A DNA stretch of 63,767 nt, filler included. It is 6 parts of 6 records of this genome, joined end to end, with 100 filler letters (N's around TTAATTAATTAA, not from the genome) between each part and the next. Parts side by side here need not be neighbours in the genome. Positions count along the whole stretch, not along the records: positions 1 to 22,266 come from SRR31156797_14502; 5 more parts are not named here. The stretch is one strand, 5' to 3'. How positions within the stretch are numbered: position 1 is the first letter of the stretch; each line of letters opens with the position of its first letter. Made by a program: the position numbers and the translations under genes. Positions 1-63,767 of the stretch are shown piece by piece. Below the pieces are notes generated by a model. That model did no database searches and was not told where the DNA came from. It saw nothing but the letters and a program-made list of their open reading frames with translations.

Positions 1-870
1 ATGAAACCTTCTGACTACAAATATGCTGTAGATGCTCATTTTTTTTCACCACTCAATATTTCTATTGAAAGTAATATTTATTGTGTTGAATATTCCATCA
101 TTGATAAAAACATTAATGATACAGTTCCTCTTAAACTTATTCAAATGTTTTTAGAAGGTTTTGATAAAAACAGTGAAGATATTAGTGATAATGAATATGA
201 TATGAGAAAGTTTAGTATCAATAGGAAGAAACAAAGTGGAATAGTTATATGCAGAAATAGGAAAAATGATAAAGTAATATTAAGAGCATATAGCTTTGAT
301 AAAGAAATGTTAGAAGTAGTAAACGCAATGATTCCACAATGTCAATCTGCTGGAAGTCCCAGGCCTCATATTGAAATAAAATCAGTTTATCCTGCCTATC
401 TTGTTAAACCGATAGATGAACAAGAAAATATTCAAAAGGAAAACATAAAAAGAATTGAATGCACAATAAAGTATTGCCTTGAGAGTTTAGATCCAGAAAA
501 TGTTAATTTGAATTATCAGTATGGTAATCAATGTTTATATAAAGATTGCATTATGATAATATCTGAAATGAATGAAAATTTTGTAAATCAAAGGAAAAGT
601 CAATATAAACTGGATAAACTTATTGATAAATCTTTTGGATCTACAATAAAAAAGTATTGTAAGTTCAAACTTTTCGATGAAAAAGGATTTCAGAAGATAT
701 ATAACAAAATGCATGTCAATGTCGACCCTAATGAATATAAGATATTGTTGGAAAACATTTACAAATTTATTCAAGAAAAGAAGGTAGAAAAAGCAGAAGA
801 ATTGTTATTGAAAAATGGTGTTGAAAAATCAATGTATACTCATAATTTTACCAAACAACTATTTGGATAG
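1..870 (+). CDS. Hypothetical protein, island cargo (may extend 5' of the window)
   Basis: 289-aa open frame in AT-rich DNA; no family motif recognised. Confidence 0.7.
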   Translation: MKPSDYKYAVDAHFFSPLNISIESNIYCVEYSIIDKNINDTVPLKLIQMFLEGFDKNSEDISDNEYDMRKFSINRKKQSGIVICRNRKNDKVILRAYSFDKEMLEVVNAMIPQCQSAGSPRPHIEIKSVYPAYLVKPIDEQENIQKENIKRIECTIKYCLESLDPENVNLNYQYGNQCLYKDCIMIISEMNENFVNQRKSQYKLDKLIDKSFGSTIKKYCKFKLFDEKGFQKIYNKMHVNVDPNEYKILLENIYKFIQEKKVEKAEELLLKNGVEKSMYTHNFTKQLFG

Positions 871-882
871 TGTTTTTCTGCT

Positions 883-1491
883 TTATGAGGAGAGGTTTCT
901 GGTTTTTATGAAGTGATTCAATGTGGGCCAACTCACATCCATTATTTTGGATATTGATGAACGGGAAACCCTCTTCTCCAGGAGTTTTTTGATTTCCCCT
1001 TCCTTACCATCCAATTTTGATTTTCCATTCCCCCTGGGCCGTCCTATGAGCTTTCCTTGTGCTTTTGCGCGGGCTAATCCACATTTTGTTCTTTCGGAAA
1101 TAAGATCCCTTTCAATTTCTGCAAATAGGGAAAACATGGTAATCATGGTTTTAGTTTGGATGTCATTCTTTCCATTGATTACCATACCCTGCTTGATGAT
1201 GATAACACGGATATGCTTTTTAATAAGTTCATCCATTATTGCGATGATTTGTCCTACAGACCTTCCTATTCTGCTAAGTTCTGCAACAATCAGTGTATCC
1301 CCTTCATTCAAAGTTTCAATAAGTTGATCAATCAGTCGTTCCTTCGTTGATTTCCTAGATGAAACCTTGATTTCAATCCATTTGTCGACACTCATACCAT
1401 TCTTACTAGCATACTCATGAATCTCAAGCTTCTGATTGTTTAAATCCTGATTATCCGTACTCACTCTGAGATATGCGATTGTTTTATGCAT
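883..1491 (-). CDS. Small serine recombinase (resolvase/invertase family)
   Basis: N-terminal AYLRVST..Q catalytic Ser motif, LIVAELSRIGRS, ERDLISERTKCGLARAKAQGKLIGRP, C-terminal HTH. Confidence 0.95.
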   Translation of the reverse strand: MHKTIAYLRVSTDNQDLNNQKLEIHEYASKNGMSVDKWIEIKVSSRKSTKERLIDQLIETLNEGDTLIVAELSRIGRSVGQIIAIMDELIKKHIRVIIIKQGMVINGKNDIQTKTMITMFSLFAEIERDLISERTKCGLARAKAQGKLIGRPRGNGKSKLDGKEGEIKKLLEKRVSRSSISKIMDVSWPTLNHFIKTRNLSS

Positions 1492-1598
1492 GATGTTCCT
1501 CCTTGATCAATATGAACAAAAAAACCCTTATTTGTTAAGTATTTTCATATATTTGAACAAGAAGGTCACGCGTTTTTTTCTCTAAATCTTAGAAAATT

Positions 1599-1628
1599 TT
1601 CCAGAAAAAACCGGTCGTTATTTTGATG
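1599..1628. promoter_or_regulatory. Possible recombinase crossover (res/hix-like) site
   Basis: TTCCAGAAAAAACCGGTCGTTATTTTGATG just upstream of the recombinase; imperfect dyad with a half-site resembling gix/hix. Confidence 0.3.
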
Positions 1629-1837
1629 ATAGATATGCAGGATTAGCTGAAAAAATAGAAAAAGTAGATGATAACTATAGTGAACACACGTGGAGAATAC
1701 GGATGTATACTATATATTGAAAAAATCATATAGATCTATATAAAACATAAAAGAAAAGCATAGATAAATGGCTGAGATTGAGAAATAAATTCATCGTCGT
1801 ATCACTATTATACAAGTTTTGATGATCAACTTTTTCC

Positions 1838-1864
1838 TCAAGAAATCCCTGAATCTACCGATAA
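1838..1864 (+). promoter_or_regulatory. Sigma28 (FliA) promoter of the flagellin gene
   Basis: TCAA-N15-ACCGATAA matches the TAAA-N15-GCCGATAA consensus with exact spacing, ~150 nt upstream of the ATG. Confidence 0.75.
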
Positions 1865-2011
1865 AAGAAATAGTGATCCATTTCGATTTAGATTTATTGT
1901 TTTTCCCTTGTTGATGATCTTGACGGATTGAAAGTTGCCAAGGAAGATTTCCTGAAAAATACTACTCCCTGTTGAATTTGAGATATTTGAGTAATGCACT
2001 AGAGAACTCCT

Positions 2012-3925
2012 ATGAATGCAGTTGCACTAACATCTGGAATACGGCAGAATCTATTTGCAATCCAACGGACATCAAAACAGTTATCCGCTAATGCAGTACG
2101 TCTCAGTACAGGAAAGAAGATCAATTCAGCCCTGGACAATCCCGTTAGTTTCTTCACTGCAATCGAACATACAAACCGCGCCAAAGATCTGATGATGAGA
2201 AAATCCGAAATGGGTGAAGGAATACAAACCATCAGGGCAGCATCAAATGGAATTGATTCCATGCTTAAGTTGATTGATTCAGCTGAAGCATTAGCACAGG
2301 CAGCCTTATCATCAGATTCTTTAGAAGAGATTGAAGCACTAGGAAATCAGTATAATGAAACTTTGGAGCAGATAACAGGGGTTGCATGTGATTCATCTTA
2401 TAAAGGTGTTGGATTGTTAAGGTGTCCCCCAGAATCAATGACCATCAATTTTGATCAAGGTGGAGATTCTAGTTTAACTGTTGAAGGAGAGTGTTCTAGT
2501 GCAACAGGGTTAGGGTTGAGTGAAGTTGCAGTTGCTGATGAAGGAGGAGAAGTTTCTACCGTAAATGCAATTTCTAATAATGATGTGAGTGGTTCTCAAC
2601 CAATTGCAACGAATTTAAATAGTGGAGAATATGTTGTTGTTTGGAGAGCACAAAATGATATTCAATCAGAATTTTATATAAGGGGTCAAAAATATGATAA
2701 ATATGGTAATACTATTGGAGAAGAACTCGATATAGTTACAAGCAATACAAGAATCGCTGTGGACATTGGAATTACAAGTCTTTCAAACGATGGTTTTGCT
2801 GTTACATGGACTGAACATAATGGATCTGATTGGGATATTAATGCTAAAATCTTTGATGATAATGGAAACGAAATAGGCAACAAATTTAAGGTTAATACAG
2901 CTTCATATGATCAAAGATCCTCTTCTCCGGTTGCTCTTTCTGATGGGAGTTTTATTGTAACCTATCTTTCTGGATCTGCCTATAATATCTTAGGACAAAG
3001 GTTTGATGAGAATGGAAACACAATTGGAAACGAATTTCAGATCAATACAAATGATGCAGATGGTCCACCAAGTACCGTTGAATCGTTTTCAACATCTGAT
3101 GGAGGATTTTTGGTATCTTGGACTTCTAAGGATGGAGAAAATTTGGTCGCCCAAAAGTATGATTCCAATGCAAACAAGATTGGAAATGAAATTGCAATCA
3201 ACACTAGTACGGATGGTGAACAAAGATATAAATCAATAACTGAATTGTCTAATGGTAATATCGTATTTGTTTGGGAGACTACAGAAGATGGTATCAGGGG
3301 TATATATGGACAAATTTGTGATCAAAGCTTAAATAAAATTGGTGATGAAATTGCTATTGTACAGAGTAATGAAGTAACATCACCTTCAGTTATTAGTTTA
3401 TCCAATGAAAAATTCTTGGTAGCTTGGGAGAATTGGGGAGCAAATACAATTTCAGCACAGAAATATGATGATGAAGGAAATCCTATTGAAAGCAAATTTG
3501 AAATAGCAAATTCTTATACCAGTAGTTACGCTTTACCAAGTTTGATTGAAACAAGCCTTGGTGGTTTTTCTGCATTTTGGAATAATGGAAATTCAGAGAT
3601 TTTACAAAGCTCATATTCTGGATATGCTTGGACCGAAAGTGATTCCTACATAAATACTTCCCTTGATGAACTTCAAGCAGCAAAAGAAAAATTAAGAACA
3701 CTTCAACAAAAATTTTCAAACAATCTGAGTATTATAACAACAAGATCATCCTTCACAGATTCAATGGTAAACATCTTAGAAACAGGTTCCGGAAACCTAG
3801 TAAATGCAGATATGAATGAAGAAGGTGCAAACTCATTAATGTTACAAACCCAACAATCACTTGGAATGTCATCTCTTTCTATGGCATCACAAGCAGCACA
3901 ATCAGTGTTAAGATTGTTCAGTTAA
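2012..3925 (+). CDS. Flagellin with an inserted repeat (probable beta-propeller) domain
   Basis: N-terminal LTSGIRQNL...RLSTGKKINSALDNP and C-terminal LVNADMNEEGANSLMLQTQQSLG...AQSVLRLF are flagellin D0/D1 signatures; central ~350 aa of repeats. Confidence 0.93.
   Translation: MNAVALTSGIRQNLFAIQRTSKQLSANAVRLSTGKKINSALDNPVSFFTAIEHTNRAKDLMMRKSEMGEGIQTIRAASNGIDSMLKLIDSAEALAQAALSSDSLEEIEALGNQYNETLEQITGVACDSSYKGVGLLRCPPESMTINFDQGGDSSLTVEGECSSATGLGLSEVAVADEGGEVSTVNAISNNDVSGSQPIATNLNSGEYVVVWRAQNDIQSEFYIRGQKYDKYGNTIGEELDIVTSNTRIAVDIGITSLSNDGFAVTWTEHNGSDWDINAKIFDDNGNEIGNKFKVNTASYDQRSSSPVALSDGSFIVTYLSGSAYNILGQRFDENGNTIGNEFQINTNDADGPPSTVESFSTSDGGFLVSWTSKDGENLVAQKYDSNANKIGNEIAINTSTDGEQRYKSITELSNGNIVFVWETTEDGIRGIYGQICDQSLNKIGDEIAIVQSNEVTSPSVISLSNEKFLVAWENWGANTISAQKYDDEGNPIESKFEIANSYTSSYALPSLIETSLGGFSAFWNNGNSEILQSSYSGYAWTESDSYINTSLDELQAAKEKLRTLQQKFSNNLSIITTRSSFTDSMVNILETGSGNLVNADMNEEGANSLMLQTQQSLGMSSLSMASQAAQSVLRLFS
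2561..3619 (+). repeat. About seven ~50-aa repeats inside the flagellin
   Basis: Recurring (L)S(N/D)GxFxVxW...(G/A)QKYDxxGNxIGxEFxVN pattern: six full copies plus one partial. Confidence 0.85.
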
Positions 3926-4347
3926 AAACCTCTAATAACGTATCGCTCTCTCTCTTCCACTGCCACGTCACCTCACGTGTCCTACACTCCTACCTTACAC
4001 CCAAGGTGTGTTTATTTACTTTTCTTGAAATTGATATAGATATGATACATTAATACAATTTGAGTATCATTCATGTCATAAATGTAACTTATTTATCATA
4101 ATAGGTTATGCAGTATTTTATAATGTAATATCTATATCATTTTTGAATAAATAACAATTTCAAGGAAAACTAATCTAAAAAAATAGTTTAAAAAGATATA
4201 TTCCAGATATAATATCAAAAAGCTATGGGAATAATGAAGTAGAAAAGGTTGGAAATCACAAAAAAAGACGTGCCATCTTCCAATTAATGGATGATATTTT
4301 AACATTAAATGATGTCAAAAATCAAACTAATTAAAAGGAGGCAACAA

Positions 4348-4509
4348 ATGGAAAAAAGTGATCAGAAGAAAACTGAAAAAGAACCTGTGAAACATATTAC
4401 CGTCAAGATTGCGGAAAGTGTTCACCGAAAGTTGAGAATTAAAGCTGCCACGGATGGTCTTCATATGAACAAGCTGTTGGAAAAGATGATTCTTGAATAT
4501 ACGAAGTAA
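4348..4509 (+). CDS. Small ribbon-helix-helix (ParG/CopG-like) DNA-binding protein
   Basis: AGGAGG RBS; KHITVKIAESVHRKLRIKAATDGLHMNKLLEKMILEY fits the beta-helix-helix pattern. Confidence 0.75.
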   Translation: MEKSDQKKTEKEPVKHITVKIAESVHRKLRIKAATDGLHMNKLLEKMILEYTK

Positions 4510-4917
4510 GATATGAATATAAAGTATTCTAAAATGTATTAGGATATGTAATACATTGCTTTGCAAGCTCTTAAACATTCCAGATTTAAAAAATTTGGTG
4601 TTTTTGAGCTTGACAAAGAGGAATTTATCCCTTATCTTGAAATTATCTAAAAAATTGTGAGGGCTGAATTCCAAACTCAGAATTGTAACGAATTTTCACC
4701 ACTGTAATTTATTTGTTTCCAAGCACTACTCCCTGATAGCCCTCAACTGATTCCATCCTGAACAAAATATAGGACATTCTATAGCTGGCGGATTTAGATG
4801 TTTCCAAGCATCTGGAATAGTATGCTTTGTTTCCGGTGGGGAAGGTTGAGGAAAAAACCCGTGGCAAAAAACATCCAAATAGGTGAAAATCCACCAAAAT
4901 ATGGAGGTGGTGGATTC

Positions 4918-6036
4918 ATGCAAGGATCGGTTCAAAAGGACATCAGGACAGGCAAACCATATATAAAACTCTATCTCGATGGTAAACAAGTTGCTATTAA
5001 CACTGATAAAAGAAACAATACATCAATAAACTCAGAAAAGCATGCAATAAAGGTTCTATCAATCATTCAATCTGAAATTGATGATGGTGTTTTTGATCGA
5101 GATGAATGGAAAAAGAAGAGAGGAGTAAAAGCGAAACGATTTGAAAAAAACCTAACTGTCAATAAGTATGCTAGCGATTGGTTAAAGAAGAGAAAAGAAT
5201 TATGTGAAAATGATCAGCTTGTTCCAAGAACTTTTAAAGATGATAAAACGTTTGTTAGGAAATACATTGTTCCCAGTGTTGGAAAAAAAACATTAAATGC
5301 AGTTTGTAAAAAAGATACCAATAAGCTGTATAATGATATCAATCTTTCAAAAGCATCAAAATACAATATAGTATCTACTTTTCGAAAAATGTTAAATGAT
5401 GCAAAAGAGGATGGTTTAATAACATCAGTTCCTGATTTTCCAAAGATTTCAAAAAAAGGAAACTCAACAAAAGATATTATGACACCTGAAGAACAGGATA
5501 GAGTAATCAAAGAGATATCACCGAAGGATCAGCCAATATTTCATATGTTAAGGCAATATGGACTTAGAATGGGAGAAGGGAGAGCAATAAAAAAATCTTC
5601 TATAAAAAATGGTAGGTTATACATTGAATGGTCATTTTCTGAAAACCTCTTGAGAAACACAACTAAAACTGGTGTGGAAAGATCATATCTTTTAACCCCT
5701 TTCATTAACCGTATTCTGGAAGATCTCCCTGAGAATGATTCCGAATTTCTTTTCGTTAGAGATGACGGTAAACCTTACTCGTCCAAGAATTTAAACAAAA
5801 TCTGGAGAACAGCTTGTAGGGAAGCGCGTGTACCACACATAAAACTTTACAATGCTGTTCGTCACAGTCTAGCTCGTAATCTCCTCGAAAACGGTTATGG
5901 GTTTGATATGGTTGCTGAAGTATTAGGTCATGCGAGTGTGGAAATGAGTAGGAATTTCTACTCAGACATGCCTATGAATAAAGTAAGAGATGCTTTGAGT
6001 GATCTCAGTGAATCTCAAAATTGGGCCGGTCGGTAG
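4918..6036 (+). CDS. Tyrosine recombinase / phage-type integrase
   Basis: GLRMGE (R), TKTG (K), LYNAVRHS, VLGH and FY catalytic motifs; GGAGG RBS before ATG 4918; adjacent to the att site. Confidence 0.93.
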   Translation: MQGSVQKDIRTGKPYIKLYLDGKQVAINTDKRNNTSINSEKHAIKVLSIIQSEIDDGVFDRDEWKKKRGVKAKRFEKNLTVNKYASDWLKKRKELCENDQLVPRTFKDDKTFVRKYIVPSVGKKTLNAVCKKDTNKLYNDINLSKASKYNIVSTFRKMLNDAKEDGLITSVPDFPKISKKGNSTKDIMTPEEQDRVIKEISPKDQPIFHMLRQYGLRMGEGRAIKKSSIKNGRLYIEWSFSENLLRNTTKTGVERSYLLTPFINRILEDLPENDSEFLFVRDDGKPYSSKNLNKIWRTACREARVPHIKLYNAVRHSLARNLLENGYGFDMVAEVLGHASVEMSRNFYSDMPMNKVRDALSDLSESQNWAGR

Positions 6037-6058
6037 GTCGGTAGGTAAGCTGTAGGTG
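6028..6058 (+). repeat. Short GTAGGT direct repeats, probable integrase arm-binding sites
   Basis: GGTCGGTAGGTCGGTAGGTAAGCTGTAGGTG between the integrase stop and the att core. Confidence 0.45.
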
Positions 6059-6115
6059 GGATCGGATCAATGAATATAACACCCCGAAATGAATCGTTTG
6101 TTTTTTATTCTCCTT

Positions 6116-6141
6116 GGGTTCGACTCCCGCCGCCTCCACCA
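6116..6141 (+). ncRNA. ssrA: tmRNA 3'-end fragment (attachment-site duplication, not a complete gene)
   Basis: GGGTTCGACTCCCGCCGCCTCCACCA is a T-arm plus alanyl-type acceptor end with CCA; no matching 5' part immediately upstream. tRNA-Ala origin is less likely but not excluded. Confidence 0.75.
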
Positions 6142-6304
6142 AAAAGCGTTCCAATAAAGTCCAATGCAGTCCATAAACCCTGATTCTCACTGTAGATTCG
6201 GGGTTTTTCTTTCCAATACGTTCCAATAAAAGCTATTGACATCCGACGGTACGTGACGGTATTATTAACGGTATCTTCAAGCAACGCCACAGGGAGATAC
6301 CGTC

Positions 6305-6465
6305 ATGCCTCTGACAAACACCGCCATCCGCAACGCAAAACCCACTCCCTTTCTCCATCCGATGGCCTGGGGCTCTGGGCCGCCATGGGGCTCCCCGTCA
6401 GCCTGTTCTGTTTCAAATACGCCCTGAACCGGGCCAAGATGCTGGGGACCCTGGGACATTATTAA
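6305..6465 (+). pseudogene. Frameshifted, truncated P4-family integrase (arm-binding domain only)
   Basis: MPLTNTAIRNAKP in one frame, then SDGLGLW...FCFKYALNRAKMLGTLGHY* in another; resembles P4 Int N-terminus (MPLTDTAIRNAKP..SDGGGLYL..WRFKY..LGxY). ACGGTA repeats at 6246-6273. Confidence 0.8.
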
Positions 6466-6937
6466 AAAGAAAAGGAGTTCCCGAACATTCCTTTGCACTT
6501 AGGTCTGCAGATGGTTATCCATCCAGAGGTCAAAAATGAGTGTCCCCCAGTTCTATCAGCCCCACCCGACCGGCCAGGCTTTCGGATACCCCTCCCCAAA
6601 CGGGGAAGAAACCGAGTAATTCATCCGCCCTTTTTTCGATATCGCGATCCTGGAAAGTCAAATTCGTTGTCTACCAACGAATATTACTGGCGATAACCTG
6701 CAACTCACACGCTGAGAAATTTTTCAATTCATCTTGCGGAAGCGTTACGGCCATGTAAGGGATCTACCGGAACAAGGTGACCATTAACAATGTTGATCCC
6801 AGGTACGGCGACGGCCAGCTCAAAAGGGAAGTGCATTTGGCCAGTCGGAATTAGACATCCGGATTCGTCACCATGGAGGGCTATCAGGTCCCCTTCAAGC
6901 ACGCCGCACCGCATCCATTCCAAATTCAAAACATGAA

Positions 6938-8791
6938 TCATGTCAACCACTGAAGATTGAGCTCCTTCAGTTTTTCAGGCGTGGGCAGGCCTGTGGCCAC
7001 ATCCCAGCCCATGGCCTCATAATAGCTGTTCAGAGCCTCCTCCAGATTCACCACCTGACCCTCACCGACACCGTCTGTGGCCGGCTCCTTCAAAAGTCGA
7101 CCGGGCAGCTTGTCTGCCTTGCGATCGAAACCGTACCTGGAGTTGACCACACGTTCCAGATTGATCACCCGTTCCGCGGCTTTCAGCAGATCCTGCAGGG
7201 AGAGCTCCCGGCCGGTCACCGCCGAATAGAGGGAAGCCCATGTGTTCCCCTTTATGGCCAGGCAGATGGAACCGAACAGACAGGCCCCCAGCAGATTGGT
7301 GGCCATGGAGAGTTCCTGTAGGGGCTTAATCCATGCCTTGTTTCCATCATCCAGAGGATTTTGTTTCTCCGTAATCTGCAATTCTTCATCCAGGTAGCCA
7401 AAGGCGTCGATGACCGAGGCGTACGGCCGTAAATGGTCGGCGCCACGCGGCGAGACGGCATGAACCACGGCCTCGCCCTTGCTGGCACGAACGCCGCAGG
7501 AGGCCATCTCAAGGCCTTTCACCTGAAAAGCGTAATCACCGGCGTCACCCCCCAGTTTTTCAGCCGCCCTCTTGGAGCCTTCCGCCAGCAGATCCCCGAT
7601 CCCCTCTCGATAGGCCATTTTCTTTAAAATTTCCAAAGCCACCGGCACATTTCCCCAGGTCAGTTCAAGACCGTCGGCTTTTTCTTGGGTCAGAATCCCC
7701 CTTTCATACCACTCCATGGCCGTGGCCAGAATCTGGCCCGCGCTGATGGTGTCCAGACCCAGTTCATTGCATTCATAACCCAGCTTTGCCACAGCGCCCA
7801 CATCATTGATCAAGCATTTACTGCCGAAAGCTCCCAGGGTTTCGTATTCGGGTCCGCCGCCGCTTTCGCCGGCATAGGGACCTTCCTTGATGGTGGTCCT
7901 GCGGCCGCAAGCGATACTGCACTGGGCGCAGGCATAGGGTTTCACCTCCAGGGTCTTATGGTAAGCCTCATGGCCCAACACGTCATGGGACTCGGGATAG
8001 GTGGTCCGCTGCCAGTTTTTGGTGGGAAGGGTTCCGGTGGCACTGATTGAGTTGTAGAAACCGGGGGTTCCGAAAGGTTTCAAAAGGCCCGCCGTAAAGG
8101 CTTCGGCCTGGATTTCCTCCTTGGCCTTTTCAGCAGCCGATGTAAGTGCCTGCGGATCAGATACGGAGACTTCCCTGGTTCCAACCACCCCAATAGCTTT
8201 CAGGTTCTTGGAACCGAACACTGCCCCGCCGCCGCCGCGCCCGGCGGCGCGGTGCTTGTGGGTCATCAGGGAGGCGAATCGTATCCCGTTCTCCCCTGCC
8301 GGTCCGATGGAAATGACCTGGGCCGACTTGCCCAGTTTTGCTTTGATATATTCTTCCGTCGGCGAAACCGGTTTCCCCCAAATCCCGGAAGCATCCTCCA
8401 GATCAACACGATCGTCTTCTATGCGAAGCCAGACCGGATGCTGAGCCTTTCCTTTGACCAGCAGCAGATCGTATCCTGCCTTTTTCAATGCCGGGGCAAA
8501 ATGGCCTCCCACATTGCTGATGCCCATGGTATTTGACGCCGGCGAACGAAACACCACCACCAACCGGCCACCCTCCGGGGCGGCGGTCCCGTTCAAGGGA
8601 CCGGTGGCGAAAATGACCGGATTCCGAGGATCGGTCGGGTCCAACTCAGGGTCCAGGTGGTCATAATAGAATCTGGCGGCCAGGCCCTCTCCGCCCAGGA
8701 ATTCCTCGTACCAGGTTTGGGGTATTTCTTCGGTTTCAATAACCTTTGTTGAAAGGTCAACCACTAATGCTTTTTCCATGTATCCGTTCAT
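6938..8791 (-). CDS. aor: Aldehyde:ferredoxin oxidoreductase (W/Mo-pterin AOR family)
   Basis: SNVGGHFAPALKKAGYD, IGPAGEN, RAAGRGGGGAVFGSKNLKAI, CAQCSIAC, GPEYET, GLDTIS motifs; start set at MNGYMEK by RBS. Confidence 0.95.
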   Translation of the reverse strand: MNGYMEKALVVDLSTKVIETEEIPQTWYEEFLGGEGLAARFYYDHLDPELDPTDPRNPVIFATGPLNGTAAPEGGRLVVVFRSPASNTMGISNVGGHFAPALKKAGYDLLLVKGKAQHPVWLRIEDDRVDLEDASGIWGKPVSPTEEYIKAKLGKSAQVISIGPAGENGIRFASLMTHKHRAAGRGGGGAVFGSKNLKAIGVVGTREVSVSDPQALTSAAEKAKEEIQAEAFTAGLLKPFGTPGFYNSISATGTLPTKNWQRTTYPESHDVLGHEAYHKTLEVKPYACAQCSIACGRRTTIKEGPYAGESGGGPEYETLGAFGSKCLINDVGAVAKLGYECNELGLDTISAGQILATAMEWYERGILTQEKADGLELTWGNVPVALEILKKMAYREGIGDLLAEGSKRAAEKLGGDAGDYAFQVKGLEMASCGVRASKGEAVVHAVSPRGADHLRPYASVIDAFGYLDEELQITEKQNPLDDGNKAWIKPLQELSMATNLLGACLFGSICLAIKGNTWASLYSAVTGRELSLQDLLKAAERVINLERVVNSRYGFDRKADKLPGRLLKEPATDGVGEGQVVNLEEALNSYYEAMGWDVATGLPTPEKLKELNLQWLT

Positions 8792-8901
8792 GTTCCCCTC
8801 CTTTCGATCGAAAGTTTTTAAAAGATAAAAGCGATCAGCCACGGCCGGAACAGAAAAATCCGCTCCGCATTTGTCATCCAATGTACCGTTTCGATCTTTA
8901 A

Positions 8902-8930
8902 TTTTTATGGAGGAAGAAGGGGTTTGTCAA
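8902..8930 (-). promoter_or_regulatory. Sigma70-type promoter for aor with an adjacent palindrome (8936-8956)
   Basis: Minus strand TTGACA-N17-TAAAAA; ATCAATT-N7-AATTGAT directly upstream. Confidence 0.55.
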
Positions 8931-9160
8931 ACAGAATCAATTCGGTCAAAATTGATATATTCGTTTTTTTTCAAGGAGTTATAAAAATTGTGCCGGTGGT
9001 GTTCCGAACCGGGCGGGGATACATGCGATCATAAGGCAGCCGTGGGCCTCATACACCATTATGGCATCAAATCCTGCGGTAGGTGTCGGGCCCGCGGCTT
9101 TATCGACGCAATGGTTTTCAATGAGGGAACCCATTTCCGCTTCAAACACGCTCTCAGACC

Positions 9161-10507
9161 TCATCGAACGCCCAGTAGCGCCTCAATAAATCCCGTATGG
9201 TAGTTGCCGGCTCTGAAATCCGGATGTTCAAGTATTTTGATATTGAGCGGAATGGTGGTGCTGATACCATCAATACGGATCGTGCGAAGGGCGTCAATGA
9301 GCCGGGACGTCGCTTCATTCCGGTTTTCTCCACGGGAGATCACCTTGGCCAGCAACGGATCATAGAAAGGCGGTACGCTGCCCCCTTCCTCCAGCGCATG
9401 GTCAATGCGCAAATCCGTGGTCTCAGGAGGCAGATGAAGCGCATGAATGGTACCCGGAGACGGTGCGAATGTCTCGGGATCTTCCGCATAAATCCGGGCT
9501 TCAATGGCGTGGCCGCTCATCCTTATATCCTTCTGGGCCAGATTCAGTTTTTCGCCGGCGGCAATTTCAAGCTGCGTATGGACAATATCCACGCCCGTAA
9601 GAAATTCCGTAACCGGGTGCTCCACCTGAAGTCTGGCATTGATTTCCATGAAATAATAGTCGCCGGACACGGATCTGAGCCCCTCGATGGTACCCGCGCC
9701 CTCATACTTCATGGCTCGGGCCAGACGCAGGGAATAATCAAAAATCGTTTCCCGGTCTTCCGCGCTAACGATGGGTGAGGGGGATTCCTCGATAATCTTC
9801 TGGTGCCGCCTTTGAATGGAACATTCCCGCTCCCCTAAGCAGACATAGTTGCCGAAGTGGTCCCCTAGAAACTGAACTTCCAAATGCCTGGGATTAACCA
9901 CCACCTTTTCCAGATAGCAGTCTGACGAATGGAAGGCGGCCAATCCGATCCGTGAGATGCGCTCAAAAACCGCGGGCACTTCTTCGTCTCGGGTGACCAT
10001 TTCAATCCCCTTGCCCCCACCTCCCTTGTCGAGTTTCAGGAACACCGGATACCCGAACTCGCCTGCAAACCGGTACACCTCATCCACATTCTTTATGGGG
10101 TCCAGGGTTCCGGGGTTGACCGGGACCTTTACGTCTTCGGCTATGTGCCGGCAATAGCATTTAGACTCCACAGCCTTCATGACATGGGGAGAGGGGCCCA
10201 CCCATGTTAGACCCATCTCCAAAGCCGCCTGAGCAAAGTCATAATTCTCCGCAAGAAAGCCATACCCGGGGTGAATGGCATCAGCCCCGGAGTCTTTGGC
10301 GGCCGCCATAATGGCTTCGATATTCAAATAGCTCTTCATGGGATTGGCGGGACCGATGTGGACCGCCTCATCCGCCTGCCTTGTGAAAAGCGCATCCCGG
10401 TCCGCCTCCGAAAAGACGGCCACGGTCTTGATCCCTAAAGGTCTACACGCGCGAATGATGCGTGATACCACCTCTCCGCGATTGGCAATCAACAGTTTTT
10501 CCATCAT
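9161..10507 (-). CDS. Biotin carboxylase subunit
   Basis: LIANRGE, IHPGYGFLAEN, GGGGKGI, ERECSIQRRHQK, EINARLQVEHPVTE. Confidence 0.96.
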   Translation of the reverse strand: MMEKLLIANRGEVVSRIIRACRPLGIKTVAVFSEADRDALFTRQADEAVHIGPANPMKSYLNIEAIMAAAKDSGADAIHPGYGFLAENYDFAQAALEMGLTWVGPSPHVMKAVESKCYCRHIAEDVKVPVNPGTLDPIKNVDEVYRFAGEFGYPVFLKLDKGGGGKGIEMVTRDEEVPAVFERISRIGLAAFHSSDCYLEKVVVNPRHLEVQFLGDHFGNYVCLGERECSIQRRHQKIIEESPSPIVSAEDRETIFDYSLRLARAMKYEGAGTIEGLRSVSGDYYFMEINARLQVEHPVTEFLTGVDIVHTQLEIAAGEKLNLAQKDIRMSGHAIEARIYAEDPETFAPSPGTIHALHLPPETTDLRIDHALEEGGSVPPFYDPLLAKVISRGENRNEATSRLIDALRTIRIDGISTTIPLNIKILEHPDFRAGNYHTGFIEALLGVR

Positions 10508-10740
10508 TTGAATAAACCTGTCTCTGTCTCAAGAATGACCATTGTGTCTTCCACCTGCATTTCATCCCATTCCTTGACCAGAACTTCTTTCACCACGCCA
10601 TCCACATGGGAGACAACGGACATTTCATTTTTCATGCAGTTAATGACCGCCACTTCCTGCCCTTCTTTGACACTTTCGCCCTCATTGACCACCACCCGGG
10701 CCACGAGACCCGGCATATGCGCATTGATGTTGACATCCAT
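10504..10740 (-). CDS. Biotin carboxyl carrier protein
   Basis: 78-aa biotinyl domain, AHMPG...CMKNEM; overlaps the biotin carboxylase start (ATGA). Confidence 0.9.
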   Translation of the reverse strand: MDVNINAHMPGLVARVVVNEGESVKEGQEVAVINCMKNEMSVVSHVDGVVKEVLVKEWDEMQVEDTMVILETETGLFK

Positions 10741-10823
10741 ATTAAAATTAACCTCCTGTTTTAATTTATCTTCTTAGAGCAAATCGACAGTTTAATACAA
10801 AACCGAAGATCCACCACCATTGA

Positions 10824-11807
10824 TCAGGCGAACGAAGCCTCCGTAAAGAGTGCTTTCTGGGCCTTTCGCGCTTCCACCGCCTCGTCAAGGGTACAATAGT
10901 CGAACCGGATAAAGTCCCTGCTGGGGGTTCCCTGCCCGATTTTCCACAGGTCGGCGTTTATGACCGTGAGGGCGCACAGGTAACCGCCCAGGGTAGGCCC
11001 GTCGGCAATCAAGATGATGGGGGTATTGCCGCACACATTGAGCGCCCCCCGCATGCTGTAAGCATGATCCACAATATTCGAAGGATGGCTGCCGCCTACG
11101 CCGCCGTCTTTACGTGCAAAAAAGTAATCGGGAAGTTCTTCGAGCCGGTATGCGGAACGATTTGACGTGTGCTGCACTTTAAAGGAATGGTCAAAAAGGT
11201 AATCCATCCCTTCTTTGGTGACATAGTCCGGTACGGAGTTCGGTCCCGGTGTCGCTCTCAGTCGCCACTCTCTCTCATATTCGGGTATGACTTCCTTTCG
11301 AAGTTTCCTCTCTGCAAGGGCCTTCAGATCCCCCTGCGCTTCTCCGGCTTTCAACACATCGCCGGGCGCCAGTTTTCGGCCTTCAAAGCCACCGTAACTT
11401 CCAAAAATACAGGTGGATTTACTGCCGAGATAGGGTGGCACATCGATGCCGCCCGCAAAGGCCATATAGGTTCTAAAACCGAATTCACCAAAATGGTCGA
11501 ATTTGATTTTATCGCCTTTGGTCACGGCAAAGGATTCCCACATGGGCACCTGCTGACCGTTGATGGTGGGTTTCATATCGGTGCCGGTCAGGCTGATGAC
11601 CCCCTTTTCCGTAAACTCCCCCTCAAAATAACCGCCCGTAATTTCAAGACCTGCTTCACCTTTTTCATTGCCAACCAGAAGATTGGCGAATTGAAGCGCC
11701 ACATTATCAAAGGCCCCTGAAGACGCCATGCCTTTGCCCAAATAACCCAATCGGCCGGGCCAGTCCTCCACCAGGGTTTCTACGCCGCCATTAATGACTT
11801 TCAACAT
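10824..11807 (-). CDS. PxpC-like / urea-carboxylase carboxyltransferase subdomain A-B protein
   Basis: VEDWPGRLGY, ANLLVGN, GGIDVPPYLGSKST, DGPTLGGY. Confidence 0.9.
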   Translation of the reverse strand: MLKVINGGVETLVEDWPGRLGYLGKGMASSGAFDNVALQFANLLVGNEKGEAGLEITGGYFEGEFTEKGVISLTGTDMKPTINGQQVPMWESFAVTKGDKIKFDHFGEFGFRTYMAFAGGIDVPPYLGSKSTCIFGSYGGFEGRKLAPGDVLKAGEAQGDLKALAERKLRKEVIPEYEREWRLRATPGPNSVPDYVTKEGMDYLFDHSFKVQHTSNRSAYRLEELPDYFFARKDGGVGGSHPSNIVDHAYSMRGALNVCGNTPIILIADGPTLGGYLCALTVINADLWKIGQGTPSRDFIRFDYCTLDEAVEARKAQKALFTEASFA

Positions 11808-11834
11808 TCGGATATCCTCCTAGCAAACAAACGG

Positions 11835-12821
11835 TTATAGCCGAGGGGCTGATTTTACGCCTATCGCCTGTTTCGCCTGAAACGCTTTCGCACCCTCTTT
11901 CACCTCTTCGGAATTGATGAACGCCAGGTAGTCCTTTACCATGATCTTTCCCTGGTCGATTTCGTATTCATAATCGGTTTTTTCATGCACGTGTTCATAG
12001 ATATGCAGGATTTCATCTTCCGATACCTCGTGAAATCGGATCCTGTCGCCGTTGCGGTACAGGAACGGCGTCTCCTTGAATAAGGGATGTTTCTGTACAA
12101 ATTGAAATGTGGGAATGGTCCTTCCAAAGAGCTGATAACCGCCACCGGTTTCCGTGGTATAGGTAAATATGCAAGGCCCTCCAATGCCCACGGTTCCCTC
12201 GGGGGTATAGGTGCGGGGCGGATTGTATTTGGGCACCACAATGGCGCATCTGGGATCCATGGGCCAGAAGAATCCGCCGCCCGGCCAGAATCCGCACCCG
12301 CTGTTATACCATTCGGTACCGAGAACCTTGGCCTTGATTTCTTCAACGGTAATGCCGTTACACAGGGCCATATATTCCAGGTTGTAGCCGTTGATCACGT
12401 TGGGGGCATCCGGCCGCACCTCTTTTATGTATTTGGCCACGGCCTTTTTGGTTTCGCTGTCTTCAAAAGCGATGGGAAGGTGAATAATACGGGATTCCAG
12501 CTCGATGTGTTCAACATCCGTCAGGGCTTCTTCTGCCCCTTGGATCGTTTCCATCAGGCTTTTCACATCCAACTCTTCCGGATCATAGTGAAAGAGGTTC
12601 GTTCGAATGCCGGGCACCGTTTCAATGAGTCCTTTCAGGTTTTTCTTGACCATGGTATCATTAACCGTACCGATCCTGAAAGAATCCAGCAAATTGGCCC
12701 GCTGCTCCCTTCCATATTCCACCTGCAGAAAACCGTCACCGGCCTGTCTGAAAAGGATTTCCAGCCTTGACTGGGTTTCCGGAAGGGTCTCCAGAACCAC
12801 GTTGTAAGCATCAAGATCCAT
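11835..12821 (-). CDS. PxpB-like / urea-carboxylase carboxyltransferase subdomain C-D protein
   Basis: RQAGDGFLQVEYG, GFWPG, PKYNPPRTYTPEGTVGIGG, GGYQLFGRT. Confidence 0.9.
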   Translation of the reverse strand: MDLDAYNVVLETLPETQSRLEILFRQAGDGFLQVEYGREQRANLLDSFRIGTVNDTMVKKNLKGLIETVPGIRTNLFHYDPEELDVKSLMETIQGAEEALTDVEHIELESRIIHLPIAFEDSETKKAVAKYIKEVRPDAPNVINGYNLEYMALCNGITVEEIKAKVLGTEWYNSGCGFWPGGGFFWPMDPRCAIVVPKYNPPRTYTPEGTVGIGGPCIFTYTTETGGGYQLFGRTIPTFQFVQKHPLFKETPFLYRNGDRIRFHEVSEDEILHIYEHVHEKTDYEYEIDQGKIMVKDYLAFINSEEVKEGAKAFQAKQAIGVKSAPRL

Positions 12822-12888
12822 TTTCTTTCATTCCTCCTGTTGGTAAGTTGACGGGGGATGAGCGAGAAGAACTGCCGCTCGCCAATCG

Positions 12889-13641
12889 TTAAAGGGCCGG
12901 GGCTTTAATGGCGTATCCGGCCCTCTCCAATTCATCATGAACCGCCACCACGATATCCGATGCGTTGGACGTATCAGAATGGAGACAAACCGAAGATCCT
13001 TCAATGGATATTTCAGTGCCGTCCGTGGCGGCGACTTTACCTTCCCTGACCATTTTAATGACCCGGGCGGCGATGTCTTCCGGTTTTCGAACATCATGGT
13101 GCCGGGTAATCACCAGATTCCCTTCATTGTCATAATCCAGATCAGCATATAATTCGTAAACCACCCGAATGCCCATTTTCTCCGCAACGCCGCCGGCGAC
13201 CCCTTTCTTCATGATGTAAAGATAAAGGTCGCGGTCCACATCCAACAGAGCCTGGCACACGGCTTCGGCCACTTCCTCGCGGCGCATGGCCATGCCGTAA
13301 AGGGATCCGTGGGGCTTCACATGATGAAGCCTGAGGCCGGCAGCCTCTGTAAACGCCTTGAGAGCACCCACCTGATAAACCATGTCATCATGTATTTCTT
13401 CCATGCTCAAGTTCATCTCTCGTCGACCAAAACCCTGAAGGTCCGGCAAGCCGGGATGGGCCCCCACCTGAACCCCGTATTTTTTGGCCAGGGCAACGGT
13501 CCGTTTCATGACGGTGGGATCACCTGCATGAAAAGCGCAAGCCACATTGGCGCTGGTGATGTATTTCATGAAGCCTTCGTCGTCGCCCATATTATACATA
13601 CCAAAACTTTCACCCATATCCGCATTAAAATCAATGTTCAT
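12889..13641 (-). CDS. pxpA: LamB/YcsF family protein (5-oxoprolinase subunit A-like)
   Basis: DFNADMGESFG, SANVACAFHAGDP, GAHPGLPDLQGFGRR, HVKPHGSLY, CLHSD. Confidence 0.95.
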   Translation of the reverse strand: MNIDFNADMGESFGMYNMGDDEGFMKYITSANVACAFHAGDPTVMKRTVALAKKYGVQVGAHPGLPDLQGFGRREMNLSMEEIHDDMVYQVGALKAFTEAAGLRLHHVKPHGSLYGMAMRREEVAEAVCQALLDVDRDLYLYIMKKGVAGGVAEKMGIRVVYELYADLDYDNEGNLVITRHHDVRKPEDIAARVIKMVREGKVAATDGTEISIEGSSVCLHSDTSNASDIVVAVHDELERAGYAIKAPAL

Positions 13642-13663
13642 TTTCTTCTCCTTAATTGTTTCT

Positions 13664-14623
13664 TTATCGGCCTTTGATGGAAAGTCTGAACTGGTCCATC
13701 ACAACCGCGAAAATGAGTAAACATCCCATAACCACCATTTGGAGATAGGAACTGATGTTCATGAGGTTCATGCCGTTCCGAATGAGAACAATCAGTATGG
13801 CGCCGAAAATGGCGCGGACCACGCCGCCCTCGCCGCCCCGCAACGATACACCGCCAATCACCGCCGCCGCGATGGACTCCAGGGGAAGTGCCGCTCCCAG
13901 GTTGGGTTCGCCCGAAGCCACTCTGGCCGTGAGCATCACACCCGCGATACCCGTAAGTGTTCCGCACAGAACATAGGCCAGACATGTATATTTTTTTACG
14001 GCAATCCCGGACAGGCGGGCCGCCTCCTGGTTGCCCCCCAGGGCATAAAAATAACGCCCCACACGGGTCCGGTTCAACAAAATATAAACCAGCACCGCCA
14101 CGACAACGGCCACAATCACCGGCACCGGTATGCCGGCAACTTTTCCCACGCCCAAGAGCTGGTTCAATTGGTCGGGCAGGTTGAAAATGGGGACCCCCCC
14201 TGAAATCAGCAGCGCCAGACCGTGAATAACCGACATGGTTCCCAATGTTACCACAAAGGGAGAAACACGGAAAACGGCAATGGTAATGCCGTTGGCAAGC
14301 CCCACCAGGGCGGCGGTCAAAATACCCGCTATGATACCGATGATCATACCCATCACGGGAGAACTCATGGAAACCATGACAGTGGAGGTGACGATACTGG
14401 TCAAAGCCACTGAAGAGCCCACCGACAGATCGAATCCGGCACAGAGAATCGTCATCATTTGACCCGCCGTTACAATGGCCAGATAAGTGGCTTGACGCCC
14501 CACGATCATCATATTGGAGCCGGTCATAAAACGGCTTTCCGCCACGCTGAACAAGATGAACAGGGCTACCAGCAAAAACGGCAGCACACCGACCTTAACG
14601 AAAGTTTTCTTTAACCATTCCAA
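13664..14623 (-). CDS. ABC transporter permease (RbsC/CUT2 type)
   Basis: GFDLSVGS, GRYFYALGGNQEAARLSGI, IAAAVIGGVSLRGG. Confidence 0.95.
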   Translation of the reverse strand: MEWLKKTFVKVGVLPFLLVALFILFSVAESRFMTGSNMMIVGRQATYLAIVTAGQMMTILCAGFDLSVGSSVALTSIVTSTVMVSMSSPVMGMIIGIIAGILTAALVGLANGITIAVFRVSPFVVTLGTMSVIHGLALLISGGVPIFNLPDQLNQLLGVGKVAGIPVPVIVAVVVAVLVYILLNRTRVGRYFYALGGNQEAARLSGIAVKKYTCLAYVLCGTLTGIAGVMLTARVASGEPNLGAALPLESIAAAVIGGVSLRGGEGGVVRAIFGAILIVLIRNGMNLMNISSYLQMVVMGCLLIFAVVMDQFRLSIKGR

Positions 14624-14661
14624 TTGTCGCTATTGCTCCCTGTTGTTTTCACCTAAAACCT

Positions 14662-14816
14662 GCAATTAGCGTTTAGCTATTAGCAGTTAGCTTAAAAGAA
14701 TCAAAGATTTGCACGACTTTCGCCCTTATTGGCACTCTCATTTGTTGATGTTGCTCAATTTCATCATAGTCGTTTGAAATGATATGGCTAATAGCTAACT
14801 GCTAACAGCCAACAGC
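14662..14816. repeat. Inverted arrays of 7-bp tandem repeats (nnTTAGC x4 ... GCTAAnn x4)
   Basis: AATTAGC GTTTAGC TATTAGC AGTTAGC on the left and GCTAATA GCTAACT GCTAACA GCCAACA on the right, around a ~95-bp spacer. Confidence 0.8.
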
Positions 14817-16307
14817 ATCTTGCTCATACCCGAAACAACCGCTCAAAACCATTTCCTCCGTGGCCTTTTCCCCGGGGATGGTCAGGATATTGGTTCCCGC
14901 ATGCATGACCATGACCGTATGACTCAAATTCAGGACTTCGGGAAGCTCGGATGAGATGAAAATGACGGCCGCTCCCGCTTCCGCCTGCTCTTTCAGGAAA
15001 AGGTAGACATCGTGCTTGGCGCCCACATCAATGCCGCAGCTGGCTTCATCAAATATGAAAACTTTGGTATCCCGGGTAATACCCCTCGACAGCATGACTT
15101 TCTGCTGATTACCGCCGCTCAGATAATTGATGGTCTGATGAATCTTCCCGGGCCGAATCTTCATCTTTTCCACAATCTGTTTCACGGTCCCCTCTTCTTT
15201 TCGCGTGTCAATAAAGCCATTCTTTTCAAATAGGGGCACCGACAGGAGGGTCTGGTTTTCCTTGACGGACCGGCACAGAACCAATCCTTCCTTGTGGCGA
15301 TCGGCTGGGAAATAGAGGACGCCATTTTGAATGCAGCGGCCGGGTGTGGGCTTGACAAACGGTTTGTTGTTCAAGGTCACGTGGCCGGACCTGATTTCAT
15401 CCAGCCCGAAAAGCGCACGGCCCACCCGTGACTTGCCGGCCCCCACCAGACCGGCGATTCCCAGAATTTCCCCGGCACGCACCTTAAAAGAGATATCCCG
15501 CAGACCACTGGCGGTGGAAAGGCGGTCGACCGACAGGACCGTTTTTCCCGGGTCATGGCTGATCTTGGGGAAGATCTCTTCCACTTCCCGACCGGTCATG
15601 AGCGATATGAGGGTTTCCTCATCCGCCTTGGCCATCTCCAAGGTGCGGATCTTTTTACCGTCCCGCAGGATGGTGATTCGATCTCCGATCTGTTTCAGTT
15701 CGTCAATTCGATGGGAGATGTAGATGACGCCGACACCATCTCCGATGAATCTTCGAATGATTTCAAAGAGACGCTGCACTTCCCTATCCGTGAGGGACGC
15801 GGTGGGTTCATCAAGGATCAGGACGCGCATGCGGTGTTGAAAGGCCTTTGCAATCTCCACCATCTGCCGTTCAGCTCTCGGCATTTCGCCGACCTTGGCC
15901 AAAGGGTTTAAATCAAACCCCAAATCCTTCAGGGATTCTTCTGCTTTCAGACGCATGGATTTCTTATCCAGAAATCCATTTCGGCCGATTTCGCTGCCCA
16001 AAAACAGATTCTCAACCACGGACAGCTGGGGCACCAGACTGAATTCCTGGTAAACGGCGGAAATCCCGGCCACCCGGGCGTCATAGGGGTTCTTGAATTC
16101 GACGCTTCTGCCATCCAGATACAACGTTCCTTCATCCGCCAGGTAGGATCCCGCCAGGATCTTGTTCAGCGTGGACTTTCCCGCTCCATTCTCACCGAAC
16201 AGAACATGAACTTCACCGGGACGGAGATCAAAGGAGACATTGTCCAGGGCCAAAACGCCCGGAAAGCGTTTGGTGATATTCAGGGCTTTTAAAAGCAGTT
16301 CTTCCAT
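14802..16307 (-). CDS. ABC transporter ATP-binding protein (RbsA type, two NBDs)
   Basis: [26 protein letters not shown]. Confidence 0.96.
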   Translation of the reverse strand: MEELLLKALNITKRFPGVLALDNVSFDLRPGEVHVLFGENGAGKSTLNKILAGSYLADEGTLYLDGRSVEFKNPYDARVAGISAVYQEFSLVPQLSVVENLFLGSEIGRNGFLDKKSMRLKAEESLKDLGFDLNPLAKVGEMPRAERQMVEIAKAFQHRMRVLILDEPTASLTDREVQRLFEIIRRFIGDGVGVIYISHRIDELKQIGDRITILRDGKKIRTLEMAKADEETLISLMTGREVEEIFPKISHDPGKTVLSVDRLSTASGLRDISFKVRAGEILGIAGLVGAGKSRVGRALFGLDEIRSGHVTLNNKPFVKPTPGRCIQNGVLYFPADRHKEGLVLCRSVKENQTLLSVPLFEKNGFIDTRKEEGTVKQIVEKMKIRPGKIHQTINYLSGGNQQKVMLSRGITRDTKVFIFDEASCGIDVGAKHDVYLFLKEQAEAGAAVIFISSELPEVLNLSHTVMVMHAGTNILTIPGEKATEEMVLSGCFGYEQDAVGC

Positions 16308-16380
16308 AGCGCCGCCTGTTCATGAATGTTCGATGGGCCTCCAAATGAGACCCATCGCGAATTTCCATTTTTACGCGTTT

Positions 16381-17547
16381 TTATTTCCTGGGCGCCACTT
16401 TAAACTCCGGCCTGAATCCCCGGCTCCCGAACAGGAGTTCGTAAGGATATTGGGCCATGTTTTTCTTTGTGATGGTCGGAATGATGGGGCCCGCCCTGAA
16501 AGGGAAATCCTTTCCCGGTTTCTCACCGTTGAGGATGCGAACCATCATATCCACTGCCATCTGCCCCTGGGTGACCGTCAGATCGGAAGGCGCTGCCGCC
16601 ACCAGACCTTTTCCGATTTTGTCGTAAAGGGGCGGAATGATGTAGGTGGAAACCACTTTGACATCCTTTCGGCCTGCTTCAGCCAACGGACCCACGGCTG
16701 CGTCGGCAGCCACGGCATTCCCCACCAGATAGTCAATCTTGGGAAAGGCCTGAAGTGTATCTTCAATCAAACTCAGCTGTACGTTCTTCCCGGTATCGCC
16801 CCATTTAACGGCCAGAATGTTCACTTTCCCATCAAATTTCTTGATGGCTTCCTTAAACCCATCCAATGTATCCGGCGCCCATCCGGAACCGGCGGGACCC
16901 GGAAGGAAAACCACATTGACCTCGGGTTTTCCTTTGGCATCTCCCACCACGAACTCTCCGGCGTGATACCCCATATCATAAAAAGATACCAATGCTTTTG
17001 CCTGAATGGCGGACGCTTTGATATCATTGATCACTTCGATAACGGGAATTCCCTTTTTCACAATTTCTCCAACAACCGGATCCAGACCGGTGTAGGAAAT
17101 GGACGCCAAAATGATGCCGTCGACCCCTTGCTGTGAAAGGTTCTCTACCTGGTTGACCTGCTTGCCCAACTCGGTATAGCCACCTGCTGCCACCAACTGA
17201 ATCCCCACACCCAGTCTTTTCGCCTCCTGAATAATACCGTAGTCAACTGCCAGCCAGTAAGGATCCTTCAGGTGTGGAAAAGAAACACCGATTGTATAGG
17301 GCTTGTTGGCTTTGGCGGGGGGCACCCAGTCCTCCAACTTGGGGCCGTCAAGACTCGGAGAGGGCCTTCCCGGCTTCTTTTCTTTCACATCATAGGCGCC
17401 GTAATAAGCGTTTACTTTGACCGGCCACCATGGTTTCTCTTCCGCAAAGCAGAGTCCGGCACTGAGAACAAAAACAAGCCCCGTTGCCAAGAGAATCGAC
17501 TTTCCCCATCTACCTTTTTTCAAAACTCTTTTTCCCATCATGCTCAT
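16381..17547 (-). CDS. Periplasmic substrate-binding protein, TorT-like
   Basis: Signal peptide; FPHLKDPYWLAVDYG, AGGY, LPGPAGSGW, WGDTGK match the TorT family. Confidence 0.88.
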   Translation of the reverse strand: MSMMGKRVLKKGRWGKSILLATGLVFVLSAGLCFAEEKPWWPVKVNAYYGAYDVKEKKPGRPSPSLDGPKLEDWVPPAKANKPYTIGVSFPHLKDPYWLAVDYGIIQEAKRLGVGIQLVAAGGYTELGKQVNQVENLSQQGVDGIILASISYTGLDPVVGEIVKKGIPVIEVINDIKASAIQAKALVSFYDMGYHAGEFVVGDAKGKPEVNVVFLPGPAGSGWAPDTLDGFKEAIKKFDGKVNILAVKWGDTGKNVQLSLIEDTLQAFPKIDYLVGNAVAADAAVGPLAEAGRKDVKVVSTYIIPPLYDKIGKGLVAAAPSDLTVTQGQMAVDMMVRILNGEKPGKDFPFRAGPIIPTITKKNMAQYPYELLFGSRGFRPEFKVAPRK

Positions 17548-17611
17548 TCTCCTCTCTTCTTGGTTGACGGTTGAACATCTGACATTGTCCCTGAAGCTTC
17601 TGTCCAGGGTA

Positions 17612-18919
17612 TCAAACTGCGGAAATTTCCTGCAGGCTTTCCTTTAGAATGGAAATGCCTTTTTCCAGTTGCGCATCGGTGATCACCAGCGGCATGAGCG
17701 TCCGGATGACATTGCCGTAATTCCCGCAGGCCAGAACAATCAGACCCTTTTCCAGACAGCGGCCTACAAGCGCCTTGGCTTTGGCCGCAGCCGGTTCCCT
17801 GGTCTGCCTGTCTTCCACCAATTCCATGGCAAGCATGAGACCGAGTCCACGGACATCCCCGATAATTGAAAATTCCTCCTGAAGATTTAAAAAGTGGTTT
17901 TTAACTCTTTCTCCCAGTTTTTCAATGCCCTCCAGAAAATCATCCGTCAGTAAATCCAGTACGGCCAGGGCAGCCCGGCATGCAACCGGATTGCCGCCGA
18001 AGGTCCCCCCCAAAGCGCCGACGGGCGGCATTTCCATGATGTCGGATTTTCCGGTAATACCGGCAAGGGGCAAACCGGCGGCAAGGGATTTGGCGGTCAG
18101 AATGATGTCCGGTGCAACACCGTAATGTTCGGAAGCAAAGCGTTTGCCGGTCCTTCCCATACCTGTCTGGATCTCATCCATTATAAAAAGGACGCCGTTT
18201 TCCTCGCATATGGCGGCAATCTTTTTAAAATATTCCAAGGGAGGAACAACAAATCCGCCTTCTCCCTGAATGGGTTCGGCAATGACCGCGGCCACGGATT
18301 CCGGTTCCGCATAGCTTATGAAAAAATGCTCCAGCGCATCCGCGCAGAAGATATCGCAGGACGGATAGGTCCGGCCAAACGGACAGCGGTAGCAATAGGC
18401 AAAAGGCATTCGATACACTTCGGGGCAGAAAGGGGCAAAACCTGATTTATACGGTTTTACCTTGCTGGTAAGGCTCATGCCCATGTAGGTCCGCCCGTGA
18501 AAAGCGTTTTCAAAAGCGATAATGCCCTGTTTCTTCGTGGCATATCGGGCCACCTTGACACCGTTTTCAACGGCCTCGGCACCGCTGTTGACAAAGAAAG
18601 TTTTTTTCGGAAAATCCCCCGGTGTTATCTCATTGAGACGTTGGGCAAGTGCCACATAGGGCTCGTACATGCTGATGTGAAAACAGGTATGCAGGTACTG
18701 TTGGGCTTGATCCTGGATGGCCGCAACCACTTTCTCATTGCAGTGCCCCACATTGACGACGCCGATTCCACCGGCGAAATCGATAAAATGATTTCCTTCC
18801 ACATCTTCGATCATGGCGCCCCGAGCGCGTTTCACAAAGATGGGCGATACGTTGAACGGTCCTTTCGGCACATGCTTGGCACGCAATTCCAATAACTGTT
18901 GATTTGTGTTTGTCTCCAT
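17612..18919 (-). CDS. gabT: 4-aminobutyrate / 5-aminovalerate aminotransferase (class III PLP)
   Basis: IDFAGGIGVVNVGH, NSGAEAVEN, FHGRT, EPIQGEGG, DEIQTGMGRTG, AKSLAAGLPL, GGTFGGNP. Confidence 0.94.
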   Translation of the reverse strand: METNTNQQLLELRAKHVPKGPFNVSPIFVKRARGAMIEDVEGNHFIDFAGGIGVVNVGHCNEKVVAAIQDQAQQYLHTCFHISMYEPYVALAQRLNEITPGDFPKKTFFVNSGAEAVENGVKVARYATKKQGIIAFENAFHGRTYMGMSLTSKVKPYKSGFAPFCPEVYRMPFAYCYRCPFGRTYPSCDIFCADALEHFFISYAEPESVAAVIAEPIQGEGGFVVPPLEYFKKIAAICEENGVLFIMDEIQTGMGRTGKRFASEHYGVAPDIILTAKSLAAGLPLAGITGKSDIMEMPPVGALGGTFGGNPVACRAALAVLDLLTDDFLEGIEKLGERVKNHFLNLQEEFSIIGDVRGLGLMLAMELVEDRQTREPAAAKAKALVGRCLEKGLIVLACGNYGNVIRTLMPLVITDAQLEKGISILKESLQEISAV

Positions 18920-18999
18920 AATAAAACTCCTTAAAAATCGATCTTTCCGATTGCCGCCGATTTTCTTTAACCCCAATGTTTCATCCCTTGACCCGGGTT

Positions 19000-19350
19000 T
19001 TATCTATTGTTTGGTGAAATCCTGAACGCCGATCCCTTTCCGGGATAATGGGATTCCGCATTGATGCCTTTCACCCTTGTAAAACCCGCTTCAGTCAGTT
19101 TGAGTACGGCTTCTTTCATATCTTCCGAAGGAAGAAGCAACAAAACGCATGCCGTCCCATCGATTTCGCCGATCTGCCGGTGAGCGGGAGACATACCCCC
19201 TTCGGCCAAAACGCCCAAGGCCTTTTCAAGGTTGTTGCCGCGCGTTTCCACCTCCACAATAACCTGAGCCTTGGAAGGGTGAGCCGCCAGGTTTTCTGAA
19301 AGATCATCAAAAGACTCACACACTTTCTCGGATTTCTTCCAGGTGGTCAT
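19000..19350 (-). CDS. Small hypothetical protein, possibly ACT-like; first gene of the operon
   Basis: 116-aa ORF between the sigma54 promoter and gabT; beta-alpha-beta-beta-alpha pattern ending LKLTEAGF. Confidence 0.65.
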   Translation of the reverse strand: MTTWKKSEKVCESFDDLSENLAAHPSKAQVIVEVETRGNNLEKALGVLAEGGMSPAHRQIGEIDGTACVLLLLPSEDMKEAVLKLTEAGFTRVKGINAESHYPGKGSAFRISPNNR

Positions 19351-19418
19351 GAATCAGATCCCAACTCAAAGATTCCTTTCCGGGGTCATCAAAAACAACA
19401 TGTTTCAGTGGAACCTAC

Positions 19419-19434
19419 AGCAAGTTTTGTACCG
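19419..19434 (-). promoter_or_regulatory. Sigma54 -24/-12 promoter of the gabT-ABC-pxp operon
   Basis: Minus strand CGGTAC-AAAAC-TTGCT (GG-N10-GC), next to a sigma54 activator gene. Confidence 0.75.
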
Positions 19435-19779
19435 TTATGGGGAAAAAGTGGCTTGAGAGCAGCAGTCTTTTACTCGGAAGGCTGAAATGGAACCTGTAAA
19501 TATGGATTTGAAGGGAATCGGGTCGATTCCATAAGGGATTTATTTTTCCATATTTGCACGCAACAAGCAAGGAGCCGGCAATACGCACTGAATCATGATT
19601 TTTGTTGAGAGATTCATCGTACGCGTTGGGTTATCCCCGAATCCGTAAACAAATAAAGGAATCCCAAAACGGTTGAAGCGTTACGGAAATGTAAAACCCC
19701 ACCTACCAAAAAACAGAATTGTAGATTTTATGGGAAAAATCCGAAAACGTTAACTGGAAGCATAGTTCGGGCGTTGCAT

Positions 19780-21543
19780 TTATGCATCATTATGCATTAT
19801 TGACTCGAAATTGATGCCGTATCGACTCACTTTTCTAGACAATGTGGACTGGTTAACACCCAAAAGCCGGGCCGCCTTTCTTTGGCTGCCACATTTATGC
19901 ATTGCCTTGGAGATCATTTGTTTCTCCAATCCTTTAACGGCTTTTAATAGGTTCCAATCCTTGATTTCGGACACTTCTGAAAAACTTTTACCACTACCGC
20001 GCACATGGACCGGTAAGTCTTCATAACTGATGCGATTTCCCTGTGTCAGAACCACCAACTGTTCAATCAGGTTTGACAATTCCCGGATGTTACCGGGAAA
20101 TGCATAGCTGCTGATGCAGTCCATGGCGGAACGGGAAAAAAACTTGTTCATGGCGTATTTTTCATTTAGACGGCTGAGGAAATGGTAAATAAAGACAGGC
20201 ACATCCTCACGCCTCTTTTTCAGGGGCGGAATGTATATGGGCACCACATTCAGACGAAAGAAAAGATCATTCCGAAAGGCACCATCAGATACCATTTTTT
20301 CAAGATCCCTGTTGGTTGCAGCGATAACCCTGGTGTCGATGGACTTTGCGCGGGCGCCTCCGATTTTTACGATTTCATTGTCTTCCAAAAACCTCAATAA
20401 TTTTACCTGAACGCTCAGTGGAAGATCTCCGATTTCGTCCAGGAAAAGCGTGCCGCCCTCGGCCAGTTCAAATTGACCGTTTTTGCCATCTCGAAGCGCA
20501 CCTGTAAAAGCGCCTTTTTCGTATCCGAACAGCTCCGACTCGATCAATGATTCGGGGATGGCACCGCAGTCCACACGAATGAAAGGCCCATCACGCCGCG
20601 GAGAGGCATTGTGGATAAAACCGGCCACAAATCCCTTCCCAACACCCGATTCTCCTTGAATCAAGACCGTTGAATCCACCTGGGCGACTCTTAGGGCCCT
20701 GTCAAACAAACGCGCCATTTCATCGCTCCGAAAAACCGTGCCGGCCAAAAGCTTCTCCTGTTCGGTTTTGAGAGATAATTCGGAACGATAGCTTAGGGCA
20801 AGGGCCCGGCTTTCTTCCAATTCATTGCGCAATCGGTTCAAGTTGGTAATATCCCGTTCATTTACAACGACCAAATATATTTCCCCAGTGTTATCGCGTA
20901 CCGGGTTTCCGGTGACAAGGATCTGACGCCCGTTTTTGAGATTTTGTATCATGGTAACACCCGTACGTTTCCTGAGAACTTCCAGGGTCACGGAACGATC
21001 CACTACGCCTTCCTGAATGAGCGTTTCCATGGATTTGCCGATGACATTTTCGGCCTGTATATTATTGATTTTTTCGGAAGCATCGTTCACATTCACCACT
21101 TTGCCATTCCTGTCACAGATCCAGAGACCATCAAAGGAGGAGTTAATAATGGCATGGAGTTCCTTGTTGACCCGCTTGTACGATCCCAACTGCCCTGCGA
21201 TTTTTTCATAATCCGATATATCCTGGAAAACGCTCATGGCGCCAACCACTTCCTGATTGCGAAAAACGGGTGTTCGATTGGCAATAATCGTAAATCGGTC
21301 AATGGTTATCTTTTTTCCAATCTGGGACTCGCCCGTCAGAAGAATCCGTTCCAGGTCATCCCATGCTTCGGGGGACACCTGTTGAATGGACTTTCCCAGT
21401 ACTTTTTCGGGGTCCCGGGAAAGCACATCGGCTGCAGCCCGGTTGTAAACCACGACAATGCCTTGCCTGTCAATGATCACCACGCCATTGTGAACCGCAT
21501 CCAGTATCTCTCGAAAATGTTCAAGTGAATCAAAAAAATGCAT
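19780..21543 (-). CDS. PAS-PAS sigma54-dependent enhancer-binding activator
   Basis: Two PAS-like domains, GESGVGKG, ESELFGYEKGAFTGA, LFLDEIGD, FPGNIREL, C-terminal HTH. Confidence 0.96.
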   Translation of the reverse strand: MHFFDSLEHFREILDAVHNGVVIIDRQGIVVVYNRAAADVLSRDPEKVLGKSIQQVSPEAWDDLERILLTGESQIGKKITIDRFTIIANRTPVFRNQEVVGAMSVFQDISDYEKIAGQLGSYKRVNKELHAIINSSFDGLWICDRNGKVVNVNDASEKINNIQAENVIGKSMETLIQEGVVDRSVTLEVLRKRTGVTMIQNLKNGRQILVTGNPVRDNTGEIYLVVVNERDITNLNRLRNELEESRALALSYRSELSLKTEQEKLLAGTVFRSDEMARLFDRALRVAQVDSTVLIQGESGVGKGFVAGFIHNASPRRDGPFIRVDCGAIPESLIESELFGYEKGAFTGALRDGKNGQFELAEGGTLFLDEIGDLPLSVQVKLLRFLEDNEIVKIGGARAKSIDTRVIAATNRDLEKMVSDGAFRNDLFFRLNVVPIYIPPLKKRREDVPVFIYHFLSRLNEKYAMNKFFSRSAMDCISSYAFPGNIRELSNLIEQLVVLTQGNRISYEDLPVHVRGSGKSFSEVSEIKDWNLLKAVKGLEKQMISKAMHKCGSQRKAARLLGVNQSTLSRKVSRYGINFESIMHNDA

Positions 21544-21751
21544 TTTGGAAACCTTCCCCTGACTGAAAATTGATTTTTTAAAAGAGTAATCGTCCTTTTG
21601 AGATTCATCAAGAAAATTCCGTTAGGGGTCAGAGCGTGACACGACGGTATGAGAGGTTCATGAGCAAACCGTACTGGTCACCAAAAGGCAATGTCGGGTA
21701 TCAGAGGGGATCGAACAGACGTTACTGATCCAGCCTGTTTTCTCTCTGTTT

Positions 21752-21920
21752 TGTTTCATCAGGGTATCTCCTGGGTCAATGGGATGGTGCTGGGCCGAAG
21801 GGGCATTTACGATATCTCAGCTGAGAGACCCTGGATAAACATCTGGTGGAGACTGGTCAGCCAGATGAAATCCGAAGGCGGCATTTCCCGAGCCAGTCTC
21901 GATAACACAGACAGACGGCT
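21752..21920 (+). ncRNA. Divergent tandem glycine-riboswitch-like structured RNA
   Basis: Two CCGAAGG motifs, ATCTCAG..GAC, linker GGATAAACATCTGG..GGAGA, closing GACAGA and several complementary stems; aptamer 1 lacks the canonical GGAGA. Confidence 0.45.
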
Positions 21921-22266
21921 GTTCGTATGAGCTAAAAAGAGGAGGCGAAACCCCTTGAAATTGCAGTGCCAGTGTTCTTCGTACCGTGTTATCCCGCTTC
22001 AAGAAAGGGGGAGTCGGGAGACAGAAACCGGATGGAAAGCGCGGGAATGACGTGTTCCACCTGGGCCGGATGAATCCGGAACCGGTTGGTCAGGAGTTGG
22101 TGCTCCATGCACCGGAGCCTATCCCCGTTTATCTGATGGATCGACATTCCACGGAGTACCGGTCTGTTTTATGAGGTCAACGACGCTATTCGACAGCTGA
22201 TCGAGTTCCGTGTAGACCGGTATGAATCGTTGCTTTTTGACGGGCCTTTTCTCTGGTTGTGCCGAC

Positions 22267-22366
22267 NNNNNNNNNNNNNNNNNNNNNNNNNNNNNNNNNN
22301 NNNNNNNNNNTTAATTAATTAANNNNNNNNNNNNNNNNNNNNNNNNNNNNNNNNNNNNNNNNNNNN
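22267..22366. other. Artificial contig linker
   Basis: N-run/TTAATTAATTAA/N-run, 100 nt. Confidence 0.99.
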
Positions 22367-22409
22367 CAAGGTATGGATTTTCTTTTTCGTATTTTTTTGC
22401 CGTTAACAT
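22367..22409 (-). CDS. 5' stub of the next T6SS-module gene (MLTAKKYEKEIHTL...; DUF3540/TagC-like by position only)
   Basis: AGGAGA RBS and ATG, cut by the contig end. Confidence 0.45.
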
Positions 22410-22454
22410 AATCTCTCCTAAAGAATGCTTAAAGCCAAAGACAACGCAGGACGG

Positions 22455-23510
22455 TTAAATATCCGGGGTCCATTCTTCGGCTTCCGCCAGATCCGGGTCG
22501 GTTCTTCGAACGCGGATGGTTACAGCCCTGTCCCACACGGTATGGTCTTCTGTTATTTTATGAAGTTTGGCCATTTTCAAATCAGCGCCCGTAAAATCCG
22601 CTGCAGTAAGATCCGCATGGGACAAATCCGCCTGTTCAAGAGCTGCGCCAGGGAATCTTGTTCCACGGCAGGCTGCTTTTGCAAGGTTGCATTTTTTCAT
22701 GGAAGACTTGGAAAAATCGGCGCCGGTAAGATTGCTTTCTCCAAAGTGAGCCATGGTAAAATCGGCTTTGTCAAGTAACGCCTTGATTAACACAGCCTTG
22801 GTAAACATGGCTTGCTTACCCTTGCAGCCCGATAAAACAGCTTCGGACAAATCCGCATCCATGAAATTGCTCATTGTAATGTCCGCGTCCGTAAAATCCG
22901 CCTGTTTAAGATTGGCGCCCCCGGCCTGGACCATGCTGAATACAGCGCCCTTAAAATCCTGACCGGCCAGGTTACAGTTTCGCAAAAAGGTTTTAAATAT
23001 TGTTGCGCCCTTGAGGTTCGCGCCTTCAAGGTCGGCGTTTTTAAATACGGACCGGCTCATATTTGCATTGGAAAGATCCGATCCGGTGAGTTTAGCGCTT
23101 AGAAAAACGGACCGGGTCAAATCGGCGCCAACCAGTTTTGCTCCCGTCAAATCGGTTTTTTCCAATACGGCCCGGCTCAGGGAAGCGCCGGAAAGGTCTG
23201 CTTCGGACAGATTTGCCCCGGAAAGCAGGGCCTGGTTGAGGTTTGCCTTTTTTAAAGAAGCGCCGGCAAGTTTCATGCCCTGCCAGGAGACCTTGGTCAG
23301 ATTGACTGAATCCAGGATCGCACCCGAAAGGTCGCAGTTTTTAAAACCGGTTTTATCCAATACGGCGCCTGATAAGTCCGCCTTGAAAAGTGTTGTGTTT
23401 TCAAATCGCCCGCCGGATAGATCGGCGCCGGAAAGATCGTCGCCGGTCAGGTCGACATCCCTGATGGTTTCATCATTTTTTATAGCGGCAAGTATTTCTT
23501 CCCTGTTCAT
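22455..23510 (-). CDS. Pentapeptide-repeat protein (T6SS TagB-like)
   Basis: Continuous A(D/N)LxG pentapeptide repeats; C-terminal RRTDPDLAEAEEW; coupled to the DUF2169 gene. Confidence 0.92.
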   Translation of the reverse strand: MNREEILAAIKNDETIRDVDLTGDDLSGADLSGGRFENTTLFKADLSGAVLDKTGFKNCDLSGAILDSVNLTKVSWQGMKLAGASLKKANLNQALLSGANLSEADLSGASLSRAVLEKTDLTGAKLVGADLTRSVFLSAKLTGSDLSNANMSRSVFKNADLEGANLKGATIFKTFLRNCNLAGQDFKGAVFSMVQAGGANLKQADFTDADITMSNFMDADLSEAVLSGCKGKQAMFTKAVLIKALLDKADFTMAHFGESNLTGADFSKSSMKKCNLAKAACRGTRFPGAALEQADLSHADLTAADFTGADLKMAKLHKITEDHTVWDRAVTIRVRRTDPDLAEAEEWTPDI

Positions 23511-26500
23511 TTCAGAAGGTCTCCGGCTTCTTCGAGTTGCGTTCTTTTCATATTAGCCATGTGCAGTTTGGTTTCACCCAGTACGGCCTTGAAGAAATCA
23601 ACTCCGAACAGATTGGAATAGCTTAAATCGGTTCCGGTCAGCCTGGACTTTCTCAGCGAGCCGCCAAACAGGTTGATGCCTCTCATGTCAGCCCCGCTGA
23701 GATCGGATTTTGTGAACCTGGTATTAACGGCGAATACCTTGTGTAAATCCGCCTCGCGCAGATTACAGCCCTGCAATACGGCTTTATGAAAGCGGCTGCT
23801 TCGGAAGTCGGCGCCGGAAAGATCTGAATCCATAAAGCTGGCCTTGGTAAAGGAAGCGCCGTTGAACACCGCTCCGGACAGGGATGCGTTTTTCATTATC
23901 CGACAGTTTTCCATTTCGGCATTTGAAAAATTCACATTTTTACCGGCCACGCCGCTGAAAACGGTTGACCGGGACGTGCTGTTTGAAAAATCCGCGTTAT
24001 CCAGATTGACTTCGAAAAATGCTGCTTTGGTCAGATCCGCATTTTTGAAGTCGGCGCCCGAGGCGTCATTCTTTCGAAAAAAGGACCTGCGCGCCCGAAT
24101 GTCGGTCAATACGGCGCCGGTAAAAGACGCTTTTTCCAAAACCGCGAACTCAAGCACGGCGCCGGTAAGGTCGGCTCCGGTCAGGTCGGCTTCCACCAGC
24201 ATGGCCCGGCGCATGTTGGCCTGTTTAAGATCGGATTTGGCAAGGACGGCTTTATGAAATACTCCCTTTTCCAGGCAGGCGCCGGAAAGTATTGCTTCCG
24301 AGAAATCAGCCTGGGTGCATAGTGCGCCGGTAAAATCGGCGCCCGTAAGGTCAGCGCCCGCAAACACTGTTTTCATGCAATTTGCTTTTGAAAAATCAAC
24401 ACCCTGAAGATCCATTTTAGACAAGTCCATACCGGACAGATTCATGCCGGACAGACTCTCCCCTTTTCCTGCCAGGGCGGCGACATGCACGCTTTCAAGC
24501 TTTTTCCCGGTTTCAGGGTCAAGGCCCAATTTCTTCATCTTGGCCTTGGCACTTGGCGGGATCGGGTTTTCAGCCCTGGTTTTGGCTGCTGCCATTTTTG
24601 CATCAGCCTCCTGCTGCCGGCTCGATCCATAGGCTGACATTTTACCGGCCAGTTCTTCGGCATCCTTGATTTTTTTGTCCAGGTCGGGAGTAAGCTGATT
24701 CATTTCCGACAGGCGTTTACGTTCACCGGACAGAGCGGACAAAAGCGCTGACGGGTCAAGGGGATCGGCGTCCTCTGTATGCTTGGCAGGATTCATGATG
24801 TCTTCGGGATCAAGTCCCAAGTCCTTGACTGCATCTTTGGCCTGGGCCATGGCGGCCTTCTGCTCGGCCGCGGCCTCACCTTTTGCACTTGCGGCCAGGG
24901 TCCGGGCGTCTTTTTTAAAACCGTCCATCATCCCCTTGATATCCAGTTTCGGAAAAACCATGGCGCCGGGCTTAATATCTTCAGGGGATGCTTTTTCTTC
25001 TTCCGGCGGCAGGTCCACATCAGGCAGATTTTTAAAGGCCTCTCGGATCCAGCCGGCAAGATCATGACCTGCCTTGAAGGCCTGGACAGGCGTATCGCCT
25101 TCGGGCAGGTTCAGCCTGAATGCATTGTGAAAAACATCTCCCCACTTTTTCCATTCAGAGCTGTCCGGATCGACGTCTCCGGCAGGCCAGGCCATTGGAA
25201 GATAAGGTCGTTCATCCAATACTGCTTTGAGGTCATCGGACATCTTTTGATCCGGCGTTCTCAAGACCACAACCGAACAGAACGTCCCGGCCTCCTGCCT
25301 GACCAGCAGTCCGTCCACTTCGCCCATGCATATGACCAGGAGAGCAGCATCGAGCGAACCCAGGATCATTGGCGTATCAACTGAGCCTTTAATTACAGTA
25401 TCTTTTGAAGGGTCGAGTAGATTGTCCGGCCGGCAAATGATTTTTACCAGGCGGGCCTGGTCGAAAATTGGGATAATATAACCGGGCGACAATTCAAGCA
25501 TGTCCTGTTCGGGAACGCCCTGCCCCGCTTCTGCCGCGCCCCAGGCAACGGCCTTTTCCTGCTGCAATTCCGGATTATAACCGACAAGGAATTTCTTAAC
25601 GGTTTTGCGATTCAGACCGAAGCCGCCTATTGTTTCCATTTGCTGAGAATCTTCTAGAAGATGGTGTAAAGAACGGCTGACAAAGTGCATGCCGCGTTCA
25701 TGCCACCTGGTGTCCGGCAGTCCTAAAACCGGCCAGTCCGGATCAATTATGACCCCGTCTTCAGCCAGGGCTTCGCCTTCCCCTTTAAGAACCGCCGCCA
25801 TATAACCCTTGTTTTCTTCAGCCTCAGCCAGGTCGCTTTCGACGGATGATTGAATTTGGGGCAGCCTGGCTTCAATTTCCGCGATTTTCCGCCTTGTTTT
25901 TTCAATAGCGGATGTATCGATTTTTACCATGTGGCCGTATTTGGCTTTCATGGCCGCGGCCCGAGCTTCGGTTTTTTTCAGGTTTTCCCTGGCCTGATCA
26001 AGTTTTCGCTTTAAAGAAATGATTTTTTGCGCCGGCGGCGCTGAAGGCGGGGGCGGCGCCTGGCCGAAAGCCCGGGCTTTGGCTTCTTCTATTTTTAGGG
26101 GTATTTCCTTTATTCTCTCAAGAGAGATCGCTATTTTTTTCTTTGCTTCTTCAATTGGAGTTTTATCTACATCTACTTTGCGCTGGATTCTTTTTTTCTG
26201 TTCCTCAAAGTAGTGTTCAATGGGCAGAGGCTGGTCGTCCATGTTTTCTGAAACCGGGAAAACGCGAACGATGTCTGAATATTCATCATCAACGGTTTCG
26301 GCGACGCCCCGGAATATCACCACGCCCTTAAGGTCGCCGGGAAACAACCAGACCGTATCGAGGCGGGTTTTAATTTCCCGGAATTCTTCATTGCCCTTTT
26401 CTCTTTTCGAGGACGAACCGGATGTAATGAAGAGCCGCTGGCGAACGGCGGGCAGCCTGGAGCTTATCAGTTGTTCGCGCGGGTGCATGTTCATAATTTC

Positions 26501-27226
26501 CAGATCTTCATCGCCCTTGAAATATTCCGGAATCCATTGATCTTCGGGCGCGGCGTTGAAGAACCTCAGGTTTATATCATCAGGGAAAAAAGGCCATTTC
26601 TCCTTGAGCCACTTTTCGTCATAAGTACCGGTTTTTTTTGCCCGTTGCGGCCAGGTTAATTCATAAGGGGCAAAGCCGGCGGGATGAGGCCGGTCATCGA
26701 TCCCGCCGATAATATGGTCGGGATCCTCTATATTCGGCATGGGAATTACTTCGTCGCCGTCCCGGTTTATCACTGCCGTTATTCCCTTGCCCAGGGGATT
26801 TTCCGGGAGCTGGGCGCCGCCGAAGGCATGTTCGTAATCCACTGGAATAGAGACAAACGGCTCGGGATCGGTTACTGTATGTATGGCCCCTGCTTTCTTC
26901 CAGAATCTATTGCCGAATACATCCAGCTTTTTTCGAAGACCGCCCACTCTGAAGGAAATTTGGGCGGCCGGCCTGGGCTTGCCCTCCGGCGCGCAGCAGG
27001 CCCCAGCGACAAGCACTTCGCCGGTTTCCTTGGCCATGCCCTGGTCCAGGACCTTGCCTTTGCCCAGTTGAGTCTTGACGCACTTCCACATTTCCTTTTC
27101 TGAAACGAGTAGTTCGGGATTGAGCAGGTCGAAACAGACCAGGACGGATATAGACAAGTAGTATCGATCCTTGAGGCCGAATGCGTTCAGTAGAATGGAC
27201 TGGTCGCTTTCCTTAATTACTTTCAT
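23507..27226 (-). CDS. DUF2169 T6SS adaptor fused to pentapeptide repeats (TagAB-like), with a large central insert
   Basis: LDQGMAK..GEVLVAG, VFGNRFW, YEHAFGG..ENPLGKG, GTYDEKW, FFNAAPEDQ, LDTVWLFP; C-terminal pentapeptide repeats; follows vgrG. Confidence 0.92.
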   Translation of the reverse strand: MKVIKESDQSILLNAFGLKDRYYLSISVLVCFDLLNPELLVSEKEMWKCVKTQLGKGKVLDQGMAKETGEVLVAGACCAPEGKPRPAAQISFRVGGLRKKLDVFGNRFWKKAGAIHTVTDPEPFVSIPVDYEHAFGGAQLPENPLGKGITAVINRDGDEVIPMPNIEDPDHIIGGIDDRPHPAGFAPYELTWPQRAKKTGTYDEKWLKEKWPFFPDDINLRFFNAAPEDQWIPEYFKGDEDLEIMNMHPREQLISSRLPAVRQRLFITSGSSSKREKGNEEFREIKTRLDTVWLFPGDLKGVVIFRGVAETVDDEYSDIVRVFPVSENMDDQPLPIEHYFEEQKKRIQRKVDVDKTPIEEAKKKIAISLERIKEIPLKIEEAKARAFGQAPPPPSAPPAQKIISLKRKLDQARENLKKTEARAAAMKAKYGHMVKIDTSAIEKTRRKIAEIEARLPQIQSSVESDLAEAEENKGYMAAVLKGEGEALAEDGVIIDPDWPVLGLPDTRWHERGMHFVSRSLHHLLEDSQQMETIGGFGLNRKTVKKFLVGYNPELQQEKAVAWGAAEAGQGVPEQDMLELSPGYIIPIFDQARLVKIICRPDNLLDPSKDTVIKGSVDTPMILGSLDAALLVICMGEVDGLLVRQEAGTFCSVVVLRTPDQKMSDDLKAVLDERPYLPMAWPAGDVDPDSSEWKKWGDVFHNAFRLNLPEGDTPVQAFKAGHDLAGWIREAFKNLPDVDLPPEEEKASPEDIKPGAMVFPKLDIKGMMDGFKKDARTLAASAKGEAAAEQKAAMAQAKDAVKDLGLDPEDIMNPAKHTEDADPLDPSALLSALSGERKRLSEMNQLTPDLDKKIKDAEELAGKMSAYGSSRQQEADAKMAAAKTRAENPIPPSAKAKMKKLGLDPETGKKLESVHVAALAGKGESLSGMNLSGMDLSKMDLQGVDFSKANCMKTVFAGADLTGADFTGALCTQADFSEAILSGACLEKGVFHKAVLAKSDLKQANMRRAMLVEADLTGADLTGAVLEFAVLEKASFTGAVLTDIRARRSFFRKNDASGADFKNADLTKAAFFEVNLDNADFSNSTSRSTVFSGVAGKNVNFSNAEMENCRIMKNASLSGAVFNGASFTKASFMDSDLSGADFRSSRFHKAVLQGCNLREADLHKVFAVNTRFTKSDLSGADMRGINLFGGSLRKSRLTGTDLSYSNLFGVDFFKAVLGETKLHMANMKRTQLEEAGDLLK

Positions 27227-27237
27227 GACAATCCCGG

Positions 27238-28288
27238 TCAGATTTCAATTATGTCTTCGGCCATAACAATAAAGGATTCGCTCATGTAAACCTGGCTTTC
27301 ACCGATGACCGTAATTGTTTCAGCCAGCGAGGTTACTGATTCGGCCAGAAAAGTGTATTCTTCAGTCAGTTGTGTTACCTGCTCCGTCATCTGGGTTAAT
27401 TGTTCGCCTAAAAATGTTTTCTCCTCACTAAAATCAACATCTTCTTCATGCATCTTGGTAACCAGGCGGCCGACCATAATGGCCTGGGTGGCAAGTAACG
27501 TTTTGTTTTCAGTAATACTTGTCAATTCATCGCTGACCTTGGTTACTTCATCTGAAACCTTGGTTACTTCATCGGCCATTTCCATTTTGGTCTGGAGAAT
27601 TTTAGTATCCAATTCGGATATAGTAGTTTTCTTTTGCATGATATGAAGCTTCTGGAGAAGCATTTTCACATGCTTGGGTTTCAACTCCCGGTGAAACGTA
27701 AAGTCAATGCCCAGGTTGATGCCGGCGGTGATATCCGTCTTGGCGCCAAGCACGGTTTTGTGCTCCCAGCCTCCGATGTGCTTGTGATCGAAGCCTAGAA
27801 CGGTTTTTGATTCGCCTTTTTCTATATGCCAATTGGAATATGTACCGATCGTGGCGTCCCATACGCCTTCGGTGCTGAGTTTGAAGCCGTTGTCTTCGCC
27901 GCCGCCTTCGCCCTTTTCACCTTTTTCGCCTTTTTCTCCCTTGTCGCCCTTGTCTCCCTTGGGTCCTCTAGGTCCGGGAGGGCCGGCCGGTCCGGTTGCG
28001 CCTGCCGGCCCGGGGGGGCCTGGAGGTCCCGGCGGCCCCGGAGGGCCTGGAGGGCCTGGAGATCCGGCGGTTGGAGGATCATTGGGCGCGCCCATTCGCA
28101 GCCATGTGCCGCTGCTGGGCGACTGCATGAGTATTCGTTCGCTTCCGGCTTCATCTTCCATATGGATTTTGTTCTGACCAGCGGTAGTGATAACGCTCTT
28201 GGTCTGATTGTTGGAAGTAACCTGGCTGGGATAATCCGGATTGGGCACGGCCCCGGCAATGATTGGCCGGTCGGGGTCGCCGTCTATA
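27238..28288 (-). CDS. vgrG: VgrG spike protein, C-terminal part (5' truncated), with collagen-like insert
   Basis: The frame at the contig edge reads [17 protein letters not shown] (gp5 OB-fold motif), then [18 protein letters not shown]. Confidence 0.88.
27904..28065 (-). repeat. Collagen-like (Gly-X-Y)18 coding repeat
   Basis: GSP(GPP)5[18 protein letters not shown](GDK)2(GEK)3GEG. Confidence 0.95.
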
Positions 28289-28388
28289 NNNNNNNNNNNN
28301 NNNNNNNNNNNNNNNNNNNNNNNNNNNNNNNNTTAATTAATTAANNNNNNNNNNNNNNNNNNNNNNNNNNNNNNNNNNNNNNNNNNNN
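28289..28388. other. Artificial contig linker
   Basis: N-run/TTAATTAATTAA/N-run. Confidence 0.99.
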
Positions 28389-28799
28389 TTCCTGCACTTC
28401 AAGGACAAGATCAAGATCGCCGGCGAAGACATCAGCATGTTGTCGGGGCGCGAGGAAATGCTGCTGGCGACCCTGGTCATGGGCGGGCGCGGCTGCATGA
28501 CGGCCTCGGCCGGCATCTTCCCGGAAATCATGGTCGGCATCTGGGACAACTACCACGCCGGCAACCTGGACGAAGCCAGGCGCCTGCAGGAATCATTGCT
28601 GGTTTTGATCCGCACCATGTTCGCGGTGCCGCTGCCGGTCGGTTTCAAGCTGGGGCTCGAATTGCGCGGCTTCTATATGGGGCCGCCGCGATTGCCGCTG
28701 TCGCACGGCGACGCCTTCCAGGTCAGCACCGTGCGTTCAAGATTGCGTATGCTGATGGAACCGGTTCTGGCTGAATTCGGCGAACCGGTGGCGGCTTGA
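28389..28799 (+). CDS. DHDPS/NAL-family aldolase, C-terminal part (5' truncated)
   Basis: LSGREE..LVMGGRGCMTASAGIFPE...EARRLQ...MGPPRLPL. Confidence 0.8.
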   Translation, partial: FLHFKDKIKIAGEDISMLSGREEMLLATLVMGGRGCMTASAGIFPEIMVGIWDNYHAGNLDEARRLQESLLVLIRTMFAVPLPVGFKLGLELRGFYMGPPRLPLSHGDAFQVSTVRSRLRMLMEPVLAEFGEPVAA

Positions 28800-28807
28800 G
28801 AAAATCC

Positions 28808-29584
28808 ATGTCGGATAACCGATACAACGTTCCAGCCCTCGGACGTGCCGCGGAAATCCTCGATTTCCTGTCGCTCAAGGATGCCGATTTTCCGACCATC
28901 GTCGAAGAAGTCGGCTTGCCGAAAAGCAGCGTCTATTCCCTGCTGAAAAGCCTCGAGGAACTGGGATGGGTGCGCCGGCTCCCCGGCAGGCAGGGGTATG
29001 CTCTCGGCTTCAAGCTGTTCGAACTGGGCAACCTGGCGGTCTCCAAGATCAACATCCGCGACAGCGCCATGGGACTGCTGCACGACCTTTGCGCAGCCGA
29101 GGCCCTGACCTGCCATCTCGGCTGTTTGGACGGCAACGACGGGGTCTATCTGGGCAAGGTCGATCCGGAAAAAGGGTTTCTCATCAATTCCTGGGAAGGA
29201 AAGCGCGTCGCCCTGAAAAGTTCTGCCATGGGCAAGGTTTTTTTGGCCTGGCGCGATGTGGCCGAACGGGCGGCTTTGATGGACGCCACGCCCTTCGTCA
29301 GGAAAACCGGCAAGACGATCATGGACGCGGCCGAATTCATTCAGCTGATCGACCATGTGCGTCGTCTGGGTTATGCGCTGGACGACGAGGAAGACGTCGT
29401 CGGCATCCGCTGCGTCGCGGCGCCGGTCTTCAATTCCCGCGGCGATGTCAATTACGCCATCAGCGTTTCCGGACCGGCCCACGAAATCCCCGATGTCCGA
29501 ATTGAAATTCTGGCTCGGGCGGTCATCGACAAAGCCCGTCTCCTGTCGGCCGCCATCGGCGCGCCCAACCGCGACGTCGCCTGA
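28808..29584 (+). CDS. IclR-family transcriptional regulator
   Basis: VPALGRAAEIL, GLPKSSVYSLL HTH, SAMGKVFLA, GYALDDEE..GIRCVAAPV. Confidence 0.95.
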   Translation: MSDNRYNVPALGRAAEILDFLSLKDADFPTIVEEVGLPKSSVYSLLKSLEELGWVRRLPGRQGYALGFKLFELGNLAVSKINIRDSAMGLLHDLCAAEALTCHLGCLDGNDGVYLGKVDPEKGFLINSWEGKRVALKSSAMGKVFLAWRDVAERAALMDATPFVRKTGKTIMDAAEFIQLIDHVRRLGYALDDEEDVVGIRCVAAPVFNSRGDVNYAISVSGPAHEIPDVRIEILARAVIDKARLLSAAIGAPNRDVA

Positions 29585-29672
29585 CTGGCCGACCGGCTGC
29601 TATTCCCGAGTAAACATTGCTGCGGCGCCCGGACAGGCGTAGAATCTTATATAACGGATAGCCACTTGGCGG

Positions 29673-30167
29673 ATGGGAGGTTCGCTGATGAGATGGCTTC
29701 GCGGGAACGGCCGCGATCCGGTTCGCGGCAGATACTCCGACCGTGCGATCAAAACATGGCCGGCCGCGGTGCTGGTTTTACTCGCCGGCGCCGCTGGTGC
29801 CGCGCTTTGCTCGGCAACGCACCTTATCGCGCCTTCGGCGGCGCCGCTTCTATGCGGTTTTGGCATCCTCATCGCCATGTTCGCCACTGTCTATCTGCTG
29901 GTTCATCGGCTGCGCTGGGTCGAGCCGATGGCGCTGGTCAGATCGACCTACCGGGTCGGTTTCCTGTTTATCGCCGCCTTTTTTGCGGTGCGCCTTGTTC
30001 TCGGCCTGGCGCCCCTGCCCGGACTGCCCCCCGACTTTTCCTGGTTCCTTCTTTTGGTGATTGCGCTGGTTGCGCCGCTGGTGCCGCTGTTTCCCATCGC
30101 GCTGGCTATCGGCGATGGCCCGCCGCCCGTCGACGAAAGCCGCCTCGACGAGCCGCCGCATCTATGA
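29673..30167 (+). CDS. Hypothetical membrane protein
   Basis: About four hydrophobic segments; fills the gap between converging genes. Confidence 0.55.
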   Translation: MGGSLMRWLRGNGRDPVRGRYSDRAIKTWPAAVLVLLAGAAGAALCSATHLIAPSAAPLLCGFGILIAMFATVYLLVHRLRWVEPMALVRSTYRVGFLFIAAFFAVRLVLGLAPLPGLPPDFSWFLLLVIALVAPLVPLFPIALAIGDGPPPVDESRLDEPPHL

Positions 30168-30177
30168 GTATTCCCGA

Positions 30178-30795
30178 CTAAGGATTGTGCATGCGCTGGC
30201 GCGCGTCGACTTCCGGCCGTGTGAGTTGGCGTTTTTCCGGCGGCAGTTTTAGCTGCCCTTCCAGGTAATCGGCGCGCTTGGCGACATTTGCCGCATCCGG
30301 CATTCCATACAGCACCCGATCGACAATTCCCGGCCCGGATACGATGTCGGCGTCGATGGCCAGCGCCCGGCGGTAATCGGTCAGGGCCGATTCCGGCCGT
30401 CCGGCCCGGTCGTGCAGGATACCGCGGTTGGCGAACGCCGCGGCCAGCAGCGACGGCCGGTTGGCGTCGGTGTCGGAAACCTCTTCGATCAGAAAAGCGA
30501 TGAGTCGATCGAAACCGGCCTCGGCCTCGGCAAGGCGGCCCGATTGCAGATAGGCGATGGCGCCGCCCATCATGGCGCCGGGATGGCGGGGGTTTTCAAT
30601 AAGCGCGGCGTCGAAACGCTCTATGGCGCTTTCGAATTTGCCGTCTTCAAGAAGGATATTGCCTTGCCGGACCTCGTAATCGCCGGGTGGCGCGTCGGCG
30701 ACGTATCGCACCACCCCCCAACCGGCGGCCATGACAACCGTCGCGCCGAACACGATCAGGATGTAGCGGCGTAGGATACGGGAATTGATGGCCAA
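30178..30795 (-). CDS. Membrane-anchored TPR protein
   Basis: N-terminal TM helix; TPR motifs such as AFANRGILHDRAG..ALTDYRRALAID. Confidence 0.85.
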   Translation of the reverse strand: MAINSRILRRYILIVFGATVVMAAGWGVVRYVADAPPGDYEVRQGNILLEDGKFESAIERFDAALIENPRHPGAMMGGAIAYLQSGRLAEAEAGFDRLIAFLIEEVSDTDANRPSLLAAAFANRGILHDRAGRPESALTDYRRALAIDADIVSGPGIVDRVLYGMPDAANVAKRADYLEGQLKLPPEKRQLTRPEVDARQRMHNP

Positions 30796-30837
30796 GGACG
30801 AACGGGCCTCCTGGTCGAAACGGGGCGGGGTTTCCGC

Positions 30838-33177
30838 CTACAGGGTCCGGGCCGCCTCGGTGACGTCGTCGACCAGGGCTTCGATTTCCTTTTCCGGAAC
30901 GGTCGACATTTCCATCTTGTAGGCCAGGAACCACATCAGCGCGACGCCCAGCACCCAGAACAGAATCTGCCAGGCCCAGATCGACGGGATGCCGAACCAC
31001 CAGCCTTCCGGGCCGGCGTCCGGCGCCCCGAAGATGTCGTTGCCGATGACCGCGCCGGGGCCGATTCCGAACACCAGCCAAGCCAGCGTCGCCAGCCAGG
31101 CCAGCGGCTTCAGCTTTTTCTTGTCATCGGAAAGGGCGGCATGTTCGGCAAGGAAATTGTGGTATTTCATGCGCCGCTGCCGGTCGTCGGCGTTTTGGCT
31201 CAGGGTCGAGAACAGCAGGCAGACGCCGGCATTCAGCATCAACCCCCAACCGGCCGAATGAATGGTCAACGGCCAGCGGCCCCAATAGTCGATGCCGACC
31301 GATGCCAGGATGTCGACACCGAAATTCTCGGTGAAGATGACACCCAGAATGCCGGCGACCAGTCCCCAGGTCGCGCCGGGCCGGGTGATCCACGGAAACC
31401 AGATGACGGCGCACAGCGACGGCACCATTTGCAGGCCGAAAGCGACTGCCAATCCGCCCAGCAGGACCAGGGCGTCGCGCGAGAACGTCGACACCATCAA
31501 AGCCAGGACGATGATCACACCGATGGTGACGCGGCCGAACAGCTTTTGCGTCGAATGGGACGAGGCCGGCCGCAGATAGCGTTTGTGTACGTCGCGCGTG
31601 ATCATGCCGGCGGCAGCCGCGATATAGGCGGCGCCGGTGGATTGCATGGCGGCCAGGGCGCAGACGGCCAGCAGCCCGATCAGCCAGGCGTGTTCCTCGG
31701 CGATCAGCTTGAAATATTCGGGAATCAGGAAATCTGGATTCTCCGCGATCGGTCCCGACGGCAGCGGCGTCACCACGAACTGGGCGTCGGCCAGCACCGC
31801 CGGCAGGGCGACCCGGCGCTCGACCGCATAGACGGCCTTGAAACCGGCCCTAAGGTCGCGCTGTTTGTTTAGGAACGAGGCCAGGGCCTTTGGCGATTCG
31901 GCCAGCTTGCCGGCAACATCCGGTTCGACCCCGATCTTTCGCAGGGCGCTCGCTTTCGCCTCGATCTCGGCGATGGCAACCGCTTCGACGCCGGTGGCCA
32001 GGCTGTCGGTCAAATCGGAAACATTGGTCGCCGCGGTCACTTCGGCACCGATCAGGGGCACGGCGCCGTTATCGTAAAGGGCGACAAGGTCCTTCGCCGC
32101 CGCCGGTGCCGCGACGACTTCCGTGCCGTCTTTTTCGAGGATTCCGGCCAGGATTAGCGGGTCCTTGTTGGCGGCGGGTCCGGCCCCCAGAAGATGCGCG
32201 CCGACGCCTTGGAAAACCGCGAAAAAGATCAGGATCAGGCCGATTCCGAAGGACGATGCCCACACCTGCTGCGGCGCAAAGGGGCGCGGATCGTTGTTGG
32301 CGAACGCCCACATGGAAAAGGCCGGCGATGCCTGAATCCCCATCATCGCGATCAGATAGGTCAGGATCATGACGCCGGTCCAACTGCTGCCGATCGGGCC
32401 GTCGATGCCGAGACCGGGCGTATACTGGATGACGCCGGGAATGGCGAAATAGGCATTGTAATCGCCGCCGCCGAGGCCGCCGGTGGTACCGCCGGCGCCG
32501 GGATCGATGGTCGCCAGCGCCGCCAGGCCGGTTTGCAGCGCCGATAGCCCGCCGATGGCGTGCAGCGCGACGACGCCGGTCAGCACGATACCGACCGCCA
32601 TCAGGATGCATTGCAGCGCATCGACATAGGCGACGGCCCGCAGGCCGCCGGAGACCAGATAGGTCAGCATGACCAGCGCCAGCAGCCACATGCCCAGGTT
32701 CTGACTGATGACGTTGTCGGTCAGCACCGAGAACAGATACCCGGACGCGCCGAACTGAATCCCGACGTAGGGAATCGAAAACAGCAGGGCGACGATCACG
32801 GTCAGGAACCGAATGGCGTCGCCGCGGAAATAATCGGCCAGCATTTCGCCCGGCGTCACGTATCCGAATCGCTTGCCCAGCATCCATTGGCGTTTCAGGA
32901 AAAAGACGCCGCTCATCGGAATGGTGATGGCGTAAAAAGCGGCGAATGCGTAGGCGAAGCCGTCGCGGAAGATCAGCCCCGGATGGCCCATGAAGGTCCA
33001 CCCGGAAAACGAGGTGGCGGTTGCCGCCAAAATGAAAATCCACAGCGACAGCCGGCGCCCGGCGATGAAAAAGTCGCTGATGGTGCGCGCCGTCCAGGCC
33101 CCGCGAATTCCCGCCAACAGGCAATAGGCCCAATAGAGCCCGACGAATGCGAACAGCCAGGTCAGCTTGGCAGACAA
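30838..33177 (-). CDS. Sodium:solute symporter (SSS) family transporter with a loop insert
   Basis: DFFIAGR, ATATSFSGWTFMGHPG, GGLRAVAYVD, ALAAMQST; TTG start. Confidence 0.92.
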   Translation of the reverse strand: MSAKLTWLFAFVGLYWAYCLLAGIRGAWTARTISDFFIAGRRLSLWIFILAATATSFSGWTFMGHPGLIFRDGFAYAFAAFYAITIPMSGVFFLKRQWMLGKRFGYVTPGEMLADYFRGDAIRFLTVIVALLFSIPYVGIQFGASGYLFSVLTDNVISQNLGMWLLALVMLTYLVSGGLRAVAYVDALQCILMAVGIVLTGVVALHAIGGLSALQTGLAALATIDPGAGGTTGGLGGGDYNAYFAIPGVIQYTPGLGIDGPIGSSWTGVMILTYLIAMMGIQASPAFSMWAFANNDPRPFAPQQVWASSFGIGLILIFFAVFQGVGAHLLGAGPAANKDPLILAGILEKDGTEVVAAPAAAKDLVALYDNGAVPLIGAEVTAATNVSDLTDSLATGVEAVAIAEIEAKASALRKIGVEPDVAGKLAESPKALASFLNKQRDLRAGFKAVYAVERRVALPAVLADAQFVVTPLPSGPIAENPDFLIPEYFKLIAEEHAWLIGLLAVCALAAMQSTGAAYIAAAAGMITRDVHKRYLRPASSHSTQKLFGRVTIGVIIVLALMVSTFSRDALVLLGGLAVAFGLQMVPSLCAVIWFPWITRPGATWGLVAGILGVIFTENFGVDILASVGIDYWGRWPLTIHSAGWGLMLNAGVCLLFSTLSQNADDRQRRMKYHNFLAEHAALSDDKKKLKPLAWLATLAWLVFGIGPGAVIGNDIFGAPDAGPEGWWFGIPSIWAWQILFWVLGVALMWFLAYKMEMSTVPEKEIEALVDDVTEAARTL

Positions 33178-33527
33178 TACGGTTCCTCCCGATTGGCCGA
33201 TTCTGTTCGGGGTGTGTTGAACTGCCCCTACGAACGTTTTCTCCGGCCGGATATTCTGAAAAGACGGTTAAGAATACGCAAGACCTCTGGCAACCGGAAG
33301 TCAACCCCGGAATGCATATTGCTGCGGGAATTTTCGCGTTTCGGCGGTGTTAACAGCATGATGGCGCTTCGGTTGAGGGGATTCCGAATCACGCGACTTT
33401 GATGAAATTGCGGTTGCCCGGGCATAAGGGCGTTCCCACCTGTGGCCCGAAGCCGGTTGCCGCCCATACCGGCGGGGCGGCGGGATGCGGCGTAAGTCTG
33501 AAACCGATCAGGAGTTCAAGAACCGCC

Positions 33528-34013
33528 ATGAAAACCTTCTTTGCCCTCATTCTGTCCTTCGCCGTGATTGCCGGCGCCGTACCGGCGTCGGCGGCGGGCA
33601 GCGATTCCGATTCGGGGAATTCCAAAACCTGGAACCAGCAGGACAGCAAGGCCGATCCCGATTACGCCGCCGGCAAGAAGGCGGCCGAACAAAAGGATTT
33701 TGCCGCCGCCGTCATGCATCTTGAAAAAGCCGTCGCCACCAATGCCGAAAACGCCGACGCCTTCAACCTGTTGGGTTATTCGCAGCGCAACATGGGCGAC
33801 TTCGACGCCGCCTTCGCCAGCTACGGCCGTGCGCTTGCGATCGATCCCAAGCACAAGGGCGCGCACGAATATATCGGCGAAGCCTACCTGCAGACCGGCA
33901 ATCTCTCGAAGGCCGAGGAGCATCTGAAAAAGCTCGACGATATCTGCTTCTTCGGCTGCGACGAGTTCGACGAGCTGAAGGAAAAGATCGCCCAATACCG
34001 CAAGAAGCAATAG
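33528..34013 (+). CDS. Exported TPR protein
   Basis: Signal peptide; NADAFNLLGYS, HKGAHEYIGEAYL, CFFGCDE. Confidence 0.88.
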   Translation: MKTFFALILSFAVIAGAVPASAAGSDSDSGNSKTWNQQDSKADPDYAAGKKAAEQKDFAAAVMHLEKAVATNAENADAFNLLGYSQRNMGDFDAAFASYGRALAIDPKHKGAHEYIGEAYLQTGNLSKAEEHLKKLDDICFFGCDEFDELKEKIAQYRKKQ

Positions 34014-34202
34014 CGCCGAACAGTACGCGGAGCCGTCAACGGCACCACCGTCTATTCGTTTCCGTCCGATCCCCACCATCCGCCGTGGCCATCGGCCGCG
34101 TTGCGGTCGGTGGGGTATTTGCGATAGAACCGCAATAACCGGCGGCGCTGTCCGTTTAAGCCACGCGCCAGCCGATCCGCCGTGACCGATTTGGAGCCGT
34201 CC

Positions 34203-34820
34203 ATGCCCGCCTATCAGTACGTCTATGTGATGAAAGACCTGACCAAGACCTTCCCCGGGGGGCACGAGGTCCTGAAAGGCGTTTCGCTGTCGTTTCTGCC
34301 CGGCGCCAAGATCGGCGTGCTCGGCATCAACGGTGCCGGCAAGTCGACGCTGCTGCGCATCATGGCCGGCCTCGAGGAGGAGTACAACGGCGAGGCCTGG
34401 GCGGCGGAAGGCATAAAGGTCGGTTATTTGCAGCAGGAACCGGAACTCGACCCGGCGAAGACTGTCGAGGCCAATATCATCGAAGGCCTGGGCGGGACCC
34501 AGGCCCTGCTCGAGCGCTTCAACGAGGTCAGCGCGCGGTTCGCCGAACCCATGGACGACGACGAGATGAACGCGTTGCTCGAAGAGCAGGGCGAGCTGCA
34601 GGAAAAGATCGACGCCGTCAACGGCTGGGAAATGGAGCGCACCATCGAGATCGCCATGGACGCCCTGCGCTGTCCGCCCGGCGATGCCGACGTCACCAGG
34701 ATTTCCGGCGGCGAGCGCCGCCGCGTCGCGCTGTGCCGGCTGTTGCTGCAGCGCCCCGACATCCTGATGCTGGACGAACCGACCAACCATCTGGACGCCG
34801 AATCGGTGGCCTGGCTGGAG
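34203..34820 (+). CDS. ettA: ABC-F translational throttle EttA (3' truncated)
   Basis: [60 protein letters not shown]. Confidence 0.95.
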
Positions 34821-34920
34821 NNNNNNNNNNNNNNNNNNNNNNNNNNNNNNNNNNNNNNNNNNNNTTAATTAATTAANNNNNNNNNNNNNNNNNNNNNNNN
34901 NNNNNNNNNNNNNNNNNNNN
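34821..34920. other. Artificial contig linker
   Basis: N-run/TTAATTAATTAA/N-run. Confidence 0.99.
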
Positions 34921-36192
34921 CACATTGGTGATGGGGTCGTCCACCACCAGGCCCAGGGAGAGGATCAGGGCAAAGAGGGTGACCCGGTTGATGGTGTATC
35001 CGAACAGATAGTTGACAAAAAGGGCCAGGGAAAAGCTGATGGGAACGGCAATGGCGACGATCACCGCTTCCCGCCACCCCAGGGTGAAGGCCAGCAGGAT
35101 CACCACCGACACGATGGCAAAGGCAAGGGACTGGATGAGCCCCCCCACCTTTTCCTGGGCGGTTTCCCCGTAGTTTCGGGTGATCTCGGCCTGGACATCC
35201 CCCGGGATCACGGTTTTTTCAAGCTTGCGGAACTCCCGGATGATCTCTTTTGCGACGGTTACGGCATTGGTGCCCTGTTTTTTTGAGATGGCCAGGGTCA
35301 CGGCCGGATATCGTTGGGTCGGACCATGGTCCCGGGAAAAGCCGATGCTGTTATAGGTGGCGGCCTCTACTGGCAGATCCCTGACCGTGGCGATCTCCCT
35401 GAGATAGACGGGTCTATGGCTTTTTACCCCCACCACCAGGGCGTTGATCTCCTCCGCGGAGGTAAGAAAAGAGCTTGTGGATACCGTGTATTCGGTATCG
35501 TTTCGGTTAAAGCTGCCTGCGTGGACCGATGCGTCAGCCCCCCTGAGGGCGGCCGCCAAGTCGGTGAAGGAGATGTTGAAGCCCCGCATCCGCTCCGGCA
35601 CGAGTTCCACCCGGATCTCCCTGTCCCTGCCGCCGTGGATGGTGGTCCTGGAGATGTTGCTCACCCGGCTCAGCCGCGCCAGGACCTCCTGGCCGATGCG
35701 CCTGAGTTCGTGGTCGTTGCGGGTGGCGGAAAAAAGGGTCAGGTTGACGATGGGGACGTCATCGATCTCCACCGGCTTGATCACCCAGCCCCGGATGATG
35801 GGGGAGGCCTGGTCGATGTGCATGGAGATCCGGTTGTGGAGTTTTATGAGGGAGTCCTCCCGGTCCTGGCCCACAAAGAAGCGCACCGTGACCACGGCCA
35901 CGTCCTTGTGGGACATGGAGTAGACATACTCCACCCCGTCAATCTGCCACAGCAGCCGCTCCAGGGGGGTGGCCACCAGCTGCTCGATCTCTTCCGGGGT
36001 GGCCCCCGGGGCGTTCACCAGGATGTCCGCCAGGGGCACCACGATTTGGGGCTCCTCCTCCCGGGGGGTTACAAGCAGGGCCGCACCGCCCAGGCAGAGG
36101 GCGATGATGATCAGGATCATGGAGACCTTTCCGTCCAGGAAGCGCTCCACGATTTTCGATATGGGACCGGGACGGGTTTCGGGTTCGGCCAT
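34921..36192 (-). CDS. RND (AcrB/CzcA family) permease, 3' truncated
   Basis: PREEEPQIVVP, INRVTLFALILSLGLVVDDPI. Confidence 0.93.
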
Positions 36193-36194
36193 GG

Positions 36195-37292
36195 TTATCT
36201 CTCCTCCCCGGTTTCACTGGTATCCCCTACAGCAAGCACCTCTCCCGGGGCAACCCCGGAAAGCACCTCTATCTTATCCCCTGTTTCCTTGCCCGTGGTG
36301 ACGTAGCGCCGCTCCCAGCCGTGGTCCGTTCGGACCCGCACAAGTTCCAGCTGGCCCATGCGGATCACGCTGGACCGGGGGATGAGCACCACTTCCTTTT
36401 GGGCGGCGGGGATCATGAGCTTGGCATACATGCCCGGGTATAGCCCCTTGAGGGGATCGATGGCCGCCTTGACCAGAAAGGTGCGGGTTTCCGGGTCCGC
36501 ATAGGGGACAATCTCCTCCACCAGGGCCTGGCAGGTGGTGGCAAGGGTGGGAATCTCGGCCGTAAGCCGGGTGCCCGGTGCCACCCGTGACACCAGTCCC
36601 TCCCTCACATGGGCCTCGATCCGGAAGCCGGTTTCTGTTCTTAGCATCACCAGGGGCTTTCCCGGAAGGGCAAGGTCGCCTGGTTCCACCAGCCGTTGGA
36701 TCACTTCGCCTTTGACCGGGGCGGTGACCCGGGTGAAGCCCAGGGCCACCCGGGCCTGCTTGACCACCTCTTTTGCCTGCCGGATACGGGAATCGGCCTC
36801 CCTCAGGGCTTCCCTGGCCATGGACAGGGCGGCCTTTGCCTGGATGAAGCTGGATTCCGCCGTTTCCAGTTCCTGGCGGGTGGCGGCATTGGCGTCCAGA
36901 TAGCCTTTTATCCGCTGGAAGTTCAGCCGTGCCTCGGTGTGGGCGGCCCGGGCGGACTCGATTCCCTGGCGGGCCTTTTGCCTTGCGGCGGTGGCCGCCT
37001 TCAGGCCCTGTCCGGCCCTGTCCAGGTGGGAGAGGGGCTGACGGTCGTCCAGGGTCACAAGGAGATCCCCCGGCGCCACCGGGTCCCCGGCCTTTATATG
37101 GACCGCCTTGACCTGGGCCTGGATCTGGGCCTGGATCTTTGTTTCGCTCCTGGGCCTGACCGTGCCCACCGCCGGCCAGGTTTCCATGACCGTTGTCCTG
37201 ACCGCCGTGACCGTTTCCGCCATCCCGGCAACCGGGATAGATAAAAACAGGGTGCCTGCCGTTATCCAAAGTATCCATCTGCCCATGATCAT
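36195..37292 (-). CDS. RND membrane-fusion protein
   Basis: Lipoyl-like hairpin, VTAPVKGEVIQRLVEPGD, ADPETRTFLVK, PGMYAK. Confidence 0.93.
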   Translation of the reverse strand: MIMGRWILWITAGTLFLSIPVAGMAETVTAVRTTVMETWPAVGTVRPRSETKIQAQIQAQVKAVHIKAGDPVAPGDLLVTLDDRQPLSHLDRAGQGLKAATAARQKARQGIESARAAHTEARLNFQRIKGYLDANAATRQELETAESSFIQAKAALSMAREALREADSRIRQAKEVVKQARVALGFTRVTAPVKGEVIQRLVEPGDLALPGKPLVMLRTETGFRIEAHVREGLVSRVAPGTRLTAEIPTLATTCQALVEEIVPYADPETRTFLVKAAIDPLKGLYPGMYAKLMIPAAQKEVVLIPRSSVIRMGQLELVRVRTDHGWERRYVTTGKETGDKIEVLSGVAPGEVLAVGDTSETGEER

Positions 37293-38668
37293 TTCTCCTG
37301 TTTCCAGAGGTGCCTGAGGAGGCCCATTGCCCGTGCGATTTCGCTCTGGGCGATCTTTCTGTCGTAATAGGCGGCCGATAGAAAGATCCGGGCCCGGTTC
37401 CTGGCAAGTTCACTTTCAAGGTAGCGGGTCACCGTGTCCGATCCCCCCTGGTACCGTTTTTTCACAAGGAGCAGGGTTTCCTCGGCCATGGTTACGCTGG
37501 TTCTGGCAACCCCCAGGCGCTCGGTTGCGTCCGTAAGATCCAGAAAGGCGTTTCTCAATTCCTGTAAAATTCGGAGCTTCACCTTTTGTTGAAAGGCTAG
37601 GGCCCGGGTGAGTTCCTGGCGGGCCTGGAGAATCTCCTGGCCGGTGGTGCCCCCCGTGAAAAGGTCCCATTGAAGGGTTACGGCGGCGGTGTAGTTGTCC
37701 TTGTTGGTTGCATAGTCGAGATCCTCGCTGTCCAGGTAGTAGCGGCCGGACAGATCCACCACCGGCAGGTAGGTGGCGCTTGCCGCCTTGATTCCCAGTC
37801 TGGCCTTTTTCACCCGTTCATTGGCCGTGACCATCTCCGGCCGCGTCCCAAGGGCCTTGTCAATGGCCTCCTCGTACCCCTTGGGCAGTTCCACCGGGCA
37901 TTCGCAATCCGTGGCAAGGTTCAGGGTTTCCATGGGCTCCAGGGAGAGGAGGGTGGTCAGGGCGTTGAGGGTGGTTGAAAACAGGTTGCGGCTTTGGACC
38001 AGGTTTTTTCTGGCCTCGGCCACCCGCACCTCCAGGGAGAGGATGTCGGATCTCAGGACCCCGCCGCCCTTGAACCTCACCTCCATGATCCTGAGCTGTT
38101 CGGTGACCGTTGCCACCGATTCTTCGGCAATGGCCACATATTCTCTGGCCTTCAATACGGAAAAGAACAGCCGGATCACCAGGGAGACGATTCGGTTTTC
38201 AACCTCACCCGCCACGGCGCCAGCGGCCCGGAGATCGCTTTCGGCCATCCGGGTGGTCAAACGATCCCTGCCGCCCCTGAACAGGTTGATTCGGGCCATC
38301 ACCCCGGTTTCGAGGTTGGTGAAACTGCCGGGATCGTTGAAGTCGGTGCCCGGGGGCAGATCCCGCTGGTCAATGGTCTTGAACAGGTAGGCGGAGGGGG
38401 CGTCCCCGGTGGTGTATTCGCTGAACAGGGTGAGGCTTGGCATGAACAGGGCCTGGGCTTTTTTGAGGCCGGCCCCGGCGGTTTCAACCCGGCTCTTTGC
38501 CATCCTTATGTCGAGATTGTTTGACAGGGCGATCCGGATCGCCTCCTCCACCGCCAGGGGGTGGTCCGGGAGGGGGGCAGCCATTGTCCCGGTGGGTGAA
38601 TAAAATACCGTTGCAAGGGCAAGGGCGGTTCCCAGGAGCAGGGGAGCAAGTGTTGGGTGAGCCGTCAT
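37289..38668 (-). CDS. TolC-family outer membrane efflux protein
   Basis: Signal peptide, EEAIRIALSNN, ALGTRPE, YLPVVDL; operon with the MFP and RND genes. Confidence 0.92.
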   Translation of the reverse strand: MTAHPTLAPLLLGTALALATVFYSPTGTMAAPLPDHPLAVEEAIRIALSNNLDIRMAKSRVETAGAGLKKAQALFMPSLTLFSEYTTGDAPSAYLFKTIDQRDLPPGTDFNDPGSFTNLETGVMARINLFRGGRDRLTTRMAESDLRAAGAVAGEVENRIVSLVIRLFFSVLKAREYVAIAEESVATVTEQLRIMEVRFKGGGVLRSDILSLEVRVAEARKNLVQSRNLFSTTLNALTTLLSLEPMETLNLATDCECPVELPKGYEEAIDKALGTRPEMVTANERVKKARLGIKAASATYLPVVDLSGRYYLDSEDLDYATNKDNYTAAVTLQWDLFTGGTTGQEILQARQELTRALAFQQKVKLRILQELRNAFLDLTDATERLGVARTSVTMAEETLLLVKKRYQGGSDTVTRYLESELARNRARIFLSAAYYDRKIAQSEIARAMGLLRHLWKQEK

Positions 38669-39015
38669 AAAACAAACCTCCATGAACATTATCGCAATTG
38701 TCGTTGACTGCGATGGTTGAACAGCAAGTATTGTTCCAGGGTCCTCTTTAAATCAGCTTATTGGAGAGATCCGTCTCCCGAAGGCCTTTATAACCATATC
38801 GGCTGGTCTTTTTTCTGTCAATGTTCCAGATGTTTCCGGTCATGCCTGGTACAGGTCTGTATCATGAGACAATATCCATGGGACGGTTTTTCCATGTGGC
38901 CATTGTGGCCGGTCCGGGCATGGAATTAACAAAAGATCAATAAATAAGCCTTTCCTGCCCATTTGTCTCCATTCCGTCATGGGCTTTCACGGGATCGGGG
39001 TGAAAGAACAAGAAT

Positions 39016-39031
39016 TGGCACGCCCCTTGCA
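39016..39031 (+). promoter_or_regulatory. Sigma54 promoter of the oxidative-stress operon
   Basis: TGGCAC-GCCCC-TTGCA, consensus -24/-12. Confidence 0.85.
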
Positions 39032-39105
39032 ATTCTTACGGAGGAGTAATAAAGTAGAACTCTGAATCTCGGGTTTTAACAACCAGTCAATCAAGGGGAC
39101 AGTCA

Positions 39106-40245
39106 ATGAAACAATATCTCATCATCGGCAATGGTGCGGCCGGAACCACGGCTGCAGAGGCAATCAGGCAAACGGACGGGGAGGGGAAAATTGTCCTTTT
39201 GACAAAGGAGGCACTTCCGTTTTACAGCCGCATGAGGCTTCCCGAGTATGTTGCCGGCCGAATTTCTGAGACCGATCTCATCATCCGGAAACCCGACTGG
39301 TATAAGGATCGCGCCATTGATCTGAGGCTGGACACCACCGTTTCCAGGGTGGATTTCCAGGCAAAACAGGCGTTCACGGACACCGATGAGGCGATCCCCT
39401 ATGACAGCCTGCTCCTGGCATGCGGAAGCAACTCCTTCATTCCCCCGGTGGCGGGGAGCGGCAAGGACAATGTCTTCTCCCTGCGGAGCGTTGGGGATGC
39501 CGGGAAACTTGCCAATCTTCCGGCCGATGTGGAGCGGGTCGTCGTCATCGGCGGCGGGCTCCTGGGGCTCGAGGCGGGGGCGGCTCTGCTTGCCCAGGGT
39601 AAAAAGGTGACGGTGGTGGAGTTCTTTGACCGGTTGCTTCCCCGGCAGCTGGATGTCCAGGGGGCGAATCTGCTCCAGGGGCTCATGGAAACCATGGGGT
39701 TTGAGTTCTGCCTGGGCCAGGCCACGGAGGAGATCACCGGGGAGGACGCAGTGGCGGGTGTCCGGCTTAAATCCGGCGAGGAGCTTGCGGCCGATGCCGT
39801 TGTTTTTGCCGCCGGGGTAAGGTCGGATCTGGGCCTTGTCCGGGACGCCGGCATCGAGACCGACAGGGGCATCGTCGTGGACGAAAGAATGGAGGCAAGC
39901 CTTCCCGGCGTATTTGCCGCGGGGGATGTGGCCCAGTATGACGGGATCAACTTCTGCATCTGGCCCGAGGCCGTGGAGCAGGGCCGGGTGGCAGGTATCA
40001 ATATGGCCGGGGGGGAGGCGTCTTACACAACCATTGCCCCCTCAAACCGACTCAAGGTGGCGGGCATTGCCGTGGCCTCGGCGGGCGAGATCGATGCCGA
40101 CAATAAGTTTTTGAGCGACACCTCCATCCAGGGGGATGTCTACAGGAAGATCGTTACCAATGAGGACGGCCGCACCATCGGCTGCATCATGATCGGCGAT
40201 CTGAAGGATTTCAACAGCATAGTAAAAACAATAAAAGGAGCGTAG
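39106..40245 (+). CDS. FAD-dependent NAD(P)H:rubredoxin oxidoreductase-like protein
   Basis: [26 protein letters not shown]; co-located with rbr and dfx. Confidence 0.88.
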
Positions 40246-40250
40246 TATCA

Positions 40251-40829
40251 ATGAAAGATCTTAAGGGAACAGAGACCGAGAAAAATTTGCTCAAAGCCTT
40301 TGCCGGGGAGTCCCAGGCAAGGAACCGGTATACCTATTTTGCAAGTAAGGCAAAAAAGGAGGGCTTTGTCCAGATGCAGGCCATCTTTGAGGAGACGGCC
40401 AACCAGGAGAAGGAGCATGCAAAGCGTCTTTTCAAGTTCCTGCAAAGCGGTGAAGAACTCGAGATCACGGCGGCTTTTCCCGCTGGCGTCATCGGTGATA
40501 CCAAGGATAACCTTGAAGCTTCCGCAGCCGGGGAGAACTATGAGCACACCACCATGTATCCCGAGTTTGCAAAGATTGCCCGGTCCGAAGGGTTTGACGA
40601 GATAGCATCCGTATTTGAAGCCATTGCCGTAGCGGAAAAGCAGCATGAAAAACGATTTCTGGATCTTAAGGCCAACATCGAGAATGAAAGGGTTTTCAAG
40701 CGTGATGCCAGCGTGACCTGGAGATGCCGGAACTGCGGTTATCTCCATGAGGGAACCGAGCCCTGTGACGTCTGTCCCGCCTGTGCCCATGCCCAGGCTC
40801 ATTTTGAGCTGCTTGGCGAGAATTATTAA
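40251..40829 (+). CDS. rbr: Rubrerythrin
   Basis: [35 protein letters not shown]...CPACAH. Confidence 0.97.
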
Positions 40830-40844
40830 TCAAAGGAGAGAAAA

Positions 40845-41219
40845 ATGGCTGAAAAACTGGGTGTTTATAGATGTGAACTGTGCGGCAATATCGCAGAAGT
40901 TCTCCATGGCGAGGATCCTGTCATGTCCTGCTGCGGCCAGGAGATGACCCTGCTGGTGCCCAATTCCGTGGATGCGGCCCGTGAAAAGCACGTGCCGATG
41001 GTGGAGAAGATCGAGGGCGGCTACCTTGTCAAGGTGGGTAGCGTTGCCCATCCCATGGAGGAGAAACACTACATCGAGTGGATCGAGCTCAATGCCGACG
41101 GCATGGTCTTAAGAAAGTTCCTGAACCCCGGGGATGCCCCGGAAGCAAGGTTCTTTGTGGATGCTGACAATGTGACCGCCAGGGAGTACTGCAACCTTCA
41201 CGGTTTCTGGACTTCTTAA
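40845..41219 (+). CDS. dfx: Desulfoferrodoxin (2Fe superoxide reductase)
   Basis: [34 protein letters not shown]. Confidence 0.97.
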
Positions 41220-41238
41220 TCCCTGATTAAGTTTTGAA

Positions 41239-41280
41239 TTTCCCGTCACCGTCTCCCGTAGCGGGAAACGGTGACGGGAA
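41239..41280. terminator. Long hairpin between converging genes
   Basis: TTCCCGTCACCGTCTCCCG-TAG-CGGGAAACGGTGACGGGAA. Confidence 0.75.
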
Positions 41281-41287
41281 CAACCGC

Positions 41288-41536
41288 TTATTTCTGTTCC
41301 AGCAGTTTACCGGAGAGGAGGCGGATATGATCCATCTCCTCCTTGACGATGTTGTCCACCCGTGCTTTTCCAAGCTCGCTGGGCACCAGCTCCTTCATCC
41401 CAAGATAAAAGACGATGGAGTCCTTTTCCGCTTCTATGGCAGCTTTAAGGATCTCCTTCATGTCTTTGCCGGGGAAAGGCTTTTCAAAGAACACCCGGGT
41501 GTCGGCAAGGGCCTTGAGGTAGAGAACCGCTTCTTC
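41288..41536 (-). CDS. Ferritin-like / rubrerythrin-family protein, C-terminal part
   Basis: AIEAEKDSIVFY...IVKEEMDHI diiron motifs; 5' truncated. Confidence 0.85.
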   Translation of the reverse strand, partial: EEAVLYLKALADTRVFFEKPFPGKDMKEILKAAIEAEKDSIVFYLGMKELVPSELGKARVDNIVKEEMDHIRLLSGKLLEQK

Positions 41537-41636
41537 NNNNNNNNNNNNNNNNNNNNNNNNNNNNNNNNNNNNNNNNNNNNTTAATTAATTAANNNNNNNN
41601 NNNNNNNNNNNNNNNNNNNNNNNNNNNNNNNNNNNN
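41537..41636. other. Artificial contig linker
   Basis: N-run/TTAATTAATTAA/N-run. Confidence 0.99.
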
Positions 41637-41637
41637 A

Positions 41638-42141
41638 CCTTTTGAAATTGTTGAATTTCAGCATTTTAAGCCAGGTAAGGGTGGTGCCATGATGCGCACC
41701 AAGCTCCGTCATATGAGAACCGGTCAGGTTTTGGATAAGACTTTTCGTTCTGGTGAGAAGGTCAAGAAGCCGGATATGGTCGTCGTTGGCATGCAGTTCA
41801 TTTATAAAGACGGTACAGATTATGTCTTTATGGACCTTGAGACCTACGAGCAGATGAATGTTCCTGACGAAAATGTCGGAGAGAAGGGCGGTTACATCAA
41901 AGAAGGCGATACCGTAAAAGTTCTGTTATATAATGGTGAGCTTATCGGCGTCGATTTGCCTGCCAATGTTAATTTGACTGTTGCGCAGACCGATCCGGGA
42001 ATACAGGGGGATCGCGTGAGTAATGCGACCAAGCCTGCAACCCTTGAAACCGGCCTTAAAATCAACGTGCCTCTCTTTATTAACGAGGGCGACTTGATCA
42101 AGGTTGACACCCGCAGCGGAGAATATCTGGGACGCGAATAA
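41638..42141 (+). CDS. efp: Elongation factor P (5' truncated)
   Basis: FQHFKPGKGGA, FMDLETYEQ, KPATLETG..VPLFINEGD..VDTR. Confidence 0.97.
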   Translation, partial: PFEIVEFQHFKPGKGGAMMRTKLRHMRTGQVLDKTFRSGEKVKKPDMVVVGMQFIYKDGTDYVFMDLETYEQMNVPDENVGEKGGYIKEGDTVKVLLYNGELIGVDLPANVNLTVAQTDPGIQGDRVSNATKPATLETGLKINVPLFINEGDLIKVDTRSGEYLGRE

Positions 42142-42173
42142 GGCGGACTTGCAACTCGTTGTGAAAATTGCGT

Positions 42174-42214
42174 AAAAAGGGTCGTGGACAGCGTGCTGTC
42201 CAGGACCTTTTTTT
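42174..42214 (+). terminator. Intrinsic terminator after efp
   Basis: GGTC.TGGACAGC-GT-GCTGTCCA.GACC stem followed by a T run. Confidence 0.65.
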
Positions 42215-42229
42215 ACAAAGTGAGACCTC

Positions 42230-44446
42230 ATGGTAAAAAAGCGGAAAACAACAGTACAGCATGACAAAAAAGGGCGTGGTCCGGAATTTATCGGACTGTT
42301 TTTCCTGTTTATGTCGGCCTTTCTGTTTCTGAGCCTCTTATCATTTAGCCCCGGCGATCCGAGCTTTAATCAGTCTGTGACGTCAGGCGCGCCCGTGCAG
42401 AATGTGGTCGGGTATGCCGGAGCATACTGCGCCGGTTTTCTTGTCACTGTTTTTGGCCTAGGTGCTTTATTTTGGCCAATTTATTTTTTGTATCTCGGTT
42501 TGACCAAGTTTGTGTCCAAATTGAAACTTTCCGCTACCCGTTGGTTAGGCCTTGTTGGGTTGTTTGTTGCATTTGAAGCATGGGCTATGCATCCATGGTT
42601 TTCTACGGTGCCTCATGACGCTTATGGTCTTATTGGGAGTGGGTATTTCGGTCGTGACATCATTACTCGATTTACCATGCCGTATTTGCGGCCCGTCGGG
42701 ACATTTCTCCTGTGGCTTTTTGTCACCATTATTTCCTTTCAGGGTGTCCTTGGTTTTACATGGGCCTCCGTGTGGAATGCTTTGGTTCAATGGTGGGATG
42801 CCTATCGTGAAGGCGCTCTAGAGCGGCAAGAAGCACGTAAGGATCGCAAGGAAGCTAAGGCTTCGACAAAAGAAGCAAAAAAGAAAGAATCATCCCAAGA
42901 AGATATGGGGTTGCAGTTTGTTGATCTCGAGTCGGAAACGCCGGCAAAACCAAAACCGCGTTCAAAACCGAAATCAAAGAATGTTGTCAAATCCACTGCT
43001 CAAAAAGTTTCTGGCAATGGAGATCTTCCTACCACAGAACTTTTGACTCCTCCTGTTGCTCGTAAAACCAGTCAGACACAGCAAGTCTTGCAGCCTTTGG
43101 CTGACAGGCTCAAAGAATGTTTGAATGATTTTAACGTTCAAGGTGAAATTCAACAGGTTGTTCCCGGTCCCGTAGTGACCATGTTTGAATTTAAGCCCGC
43201 GCCGGGTATCAAGGTCAGCAAAATTGAAAATCTGACAGATGATATTGCACTGGCTTTGCGTGCTGAATCCGTCCGTATTGAAGCGCCAATTCCTGGTAAA
43301 GACAGTGTAGGGATCGAAATTCCCAATATCGATCGTGAAATGGTCTTTTTGCGGGAAGTGCTTGAATCAGAAGAGTTTATCGAATCAAAGTCGCCGTTGA
43401 CCATGGCTCTCGGTAAAGACATTCACGGAGCGACTAAGGTCGCTGATTTGGCAAAAATGCCACATCTTTTGGTGGCAGGTGCCACCGGTGCGGGTAAGTC
43501 TGTTGGTATCAATGGCTTTTTGTTGAGTCTGCTATATAAGGCTGGCCCTGAAGACGTTAAACTTTTGCTGGTCGACCCTAAGCGTATTGAGTTGGCGCCG
43601 TATGCGGAGTTGCCTCATCTGGTACATCCGGTTGTCACGGATATGAATCTTGCCAAGAGCGCGTTGGAATGGGCTGTGTTTGAGATGGATTGTCGATACA
43701 AAAAAATGGCCCAGCTTGGTGTGCGCAATATTGAAGGGTACAACCAAAAGCTGGCTTCCATGGGCGATAATCTCCCAGAAGAATTTCAACACATGAAGCC
43801 AATGCCATATTTGGTTATAATTATTGATGAGTTAGCAGATTTGATGATGACGGCCGCCAAGGACGTGGAACAATGCATCGTTCGTTTGGCACAGTTGGCC
43901 CGTGCTGCCGGAATCCATATGATTTTGGCTACACAGCGTCCCAGTGTGGATGTTGTCACCGGTATCATCAAGGCCAACTTCCCCACGCGTATATCCTTTT
44001 TTGTGACTTCAAAGTTTGATTCGCGGACCATTTTGGATGGCGTGGGGGCAGAACGTTTGCTTGGCAAAGGGGATATGCTTTTCAAGCCCAGCGGTGGTAA
44101 ACTTAAGCGTATGCACGGAGCGTACGTAGATGAGACGGAAATTGCGCATGTCGTTAAGTTCTGGAAGGAATCCATACCGCAGGAATTTGAACTTGATTTT
44201 TCTGATTGGAAGCAGAAATCAGGTGACGGCGGTGGTTCTGGCCCTGCAGGGCAGTCTGATGATCCTGTATATGATGAGGCGGTACAGTTCGTGCTTACTC
44301 AAGGCAAGGCTTCTATTTCTTTGTTGCAACGACGTTTCAGAATTGGTTTTAACCGTGCTGCACGTTTTATCGAACAAATGGAAACAGAAGGTATTCTTGG
44401 CCCACAGGAAGGCAGCAAGCCTCGCAAGGTTCTCAAGTCTGAATAA
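42230..44446 (+). CDS. ftsK: DNA translocase FtsK
   Basis: N-terminal TMs, MPHLLVAGATGAGKS, IIIDELADLM, ATQRPSVDV, gamma domain LQRRFRIGFNRAAR. Confidence 0.97.
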   Translation: MVKKRKTTVQHDKKGRGPEFIGLFFLFMSAFLFLSLLSFSPGDPSFNQSVTSGAPVQNVVGYAGAYCAGFLVTVFGLGALFWPIYFLYLGLTKFVSKLKLSATRWLGLVGLFVAFEAWAMHPWFSTVPHDAYGLIGSGYFGRDIITRFTMPYLRPVGTFLLWLFVTIISFQGVLGFTWASVWNALVQWWDAYREGALERQEARKDRKEAKASTKEAKKKESSQEDMGLQFVDLESETPAKPKPRSKPKSKNVVKSTAQKVSGNGDLPTTELLTPPVARKTSQTQQVLQPLADRLKECLNDFNVQGEIQQVVPGPVVTMFEFKPAPGIKVSKIENLTDDIALALRAESVRIEAPIPGKDSVGIEIPNIDREMVFLREVLESEEFIESKSPLTMALGKDIHGATKVADLAKMPHLLVAGATGAGKSVGINGFLLSLLYKAGPEDVKLLLVDPKRIELAPYAELPHLVHPVVTDMNLAKSALEWAVFEMDCRYKKMAQLGVRNIEGYNQKLASMGDNLPEEFQHMKPMPYLVIIIDELADLMMTAAKDVEQCIVRLAQLARAAGIHMILATQRPSVDVVTGIIKANFPTRISFFVTSKFDSRTILDGVGAERLLGKGDMLFKPSGGKLKRMHGAYVDETEIAHVVKFWKESIPQEFELDFSDWKQKSGDGGGSGPAGQSDDPVYDEAVQFVLTQGKASISLLQRRFRIGFNRAARFIEQMETEGILGPQEGSKPRKVLKSE

Positions 44447-44460
44447 TTGGAGAAAAGTGA

Positions 44461-45153
44461 ATGTCTAGATTGTATATTTTGTGTGTAACGGTTTTTTGTA
44501 CTTTGTTGATTCCTTTAACCGCGATTGCAGCGGAACCCGTGGCTCCAGAAGATTTGCCTGACCTTATTCAGCAACGATATGAAACTTTGAAGACTTTTCA
44601 GGCTGATTTTGTTCAGGAGTTGACCAATGTTGCCAGTGGCGAAGTGGAAACCCGTGAGGGGAAAATATGGTTCCGTCAGCCGTCACAAGTGCGGTGGGAA
44701 ACCACGAAGCCGGAAAACGAATTGCTCGTCGTCGGGCCGGAGTTTGCCTGGAATTACATTGAGGACGAAGAGCTTGCTATCAAATACAGTGTGGCAAGTC
44801 TTTTGGATTCAAAGACCATTTTGCGCTTTATATCCGGTCAGGCCAACATCAAGGAAGATTTTGTAGTTAAGACGGAGTGGCAGGGTGCCGATGCCGTCCG
44901 TGAGCGGTGGGGCAAGGGCTTTACCGTATTGCAGCTCGTTCCCAAGGAAGCTGAACCGGGTATGGTTCTCGCCTTTGTGGGCGTAGAATCAGACACCGGT
45001 TTGCTTCGACAGGTTATGATTGTTGATTTTTATGGAAACGGCAATGAACTCAGGTTGTCCAATGTCGAGTTGGATGTAGATTTGTCGCCTGAAATGTTTA
45101 CCTTTGTTCCGCCTCAGGGAACGCAGGTAGAAGACAATACTCAGGGGTTCTAA
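44461..45153 (+). CDS. lolA: Outer-membrane lipoprotein carrier LolA
   Basis: FQADFVQ, GKIWFRQP..RWE, FTFVPPQG; follows ftsK. Confidence 0.92.
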   Translation: MSRLYILCVTVFCTLLIPLTAIAAEPVAPEDLPDLIQQRYETLKTFQADFVQELTNVASGEVETREGKIWFRQPSQVRWETTKPENELLVVGPEFAWNYIEDEELAIKYSVASLLDSKTILRFISGQANIKEDFVVKTEWQGADAVRERWGKGFTVLQLVPKEAEPGMVLAFVGVESDTGLLRQVMIVDFYGNGNELRLSNVELDVDLSPEMFTFVPPQGTQVEDNTQGF

Positions 45154-45905
45154 ATGAGCTTAACGGCTTTTTTTAGAGCCTGAAGTTCACTCTTTGTCAA
45201 CTCGCGCCACATACCGCGTTTGAGATTTCCCAAGTTCACAGGGCCTTGCTTGACCCGCCTGAGGTGAAGAATGGTGAGTCCCAAGATGTCGCACATGCGA
45301 CGAATCTGTCGATTTATTCCTTGAATAAGTGTGATTTCGACTTGTTGGGTGCCTGCGACAGGCCTCTTCAATTCTACTTTGGCAGGTGCCAGCTTGTCGC
45401 CTTCAGGGAGCGTCATGCCTTGACGCATGGTCTTGACCGCTGATTCAGGCACTGTGCCACGCACTGTCACCTGATAGACTTTGGGCAGATGGTATTTAGG
45501 ATGGGTGAGGCGATAGCACAGGTCTCCGTCCGTGGTCAGCAAGAGCAGGCCTTCGGAAAAATAATCCAGACGGCCTACGGGAAATGGTCTCAATTTTCTG
45601 ATTTCATTGGGAAGAAAGTCAAGAACTGTCTGTCTTCCCTGCGGGTCATTAACCGTTGTAACCGTTTCTATGGGTTTGTGCAGGATTAGCGTTATATCTC
45701 CGGCTTTACCGGGGAGCCTGATGGATCTGCCATTAACCGTGACAGCATCTACATCAGGGTCAACTTTGATTCCGGGGGAATCTGCAGTTGTATCGTTAAC
45801 GGTTACCTGACCACTGAAGACGAGGTCATCTGCGCCGCGACGGGAGGTTACTCCGCACTGGGCGATAAATTTATTCAGTCGGATTTGTTTTTTTTCATTG
45901 GACAT
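45150..45905 (-). CDS. RluB/RsuA-family pseudouridine synthase
   Basis: S4 domain RLNKFIA..SRRGAD, VGRLDYFSEGLLLLT. Confidence 0.93.
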   Translation of the reverse strand: MSNEKKQIRLNKFIAQCGVTSRRGADDLVFSGQVTVNDTTADSPGIKVDPDVDAVTVNGRSIRLPGKAGDITLILHKPIETVTTVNDPQGRQTVLDFLPNEIRKLRPFPVGRLDYFSEGLLLLTTDGDLCYRLTHPKYHLPKVYQVTVRGTVPESAVKTMRQGMTLPEGDKLAPAKVELKRPVAGTQQVEITLIQGINRQIRRMCDILGLTILHLRRVKQGPVNLGNLKRGMWRELTKSELQALKKAVKLI

Positions 45906-45914
45906 TCGCTGTTC

Positions 45915-46529
45915 TTAGACACGAATTGTCTTTGTGGCAAGCTGGAAACTGGTTACAATGTCGAGCATATTAGTCACATCACCCACCCCTTTTTGTGCAG
46001 TCAGTCCGAAAAATTCAAGACAAGTTCCACAGACAAGAATGGAAACGCCATCTTTTTCAAGCTCTTGTAATGCATCAAGGCATCGACTGTTTTTGACGGC
46101 CAGCTTCACGCCTCCGTTGACCATGACAATGCGCCACAAATCGTTTCCAAGCTCCTTGAGTGTGCTCAGGAAGTTGAACATGAGACTGGAGCCAAGTTCG
46201 TCATCACCAACCCCCATGACGTCCGAAGCAATGAAAATCAATATTTTTTGATTATCGAGATCTTTGATTTCCTGTCTGGACATGACCTTGCATATTTCGC
46301 ATTCTTCGGTTTCTAATTTGCAAGCGGTCACGACAATGTTGGAACCGTTCATTTCGGTTGAAACTTCGTAACCGTGTGTTGCCAAAAAACGGGAGACATT
46401 TTCTTTTGCCGCTTCATTGTCGACTGTGACCAAAAGACGTTCAGGCGTTTGATTTTCTAAAGCTTTTTTTGCTTTAAGCACAGGTTGAGGGCACGGCAGA
46501 CCTTTGCAGTCGAGTGAAATATCAGTCAT
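45915..46529 (-). CDS. yedF: Selenium-metabolism YedF-like protein (TusA + DsrE domains)
   Basis: LDCKGLPCPQPV, GDDELG, NGGVKL, VCGTCL. Confidence 0.88.
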   Translation of the reverse strand: MTDISLDCKGLPCPQPVLKAKKALENQTPERLLVTVDNEAAKENVSRFLATHGYEVSTEMNGSNIVVTACKLETEECEICKVMSRQEIKDLDNQKILIFIASDVMGVGDDELGSSLMFNFLSTLKELGNDLWRIVMVNGGVKLAVKNSRCLDALQELEKDGVSILVCGTCLEFFGLTAQKGVGDVTNMLDIVTSFQLATKTIRV

Positions 46530-46688
46530 TGTTTCTCCTTAAATAATACGTCATCACAGCTGCCCTAGTAGGTCAAATAGATAAAATGTATTAATTTAAG
46601 TTTTTGAAAAGAATTTTTCGATAAGACTTCTTCACTTGTCCTTCATGTGTAGAGTCGATATGTAGGCATCATAAAAAGTGATTATATA

Positions 46689-47333
46689 ATGAAAATACCA
46701 TTTGATCCATTGCGCTTGGTTCCATTCGTTTCAGCTGTTTTTAACGGGTGGAGTAGGAGTTTACGTTTTGAAGAACATGGTAATTTTGAGTCTTTGATTG
46801 AACAAAGTAGACAAGGCAAGCCCTTCATTTTTGCGCTATGGCATGGAGAATTATTTCCTTTAGCGGCCTACGCAAAACGGTTTGATTGTCGATTCGCGAT
46901 CATTGTTAGTCAAAGTAAGGATGGGGAATTCATTGCTCGGTTTCTTGAACGTAACGGACATACCACTGTCCGTGGGTCGAGTTCTCGGGGCGGTGTGAAA
47001 GCTCTCATCCAAACAAAGCGTTTAATATTAAAAGAAAAATTAATTGGCGGAATAACTGTTGATGGTCCGCGAGGGCCTCGGCATAAGGCCAAGGACGGTG
47101 TTATTTTGCTTGCTCAAAGGACTGGAGCACAAATTGTACCTTTGCGGGCGTCTGTTTCGCGAAAAAAAATGTTCAATTCCTGGGATAAATTTGTGGTTCC
47201 GTATCCGTTTTCAAAATGTCATTTTCATGTTGGTGAACCGATGGATGTGACTTCGGATAAATTGGATAAGGATGTTTTGAAACGAGAGAGAAAGCGTTTG
47301 GAAAAACGATTGCTTGCACTCGGATCAGAATAA
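46689..47333 (+). CDS. DUF374 / lysophospholipid acyltransferase-family protein
   Basis: WHGE, SQSKDGE, RGSSSRGG, VDGPRGP, SWDKF. Confidence 0.88.
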   Translation: MKIPFDPLRLVPFVSAVFNGWSRSLRFEEHGNFESLIEQSRQGKPFIFALWHGELFPLAAYAKRFDCRFAIIVSQSKDGEFIARFLERNGHTTVRGSSSRGGVKALIQTKRLILKEKLIGGITVDGPRGPRHKAKDGVILLAQRTGAQIVPLRASVSRKKMFNSWDKFVVPYPFSKCHFHVGEPMDVTSDKLDKDVLKRERKRLEKRLLALGSE

Positions 47334-47365
47334 AAAGGGGACGCCTTGGCGTCCCCTTTTTATTC
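47328..47365. terminator. Bidirectional intrinsic terminator
   Basis: GAATAAAAAGGGGACGCC-TT-GGCGTCCCCTTTTTATTC perfect inverted repeat between converging genes. Confidence 0.9.
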
Positions 47366-48451
47366 TTAGTCGACTTTTTTCCTTGCCGTGCCGTCCTTGA
47401 AGAAGGGGAGGGCTACTTTTTGTGCTTTCAGTTCTACACGGGCTGTTTTTACGATAAATTCATCGCCATCGGCATCCTCTGCTCGAACATACGCCAGTGC
47501 GATGCAGTGTCCTAAACTTGGGGCGAAAGATCCGCTGGTGATTACTCCTGTCTTTTCTCCGTTGGGCAGTAAGACATCGTCGTGATGTCGTGCAGTGCGG
47601 CGTCCTTCAATGCTCAGGGCGATCAAGGATTCCTTAACTTCTGCCAAGCCTGATTTTCCAATGTACTCGCTTTGTTTTTTCAGGAAGAAACCAGCTCCAG
47701 CCTCTTTGGGGGTGTGGTCTTCATCCAGATCTTGACCATAAAGCGGATAGCCTATTTCCAGTCGCAAGGTATCTCTGGCCCCAAGTCCAACGGGTTCTAC
47801 TCGTTCATCTGCTGCAAGCTTTTCCCAAACTTCCAGAGCTTTGTCCGATGGGAGATAGAGCTCATATCCGAGTTCGCCTGTATAGCCAGTACGACTGATG
47901 ATCATGGGAAATCCGGTAACATCAGTTTTTTCGAAATTAAAATATTTCAGATGATTCCACTTGGACTCCAACAAAGTATTGAGGATTTCCAGGCTTTCAG
48001 GACCTTGTACGTCGATTTTGGCCGTTTCATCGCTCACATCGGTCAAGATCAAGCTTGCCGGCAGATTCGCCCGGATGTGATCAAAGTCTTTTTGTCGACA
48101 TGCGCCATTAACAACCAGCATGTATTCGTCTTCGGCTGTGCAGTAGATAATGAGATCATCATTAATGCCGCCTGATTCATTGAGCAGGAAGCCATAGCGG
48201 CATTTGCCCGGAGCCAGTGTTTCCAAGTCATGGCTAACGACTTTGTTTAGGCCGTCTTTTGCGCCGACGCCGGATAACTTGAATTCACCCATATGGCTGA
48301 TGTCGAATATACCGGCCTTGGAGCGGGTATGCTTGTGTTCGACAATAATGCCCTTGTATTGCACTGGCATGTCAAATCCGGCGAACGGTGCCATTTTGGC
48401 ACCGTTTTCTCGATGCCACTCAGTGAGCGGTGTTGTGGCGAGAGATTCCAA
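47366..48451 (-). CDS. gcvT: Glycine cleavage system aminomethyltransferase T
   Basis: PFAGFDMPVQY, FDISHMG, SRTGYTGELGYE, GLGARDTLRLE. Confidence 0.96.
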   Translation of the reverse strand: MESLATTPLTEWHRENGAKMAPFAGFDMPVQYKGIIVEHKHTRSKAGIFDISHMGEFKLSGVGAKDGLNKVVSHDLETLAPGKCRYGFLLNESGGINDDLIIYCTAEDEYMLVVNGACRQKDFDHIRANLPASLILTDVSDETAKIDVQGPESLEILNTLLESKWNHLKYFNFEKTDVTGFPMIISRTGYTGELGYELYLPSDKALEVWEKLAADERVEPVGLGARDTLRLEIGYPLYGQDLDEDHTPKEAGAGFFLKKQSEYIGKSGLAEVKESLIALSIEGRRTARHHDDVLLPNGEKTGVITSGSFAPSLGHCIALAYVRAEDADGDEFIVKTARVELKAQKVALPFFKDGTARKKVD

Positions 48452-48469
48452 TGTAAACTCCTTTTTGAA

Positions 48470-50236
48470 TTATTTGAATTGGCCGGAGGGACGATTACTC
48501 GCGACCCGGGATTTCCTGATGGACCGGAACTCATCAAGTAACATGACCAATTGTTGGTACAGTTTTTTGATTTCGCGTCCATAGGGTGAGAGTTTTTTTT
48601 CGTCAACATTCACATATTTTCTGCGGAGATAGGCGTCAGAAATAACATCGTTGCCTATGATAAGCACCTTTACAACTAGTTTGTCGAAATAATTGACAAT
48701 TTCGAATTTCAATTCATTGAGTATATCCGTCATTAAAATGAGCATTTGGTGATAGGAAATAGGTTCTCCCTTGTACTTTCTGTAGCGGAGATCCTCAAGT
48801 ATGCGAACCTTGCGCGCTTGCTGAATCTGGCCGTATCTCGCCCAGACTTCCTGATGCAGTGCGTAATTTTCATTAAAAACTTCGTAATTGTCCGGGGCCA
48901 ACAGGTATCCGTCGAGCACGCGGACTATTTGTGAGTAATAGTCATCCGAGTAATCCACGATGCGGTGCATATGTTTGGAGAGCCACATATAGAGCACTTT
49001 AAGTCGCTTCTCGTGGGTGTCAGTATCCGAAATGATTTCGCTTCGTTTGTAGTTCACAGGGATGCGATATTCTCCTCGTACGATGTCGTTGAGGCGAAGG
49101 ATCATGTTACGGACATTTTGAATGATATTCAGACTGTCGTTCACTCGTCCCGTAATGGGATGAATGATTTCCTGTTTGAGAACCGACAGAGCGCGAGCTT
49201 CCCGAACGTTCTTAGGGCTGTAATCATGCTGTTGGTATGTGACGCGTAGTATGACAACACGTTTTTTGTCATCGACAAAGAAACCCTGATCTTTGAGCAG
49301 CTCAATGAGATCTTTTTGGTTCTCATGAATTTGAACAAGGGCTGTCTTTTCAATCCTTGGATATTTCAGGAGTTTTTTTGGCGTACCGGGAGGCGGAGAC
49401 ATCATTGTCGTAATGGTCCGATCGCTTTGACCAAGTACGCGCACTATGAAACGTTCATTTTGGCGTAAAAGGCGAATGGCAAACATTGCCGAGGAGGTGC
49501 GTCGTTCCGAGACAATGGGGAATCCGTGTAACTCCATCATGAATTGATAAACGAATAAACGGTTACATTCGTACATCAAGTTGTTGCCGGGTTTGAATTT
49601 TCCGATTCTTAGGCCGAACTGTTTAAGTTCGCTATCTAGATTGGACGGCAAAGATGCATACATTCCTTGCAGGGTGAATTTGCCGGAACTGTCATGGGCT
49701 ATGACATGGGCACGTTCCAGTTCAAGCAGGAGTGGGAGCATCTTTGAATATGCTTCGATAGAACAAATGTCTTTACCGTCAAATTCTTCGAGAAATTCAG
49801 CGTGGTATCTTTTGGGAAGACGGCTTTGGAAAGTGCGTATGTTGCTTGCGATGACATTTTCTTCAATGGTACAATTGTCCTGAAGTTGCATTTCTTCCCA
49901 ATCGGACAATGAGTGTAAAGCGTCATACTGAAAAATTTCCTGAAATGAATTGAGCTGGCGTTCAAACGCAACCATGGAAAACCCGGGAAGAGCCTTGTAT
50001 TCGTAAAGGTCGAGTTCAAAAGAAGGAAGAAGTTCTCGGGCTTGGACGAGTGGGTAGTCCTTTACTTCAAAATATGGTTTGAGAAGGCAATACTTTATGT
50101 GCTTGAAGTCGATGAATTGCTTCAGTTCTTCAAGAGTTTTCAGCACATGCTGATTCGTTTTTTCTTCACCGGATTCCTGAAAATCAGGTGCTTTGCTAAA
50201 TGCTTTTTCCCACATCAAGAGTTGTCCCAAAATCAA
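48470..50236 (-). CDS. Hypothetical protein (588 aa)
   Basis: Long ORF in a housekeeping context; no recognisable motif; start uncertain. Confidence 0.8.
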   Translation of the reverse strand: MILGQLLMWEKAFSKAPDFQESGEEKTNQHVLKTLEELKQFIDFKHIKYCLLKPYFEVKDYPLVQARELLPSFELDLYEYKALPGFSMVAFERQLNSFQEIFQYDALHSLSDWEEMQLQDNCTIEENVIASNIRTFQSRLPKRYHAEFLEEFDGKDICSIEAYSKMLPLLLELERAHVIAHDSSGKFTLQGMYASLPSNLDSELKQFGLRIGKFKPGNNLMYECNRLFVYQFMMELHGFPIVSERRTSSAMFAIRLLRQNERFIVRVLGQSDRTITTMMSPPPGTPKKLLKYPRIEKTALVQIHENQKDLIELLKDQGFFVDDKKRVVILRVTYQQHDYSPKNVREARALSVLKQEIIHPITGRVNDSLNIIQNVRNMILRLNDIVRGEYRIPVNYKRSEIISDTDTHEKRLKVLYMWLSKHMHRIVDYSDDYYSQIVRVLDGYLLAPDNYEVFNENYALHQEVWARYGQIQQARKVRILEDLRYRKYKGEPISYHQMLILMTDILNELKFEIVNYFDKLVVKVLIIGNDVISDAYLRRKYVNVDEKKLSPYGREIKKLYQQLVMLLDEFRSIRKSRVASNRPSGQFK

Positions 50237-50495
50237 CGATTTATTACAAATATATCATATTCAAATAATTATCTCTTGTTCATATACATATATTAGCTGA
50301 AATACAATGGTTTAGGAGTATGGTTCCAGCTCTTTCAAGGGCTTGCGTCATGGGAGCCTCTTTGAGTTGTTTCTGTTCAATTCAGGTGAAACAATTGTCC
50401 TGAATAATTGACATTCTCTGAGGGTTTCGTTACTGTGCTTCGGCTTTTGAGGGAGTCTGAATGGGGTCAGGCTTAGTGAAGAAACGAGGCGAGAA

Positions 50496-50699
50496 ATGAA
50501 AAAGAAAGATCAGTGTCCCAGGGCGAAAATAAACGAAAAATATTGTACATGTACGGCAGCATGCGACAAACATGGGCTTTGTTGCGAGTGTCTGCATTAC
50601 CACCGGCAGCGTGGTGAACTGCCTGCTTGTTATTTTACAGCTGAAGAGGAGCGGACGTTTAATCGGTCTGTGGAATTCTTTATTCAGCGGAGGGCATAA
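50496..50699 (+). CDS. Small Cys-rich protein (DUF6485-like)
   Basis: CTCT..CDKHGLCCECLHYH...LPACYF. Confidence 0.75.
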   Translation: MKKKDQCPRAKINEKYCTCTAACDKHGLCCECLHYHRQRGELPACYFTAEEERTFNRSVEFFIQRRA

Positions 50700-50768
50700 T
50701 TATACCAATCGTTGGCAAGGAGTCGGGCGGAGGTGCCTTGCTCCTTTTTTAGAAAGTGCCTGAGGGTG

Positions 50769-51308
50769 TTACATGTTCGTCATTAGGCCCGTTTCCCAGA
50801 GGATAACAAGGTTGGGAGTTAGTAATTCTTTGAATTCTTTGACAAGACAGGTCATTTCTTCCAGAGAATAATAAAATCCTTCAGAGACTTCATCCGTGTT
50901 AGGGGTGATCGGGTGTATGTTTTTGGGAACAGTGTAGAGTGTGACGTGTTCAAATCCGGTTTCTGGTCCGGCTGGAATTTCCATCCAAAAATGAAGATGT
51001 TCGACTTCCAGATTCAATTCATCTTTGAGTGCGCGTAGCCCTGCGTCATAGTTGGATTCTCCCGCTCGTGGGTGGGTGCGGGCAGAAATGTCCCATCGAC
51101 CGGGGAAGAACTGTTTGTTATTGTTTCTTTTTTGGAGAAAAATTTTCCCGTCTGGGTTCAATACGATGACTTGTACTGAACGGTGTACCAGTAATTGTCG
51201 GTGTACTGTTGTTTTAGAAAGAACGGCTAAAGGACGATTCTTCCCGTCAACAACTTCTATCGGTTGGTTGTCTTGGGTCGGTTCCAGTGGTTTTTTATTG
51301 AAAATCAT
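50769..51308 (-). CDS. NUDIX hydrolase (IDI-like/YfcD)
   Basis: VHRQLLVHRSV, LQKR..K.FFPGRWD, degenerate Nudix box GESNYDAGLRALKDEL. Confidence 0.85.
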   Translation of the reverse strand: MIFNKKPLEPTQDNQPIEVVDGKNRPLAVLSKTTVHRQLLVHRSVQVIVLNPDGKIFLQKRNNNKQFFPGRWDISARTHPRAGESNYDAGLRALKDELNLEVEHLHFWMEIPAGPETGFEHVTLYTVPKNIHPITPNTDEVSEGFYYSLEEMTCLVKEFKELLTPNLVILWETGLMTNM

Positions 51309-51405
51309 ATCGTTGGTTCCAATCTTCTTTGATTTGCCATTTAACCCCGTATACACTTGATGTTTCCATTTTTCCAGTGTTCAAAAAAGGTCGATGAGGT
51401 AAGGA

Positions 51406-51861
51406 ATGTGTGAAAAGGTAGTTGTCGTGCTGGGCGAAGAGGATGTCCAGGATCTAATCGATCTGGAGGCTCAGTGTTTTGAGTATCACTGGACTCGTGA
51501 ACAATTCCTTCTTGGCTTATCCCAAAAGGCCTTCAGAGTTTTTGGTGTACGATCTGAAGAAGTACTTGCCGGATACATCGCCTTTTCGTTGATTGAAGAT
51601 GAAATGGAGATTCTTAATTTGGCCATTCGCCCCGAATTTAGAAGACATGGGTTGGCTGCGCTATTACTGGCAGATAGTTTCAGGGTGTGTGAAGAGAACA
51701 ACATCAAAAAGAGTTTTTTGGATGTCAAAGTATCTAATGAGCCAGCCTTGTCACTTTATAGGAAATTCGGATACAAAAAGATTGGTGTCAGAAAAAAATA
51801 CTACCCCGACACCAAGGAAGATGCATTGCTTTTTAGGTATGATTTCCCCCAAAAAGACTGA
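51406..51861 (+). CDS. rimI: Ribosomal-protein alanine N-acetyltransferase
   Basis: ILNLAIRPEFRRHGLA, SNEPALSLYRKFGY..G.RKKYY..EDA. Confidence 0.92.
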   Translation: MCEKVVVVLGEEDVQDLIDLEAQCFEYHWTREQFLLGLSQKAFRVFGVRSEEVLAGYIAFSLIEDEMEILNLAIRPEFRRHGLAALLLADSFRVCEENNIKKSFLDVKVSNEPALSLYRKFGYKKIGVRKKYYPDTKEDALLFRYDFPQKD

Positions 51862-51881
51862 CCTGATAAACGAGGATAGAG

Positions 51882-53084
51882 ATGCTTTTTATTGATCAAG
51901 TTGATATTGTAGGAAAAAAATTGCTTTTTCGCGTAGACTTCAATGTTCCTCTTGAAAATGGTGTAATTACTGACGATAACCGTATTCAGGCGGCCATTCC
52001 AACTCTTAAATATGCCTTGGACAAAGGAGTTTCGATTATCCTTTGTGCGCATCTTGGGAAACCTAAGGGAAAGGTTGTACCGGAGTTGTCTCTAGCTCCC
52101 GTAGCAAAGCGAACAAGTGAACTTCTTGGAGTAGATGTAGAGCTTGTGCCTGGGCTGTTAAGTAGTCAGGCTGGAGAAAAGGCGGCTGCACTCAAGCCTG
52201 GCCAGGCGATTATGCTGGACAATCTCCGGTATAATCCTGAAGAAACGGGAAAGACGGCGGCTGAGCGGGGCGATTTTGGTCAAAGACTTGCTTCTCTTGC
52301 GGATATTTATGTCAATGATGCTTTTGGTGTTGCCCATCGAGAAAATGCTTCTGTTGTGGATATTCCCAAGTTTGCTTCAGTGAGTTGTGGCGGGTTCCTT
52401 TTGAAAAAGGAACAGGAATTTCTTGGAGATGCTTTGCAAAATCCAAAACGTCCATATGTTTGTGTTTCAGGTGGAGCCAAGGTATCCACTAAATTGGGAA
52501 TTTTGACTAATCTGCTTGGTAAGGTCGACGACATCATTATTGGTGGTGCCATGGCCAACACTTTTATGCTCGCCAAGGGCTATGAAGTCGGTAATTCCCT
52601 TGTTGAAACAGAATTGGTGGAGGACGCCCGTTCCATCATGGATAAGGCCGAGTCCATGGGGTCAAAGCTTCATTTGCCTATTGATTATATTTATGCCAGC
52701 TCGCATGATGCGGTCGAAGCTGGTGGTATTTGTGCCGCTAATGAGATTCCCTCTGATTCCATGGTGTTGGATATCGGGCCGGAAACCGTTAAGTCCTTTG
52801 TCGCTGTTCTTGGTCGATCCAAGACTATTGTTTGGAACGGGCCTATGGGGTTGTTTGAAACACCTGCTTTTGCCAAAGGGTCTCTGGCTGTTTGTGAAGC
52901 CATAGCCAACATTGATGATGCGCTCAGTATTGTCGGAGGTGGAGATACGGATGCCGTTGTTCATTTGATGCACCTAGCTGACAAATTTAGTTTCATTTCA
53001 ACCGGAGGCGGTTCGTTCCTTGAATTTCTTGAAGGCAAGGAATTACCTGCTTTTACTGCATTAAAGGAGGGCTTGAATTCATGA
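51882..53084 (+). CDS. pgk: Phosphoglycerate kinase
   Basis: RVDFNVP, NDAFGVAHR, GGAKVS, WNGPMG, STGGGSFLEFLEG. Confidence 0.98.
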   Translation: MLFIDQVDIVGKKLLFRVDFNVPLENGVITDDNRIQAAIPTLKYALDKGVSIILCAHLGKPKGKVVPELSLAPVAKRTSELLGVDVELVPGLLSSQAGEKAAALKPGQAIMLDNLRYNPEETGKTAAERGDFGQRLASLADIYVNDAFGVAHRENASVVDIPKFASVSCGGFLLKKEQEFLGDALQNPKRPYVCVSGGAKVSTKLGILTNLLGKVDDIIIGGAMANTFMLAKGYEVGNSLVETELVEDARSIMDKAESMGSKLHLPIDYIYASSHDAVEAGGICAANEIPSDSMVLDIGPETVKSFVAVLGRSKTIVWNGPMGLFETPAFAKGSLAVCEAIANIDDALSIVGGGDTDAVVHLMHLADKFSFISTGGGSFLEFLEGKELPAFTALKEGLNS

Positions 53085-53836
53085 AGAAACTCATGGCTGC
53101 CAATTGGAAGATGTACAAGACCTGCGATGAAGCCAAAGCTACGGCTGAGGCGTTGATCAAACTCGCGGCTGCTACTTTGCCAGCTGATCGAGAGGTGCTT
53201 GTTTTTCCGCCCTTTACCGCATTGAAAAGCGTGGCAGATGCTTTGGCCTGGCAGGAAGGCTTTTTTGCTGGTGGACAAGATTACTATATAGAAGAAGAGG
53301 GCGCTTTTACTGGAGAGATATCTCCGAAAATGTTGCTGGATGCTGGGGCTGCATATGGACTGACGGGACATTCTGAGCGTCGACATGTTCTTGGCGAGGA
53401 TGATTCGTATATCGGCCAAAAGACAGCCTATGGGCTTGCCAGTGGCCTTAAAGTCATTCTGTGCGTCGGAGAGAAGATCGACGAGAGAAAGGGTGGTCAG
53501 GTAGAAGAGGTTCTTGAGCGACAAATTCGTGTTGGACTAAAAGATGTTCCAACAGATGTTGCTCCGGATCGATTGAGTATAGCCTATGAACCCGTGTGGG
53601 CGATTGGTACAGGAGAAGTGGCTGGACCTGAAGAAATTTCAGCAGCTCACGGATTTGTTCGGAAAATCCTTATTTCTATTTTTGGAAATAATGCTAATGA
53701 AATGAGGTTGTTATACGGAGGTAGCGTCAAGCCGGGCAATTGTGCTGAGATTATTGCGCTTGACAATGTCGACGGAGTGTTGGTAGGAGGCGCGAGCTTA
53801 GACGGCGAAAGCTTCAGTCAGATTGTTTTGGCCTGA
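53081..53836 (+). CDS. tpiA: Triosephosphate isomerase
   Basis: ANWKM, GHSERR, AYEPVWAIGTG, YGGSV, LVGGASL. Confidence 0.98.
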   Translation: MKKLMAANWKMYKTCDEAKATAEALIKLAAATLPADREVLVFPPFTALKSVADALAWQEGFFAGGQDYYIEEEGAFTGEISPKMLLDAGAAYGLTGHSERRHVLGEDDSYIGQKTAYGLASGLKVILCVGEKIDERKGGQVEEVLERQIRVGLKDVPTDVAPDRLSIAYEPVWAIGTGEVAGPEEISAAHGFVRKILISIFGNNANEMRLLYGGSVKPGNCAEIIALDNVDGVLVGGASLDGESFSQIVLA

Positions 53837-53876
53837 TTTAGCGCTTGTTAATGTGGAATAAGAGAAGGATATAATT

Positions 53877-54218
53877 GTGGATACCTTGGTCATAGTCATT
53901 CATGTTTTGGCTTGCATCTTTTTGATCGGTGCAGTAATGCTGCAGTCCGGCCACGAGGGGATGGGAGTCATCTTCGGCGGCGGAAGCAGTTCAATGTTCG
54001 GTAGCTCCGGTGCAGGCGGCCTCCTGGTGAAAGTCACCGCGGGCCTGGCAACGGTTTTCTTGATCACCTCTCTTGGGTACAATATCCTGAGTGGTAACAA
54101 AGTAGCCGATCAAGACTCCATCATGTTGCAAAGCAACACGGTAGAGACAACTGCTCCGGCAGAGCCGGCCAAGCCGGGTATTACATTCCAGGATTCTGGA
54201 GACGCCAAGAGCGAATAG
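53877..54218 (+). CDS. secG: Preprotein translocase subunit SecG
   Basis: Two TMs, LQSG..GMG..FGGG; follows tpiA. Confidence 0.95.
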   Translation: MDTLVIVIHVLACIFLIGAVMLQSGHEGMGVIFGGGSSSMFGSSGAGGLLVKVTAGLATVFLITSLGYNILSGNKVADQDSIMLQSNTVETTAPAEPAKPGITFQDSGDAKSE

Positions 54219-54235
54219 CTCAAAGCATATATAGT

Positions 54236-54263
54236 GCCGAGGTGGTGGAATTGGTAGACACGC
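54236..54263 (+). tRNA. tRNA 5' fragment, probably tRNA-Leu (cut by the contig end)
   Basis: GCCGAGGTGGTGGAATTGGTAGACACGC acceptor and D-arm; conserved secG-tRNA-Leu synteny; anticodon not visible. Confidence 0.85.
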
Positions 54264-54363
54264 NNNNNNNNNNNNNNNNNNNNNNNNNNNNNNNNNNNNN
54301 NNNNNNNTTAATTAATTAANNNNNNNNNNNNNNNNNNNNNNNNNNNNNNNNNNNNNNNNNNNN
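54264..54363. other. Artificial contig linker
   Basis: N-run/TTAATTAATTAA/N-run. Confidence 0.99.
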
Positions 54364-54567
54364 AAATTCAAAGTAAAAGGGCCGCCTGTCATTGGGAATG
54401 GATGCGATGGCTGTGGCGATCTCAGGCGTCGGCGACCCCGGGTAGGATGACACGACCCGGGTGCCGGACTCCACCATGGCCCTCACAAGGGCGGTATTGC
54501 CCATGACGATCTCTTCAAAAGGCTCCCTGCGAAGCAGCATCTCACCCATCTGTTTCATGGCATTCAC
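54364..54567 (-). CDS. Indolepyruvate:ferredoxin oxidoreductase alpha-like, N-terminus (truncated)
   Basis: MGNTALVRAMVE..VVSSYPGSPTPEI. Confidence 0.8.
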
Positions 54568-54610
54568 CCCACTTACAGGATAAGATTGTTTTATTTTGAC
54601 ATGTCAATCA

Positions 54611-54652
54611 TCATGGTTCCCTTTGGGCCAAACCGGCCCAAGGGAACCATGA
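54611..54652. terminator. Hairpin downstream of the DVU0772-like gene
   Basis: TCATGGTTCCCTT(T)GGGCC-AAACC-GGCCCAAGGGAACCATGA. Confidence 0.7.
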
Positions 54653-54660
54653 ATATTATA

Positions 54661-55014
54661 TCAGGCGGCAAGCTCCTTCCTGAGCCAGTCCCTAACCTCG
54701 CCTTCAACCGCATATACCCCCTGATGTTTCCCCTGGGAGTTGATCACCTTTTGTTCGAGGTTCCTGGGAAGCCGGAAAGTTGCAAGCTCTTCGGAATCAA
54801 ATCCCTTCCGCCGCACCAGGGTAATGATGGGCGTCTTTTTCCAGGTGTTGAGCACAAAATAGACTGTCTCGTTATCGTTATCCCTGGAGTTGTAGTAGGA
54901 CAGATCCCGTAACGGTCCCCACTCAAGGTGAAGGGCGATGGCCTCTTCAGGTGTCATGTTCCAGTCAACGGAATTGATGATATCCAGGTTCTTTTTTATA
55001 TCGTTGAGATTCAT
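54661..55014 (-). CDS. DVU0772-family protein
   Basis: VDWNMTPEEAIALHLEWG, YFVLNTW, VRDWLRKEL; GGAGG RBS. Confidence 0.8.
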   Translation of the reverse strand: MNLNDIKKNLDIINSVDWNMTPEEAIALHLEWGPLRDLSYYNSRDNDNETVYFVLNTWKKTPIITLVRRKGFDSEELATFRLPRNLEQKVINSQGKHQGVYAVEGEVRDWLRKELAA

Positions 55015-55056
55015 TAGGCTCCTCCAATTAATGATTAATCCAACGACAACAAATAC

Positions 55057-55072
55057 AGCAACTTCCATGCCA
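55057..55072 (-). promoter_or_regulatory. Sigma54 promoter
   Basis: Minus strand TGGCAT-GGAAG-TTGCT, 43 nt upstream of ATG 55014. Confidence 0.8.
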
Positions 55073-55205
55073 CCCTAAAGAACCGTAAAAAAACCAGTGT
55101 TTTTTCAACGCCTTAACAGAAACAACTTCCTAAACAAAGGGCACAGGAGACAGGGCAAGTGTCCGCAGCCGAACACTTGTGCATCATAATAATACAAAAA
55201 GTGTC

Positions 55206-56177
55206 TCATTCAATCTTGGTACCGGCGTGCTTCTCCACCTGCTGGATGATCCACAACCCGATATCAAGGCCCGGCTCCAGCTCTTCCATGGGAATCTCGA
55301 CCCGGGCCATGGACTTGTGCCCCCCGGCGGCCCCAAGGGCTTCAAAGGCCTGCTTGGCCGTGGTGCCCGCATTTTTACGAAGGCCGTCATTGCGAAGGAT
55401 GATAATCAGGGTTGAGTTGTACACCCCCGAGACAATACTCCAGTTGACCGAAGAGATCCGCATGAAAAAATCCGCGGTGATCACGCACTGGTCGGGATTG
55501 GAGATCTTGCCGGTATGGGCATAGACCCGGTTGTGGAGGATGGTCCGGCTCCGTATGGCCGCGGCCAGGGCCTCCAGATGCTCCTCTCCCAGCTCAGCCT
55601 GCTCGATCCGGGTGAGCAGATGGATGTTGGCAAACCGGTAGAGGTATTGAAAGGCCTTTACATCCTCGAGGCCCGCCTGGCGCAGGAATCCCGATGTGTC
55701 GGTCTTGATGCCGAGTAGCAGGGCCGTGGCAAGCTTTGCCGACGGCTTGACCCCTGCGGCCTTGAGGTATTCGGTCATCATGGTGGAACAGGCCCCGTAT
55801 CCCTGGCGGATATCGTTGAACCGTCCCACATCGCAGGTGAGGGGATGGTGATCGATGACGGCATCATAACGGAACATGGCAAAACACTCGTGGTGATCGG
55901 GCTGGGAGTCCACCACCACAAAGGAGTTGAAATTGCGGTCATCGATCCTGGCCAGGGGCACAAGGCCCGCGTCCAGGAGCCGGACCATGGCGATGTTGTC
56001 CGGGCGGCTGATCTCGTTGAAATAGGTGATGGCCACCTCGCTCACCTTGCGCCAGAGCAGGCGTTTTACGGCCATGGCACTGGCAATGGAATCCGGGTCG
56101 GCATTGATGACGATGAGCACCCTGCTCTCCCCTGAAAAGCAGGCCAGCAATTTTTCAAGTCTCTGTATATTACTCAT
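55206..56177 (-). CDS. DHH-family phosphoesterase
   Basis: ADPDSIASA, VVDSQ, IDHHP, GIKTDT, AGGH. Confidence 0.93.
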   Translation of the reverse strand: MSNIQRLEKLLACFSGESRVLIVINADPDSIASAMAVKRLLWRKVSEVAITYFNEISRPDNIAMVRLLDAGLVPLARIDDRNFNSFVVVDSQPDHHECFAMFRYDAVIDHHPLTCDVGRFNDIRQGYGACSTMMTEYLKAAGVKPSAKLATALLLGIKTDTSGFLRQAGLEDVKAFQYLYRFANIHLLTRIEQAELGEEHLEALAAAIRSRTILHNRVYAHTGKISNPDQCVITADFFMRISSVNWSIVSGVYNSTLIIILRNDGLRKNAGTTAKQAFEALGAAGGHKSMARVEIPMEELEPGLDIGLWIIQQVEKHAGTKIE

Positions 56178-57270
56178 GGCGCCCCCCGCCGTTACGGCTG
56201 AAAAAAAGAACAAGCACAATGAAAATATAACCAGCCACCCCAAGAATCGCAAACACCGGATAAAAAGTTCCCAGGGGAGCCAGCACCAAGGCGGTGAGCC
56301 AATGGACCGATATCACCACTCCCGAATGGAGACTGATGGGGAAATCCCGGTACCGGCAGATCACGGCAAGGCCGCAGAGGTTCCACCCGTACAGGGAAGC
56401 AAAGGTATGGAGCCGCAACAGCCATTTTGTCTGTTCCGGATCATACCCGGGGTCCATCTGGAGCAGGATGTAGGCAATGCCGGACACGGCCGTGACCAGG
56501 AGGAAACCGATTCCCGAGGAGAGGAACTGCTTTTGCTGGAGCCGCTGACCGAGCCGGCCATAGAGGATCAGGACCGTGACAACCGCGGCAAACAGTGTGA
56601 GGGTGACGGCCAGCTGGGGATAAAACCGCTCCAGGAGAATGAAGATGAAAAAGGTGATCACCCCCAGGTTGATCACCCAGAAACAGACCATGGAAAGGAT
56701 GCCCACCACCGAATATCCGTTCTGGCGTATCATGGAGAAGATCACCGACAGGGTAATCAGGGAGAGGGGAAAGGAGAACCCCAGGAAAAAGGTGTTCAGC
56801 ACCAGCTTCTCCATGTGAACCCAATGGAGATATTCGTTATTGACAATGACCAGGGAGGAGAAAACAAGGCCAATGGAGAGGCACAGGAGGGAGGCCTGGT
56901 GGAACTTTGCCGACACCGTCTCGGTCATGGAGAAAAAATTGCTGGGAAAGAAGGAAAAGCTCTCCACCCGGACCGACTCGACAATCCCGGCAAGGACAAG
57001 GGAGAGAAGAATCGTCAAGGGATAAAGTTCCAGAAAGGCGGACAGGGCATAAACCAGGGAAAACACGAGAAAAGCCCCGGTTCGGACGGACAGGCGGTCC
57101 CGGTTTTCGGAAAACAGAAGCAGGATGGTTCCGCCGGAACAGAGGTTGAAGAGAAAGATGTGAAGCCGCTCAAAGTCAAGGGTTTCAAGGGGGAAATAGA
57201 TGTCGGCAAACCCGAAGCACAGGGCCGTGATCATCATGGAGGCAAAGAAGATTTTCAACGTTTTAGACAT
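56170..57270 (-). CDS. Polytopic membrane protein of unknown function
   Basis: About 12 hydrophobic segments; FERLHIFLFNL; overlaps both neighbours. Confidence 0.85.
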   Translation of the reverse strand: MSKTLKIFFASMMITALCFGFADIYFPLETLDFERLHIFLFNLCSGGTILLLFSENRDRLSVRTGAFLVFSLVYALSAFLELYPLTILLSLVLAGIVESVRVESFSFFPSNFFSMTETVSAKFHQASLLCLSIGLVFSSLVIVNNEYLHWVHMEKLVLNTFFLGFSFPLSLITLSVIFSMIRQNGYSVVGILSMVCFWVINLGVITFFIFILLERFYPQLAVTLTLFAAVVTVLILYGRLGQRLQQKQFLSSGIGFLLVTAVSGIAYILLQMDPGYDPEQTKWLLRLHTFASLYGWNLCGLAVICRYRDFPISLHSGVVISVHWLTALVLAPLGTFYPVFAILGVAGYIFIVLVLFFSRNGGGRHE

Positions 57271-58669
57271 GGAGGAAATCCTTTCCGAAAGAGTCGTCAA
57301 CAGGGCGTCCAAGGGTAAAAGCAAGGGAATCGGTAAGATCGGGAAAACTGAACCTGAAACCCGAGGCCAGCAGTTTTTCCGGCACGGCCCGGGTGCTTGC
57401 CAGCAGCACCTCCTCCCCCATGGCCCCCCCGAGGAGGCGGATGGCGCGGGCCGGAAGCGTCAGGCCGGCACGGGTGGAGAGCACCCCGGCAAGGGTGCGG
57501 GTAAAGGCGCGGTTGGTCACGGGATTGGGGGAGACAAGGTTTACAGGGCCTTGAATCCCCGGGGTGTTGATCAAGTGGTAGAGGCCATAGACGAGATCGT
57601 CCATGGAGATCCAGCCCATGTACTGGTCTCCGTTCCCGATCTGTCCGCCAAGCCCCAGATGAAAAAAAGGCAATACGTTTGCCAGGGCCCCGCCCCTGGG
57701 GGTGAGGGCCACGCCGATCCGGGCAATCACTGTCCGGATACCGGCCTCCCTGGCCGGGCCGGCCGCCGCTTCCCATTGGGAACAAACGTTGGAGATAAAG
57801 AGCGATCCCGGGGCATCCCGTTCGGTCAACACCCGGCTGCCCCCCTCCCCGTACACCCCGGTTGCCGAGGCCGATATGAACACCTTTGGGGGGCGGGCAA
57901 GGGCCGCCAGGGCCCGGGCAAGGATGCGGGTGGGATCGACCCTGCTCCGGAGGATCTTTTCCCTTTGGGTCCGGGTCCAGGGACTCCCGAGGATCCGGCT
58001 GCCGTTGAGGTTGATCACGGCATCGATGGGCCCGGCACCCGTCAGATCCAGCGTGCCCCGGGCCGGGTCCCAGCACACCTCATCCCTGCCGGGCCGGGGA
58101 GGCCGGCGGACCAGGCGGATGACCCGATGACCGCCGGTGGTGAGAAACGGCACCAAGGCCGAGCCAACCACACCGCCCGCCCCTGAGACCAGGATGGTCA
58201 AGGGAGCGGGCACCTCCCTGTGGCGATGGATATCCTCCCGGGTGATGTGATGGCGGTAGGCGAACATCCGCTCTATCTGGCGGGCGGCAAAGGGTTTCAA
58301 CGGCCCGGAAAAGTATGGGGGCAACCGGTACGCCACTCGGTCCTCCAGGGTTGAGCCGTCGTTTTCACAGGGGATAAAGGTATGGGTATGGGTCCATTGG
58401 GAGAACGGCCCCCTGACGAGCCGGTCCCTGAACATGGCGGGAGGATCATAGGCCATGTGTTCCGCCTCCATGGAAACGGGCATCCCCAGAAGGGAGAGGG
58501 TCACCCTGACCCTGGAGCCGGGCAGGAGTCCCCGGGTGGCGGCGGCCGACTTGAGGGGCAGCCAGGGAGGGGTCAGCCGCTCCAGGGCGCCGGGCCGTTC
58601 ATGCCAGGCAAAAAGCGCTTCCGCTGAATCGTTGATGCGGGACTGTTTGGAATAGATCGTATCTGGCAA
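57263..58669 (-). CDS. SRPBCC + TIGR01777 (YfcH-like) NAD-dependent epimerase fusion
   Basis: FAWHERPGALERLTPPW, GPFSQWTHTH; SGAGGVVG, SASATGVYG, WISMDD. Confidence 0.92.
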   Translation of the reverse strand: MPDTIYSKQSRINDSAEALFAWHERPGALERLTPPWLPLKSAAATRGLLPGSRVRVTLSLLGMPVSMEAEHMAYDPPAMFRDRLVRGPFSQWTHTHTFIPCENDGSTLEDRVAYRLPPYFSGPLKPFAARQIERMFAYRHHITREDIHRHREVPAPLTILVSGAGGVVGSALVPFLTTGGHRVIRLVRRPPRPGRDEVCWDPARGTLDLTGAGPIDAVINLNGSRILGSPWTRTQREKILRSRVDPTRILARALAALARPPKVFISASATGVYGEGGSRVLTERDAPGSLFISNVCSQWEAAAGPAREAGIRTVIARIGVALTPRGGALANVLPFFHLGLGGQIGNGDQYMGWISMDDLVYGLYHLINTPGIQGPVNLVSPNPVTNRAFTRTLAGVLSTRAGLTLPARAIRLLGGAMGEEVLLASTRAVPEKLLASGFRFSFPDLTDSLAFTLGRPVDDSFGKDFLHV

Positions 58670-58759
58670 TGGAGCCTCCCTGAGAACAAAGCAAGTCTAA
58701 AAATTAACTACAGTCTTGGGACTCTTTTTTCAAGCCCCATTGTCTCCCCGGTGTAGGGC

Positions 58760-58775
58760 AGCAATTTTCATGCCT
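58760..58775 (-). promoter_or_regulatory. Possible sigma54 promoter
   Basis: Minus strand AGGCAT-GAAAA-TTGCT upstream of the TIGR01777 gene. Confidence 0.55.
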
Positions 58776-58957
58776 GCGGGGACCGGCACTCCCCCCCAAG
58801 GAATTCCAGCGCTTGAATTCAAATTGATCATTCTTTATCCATTCTGACATTGTCCGTTATCCACTCTTCATCTATTACTGTTTCCGCCAATTTAGAGGAC
58901 AGGAAACGATCTGGGACCTGGCACTCCCCGGATTTTCAATTGAATATCTGTCCAGAT

Positions 58958-59857
58958 ATGATACTATGGCCATTTGCCAATTTGCCCGGATCAGGGGGCA
59001 CAACGGCTCAACAAAAGTTGCACGATCAGGAGGAAACGATCAAACAAGCGCAAGAGAAGCATGGGCCCACAAGACCCGCAACCGGATTGGCCTGGTGCTG
59101 GGATCTTGTTAAATTTTCCATGACGGCGGCCATTTTCATCTGGCTCATCCACAAGGGGGCCGGCGCCATTGAGTACAACTGGCAATGGTATCGCATTCCC
59201 CAGTATATCGCCACCCTCGGAGACCGGGGATTTGTTCCGGGACCGCTTCTGACAGGACTTGGGGTCACCCTCAAGGTATCCCTGTTCTCCCTTGCGCTGT
59301 CGAGCCTGTTCGGTCTTGCGGCCGCCCTGTGCAGGCTCTCAAACCTCCTCTCCCTCAGGGCCCTGGCCCGCCTGTATCTTGAACTGGTCCGCAACACGCC
59401 CCTTCTGGTGCAGCTTTTTTTCATCTACTTTGTGCTCTCCCCGGCAATGGGGTTCAGCCGGTTTGCCGCGGCCGTCCTCACCCTGAGCCTGTTTGAGGGA
59501 GCCTATGCCTCCGAAATCATCCGGGCGGGCATCACGGCCATTCCCCAGGGCCAGTGGGAAGCGGCCTTCTCCCTGGGGCTGGGGCGATACCGCACCTACC
59601 GCCACATCATCCTTCCCCAGGCCATCCGGATCATGCTGCCGCCCCTCACGAGCCAGATGATCTCCCTGATCAAGGACTCGGCCCTGGTAAGCACCATTGC
59701 CGTGTACGATCTGACCATGAAGGGCCAGGAAATCATGGCCGAGACCTATCTTGTTTTCGAAATATGGCTCGCCATCGCCGCCATCTACCTCGCCATCACC
59801 CTGACCCTCTCCATGGCCACCCGGGCTATGGAAAAAAAGCTGTCCCCAAATGAATGA
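58958..59857 (+). CDS. Polar amino-acid ABC permease (start uncertain)
   Basis: RNTPLLVQ, AYASEIIRAGI..IPQGQWEAA, LIKDSAL. Confidence 0.92.
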   Translation: MILWPFANLPGSGGTTAQQKLHDQEETIKQAQEKHGPTRPATGLAWCWDLVKFSMTAAIFIWLIHKGAGAIEYNWQWYRIPQYIATLGDRGFVPGPLLTGLGVTLKVSLFSLALSSLFGLAAALCRLSNLLSLRALARLYLELVRNTPLLVQLFFIYFVLSPAMGFSRFAAAVLTLSLFEGAYASEIIRAGITAIPQGQWEAAFSLGLGRYRTYRHIILPQAIRIMLPPLTSQMISLIKDSALVSTIAVYDLTMKGQEIMAETYLVFEIWLAIAAIYLAITLTLSMATRAMEKKLSPNE

Positions 59858-59984
59858 TTTTATGATATCGCACAATGGAAGCAATCAAGATCTGCGGGAA
59901 AAACTCCCCTGTCTGTTGGAAATTTCCTCTATCAGGGGGAAAAAGCCCTTATCTTATAACTCACCATCCCCAAGGAGAATACCC

Positions 59985-60815
59985 ATGAAACCATTGATCC
60001 GTTCCATCAACATTCTTATCATGGCCGCCGTTTTCTTTTGCCTGGCAGGATTCAACGCCTTTGGCGCGCTTCCAAAGCCCAACCCGGACAGTACCGTCGA
60101 GCAGGTCCTGAAACGGGGGGTGCTGCGGGTGGGCATGTCCACCTTCGTGCCCTGGGCCATGAAGGACAAGACCGGCAAGCTCATGGGATTTGAGATAGAC
60201 GTTGCAACCCGGCTTGCCGAGGACATGGGGGTCAAGGTACAGTTCATCCCCACCAAGTGGTCCGGCATCATTCCCGCGCTGCTGACGGGAAAGTTCGACA
60301 TCATCATCGGCGGAATGGGAATACTGCCCAGCCGCAACCTCAAGGTCAACTTCTCCAACCCTTACGACTACACGGGAATGTCCATGGCGGCCAGCACCAC
60401 CATGGCAAAGGAGTTTTCAGGGCTCGAAGCCTTTAACCGGCCCGATGTCGTCCTGTCGGCGCGCCTGGGTTCAACAGGGGTGGCCGCCATAAAGAAATAC
60501 CTGCCCAAGGCCCAGATACGCATGTTCGACGACGAGGCCCAGGCCTTCCAGGAAGCCATCAACGGCCGGGTCCACGGGGTGGTCTCTTCGGCCCCCACCC
60601 CGGCATTCCAGGCGATCAAGCATCCCACCAAGCTGTTTCTCCCCCTCAAGGATAACTTCACCAGGGAGCCCATCGGCTTTGCCGTGAAAAAGGGGGATTT
60701 CGACACCATCAACTTCCTCAACAACTGGATCCACTACGTTGAATCCGAAGGATGGTTCAAGGAGAGAAAAACATACTGGTTCAAAACCCGGGATTGGGAG
60801 AACAGGCTCAATTGA
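59985..60815 (+). CDS. Polar amino-acid ABC substrate-binding protein
   Basis: Signal peptide, GFEIDVA, WSGIIPALLTGKFD; AGGAG RBS. Confidence 0.94.
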   Translation: MKPLIRSINILIMAAVFFCLAGFNAFGALPKPNPDSTVEQVLKRGVLRVGMSTFVPWAMKDKTGKLMGFEIDVATRLAEDMGVKVQFIPTKWSGIIPALLTGKFDIIIGGMGILPSRNLKVNFSNPYDYTGMSMAASTTMAKEFSGLEAFNRPDVVLSARLGSTGVAAIKKYLPKAQIRMFDDEAQAFQEAINGRVHGVVSSAPTPAFQAIKHPTKLFLPLKDNFTREPIGFAVKKGDFDTINFLNNWIHYVESEGWFKERKTYWFKTRDWENRLN

Positions 60816-61696
60816 TTGAAAAGAATCCCAAGCTGACGGTACTGGATCTGGTGGTGTTCGCCCTGGTGGGATCGGGGGTTGCCTGGCTCATGGTGACCAT
60901 CACCCTCGAATCCCAATACAACTGGCAATGGGAGACCATTCCCCAGTACATCCTCCGCTTTGACGACCCCGCCGGCAGGTGGGTGCCCGGCATGATCCTC
61001 ACGGGGCTGTTGATCACCCTCAGGATCTCTTTCTGGTCCACCCTCGGGGCCCTAATCATCGGAACGGTGATGGGCACCATGAAGGGCGGACCCAGCCGGT
61101 ACTTACGAATGGTGGCCACGGCCTACGTGGAAACCATCCGCAACGTGCCGGTAATCGTCTGGATCTTCATTTTTTACTACTTTCTGGGGGAAATCATCGT
61201 CCCGCTCCTGGGACTTGACCGGGCCGCCGCCATGGAGGAGGGACTTTTAAGGGATCTTGTGACGTCCTTTATTTCAGACCCGTCCCACCTGCCGGTCTTT
61301 TTTTCCGGAACCGCGGCCCTTGCCCTTTATGAAGGCGCCTATTTTACGGAGATCATCCGGGCCGGGGTGGAGTCCATTGAAAAAGGCCAGTGGGAGGCCT
61401 CGGCCGCCCATGGCCTCACCCGGTTCCAGCAGCTCAGGCATGTGATCCTTCCCCAGGCCCTGGTGCGGGTACTTCCCCCCATGGCCGGCCAGATCATCTC
61501 CACCATCAAGGACTCCTCCATCGTCTCCGTGATCTCCATACAGGAACTCACCTTCCAGGGCATGGAGCTCATGTCCGCCACCTTTCTGACCTTTGAGGTG
61601 TGGATCACGGTGCTGTTCCTCTACTTTACGGTCTGCTTCTGCTGCTCCATGGGAGTGGCGGGAATCGAGAAACGCATGACGCGGAAAAAAAGCTGA
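60812..61696 (+). CDS. Polar amino-acid ABC permease
   Basis: IRNVP, AYFTEIIRAGVESIEKGQWEA, IKDSSI; TTG start overlapping the upstream stop. Confidence 0.93.
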   Translation: MIEKNPKLTVLDLVVFALVGSGVAWLMVTITLESQYNWQWETIPQYILRFDDPAGRWVPGMILTGLLITLRISFWSTLGALIIGTVMGTMKGGPSRYLRMVATAYVETIRNVPVIVWIFIFYYFLGEIIVPLLGLDRAAAMEEGLLRDLVTSFISDPSHLPVFFSGTAALALYEGAYFTEIIRAGVESIEKGQWEASAAHGLTRFQQLRHVILPQALVRVLPPMAGQIISTIKDSSIVSVISIQELTFQGMELMSATFLTFEVWITVLFLYFTVCFCCSMGVAGIEKRMTRKKS

Positions 61697-61741
61697 TCCC
61701 GCATCCCCCGGCCAGCAGAAACAAACAAAAAAAGAGCCCGG

Positions 61742-62851
61742 TTACGCCCGGCAGAGGAAATGAAGATGATAGGGATCGTGGGCCATGGACTGGGCCTCGA
61801 CCTGGTCAAAACCGGCCTTTTCCAGCATGGCAACGGCCTTTTCCCGTCCCCACATCATCCCTAGGCCCGCCCCCTTGCAGTTCAGCCCCACGGGCATGCA
61901 GTGCATGAGACTCACGGTGTAAAGAAAAGGCCCCAGGGGGTGATCCATGTTACCGGCCGGATCCGTGGCCGCATCGATGTCCACCATGGAGAAAATGCCG
62001 CCCTTTGCCAGTATGGCGACCACGCTCTCAAGGGCCTCATGGGGCTGGGTCTGGTCGTGGATGGCGTCAAAGGCCATCACATAGTCGAACCGATCGGCAT
62101 AGCCGGGGTCATCCTTCAAGGCGGCCGCATCCGCCACACAATACTCGGCATTGGCAAGCCCTAACGCTGCGGCATCAGCGCTTGCCTTGACAATGGCCTG
62201 TTCATGGTTGTCTATACCCAGGAAACGGCTGTTGGGGAACGCCTCTGCCAGAAGATTCATGGCCACCCCTTCCCCGCAGCCCAGATCACAGACCCGGATT
62301 CCCTTTTTCAGCCGTTCCAGGAGACGGCCGTCGTCCACAAAAGGAACAAACTGGTCCACCAGGAGCTTGCGGTGCCTGGCATCGGAGATCTCTCCCATAA
62401 AGGCCTGGAAATCCGGGTACTGGGAAAAGGGCACGCCCTCCCCCGTGACAAAGCCGTTGCTCACCGCCTCCATGGCACAGGAGGTGAGAAGGGGCATCTC
62501 CTGGGCATACACACCCATGTTGGCGTCCCCCGCCCGTCGGGTCAACATGGCGGCGTGCTCCTTTGGCAGATAGTAAAGGGGGTCGCCGGCCTCGCCGGTT
62601 GAAATCTCGACAATCCGCCCCATGGCCATGCTGCCCAGCCACTCCCGCAGATAGCGTTCGCTCAATCCTGCTGCGTCCGCGATCGCCCCTGGGGTCGCGG
62701 GCCCGGCAAGCTCATCCATGACATCAAAGATGCGGTGTTTATACCCAAGGGCCATGGAAAGGGTCAGGGCCCCGCCATTAAGAATATCCATCATTCTCTG
62801 TCCGAATTGTTCCTGCTTTTCCATTACTGTTTCATCCACTGTTTCATCCAT
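61742..62851 (-). CDS. Winged-HTH + class I SAM methyltransferase (Rv2258c-like)
   Basis: ERYLREWL, CDLGCGEG, AFDAIHD, LYTVSLMHCM, GLGMMWG. Confidence 0.92.
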   Translation of the reverse strand: MDETVDETVMEKQEQFGQRMMDILNGGALTLSMALGYKHRIFDVMDELAGPATPGAIADAAGLSERYLREWLGSMAMGRIVEISTGEAGDPLYYLPKEHAAMLTRRAGDANMGVYAQEMPLLTSCAMEAVSNGFVTGEGVPFSQYPDFQAFMGEISDARHRKLLVDQFVPFVDDGRLLERLKKGIRVCDLGCGEGVAMNLLAEAFPNSRFLGIDNHEQAIVKASADAAALGLANAEYCVADAAALKDDPGYADRFDYVMAFDAIHDQTQPHEALESVVAILAKGGIFSMVDIDAATDPAGNMDHPLGPFLYTVSLMHCMPVGLNCKGAGLGMMWGREKAVAMLEKAGFDQVEAQSMAHDPYHLHFLCRA

Positions 62852-62945
62852 CGATTTTTATCCTTTATCTTAATGGGGTCAGGCATTCGCATGCCCTCGC
62901 CGTCACGGCAAGGGCTTGCAACCATCAAATTCTCTCTTTTCCAAA

Positions 62946-63293
62946 TCAGGCTCTGGAATGGCATTGACCGCATTTCACGGGCCCGGAGGCCTTATTCTCC
63001 TTCTTGTATTTCCGGTGGCAGGAGATGCACTTGCCGTTCATCACCTGTTTTTTCTTAAGGTTGCCGCTGGCTTTCATCTCCTGGATCCCCCCGACGCTTT
63101 TTGGGAACAGGTCATGGCAGGCCTCACAGTCGGCCAGGGCATCCTGATGCATATGATGGGGGAAATCCACCGCCCCCCGCTTTCCTCCGTCCATGGAGAA
63201 CCTTTCAGAGCCCCGGTCTACGCCTGCGCCGACCATCACAACAGCAACAAAAACCATAATGAAAAACGTGGAAAACGCCCATTTTTTTTGCAT
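62946..63293 (-). CDS. Small periplasmic triheme cytochrome c (c3/c7 class III-like)
   Basis: Signal peptide, FPHHMH, CEACH, CISCH, CGQCH. Confidence 0.9.
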   Translation of the reverse strand: MQKKWAFSTFFIMVFVAVVMVGAGVDRGSERFSMDGGKRGAVDFPHHMHQDALADCEACHDLFPKSVGGIQEMKASGNLKKKQVMNGKCISCHRKYKKENKASGPVKCGQCHSRA

Positions 63294-63520
63294 ACTCACA
63301 GCCTCCCTTAACGTTAGAATGATTTTCCCAGGATCAACAGGGCTCCGGGGAGGAGTAAATACCTGTTGCCATTTAAACCGCCCCCCCTGTATAATTGAGG
63401 GCATTATAGCAATCAGAAACCTTTTTACAAGAGCAAGAAAGACCGCAGCACGAATTCCCGGGAGCAATTTTCAAAACAATATGGATTGAAACCCGGCAAC
63501 TCCTTCTCCAACGCATCACC

Positions 63521-63536
63521 TGGCCCGAACTTTGCT
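63521..63536 (+). promoter_or_regulatory. Sigma54 promoter
   Basis: TGGCCC-GAACT-TTGCT upstream of the last gene. Confidence 0.65.
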
Positions 63537-63584
63537 TCTTTAATGCCAACAAAATAACCGTTGTCATCATACAGGGAGGAAACA

Positions 63585-63767
63585 ATGAAGCTGAGAATTG
63601 GAACCAAGGTCAATATCCTTATCATCGTATCGCTTCTACTTGTTGGCGGGGCAGCCATCGTTCTTTCGGCATCGGCCCTGCGGAAGGAAGGAGACCTCGC
63701 CATCAACGAATACAGAACCGGGGTGATGAACGAAAAAACACAGATGCTCAAGGAGATGGTGAGAATC
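63585..63767 (+). CDS. Cache-domain chemoreceptor/sensor N-terminus (truncated; absent from the ORF track)
   Basis: GGAGG RBS; MKLRIGTKVNILIIVSLLLVGGAAIVLS...MNEKTQMLKEMV, i.e. TM1 then an sCache-like helix. Confidence 0.7.
   Translation, partial: MKLRIGTKVNILIIVSLLLVGGAAIVLSASALRKEGDLAINEYRTGVMNEKTQMLKEMVRI

Follow-up and report, generated by a model that had tools for sequence, protein, structure and literature searches.

The window analyzed here, a stretch of 63,767 nucleotides (filler included) joined from six parts of one genome, displays on its minus strand the twelve genes listed in a preliminary description of this DNA, and open reading frames together with Pfam and NCBIfam searches bear out their identities, coordinates, order and shared orientation. 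The first is a sigma54-dependent activator (19780..21543) with matches to Sigma54_activat (9.2e-70) and, in two N-terminal stretches, to PAS (6.6e-25), along with an AAA+ domain and a C-terminal HTH (HTH_50/HTH_8); in NCBIfam it best matches PrdR (477 bits), though below the cut-off of 795. A candidate -24/-12 promoter with a GG-N10-GC core (19420..19434, minus strand) lies some 70 bases ahead of the gene with which the operon begins; it is a weak candidate with two mismatches to the 15-base consensus, such sigma54-type matches numbering 70 in the window against 65.6 expected. That first gene encodes a stand-alone 116-aa protein (19000..19350), for which no match was found in Pfam or NCBIfam. 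Its AlphaFold model (pLDDT 60) has a beta-alpha-beta-beta-alpha-beta arrangement, whose top Foldseek matches are the ACT regulatory subunits of aspartate kinases (E 4.8e-5, TMq 0.55), in agreement with the ACT-like label that it had been given, and hhalign shows it to be homologous to the small protein that occupies the corresponding place in other loci (93.6%, E 2.2e-7). From this gene through the biotin carboxylase gene, the intergenic gaps range from -4 to 178 bases. Of 126 confirmed related loci, the best 80 were tallied, and 40 of these encode a homolog of the activator. Judging from sequence, the whole operon is probably under sigma54 control and catabolic in role.

The 116-aa gene is followed by a GabT-class 4-aminobutyrate:2-oxoglutarate aminotransferase (17612..18976; Aminotran_3, 5.7e-128), which scores 548 bits with TIGR00700 (cut-off 506.65) and whose top 11 PDB matches are all GABA aminotransferases. 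The alignment with E. coli GabT (6.7e-124) begins at query residue 23, and translation probably starts from ATG 18919. An importer comes next, comprising a TorT-like (CUT2-type) periplasmic binding protein with a signal peptide (16381..17547; Peripla_BP_4, 2.5e-32; TorT model NF008185, 299.5 bits, cut-off 200; PDB matches 4yhs, 6.7e-83, and TorT 3o1h, 1.2e-38), an ABC ATPase with two fused ATP-binding domains (14802..16307; ABC_tran, 5.1e-49, two stretches), whose NCBIfam matches are of the ribose/arabinose type and every one below cut-off, and a permease (13664..14623; BPD_transp_2, 1.5e-36). Beyond it lies a LamB/PxpA-family hydrolase (12889..13641; LamB_YcsF, PF03746, 3.7e-92; PDB 1v6t, 1.1e-72), which scores above the cut-off of a PxpA subfamily model (NF003814, 308.6 bits, cut-off 226). 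This score favors an otherwise improbable alternative, namely that the locus encodes a biotin-dependent 5-oxoprolinase whose product, glutamate, is passed on to glutamate dehydrogenase, with GabT and the aldehyde oxidoreductase as unrelated neighbors.

The next four proteins cover the whole of urea carboxylase (UC), split into separate genes and permuted. On the UC model of 1201 positions, the ATP-grasp biotin carboxylase (BC; 9161..10507; Biotin_carb_N, CPSase_L_D2, Biotin_carb_C) occupies 2-441 (460.8 bits), the UC-like CT_A_B carboxyltransferase subunit (10824..11807; CT_A_B, 3.3e-79) occupies 449-764 (296.5 bits), the long-form, 328-aa CT_C_D subunit (11835..12821) occupies 788-1096 (236 bits), and a minimal, 78-aa BCCP (10504..10740; Biotin_lipoyl, 2.2e-13) occupies 1133-1201. 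The start of the BC gene and the stop of the BCCP gene overlap by 4 bases, and all 40 aligned carriers have Met-Lys at the position of BCCP residues 36-37. Against the 5-oxoprolinase alternative, the two CT subunits score far higher with UC than with the PxpC model (CT_A_B, 179 bits, cut-off 500) or the PxpB model (CT_C_D, only 52.6 bits, cut-off 145.55), in both cases below the equivalog cut-offs. The UC of K. lactis aligns with CT_C_D over the full length of the latter, which belongs to a tight family of 328-aa proteins (655 homologs, the 120 listed being 68-91% identical), and identity with it is no more than 33-40% among the top 120 fused UCs.

The complete tiling of UC, and sigma54 control, which is common for nitrogen genes, would both suit a split urea carboxylase, or a carboxylase of guanidine or another small amide, that scavenges nitrogen with PxpA in place of allophanate hydrolase. 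CT_C_D also retains, as K198, the catalytic lysine, described as the general base in UC (K1605 of KlUA; PMC5770610). The mum operon of A. baumannii, similar in make-up, was likewise interpreted as a urea carboxylase, but deletions of its LamB and PxpB/C-like genes left urea use unaffected, according to the available text of that study (PMC5050338). We consider this alternative very improbable. The CT_C_D of the window has lost by deletion an aspartate carried by 99% of 102 fused UCs, and the pocket is rebuilt, with the residues flanking the deletion replaced by Phe, Trp and Gly that are invariant in the CT_C_D family. As the preliminary description had it, no amidase or allophanate hydrolase is present among the window genes scanned, and none of five related genomes has an allophanate hydrolase above cut-off. 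Rfam returned no matches on the window, and thus no guanidine riboswitch, and DUF1989 is found in just one of the five genomes. Because of these features, the view that the enzyme is UC-like yet neither a urea nor a guanidine carboxylase is supported at the sequence level; such activities would also leave the linkage to GabT and the aldehyde oxidoreductase unexplained.

The last gene (aor, 6938..8791) encodes an aldehyde:ferredoxin oxidoreductase of the tungsten/molybdopterin AOR family (AFOR_N, 2.6e-76; AFOR_C, 1.2e-125), which displays a CxxCxxxC motif and aligns from residue 1 with its PDB matches (9mqx, 9.6e-136; 1aor, 5.1e-124). Its start, the ATG at 8791, is preceded by a GGAGG-type ribosome-binding site and lies 369 bases past the BC gene; a mobile-element border is found just beyond aor. 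The sigma70-like promoter that the preliminary description had assigned to aor is present as a motif (8901..8930, minus strand; TTGACA-18-AAAAAT, 10/12), but the region has no excess of such motifs over shuffles (16 versus 14.0 expected). It is possible, though we doubt it, that the operon works as proposed below and aor is an independent gene that happens to sit downstream. The gap with its promoter-like motif and the adjacent border would agree with this, as would the two closest relatives (L001, L002), where the position of aor is held by a different AOR paralog or by an OYE gene. However, no terminator-like site was found on the minus strand between the BC gene and aor, and orthologs of the window-type AOR (56-79% identity) adjoin the cluster in six other loci, in four arrangements. 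Moreover, among the best 80 of the 126 loci, a second AOR paralog is found in 19 and a molybdenum (MOP) aldehyde oxidoreductase in four. We read these varied enzymes beside the cluster as non-orthologous displacements at one functional step.

The related loci come from Desulfobacterota-type and Bacillota records, and as they are related to each other, counts over the best 80 of 126 do not represent independent events. Of the core genes, PxpA and CT_A_B are found in 76 each, BCCP in 70 and BC in 60. Within 10 kb of the locus, in the available DNA, GabT is present in 41 of the 80 and an aldehyde oxidoreductase in 32 (28 of the AOR family, four of the Mo type); one or both are found in 52, both in 21, and neither in the remaining 28. 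The preliminary description had made its reading hinge on the co-occurrence of gabT and aor with the pxp/BC genes, and we count this test as run and passed because the linked genes recur in at least eight gene orders. The orders vary widely, with GabT often inside the operon and, in 13 of these 80 loci, between pxpA and a CT gene; in five of five carrier genomes examined that lack GabT at the locus, it is encoded elsewhere, above cut-off.

This linkage stands against the 5-oxoprolinase alternative, since the GabT and aldehyde oxidoreductases of the 52 loci, often in the operon, would have no role after glutamate. The same alternative draws on the glutamate dehydrogenase found in seven of the best 80 loci and on the UC-like CT_C_D being the only CT_C_D gene in three of five genomes, but the other two additionally have a canonical short PxpB. 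In loci without the ABC importer, membrane proteins are limited to a SatP-like channel or DUF1097, which could indicate a carboxylated substrate; the SatP-like carboxylate channel (18 of the best 80 loci) would fit the anionic 5-oxoproline. The 5-oxoproline and butyrolactam systems of P. putida are, from the published account, separate paralogs, which again argues against equating the present cluster with the former.

Taken together, we propose that this operon of an anaerobe probably serves, under sigma54 control, the catabolism of a small stable lactam, with 2-pyrrolidinone (butyrolactam) as the most likely one. The lactam would be imported by the TorT-like binding protein and ABC transporter. 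BC is predicted to carboxylate the 78-aa carrier at the expense of ATP and bicarbonate, and the two UC-like CT subunits would transfer this carboxyl group from the carrier to the lactam at its amide nitrogen, in analogy to the formation of allophanate from urea. The LamB/PxpA hydrolase would then open the activated ring and the resulting carbamate would lose CO2, for a net conversion of lactam, ATP and H2O to an omega-amino acid, ADP and Pi. With 2-pyrrolidinone, GabT would convert GABA to succinate semialdehyde, and AOR might oxidize the latter to succinate with reduction of ferredoxin, a ferredoxin-linked enzyme in place of GabD. The lactam to omega-amino acid to semialdehyde to dicarboxylate scheme advanced earlier is supported wherever it is computationally testable, and its lactam theme is reinforced by CapA/CapB-like neighbors in 4-5 loci and, as far as published descriptions go, by the butyrolactam paralog of P. 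putida and lamA/lamB of A. nidulans.

The same enzyme logic could serve a different lactam, such as delta-valerolactam or epsilon-caprolactam, with 5-aminovalerate or 6-aminohexanoate as the respective candidate products, or an alpha,beta-unsaturated lactam saturated by OYE; we regard this as unlikely. Longer omega-amino acids are common substrates of GabT-class enzymes, the CT_C_D family pocket has many Phe and Trp residues, and the adjacent hydantoinase-type genes best match caprolactamase models. Further, an OYE-type ene-reductase, for which simple catabolism of 2-pyrrolidinone has no use and which therefore counts against that substrate, accompanies the core in 15 of the best 80 loci, in both phyla, with a larger OYE-fusion protein in two more; no OYE gene is present in the window. 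Favoring 2-pyrrolidinone over these lactams, GabT is above its GABA-specific equivalog cut-off, and four loci (L011, L015, L018, L073) have extra pathway genes compatible with a C4 4-hydroxybutyrate route. In L011 and L073, a CoA-transferase, an HpaB-family dehydratase-like protein and an Fe-ADH adjoin GabT, a gene set that points to GABA as an intermediate. Counting against this, the top NCBIfam match of the Fe-ADH is sulfoacetaldehyde reductase rather than 4-hydroxybutyrate dehydrogenase. Besides 5-oxoprolinase, the only genetically assigned PxpABC-type lactamase in the published accounts considered acts on butyrolactam.

Several known systems resemble parts of this one. The A. baumannii mumTLUHC and M. 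smegmatis MSMEG_0435-0436 systems, as published, combine LamB and/or PxpB/C-like proteins with a biotin carboxylase or carrier; the M. smegmatis PxpB/PxpC homologs are described as binding the biotin of a BCCP, which we count in favor of a lactam, and MSMEG_0435, reported to do so, showed no urea carboxylase activity. Unlike the window, they have short PxpB/C-type subunits, lack GabT and AOR, and neighbor an NRAMP transporter or an acyl-CoA carboxylase complex. Urea carboxylase, urea amidolyase and guanidine carboxylase share the domain set and the catalytic lysine, but the window version is split and permuted, with many pocket substitutions, and no carboxyguanidine deiminase was found beside it. 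CapAB and OplBA, of the hydantoinase family, are described as opening stable lactams with ATP to omega-amino acids that are then transaminated (PMC8453981, PMC6838509); they are an unrelated protein family without biotin, although homologs adjoin the cluster, as noted above. PxpABC (E. coli YbgJKL, B. subtilis, C. glutamicum) is reported to open a five-membered lactam with ATP, using PxpA with cyclophilin-like CT_C_D and CT_A_B partners (PMC13274462). In contrast, the window has long, UC-type CT subunits and its own BC and BCCP, and its product is proposed to enter GabT rather than glutamate metabolism. In P. putida KT2440, a pxpABC paralog, PP_2920-2922, is described from fitness data, deletion and complementation as needed for butyrolactam as a nitrogen source, with a regulator, PP_2919, responding specifically to butyrolactam (bioRxiv 10.1101/2021.12.09.472016). 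Compared by published description rather than sequence, this PxpABC-type enzyme has three subunits, with no dedicated biotin carboxylase or carrier mentioned in the available text, and it operates in an aerobic host under PP_2919 instead of a sigma54 activator.

In A. nidulans, lamA and lamB, which serve the use of 2-pyrrolidinone, are placed in the AmdR regulon, to which the genes for GABA transaminase and GABA permease also belong (PMC8016842), so that a LamB-family protein and its partner are tied to GABA transaminase there, much as LamB/PxpA is tied to GabT in the window. The window is bacterial and has its UC-like part as four permuted genes; it also features a TorT-type ABC uptake system and sigma54 control, and where one would look for an NAD-dependent dehydrogenase it encodes an AOR. 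LamA we take to be the fungal protein of ~1240 aa labeled "putative urea carboxylase"; if this is right, the window encodes a split LamA together with LamB.

Comparative evidence supports the interpretation of the preliminary description that the operon at 6938..21543 encodes a lactam-degradation pathway. By open reading frames, Pfam and NCBIfam, this region holds 12 minus-strand genes in the order set out there. First comes a sigma54 activator carrying two PAS domains, then a 116-aa protein that matches no family, then GabT, a class-III aminotransferase (TIGR00700, 548.0 against a GABA-aminotransferase equivalog cut-off of 506.65) whose top PDB matches are GABA aminotransferases. These are followed by a TorT-like periplasmic binding protein (NF008185, 299.5 against a cut-off of 200), a two-domain ABC ATPase with a permease, a LamB/PxpA protein (PF03746, 3.7e-92), the carboxyltransferase (CT) proteins CT_C_D and CT_A_B, a 78-aa biotin carrier (BCCP), a biotin carboxylase (BC) and an aldehyde:ferredoxin oxidoreductase (AOR) with AFOR_N and AFOR_C domains and the Cys motif for a 4Fe-4S cluster. 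The AOR is similar over its full length to solved AORs, which align from residue 1 of the ATG-8791 start, and this codon, behind a GGAGG-type site, is the likely start of aor. The gaps from the 116-aa gene to the BC gene range from a 4-base overlap to 178 bases, and aor lies 369 bases downstream of the BC gene. The sigma70-like promoter that had been held out as a caveat for aor is present as a motif (8930..8901), and no terminator-like site is found on the minus strand between the BC gene and aor; the 116-aa gene is preceded, at a distance of about 70 bases, by a GG-N10-GC motif. Matches to sigma54, sigma70 and terminator motifs are no commoner in the region than in shuffled sequences, and such sites are leads only.

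On the urea carboxylase (UC) model, BC covers positions 2–441, CT_A_B 449–764, CT_C_D 788–1096 and BCCP 1133–1201, and the four together are predicted to constitute a complete UC that is split and has its gene order permuted; because of this split, no single subunit reaches the whole-protein cut-off of 1303.85. For the CT subunits, scores on the UC model are much higher than on those of PxpB (52.6 against a cut-off of 145.55) and PxpC (179.1 against 500), both of which fall below equivalog level, and PxpA passes its subfamily model (308.6 against 226). CT_C_D belongs to a tight family of 326–332 residues with 655 homologues, the 120 listed being 68–91% identical; its best 120 longer homologues are mostly ~1200-aa proteins named urea carboxylase and are only 33–40% identical. 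We compared 17 members of this family with 102 fused UCs. K198 of CT_C_D, a Lys that the 17 family sequences share with at least 90% of the 102 UCs, aligns with K1605 of KlUA, which PMC5770610 describes as probably acting as general base in the CT reaction. The CT_C_D framework is likewise common to the family and the fused UCs. The Asp of a Gly-Leu-Gly-Asp segment, which we take to bind urea in UC, occurs in 99% of the 102 fused UCs, whereas 17/17 family members have it deleted and show around it an invariant run with many Phe, Trp and Gly residues (also Pro); about 40 more CT_C_D positions are fixed differently in the two sets. For the Asp/Asn position reported to separate guanidine from urea carboxylases, there are three candidate columns in CT_A_B (Asn, Asn and Asp in the family) and one in CT_C_D (Glu in the family). 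In the carrier, M36-K37, corresponding to the canonical Met-Lys motif of biotinyl-lysine, is invariant in 40/40 aligned carriers.

As far as gene content can tell, the steps that would come after a genuine urea or guanidine carboxylase are absent. Allophanate hydrolase, already noted as missing in the preliminary description, was not found among the window genes scanned, and its model (TIGR02713) scores above cut-off in 0/5 related genomes. The whole window gives 0 Rfam matches of any kind, including to the guanidine riboswitch, and DUF1989 (carboxyguanidine deiminase) is found in 1/5 related genomes, on a different contig from the locus. As regards 5-oxoproline, a canonical short PxpB is encoded elsewhere in 2/5 related genomes, and in the other 3/5 the UC-like gene is the sole CT_C_D gene.

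A profile search of genome contigs with the CT_C_D family alignment yielded 126 confirmed relatives, of which we kept the best 80, with up to 10 kb per side (48 are full 20-kb loci). They come from Desulfobacterota-type lineages and Bacillota, with one Myxococcota MAG, all of which are presumably anaerobes. By tblastn with the window proteins and recurrent neighbours, these best 80 of 126 relatives, which are mutually related and do not represent 80 independent events, display PxpA and CT_A_B in 76/80 loci each, BCCP in 70/80, BC in 60/80, GabT in 41/80 (within 10 kb), the sigma54 activator in 40/80 and the TorT-like binding protein in 23/80. The AOR family is found in 28/80 loci, with the window's AOR as best match in 10/80 and a second paralogue in 19/80, these adding up to 29 because one locus has both types; in 6 of the 10 loci best matching the window's AOR, the protein is 56–79% identical to it. 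A Mo/2Fe-2S aldehyde-oxidoreductase-like protein is found in 4/80 loci. Co-occurrence of gabT and aor with the pxp/BC genes, on which the preliminary description had made its reading depend, is thus observed, with GabT or any aldehyde oxidoreductase in 52/80 loci and both in 21/80; the 48 full-length loci have GabT in 28, an aldehyde oxidoreductase in 21 and either in 34.

The GabT gene takes at least eight different positions among these loci. It may follow the ACT-like gene (the window's arrangement), lie between pxpA and the CT gene, stand upstream with the second AOR paralogue or divergent from it, separate the activator from the CT gene, come downstream of the BC gene, form part of a reversed block of AOR, glutamate dehydrogenase (GDH) and GabT, or adjoin hydantoinase-type genes. 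That gene orders vary so much, and that three unrelated or paralogous aldehyde-oxidising enzymes occur at a single step, speaks for selection to keep the genes linked. Carrier genomes have at most four GabT-class genes in 4–8 Mb, so a chance neighbour within 10 kb would be expected in only about 1% of cases. Neither GabT nor an aldehyde oxidoreductase is found in the DNA covered (up to 10 kb per side) in 28/80 loci; in 5/5 examined genomes of such loci, a GabT scores above cut-off elsewhere in the genome.

Several recurrent neighbours bear on the substrate and its downstream fate. GDH, present in 7/80 loci, would recycle the 2-oxoglutarate used by GabT. Two related loci (L011 and L073) combine GabT with a CoA transferase of the acetyl-CoA-hydrolase/transferase family and an Fe-alcohol dehydrogenase (Fe-ADH); L011 also has an HpaB-family protein, and two others (L015 and L018) have Fe-ADH with an HpaB-family protein. 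We take this set to be that of GABA fermentation via 4-hydroxybutyrate in Clostridium aminobutyricum; all NCBIfam scores of these proteins are below cut-offs, and the best match of the Fe-ADH is sulfoacetaldehyde reductase. Hydantoinase A/B genes adjoin the cluster in 4–5 loci (L041, L071, L072, L067 and L033), their best NCBIfam models being the caprolactamase subunits CapA (510 bits) and CapB (348), both below the cut-off of 1000. Three of these loci also have GabT and GDH, and two of those three the second AOR paralogue; the carriers may thus have two different ATP-dependent lactamase systems side by side. A carbonic anhydrase gene is found in two loci. In three loci (L005, L032 and L052), genes for a PAS histidine kinase and an NtrC-type response regulator take the place of the ABC transporter genes next to the TorT-like gene, ahead of the same enzyme genes, which suggests, by analogy with TorT and TorS, that the TorT-like protein senses the inducer there.

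Other neighbours fit a saturated lactam less readily. A flavoprotein of ~360 aa of the OYE (ene-reductase) family is tightly linked to the core in 15/80 loci from both Desulfobacterota and Bacillota (e.g., 13703..14797 of L002), with NamA, BaiCD and the bilirubin reductase N-domain as best models, all below cut-offs, and a larger OYE-fusion protein is found in two more; the window has neither gene. An OYE would have no function with a saturated lactam; its presence may indicate unsaturated ones. Loci that lack the ABC system have either a DUF1097 protein or a 201-aa membrane protein, which has no Pfam or NCBIfam match and falls in an Atlas grouping with SatP-like acetate/succinate channels (score 0.96); these could be product exporters or the sign of an anionic substrate. 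The closest relatives of the window, L001 and L002 (~90% identity), have the other AOR paralogue and an OYE, or an OYE alone, at the place of the window's aor. Both display a second operon downstream (16551..20937 in L001), with an ACT-like copy, a second GabT, an M20 deacylase of the ArgE/DapE family and a Liv-type ABC importer, which may serve an N-acylated omega-amino acid.

The 116-aa protein, earlier labelled ACT-like, may deserve this label at the level of the fold: its model, with a pLDDT of only 60, has the element order beta-alpha-beta-beta-alpha-beta, and in Foldseek it comes closest to the ACT regulatory subunits of aspartate kinases (E 4.8e-5, TMq 0.55), with no Pfam match and Atlas scores of 0.76–0.79. 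BLASTP gives no match between it and the 109-aa protein of other loci; profile comparison identifies it as homologous to this ~109-aa protein at the same position elsewhere (93.6%, E 2.2e-7). In L001, an ACT-like copy precedes each of the two GabT genes.

No plasmid copies of the cassette were found at 60% identity or above; the best, at 43% identity, is on the megaplasmid of the aerobic thermophile Thermomicrobium roseum (locus L081, NC_011961.1, 742007..760906). There, the same cassette adjoins a TorT-like ABC system, a three-subunit enzyme of the xanthine-dehydrogenase family, a divergent accC and BioY, and the RefSeq names are TorT, acetyl-CoA carboxylase and 5-oxoprolinase subunit PxpA.

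The remainder of the window differs in composition and content. Just beyond the aor stop starts an AT-rich block (1..6900; 31–37% GC against ~52% in the operon) with a minus-strand resolvase (883..1491) and, on the plus strand, a 637-aa protein that starts with a flagellin N-terminal region (2012..3925) and a phage-type integrase (4798..6036); it is probably a mobile-element border. ARAGORN detects no tRNA genes anywhere in the window. Upstream of the activator, 22455..28248 holds three minus-strand genes, whose products are a pentapeptide-repeat protein of 351 aa, a DUF2169 protein of 1239 aa that also has pentapeptide repeats, and a 336-aa protein carrying collagen-like repeats; DUF2169 has an association with type VI secretion. 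From 28000 to 40000, GC rises to 58–64%, which makes the window a compositional mosaic. This stretch encodes a 779-aa SSF-family protein and an efflux set of OEP, HlyD-like and AcrB-like proteins; the 439-aa AcrB-like ORF covers only profile positions 5–404 of 1021 and is followed by a 424-aa ORF without a family, and the pump gene may be split or frameshifted.

The gene content implies the involvement of biotin; where the carboxyl group is placed, what PxpA does and which compound is the substrate are inferred. The lactam would be imported by the ABC system, and BC would load the carrier with the use of ATP and bicarbonate. The CT heterodimer would then carboxylate the lactam nitrogen, as UC does urea, after which PxpA would hydrolyse the activated ring and the resulting carbamate would lose CO2. 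GabT would convert the product to a semialdehyde, and AOR would oxidise this to the dicarboxylate with reduction of ferredoxin. We tentatively propose, giving it somewhat less than an even chance, that the enzyme encoded by the operon is self-contained and belongs to a so far undescribed class of biotin enzymes, a "lactam carboxylase-hydrolase" that would meet the cost of opening a thermodynamically stable ring amide through N-carboxylation from carboxybiotin, followed by hydrolysis and CO2 release. Were this true, all lactamases of the PxpABC/LamAB type, including the widespread 5-oxoprolinase, may draw their carboxybiotin from the carriers of other enzymes; strict anaerobes would be able to turn lactams into succinate by a ferredoxin-yielding route; and the OYE partners might widen it to unsaturated lactams.

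Among the five- and six-membered lactams, which are chemically very stable, are 2-pyrrolidinone, valerolactam, monomers of nylon-4 and nylon-5, and products of solvent and polymer breakdown. To our knowledge, the only enzymes that open them use ATP, and their in vitro characterisation is poor. In the hydrolysis of 5-oxoproline the equilibrium strongly favours the ring (Keq ~0.035; PMC13274462), which explains the ATP demand of ring openings of this kind. A biotin-dependent route would bring a new kind of reaction to the family of biotin enzymes and could explain the use of ATP by PxpABC enzymes. It would also give a function to a widespread cassette that goes under three unrelated database names (TorT, acetyl-CoA carboxylase and 5-oxoprolinase), and the AOR link would show how strict anaerobes gain reducing power from lactams.

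Open-licence PMC papers and bioRxiv yielded nothing relevant on a biotin-linked lactamase, which is weak evidence of its absence from print, and lamA is not mentioned in PMC3073912 or bioRxiv 2024.10.15.618449. These open-licence papers contain no description of a self-contained biotin module, of a split UC-like transferase or of a ferredoxin-linked aldehyde step in anaerobes; the role of the operon is itself predictable from fungal and Pseudomonas genetics. Pseudomonas putida KT2440 needs its pxpABC paralogue PP_2920-2 to use butyrolactam as a nitrogen source, as shown by deletion, complementation and fitness data; the regulator of PP_2920-2 has a specific response to butyrolactam, and 5-oxoproline is handled by a separate paralogue (bioRxiv 10.1101/2021.12.09.472016). 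The Aspergillus nidulans regulator AmdR controls lamA and lamB for lactams along with gatA and gabA for omega-amino acid catabolism (PMC8016842). The PxpC/PxpB homologues of Mycobacterium smegmatis bind carrier-domain biotin and are reported to show no urea carboxylase activity (PMC13012033). The operon resembles the LamA/LamB and PP_2920-2 types of system in that its hydrolase of the LamB/YcsF family has its gene in one operon with a GABA transaminase gene.
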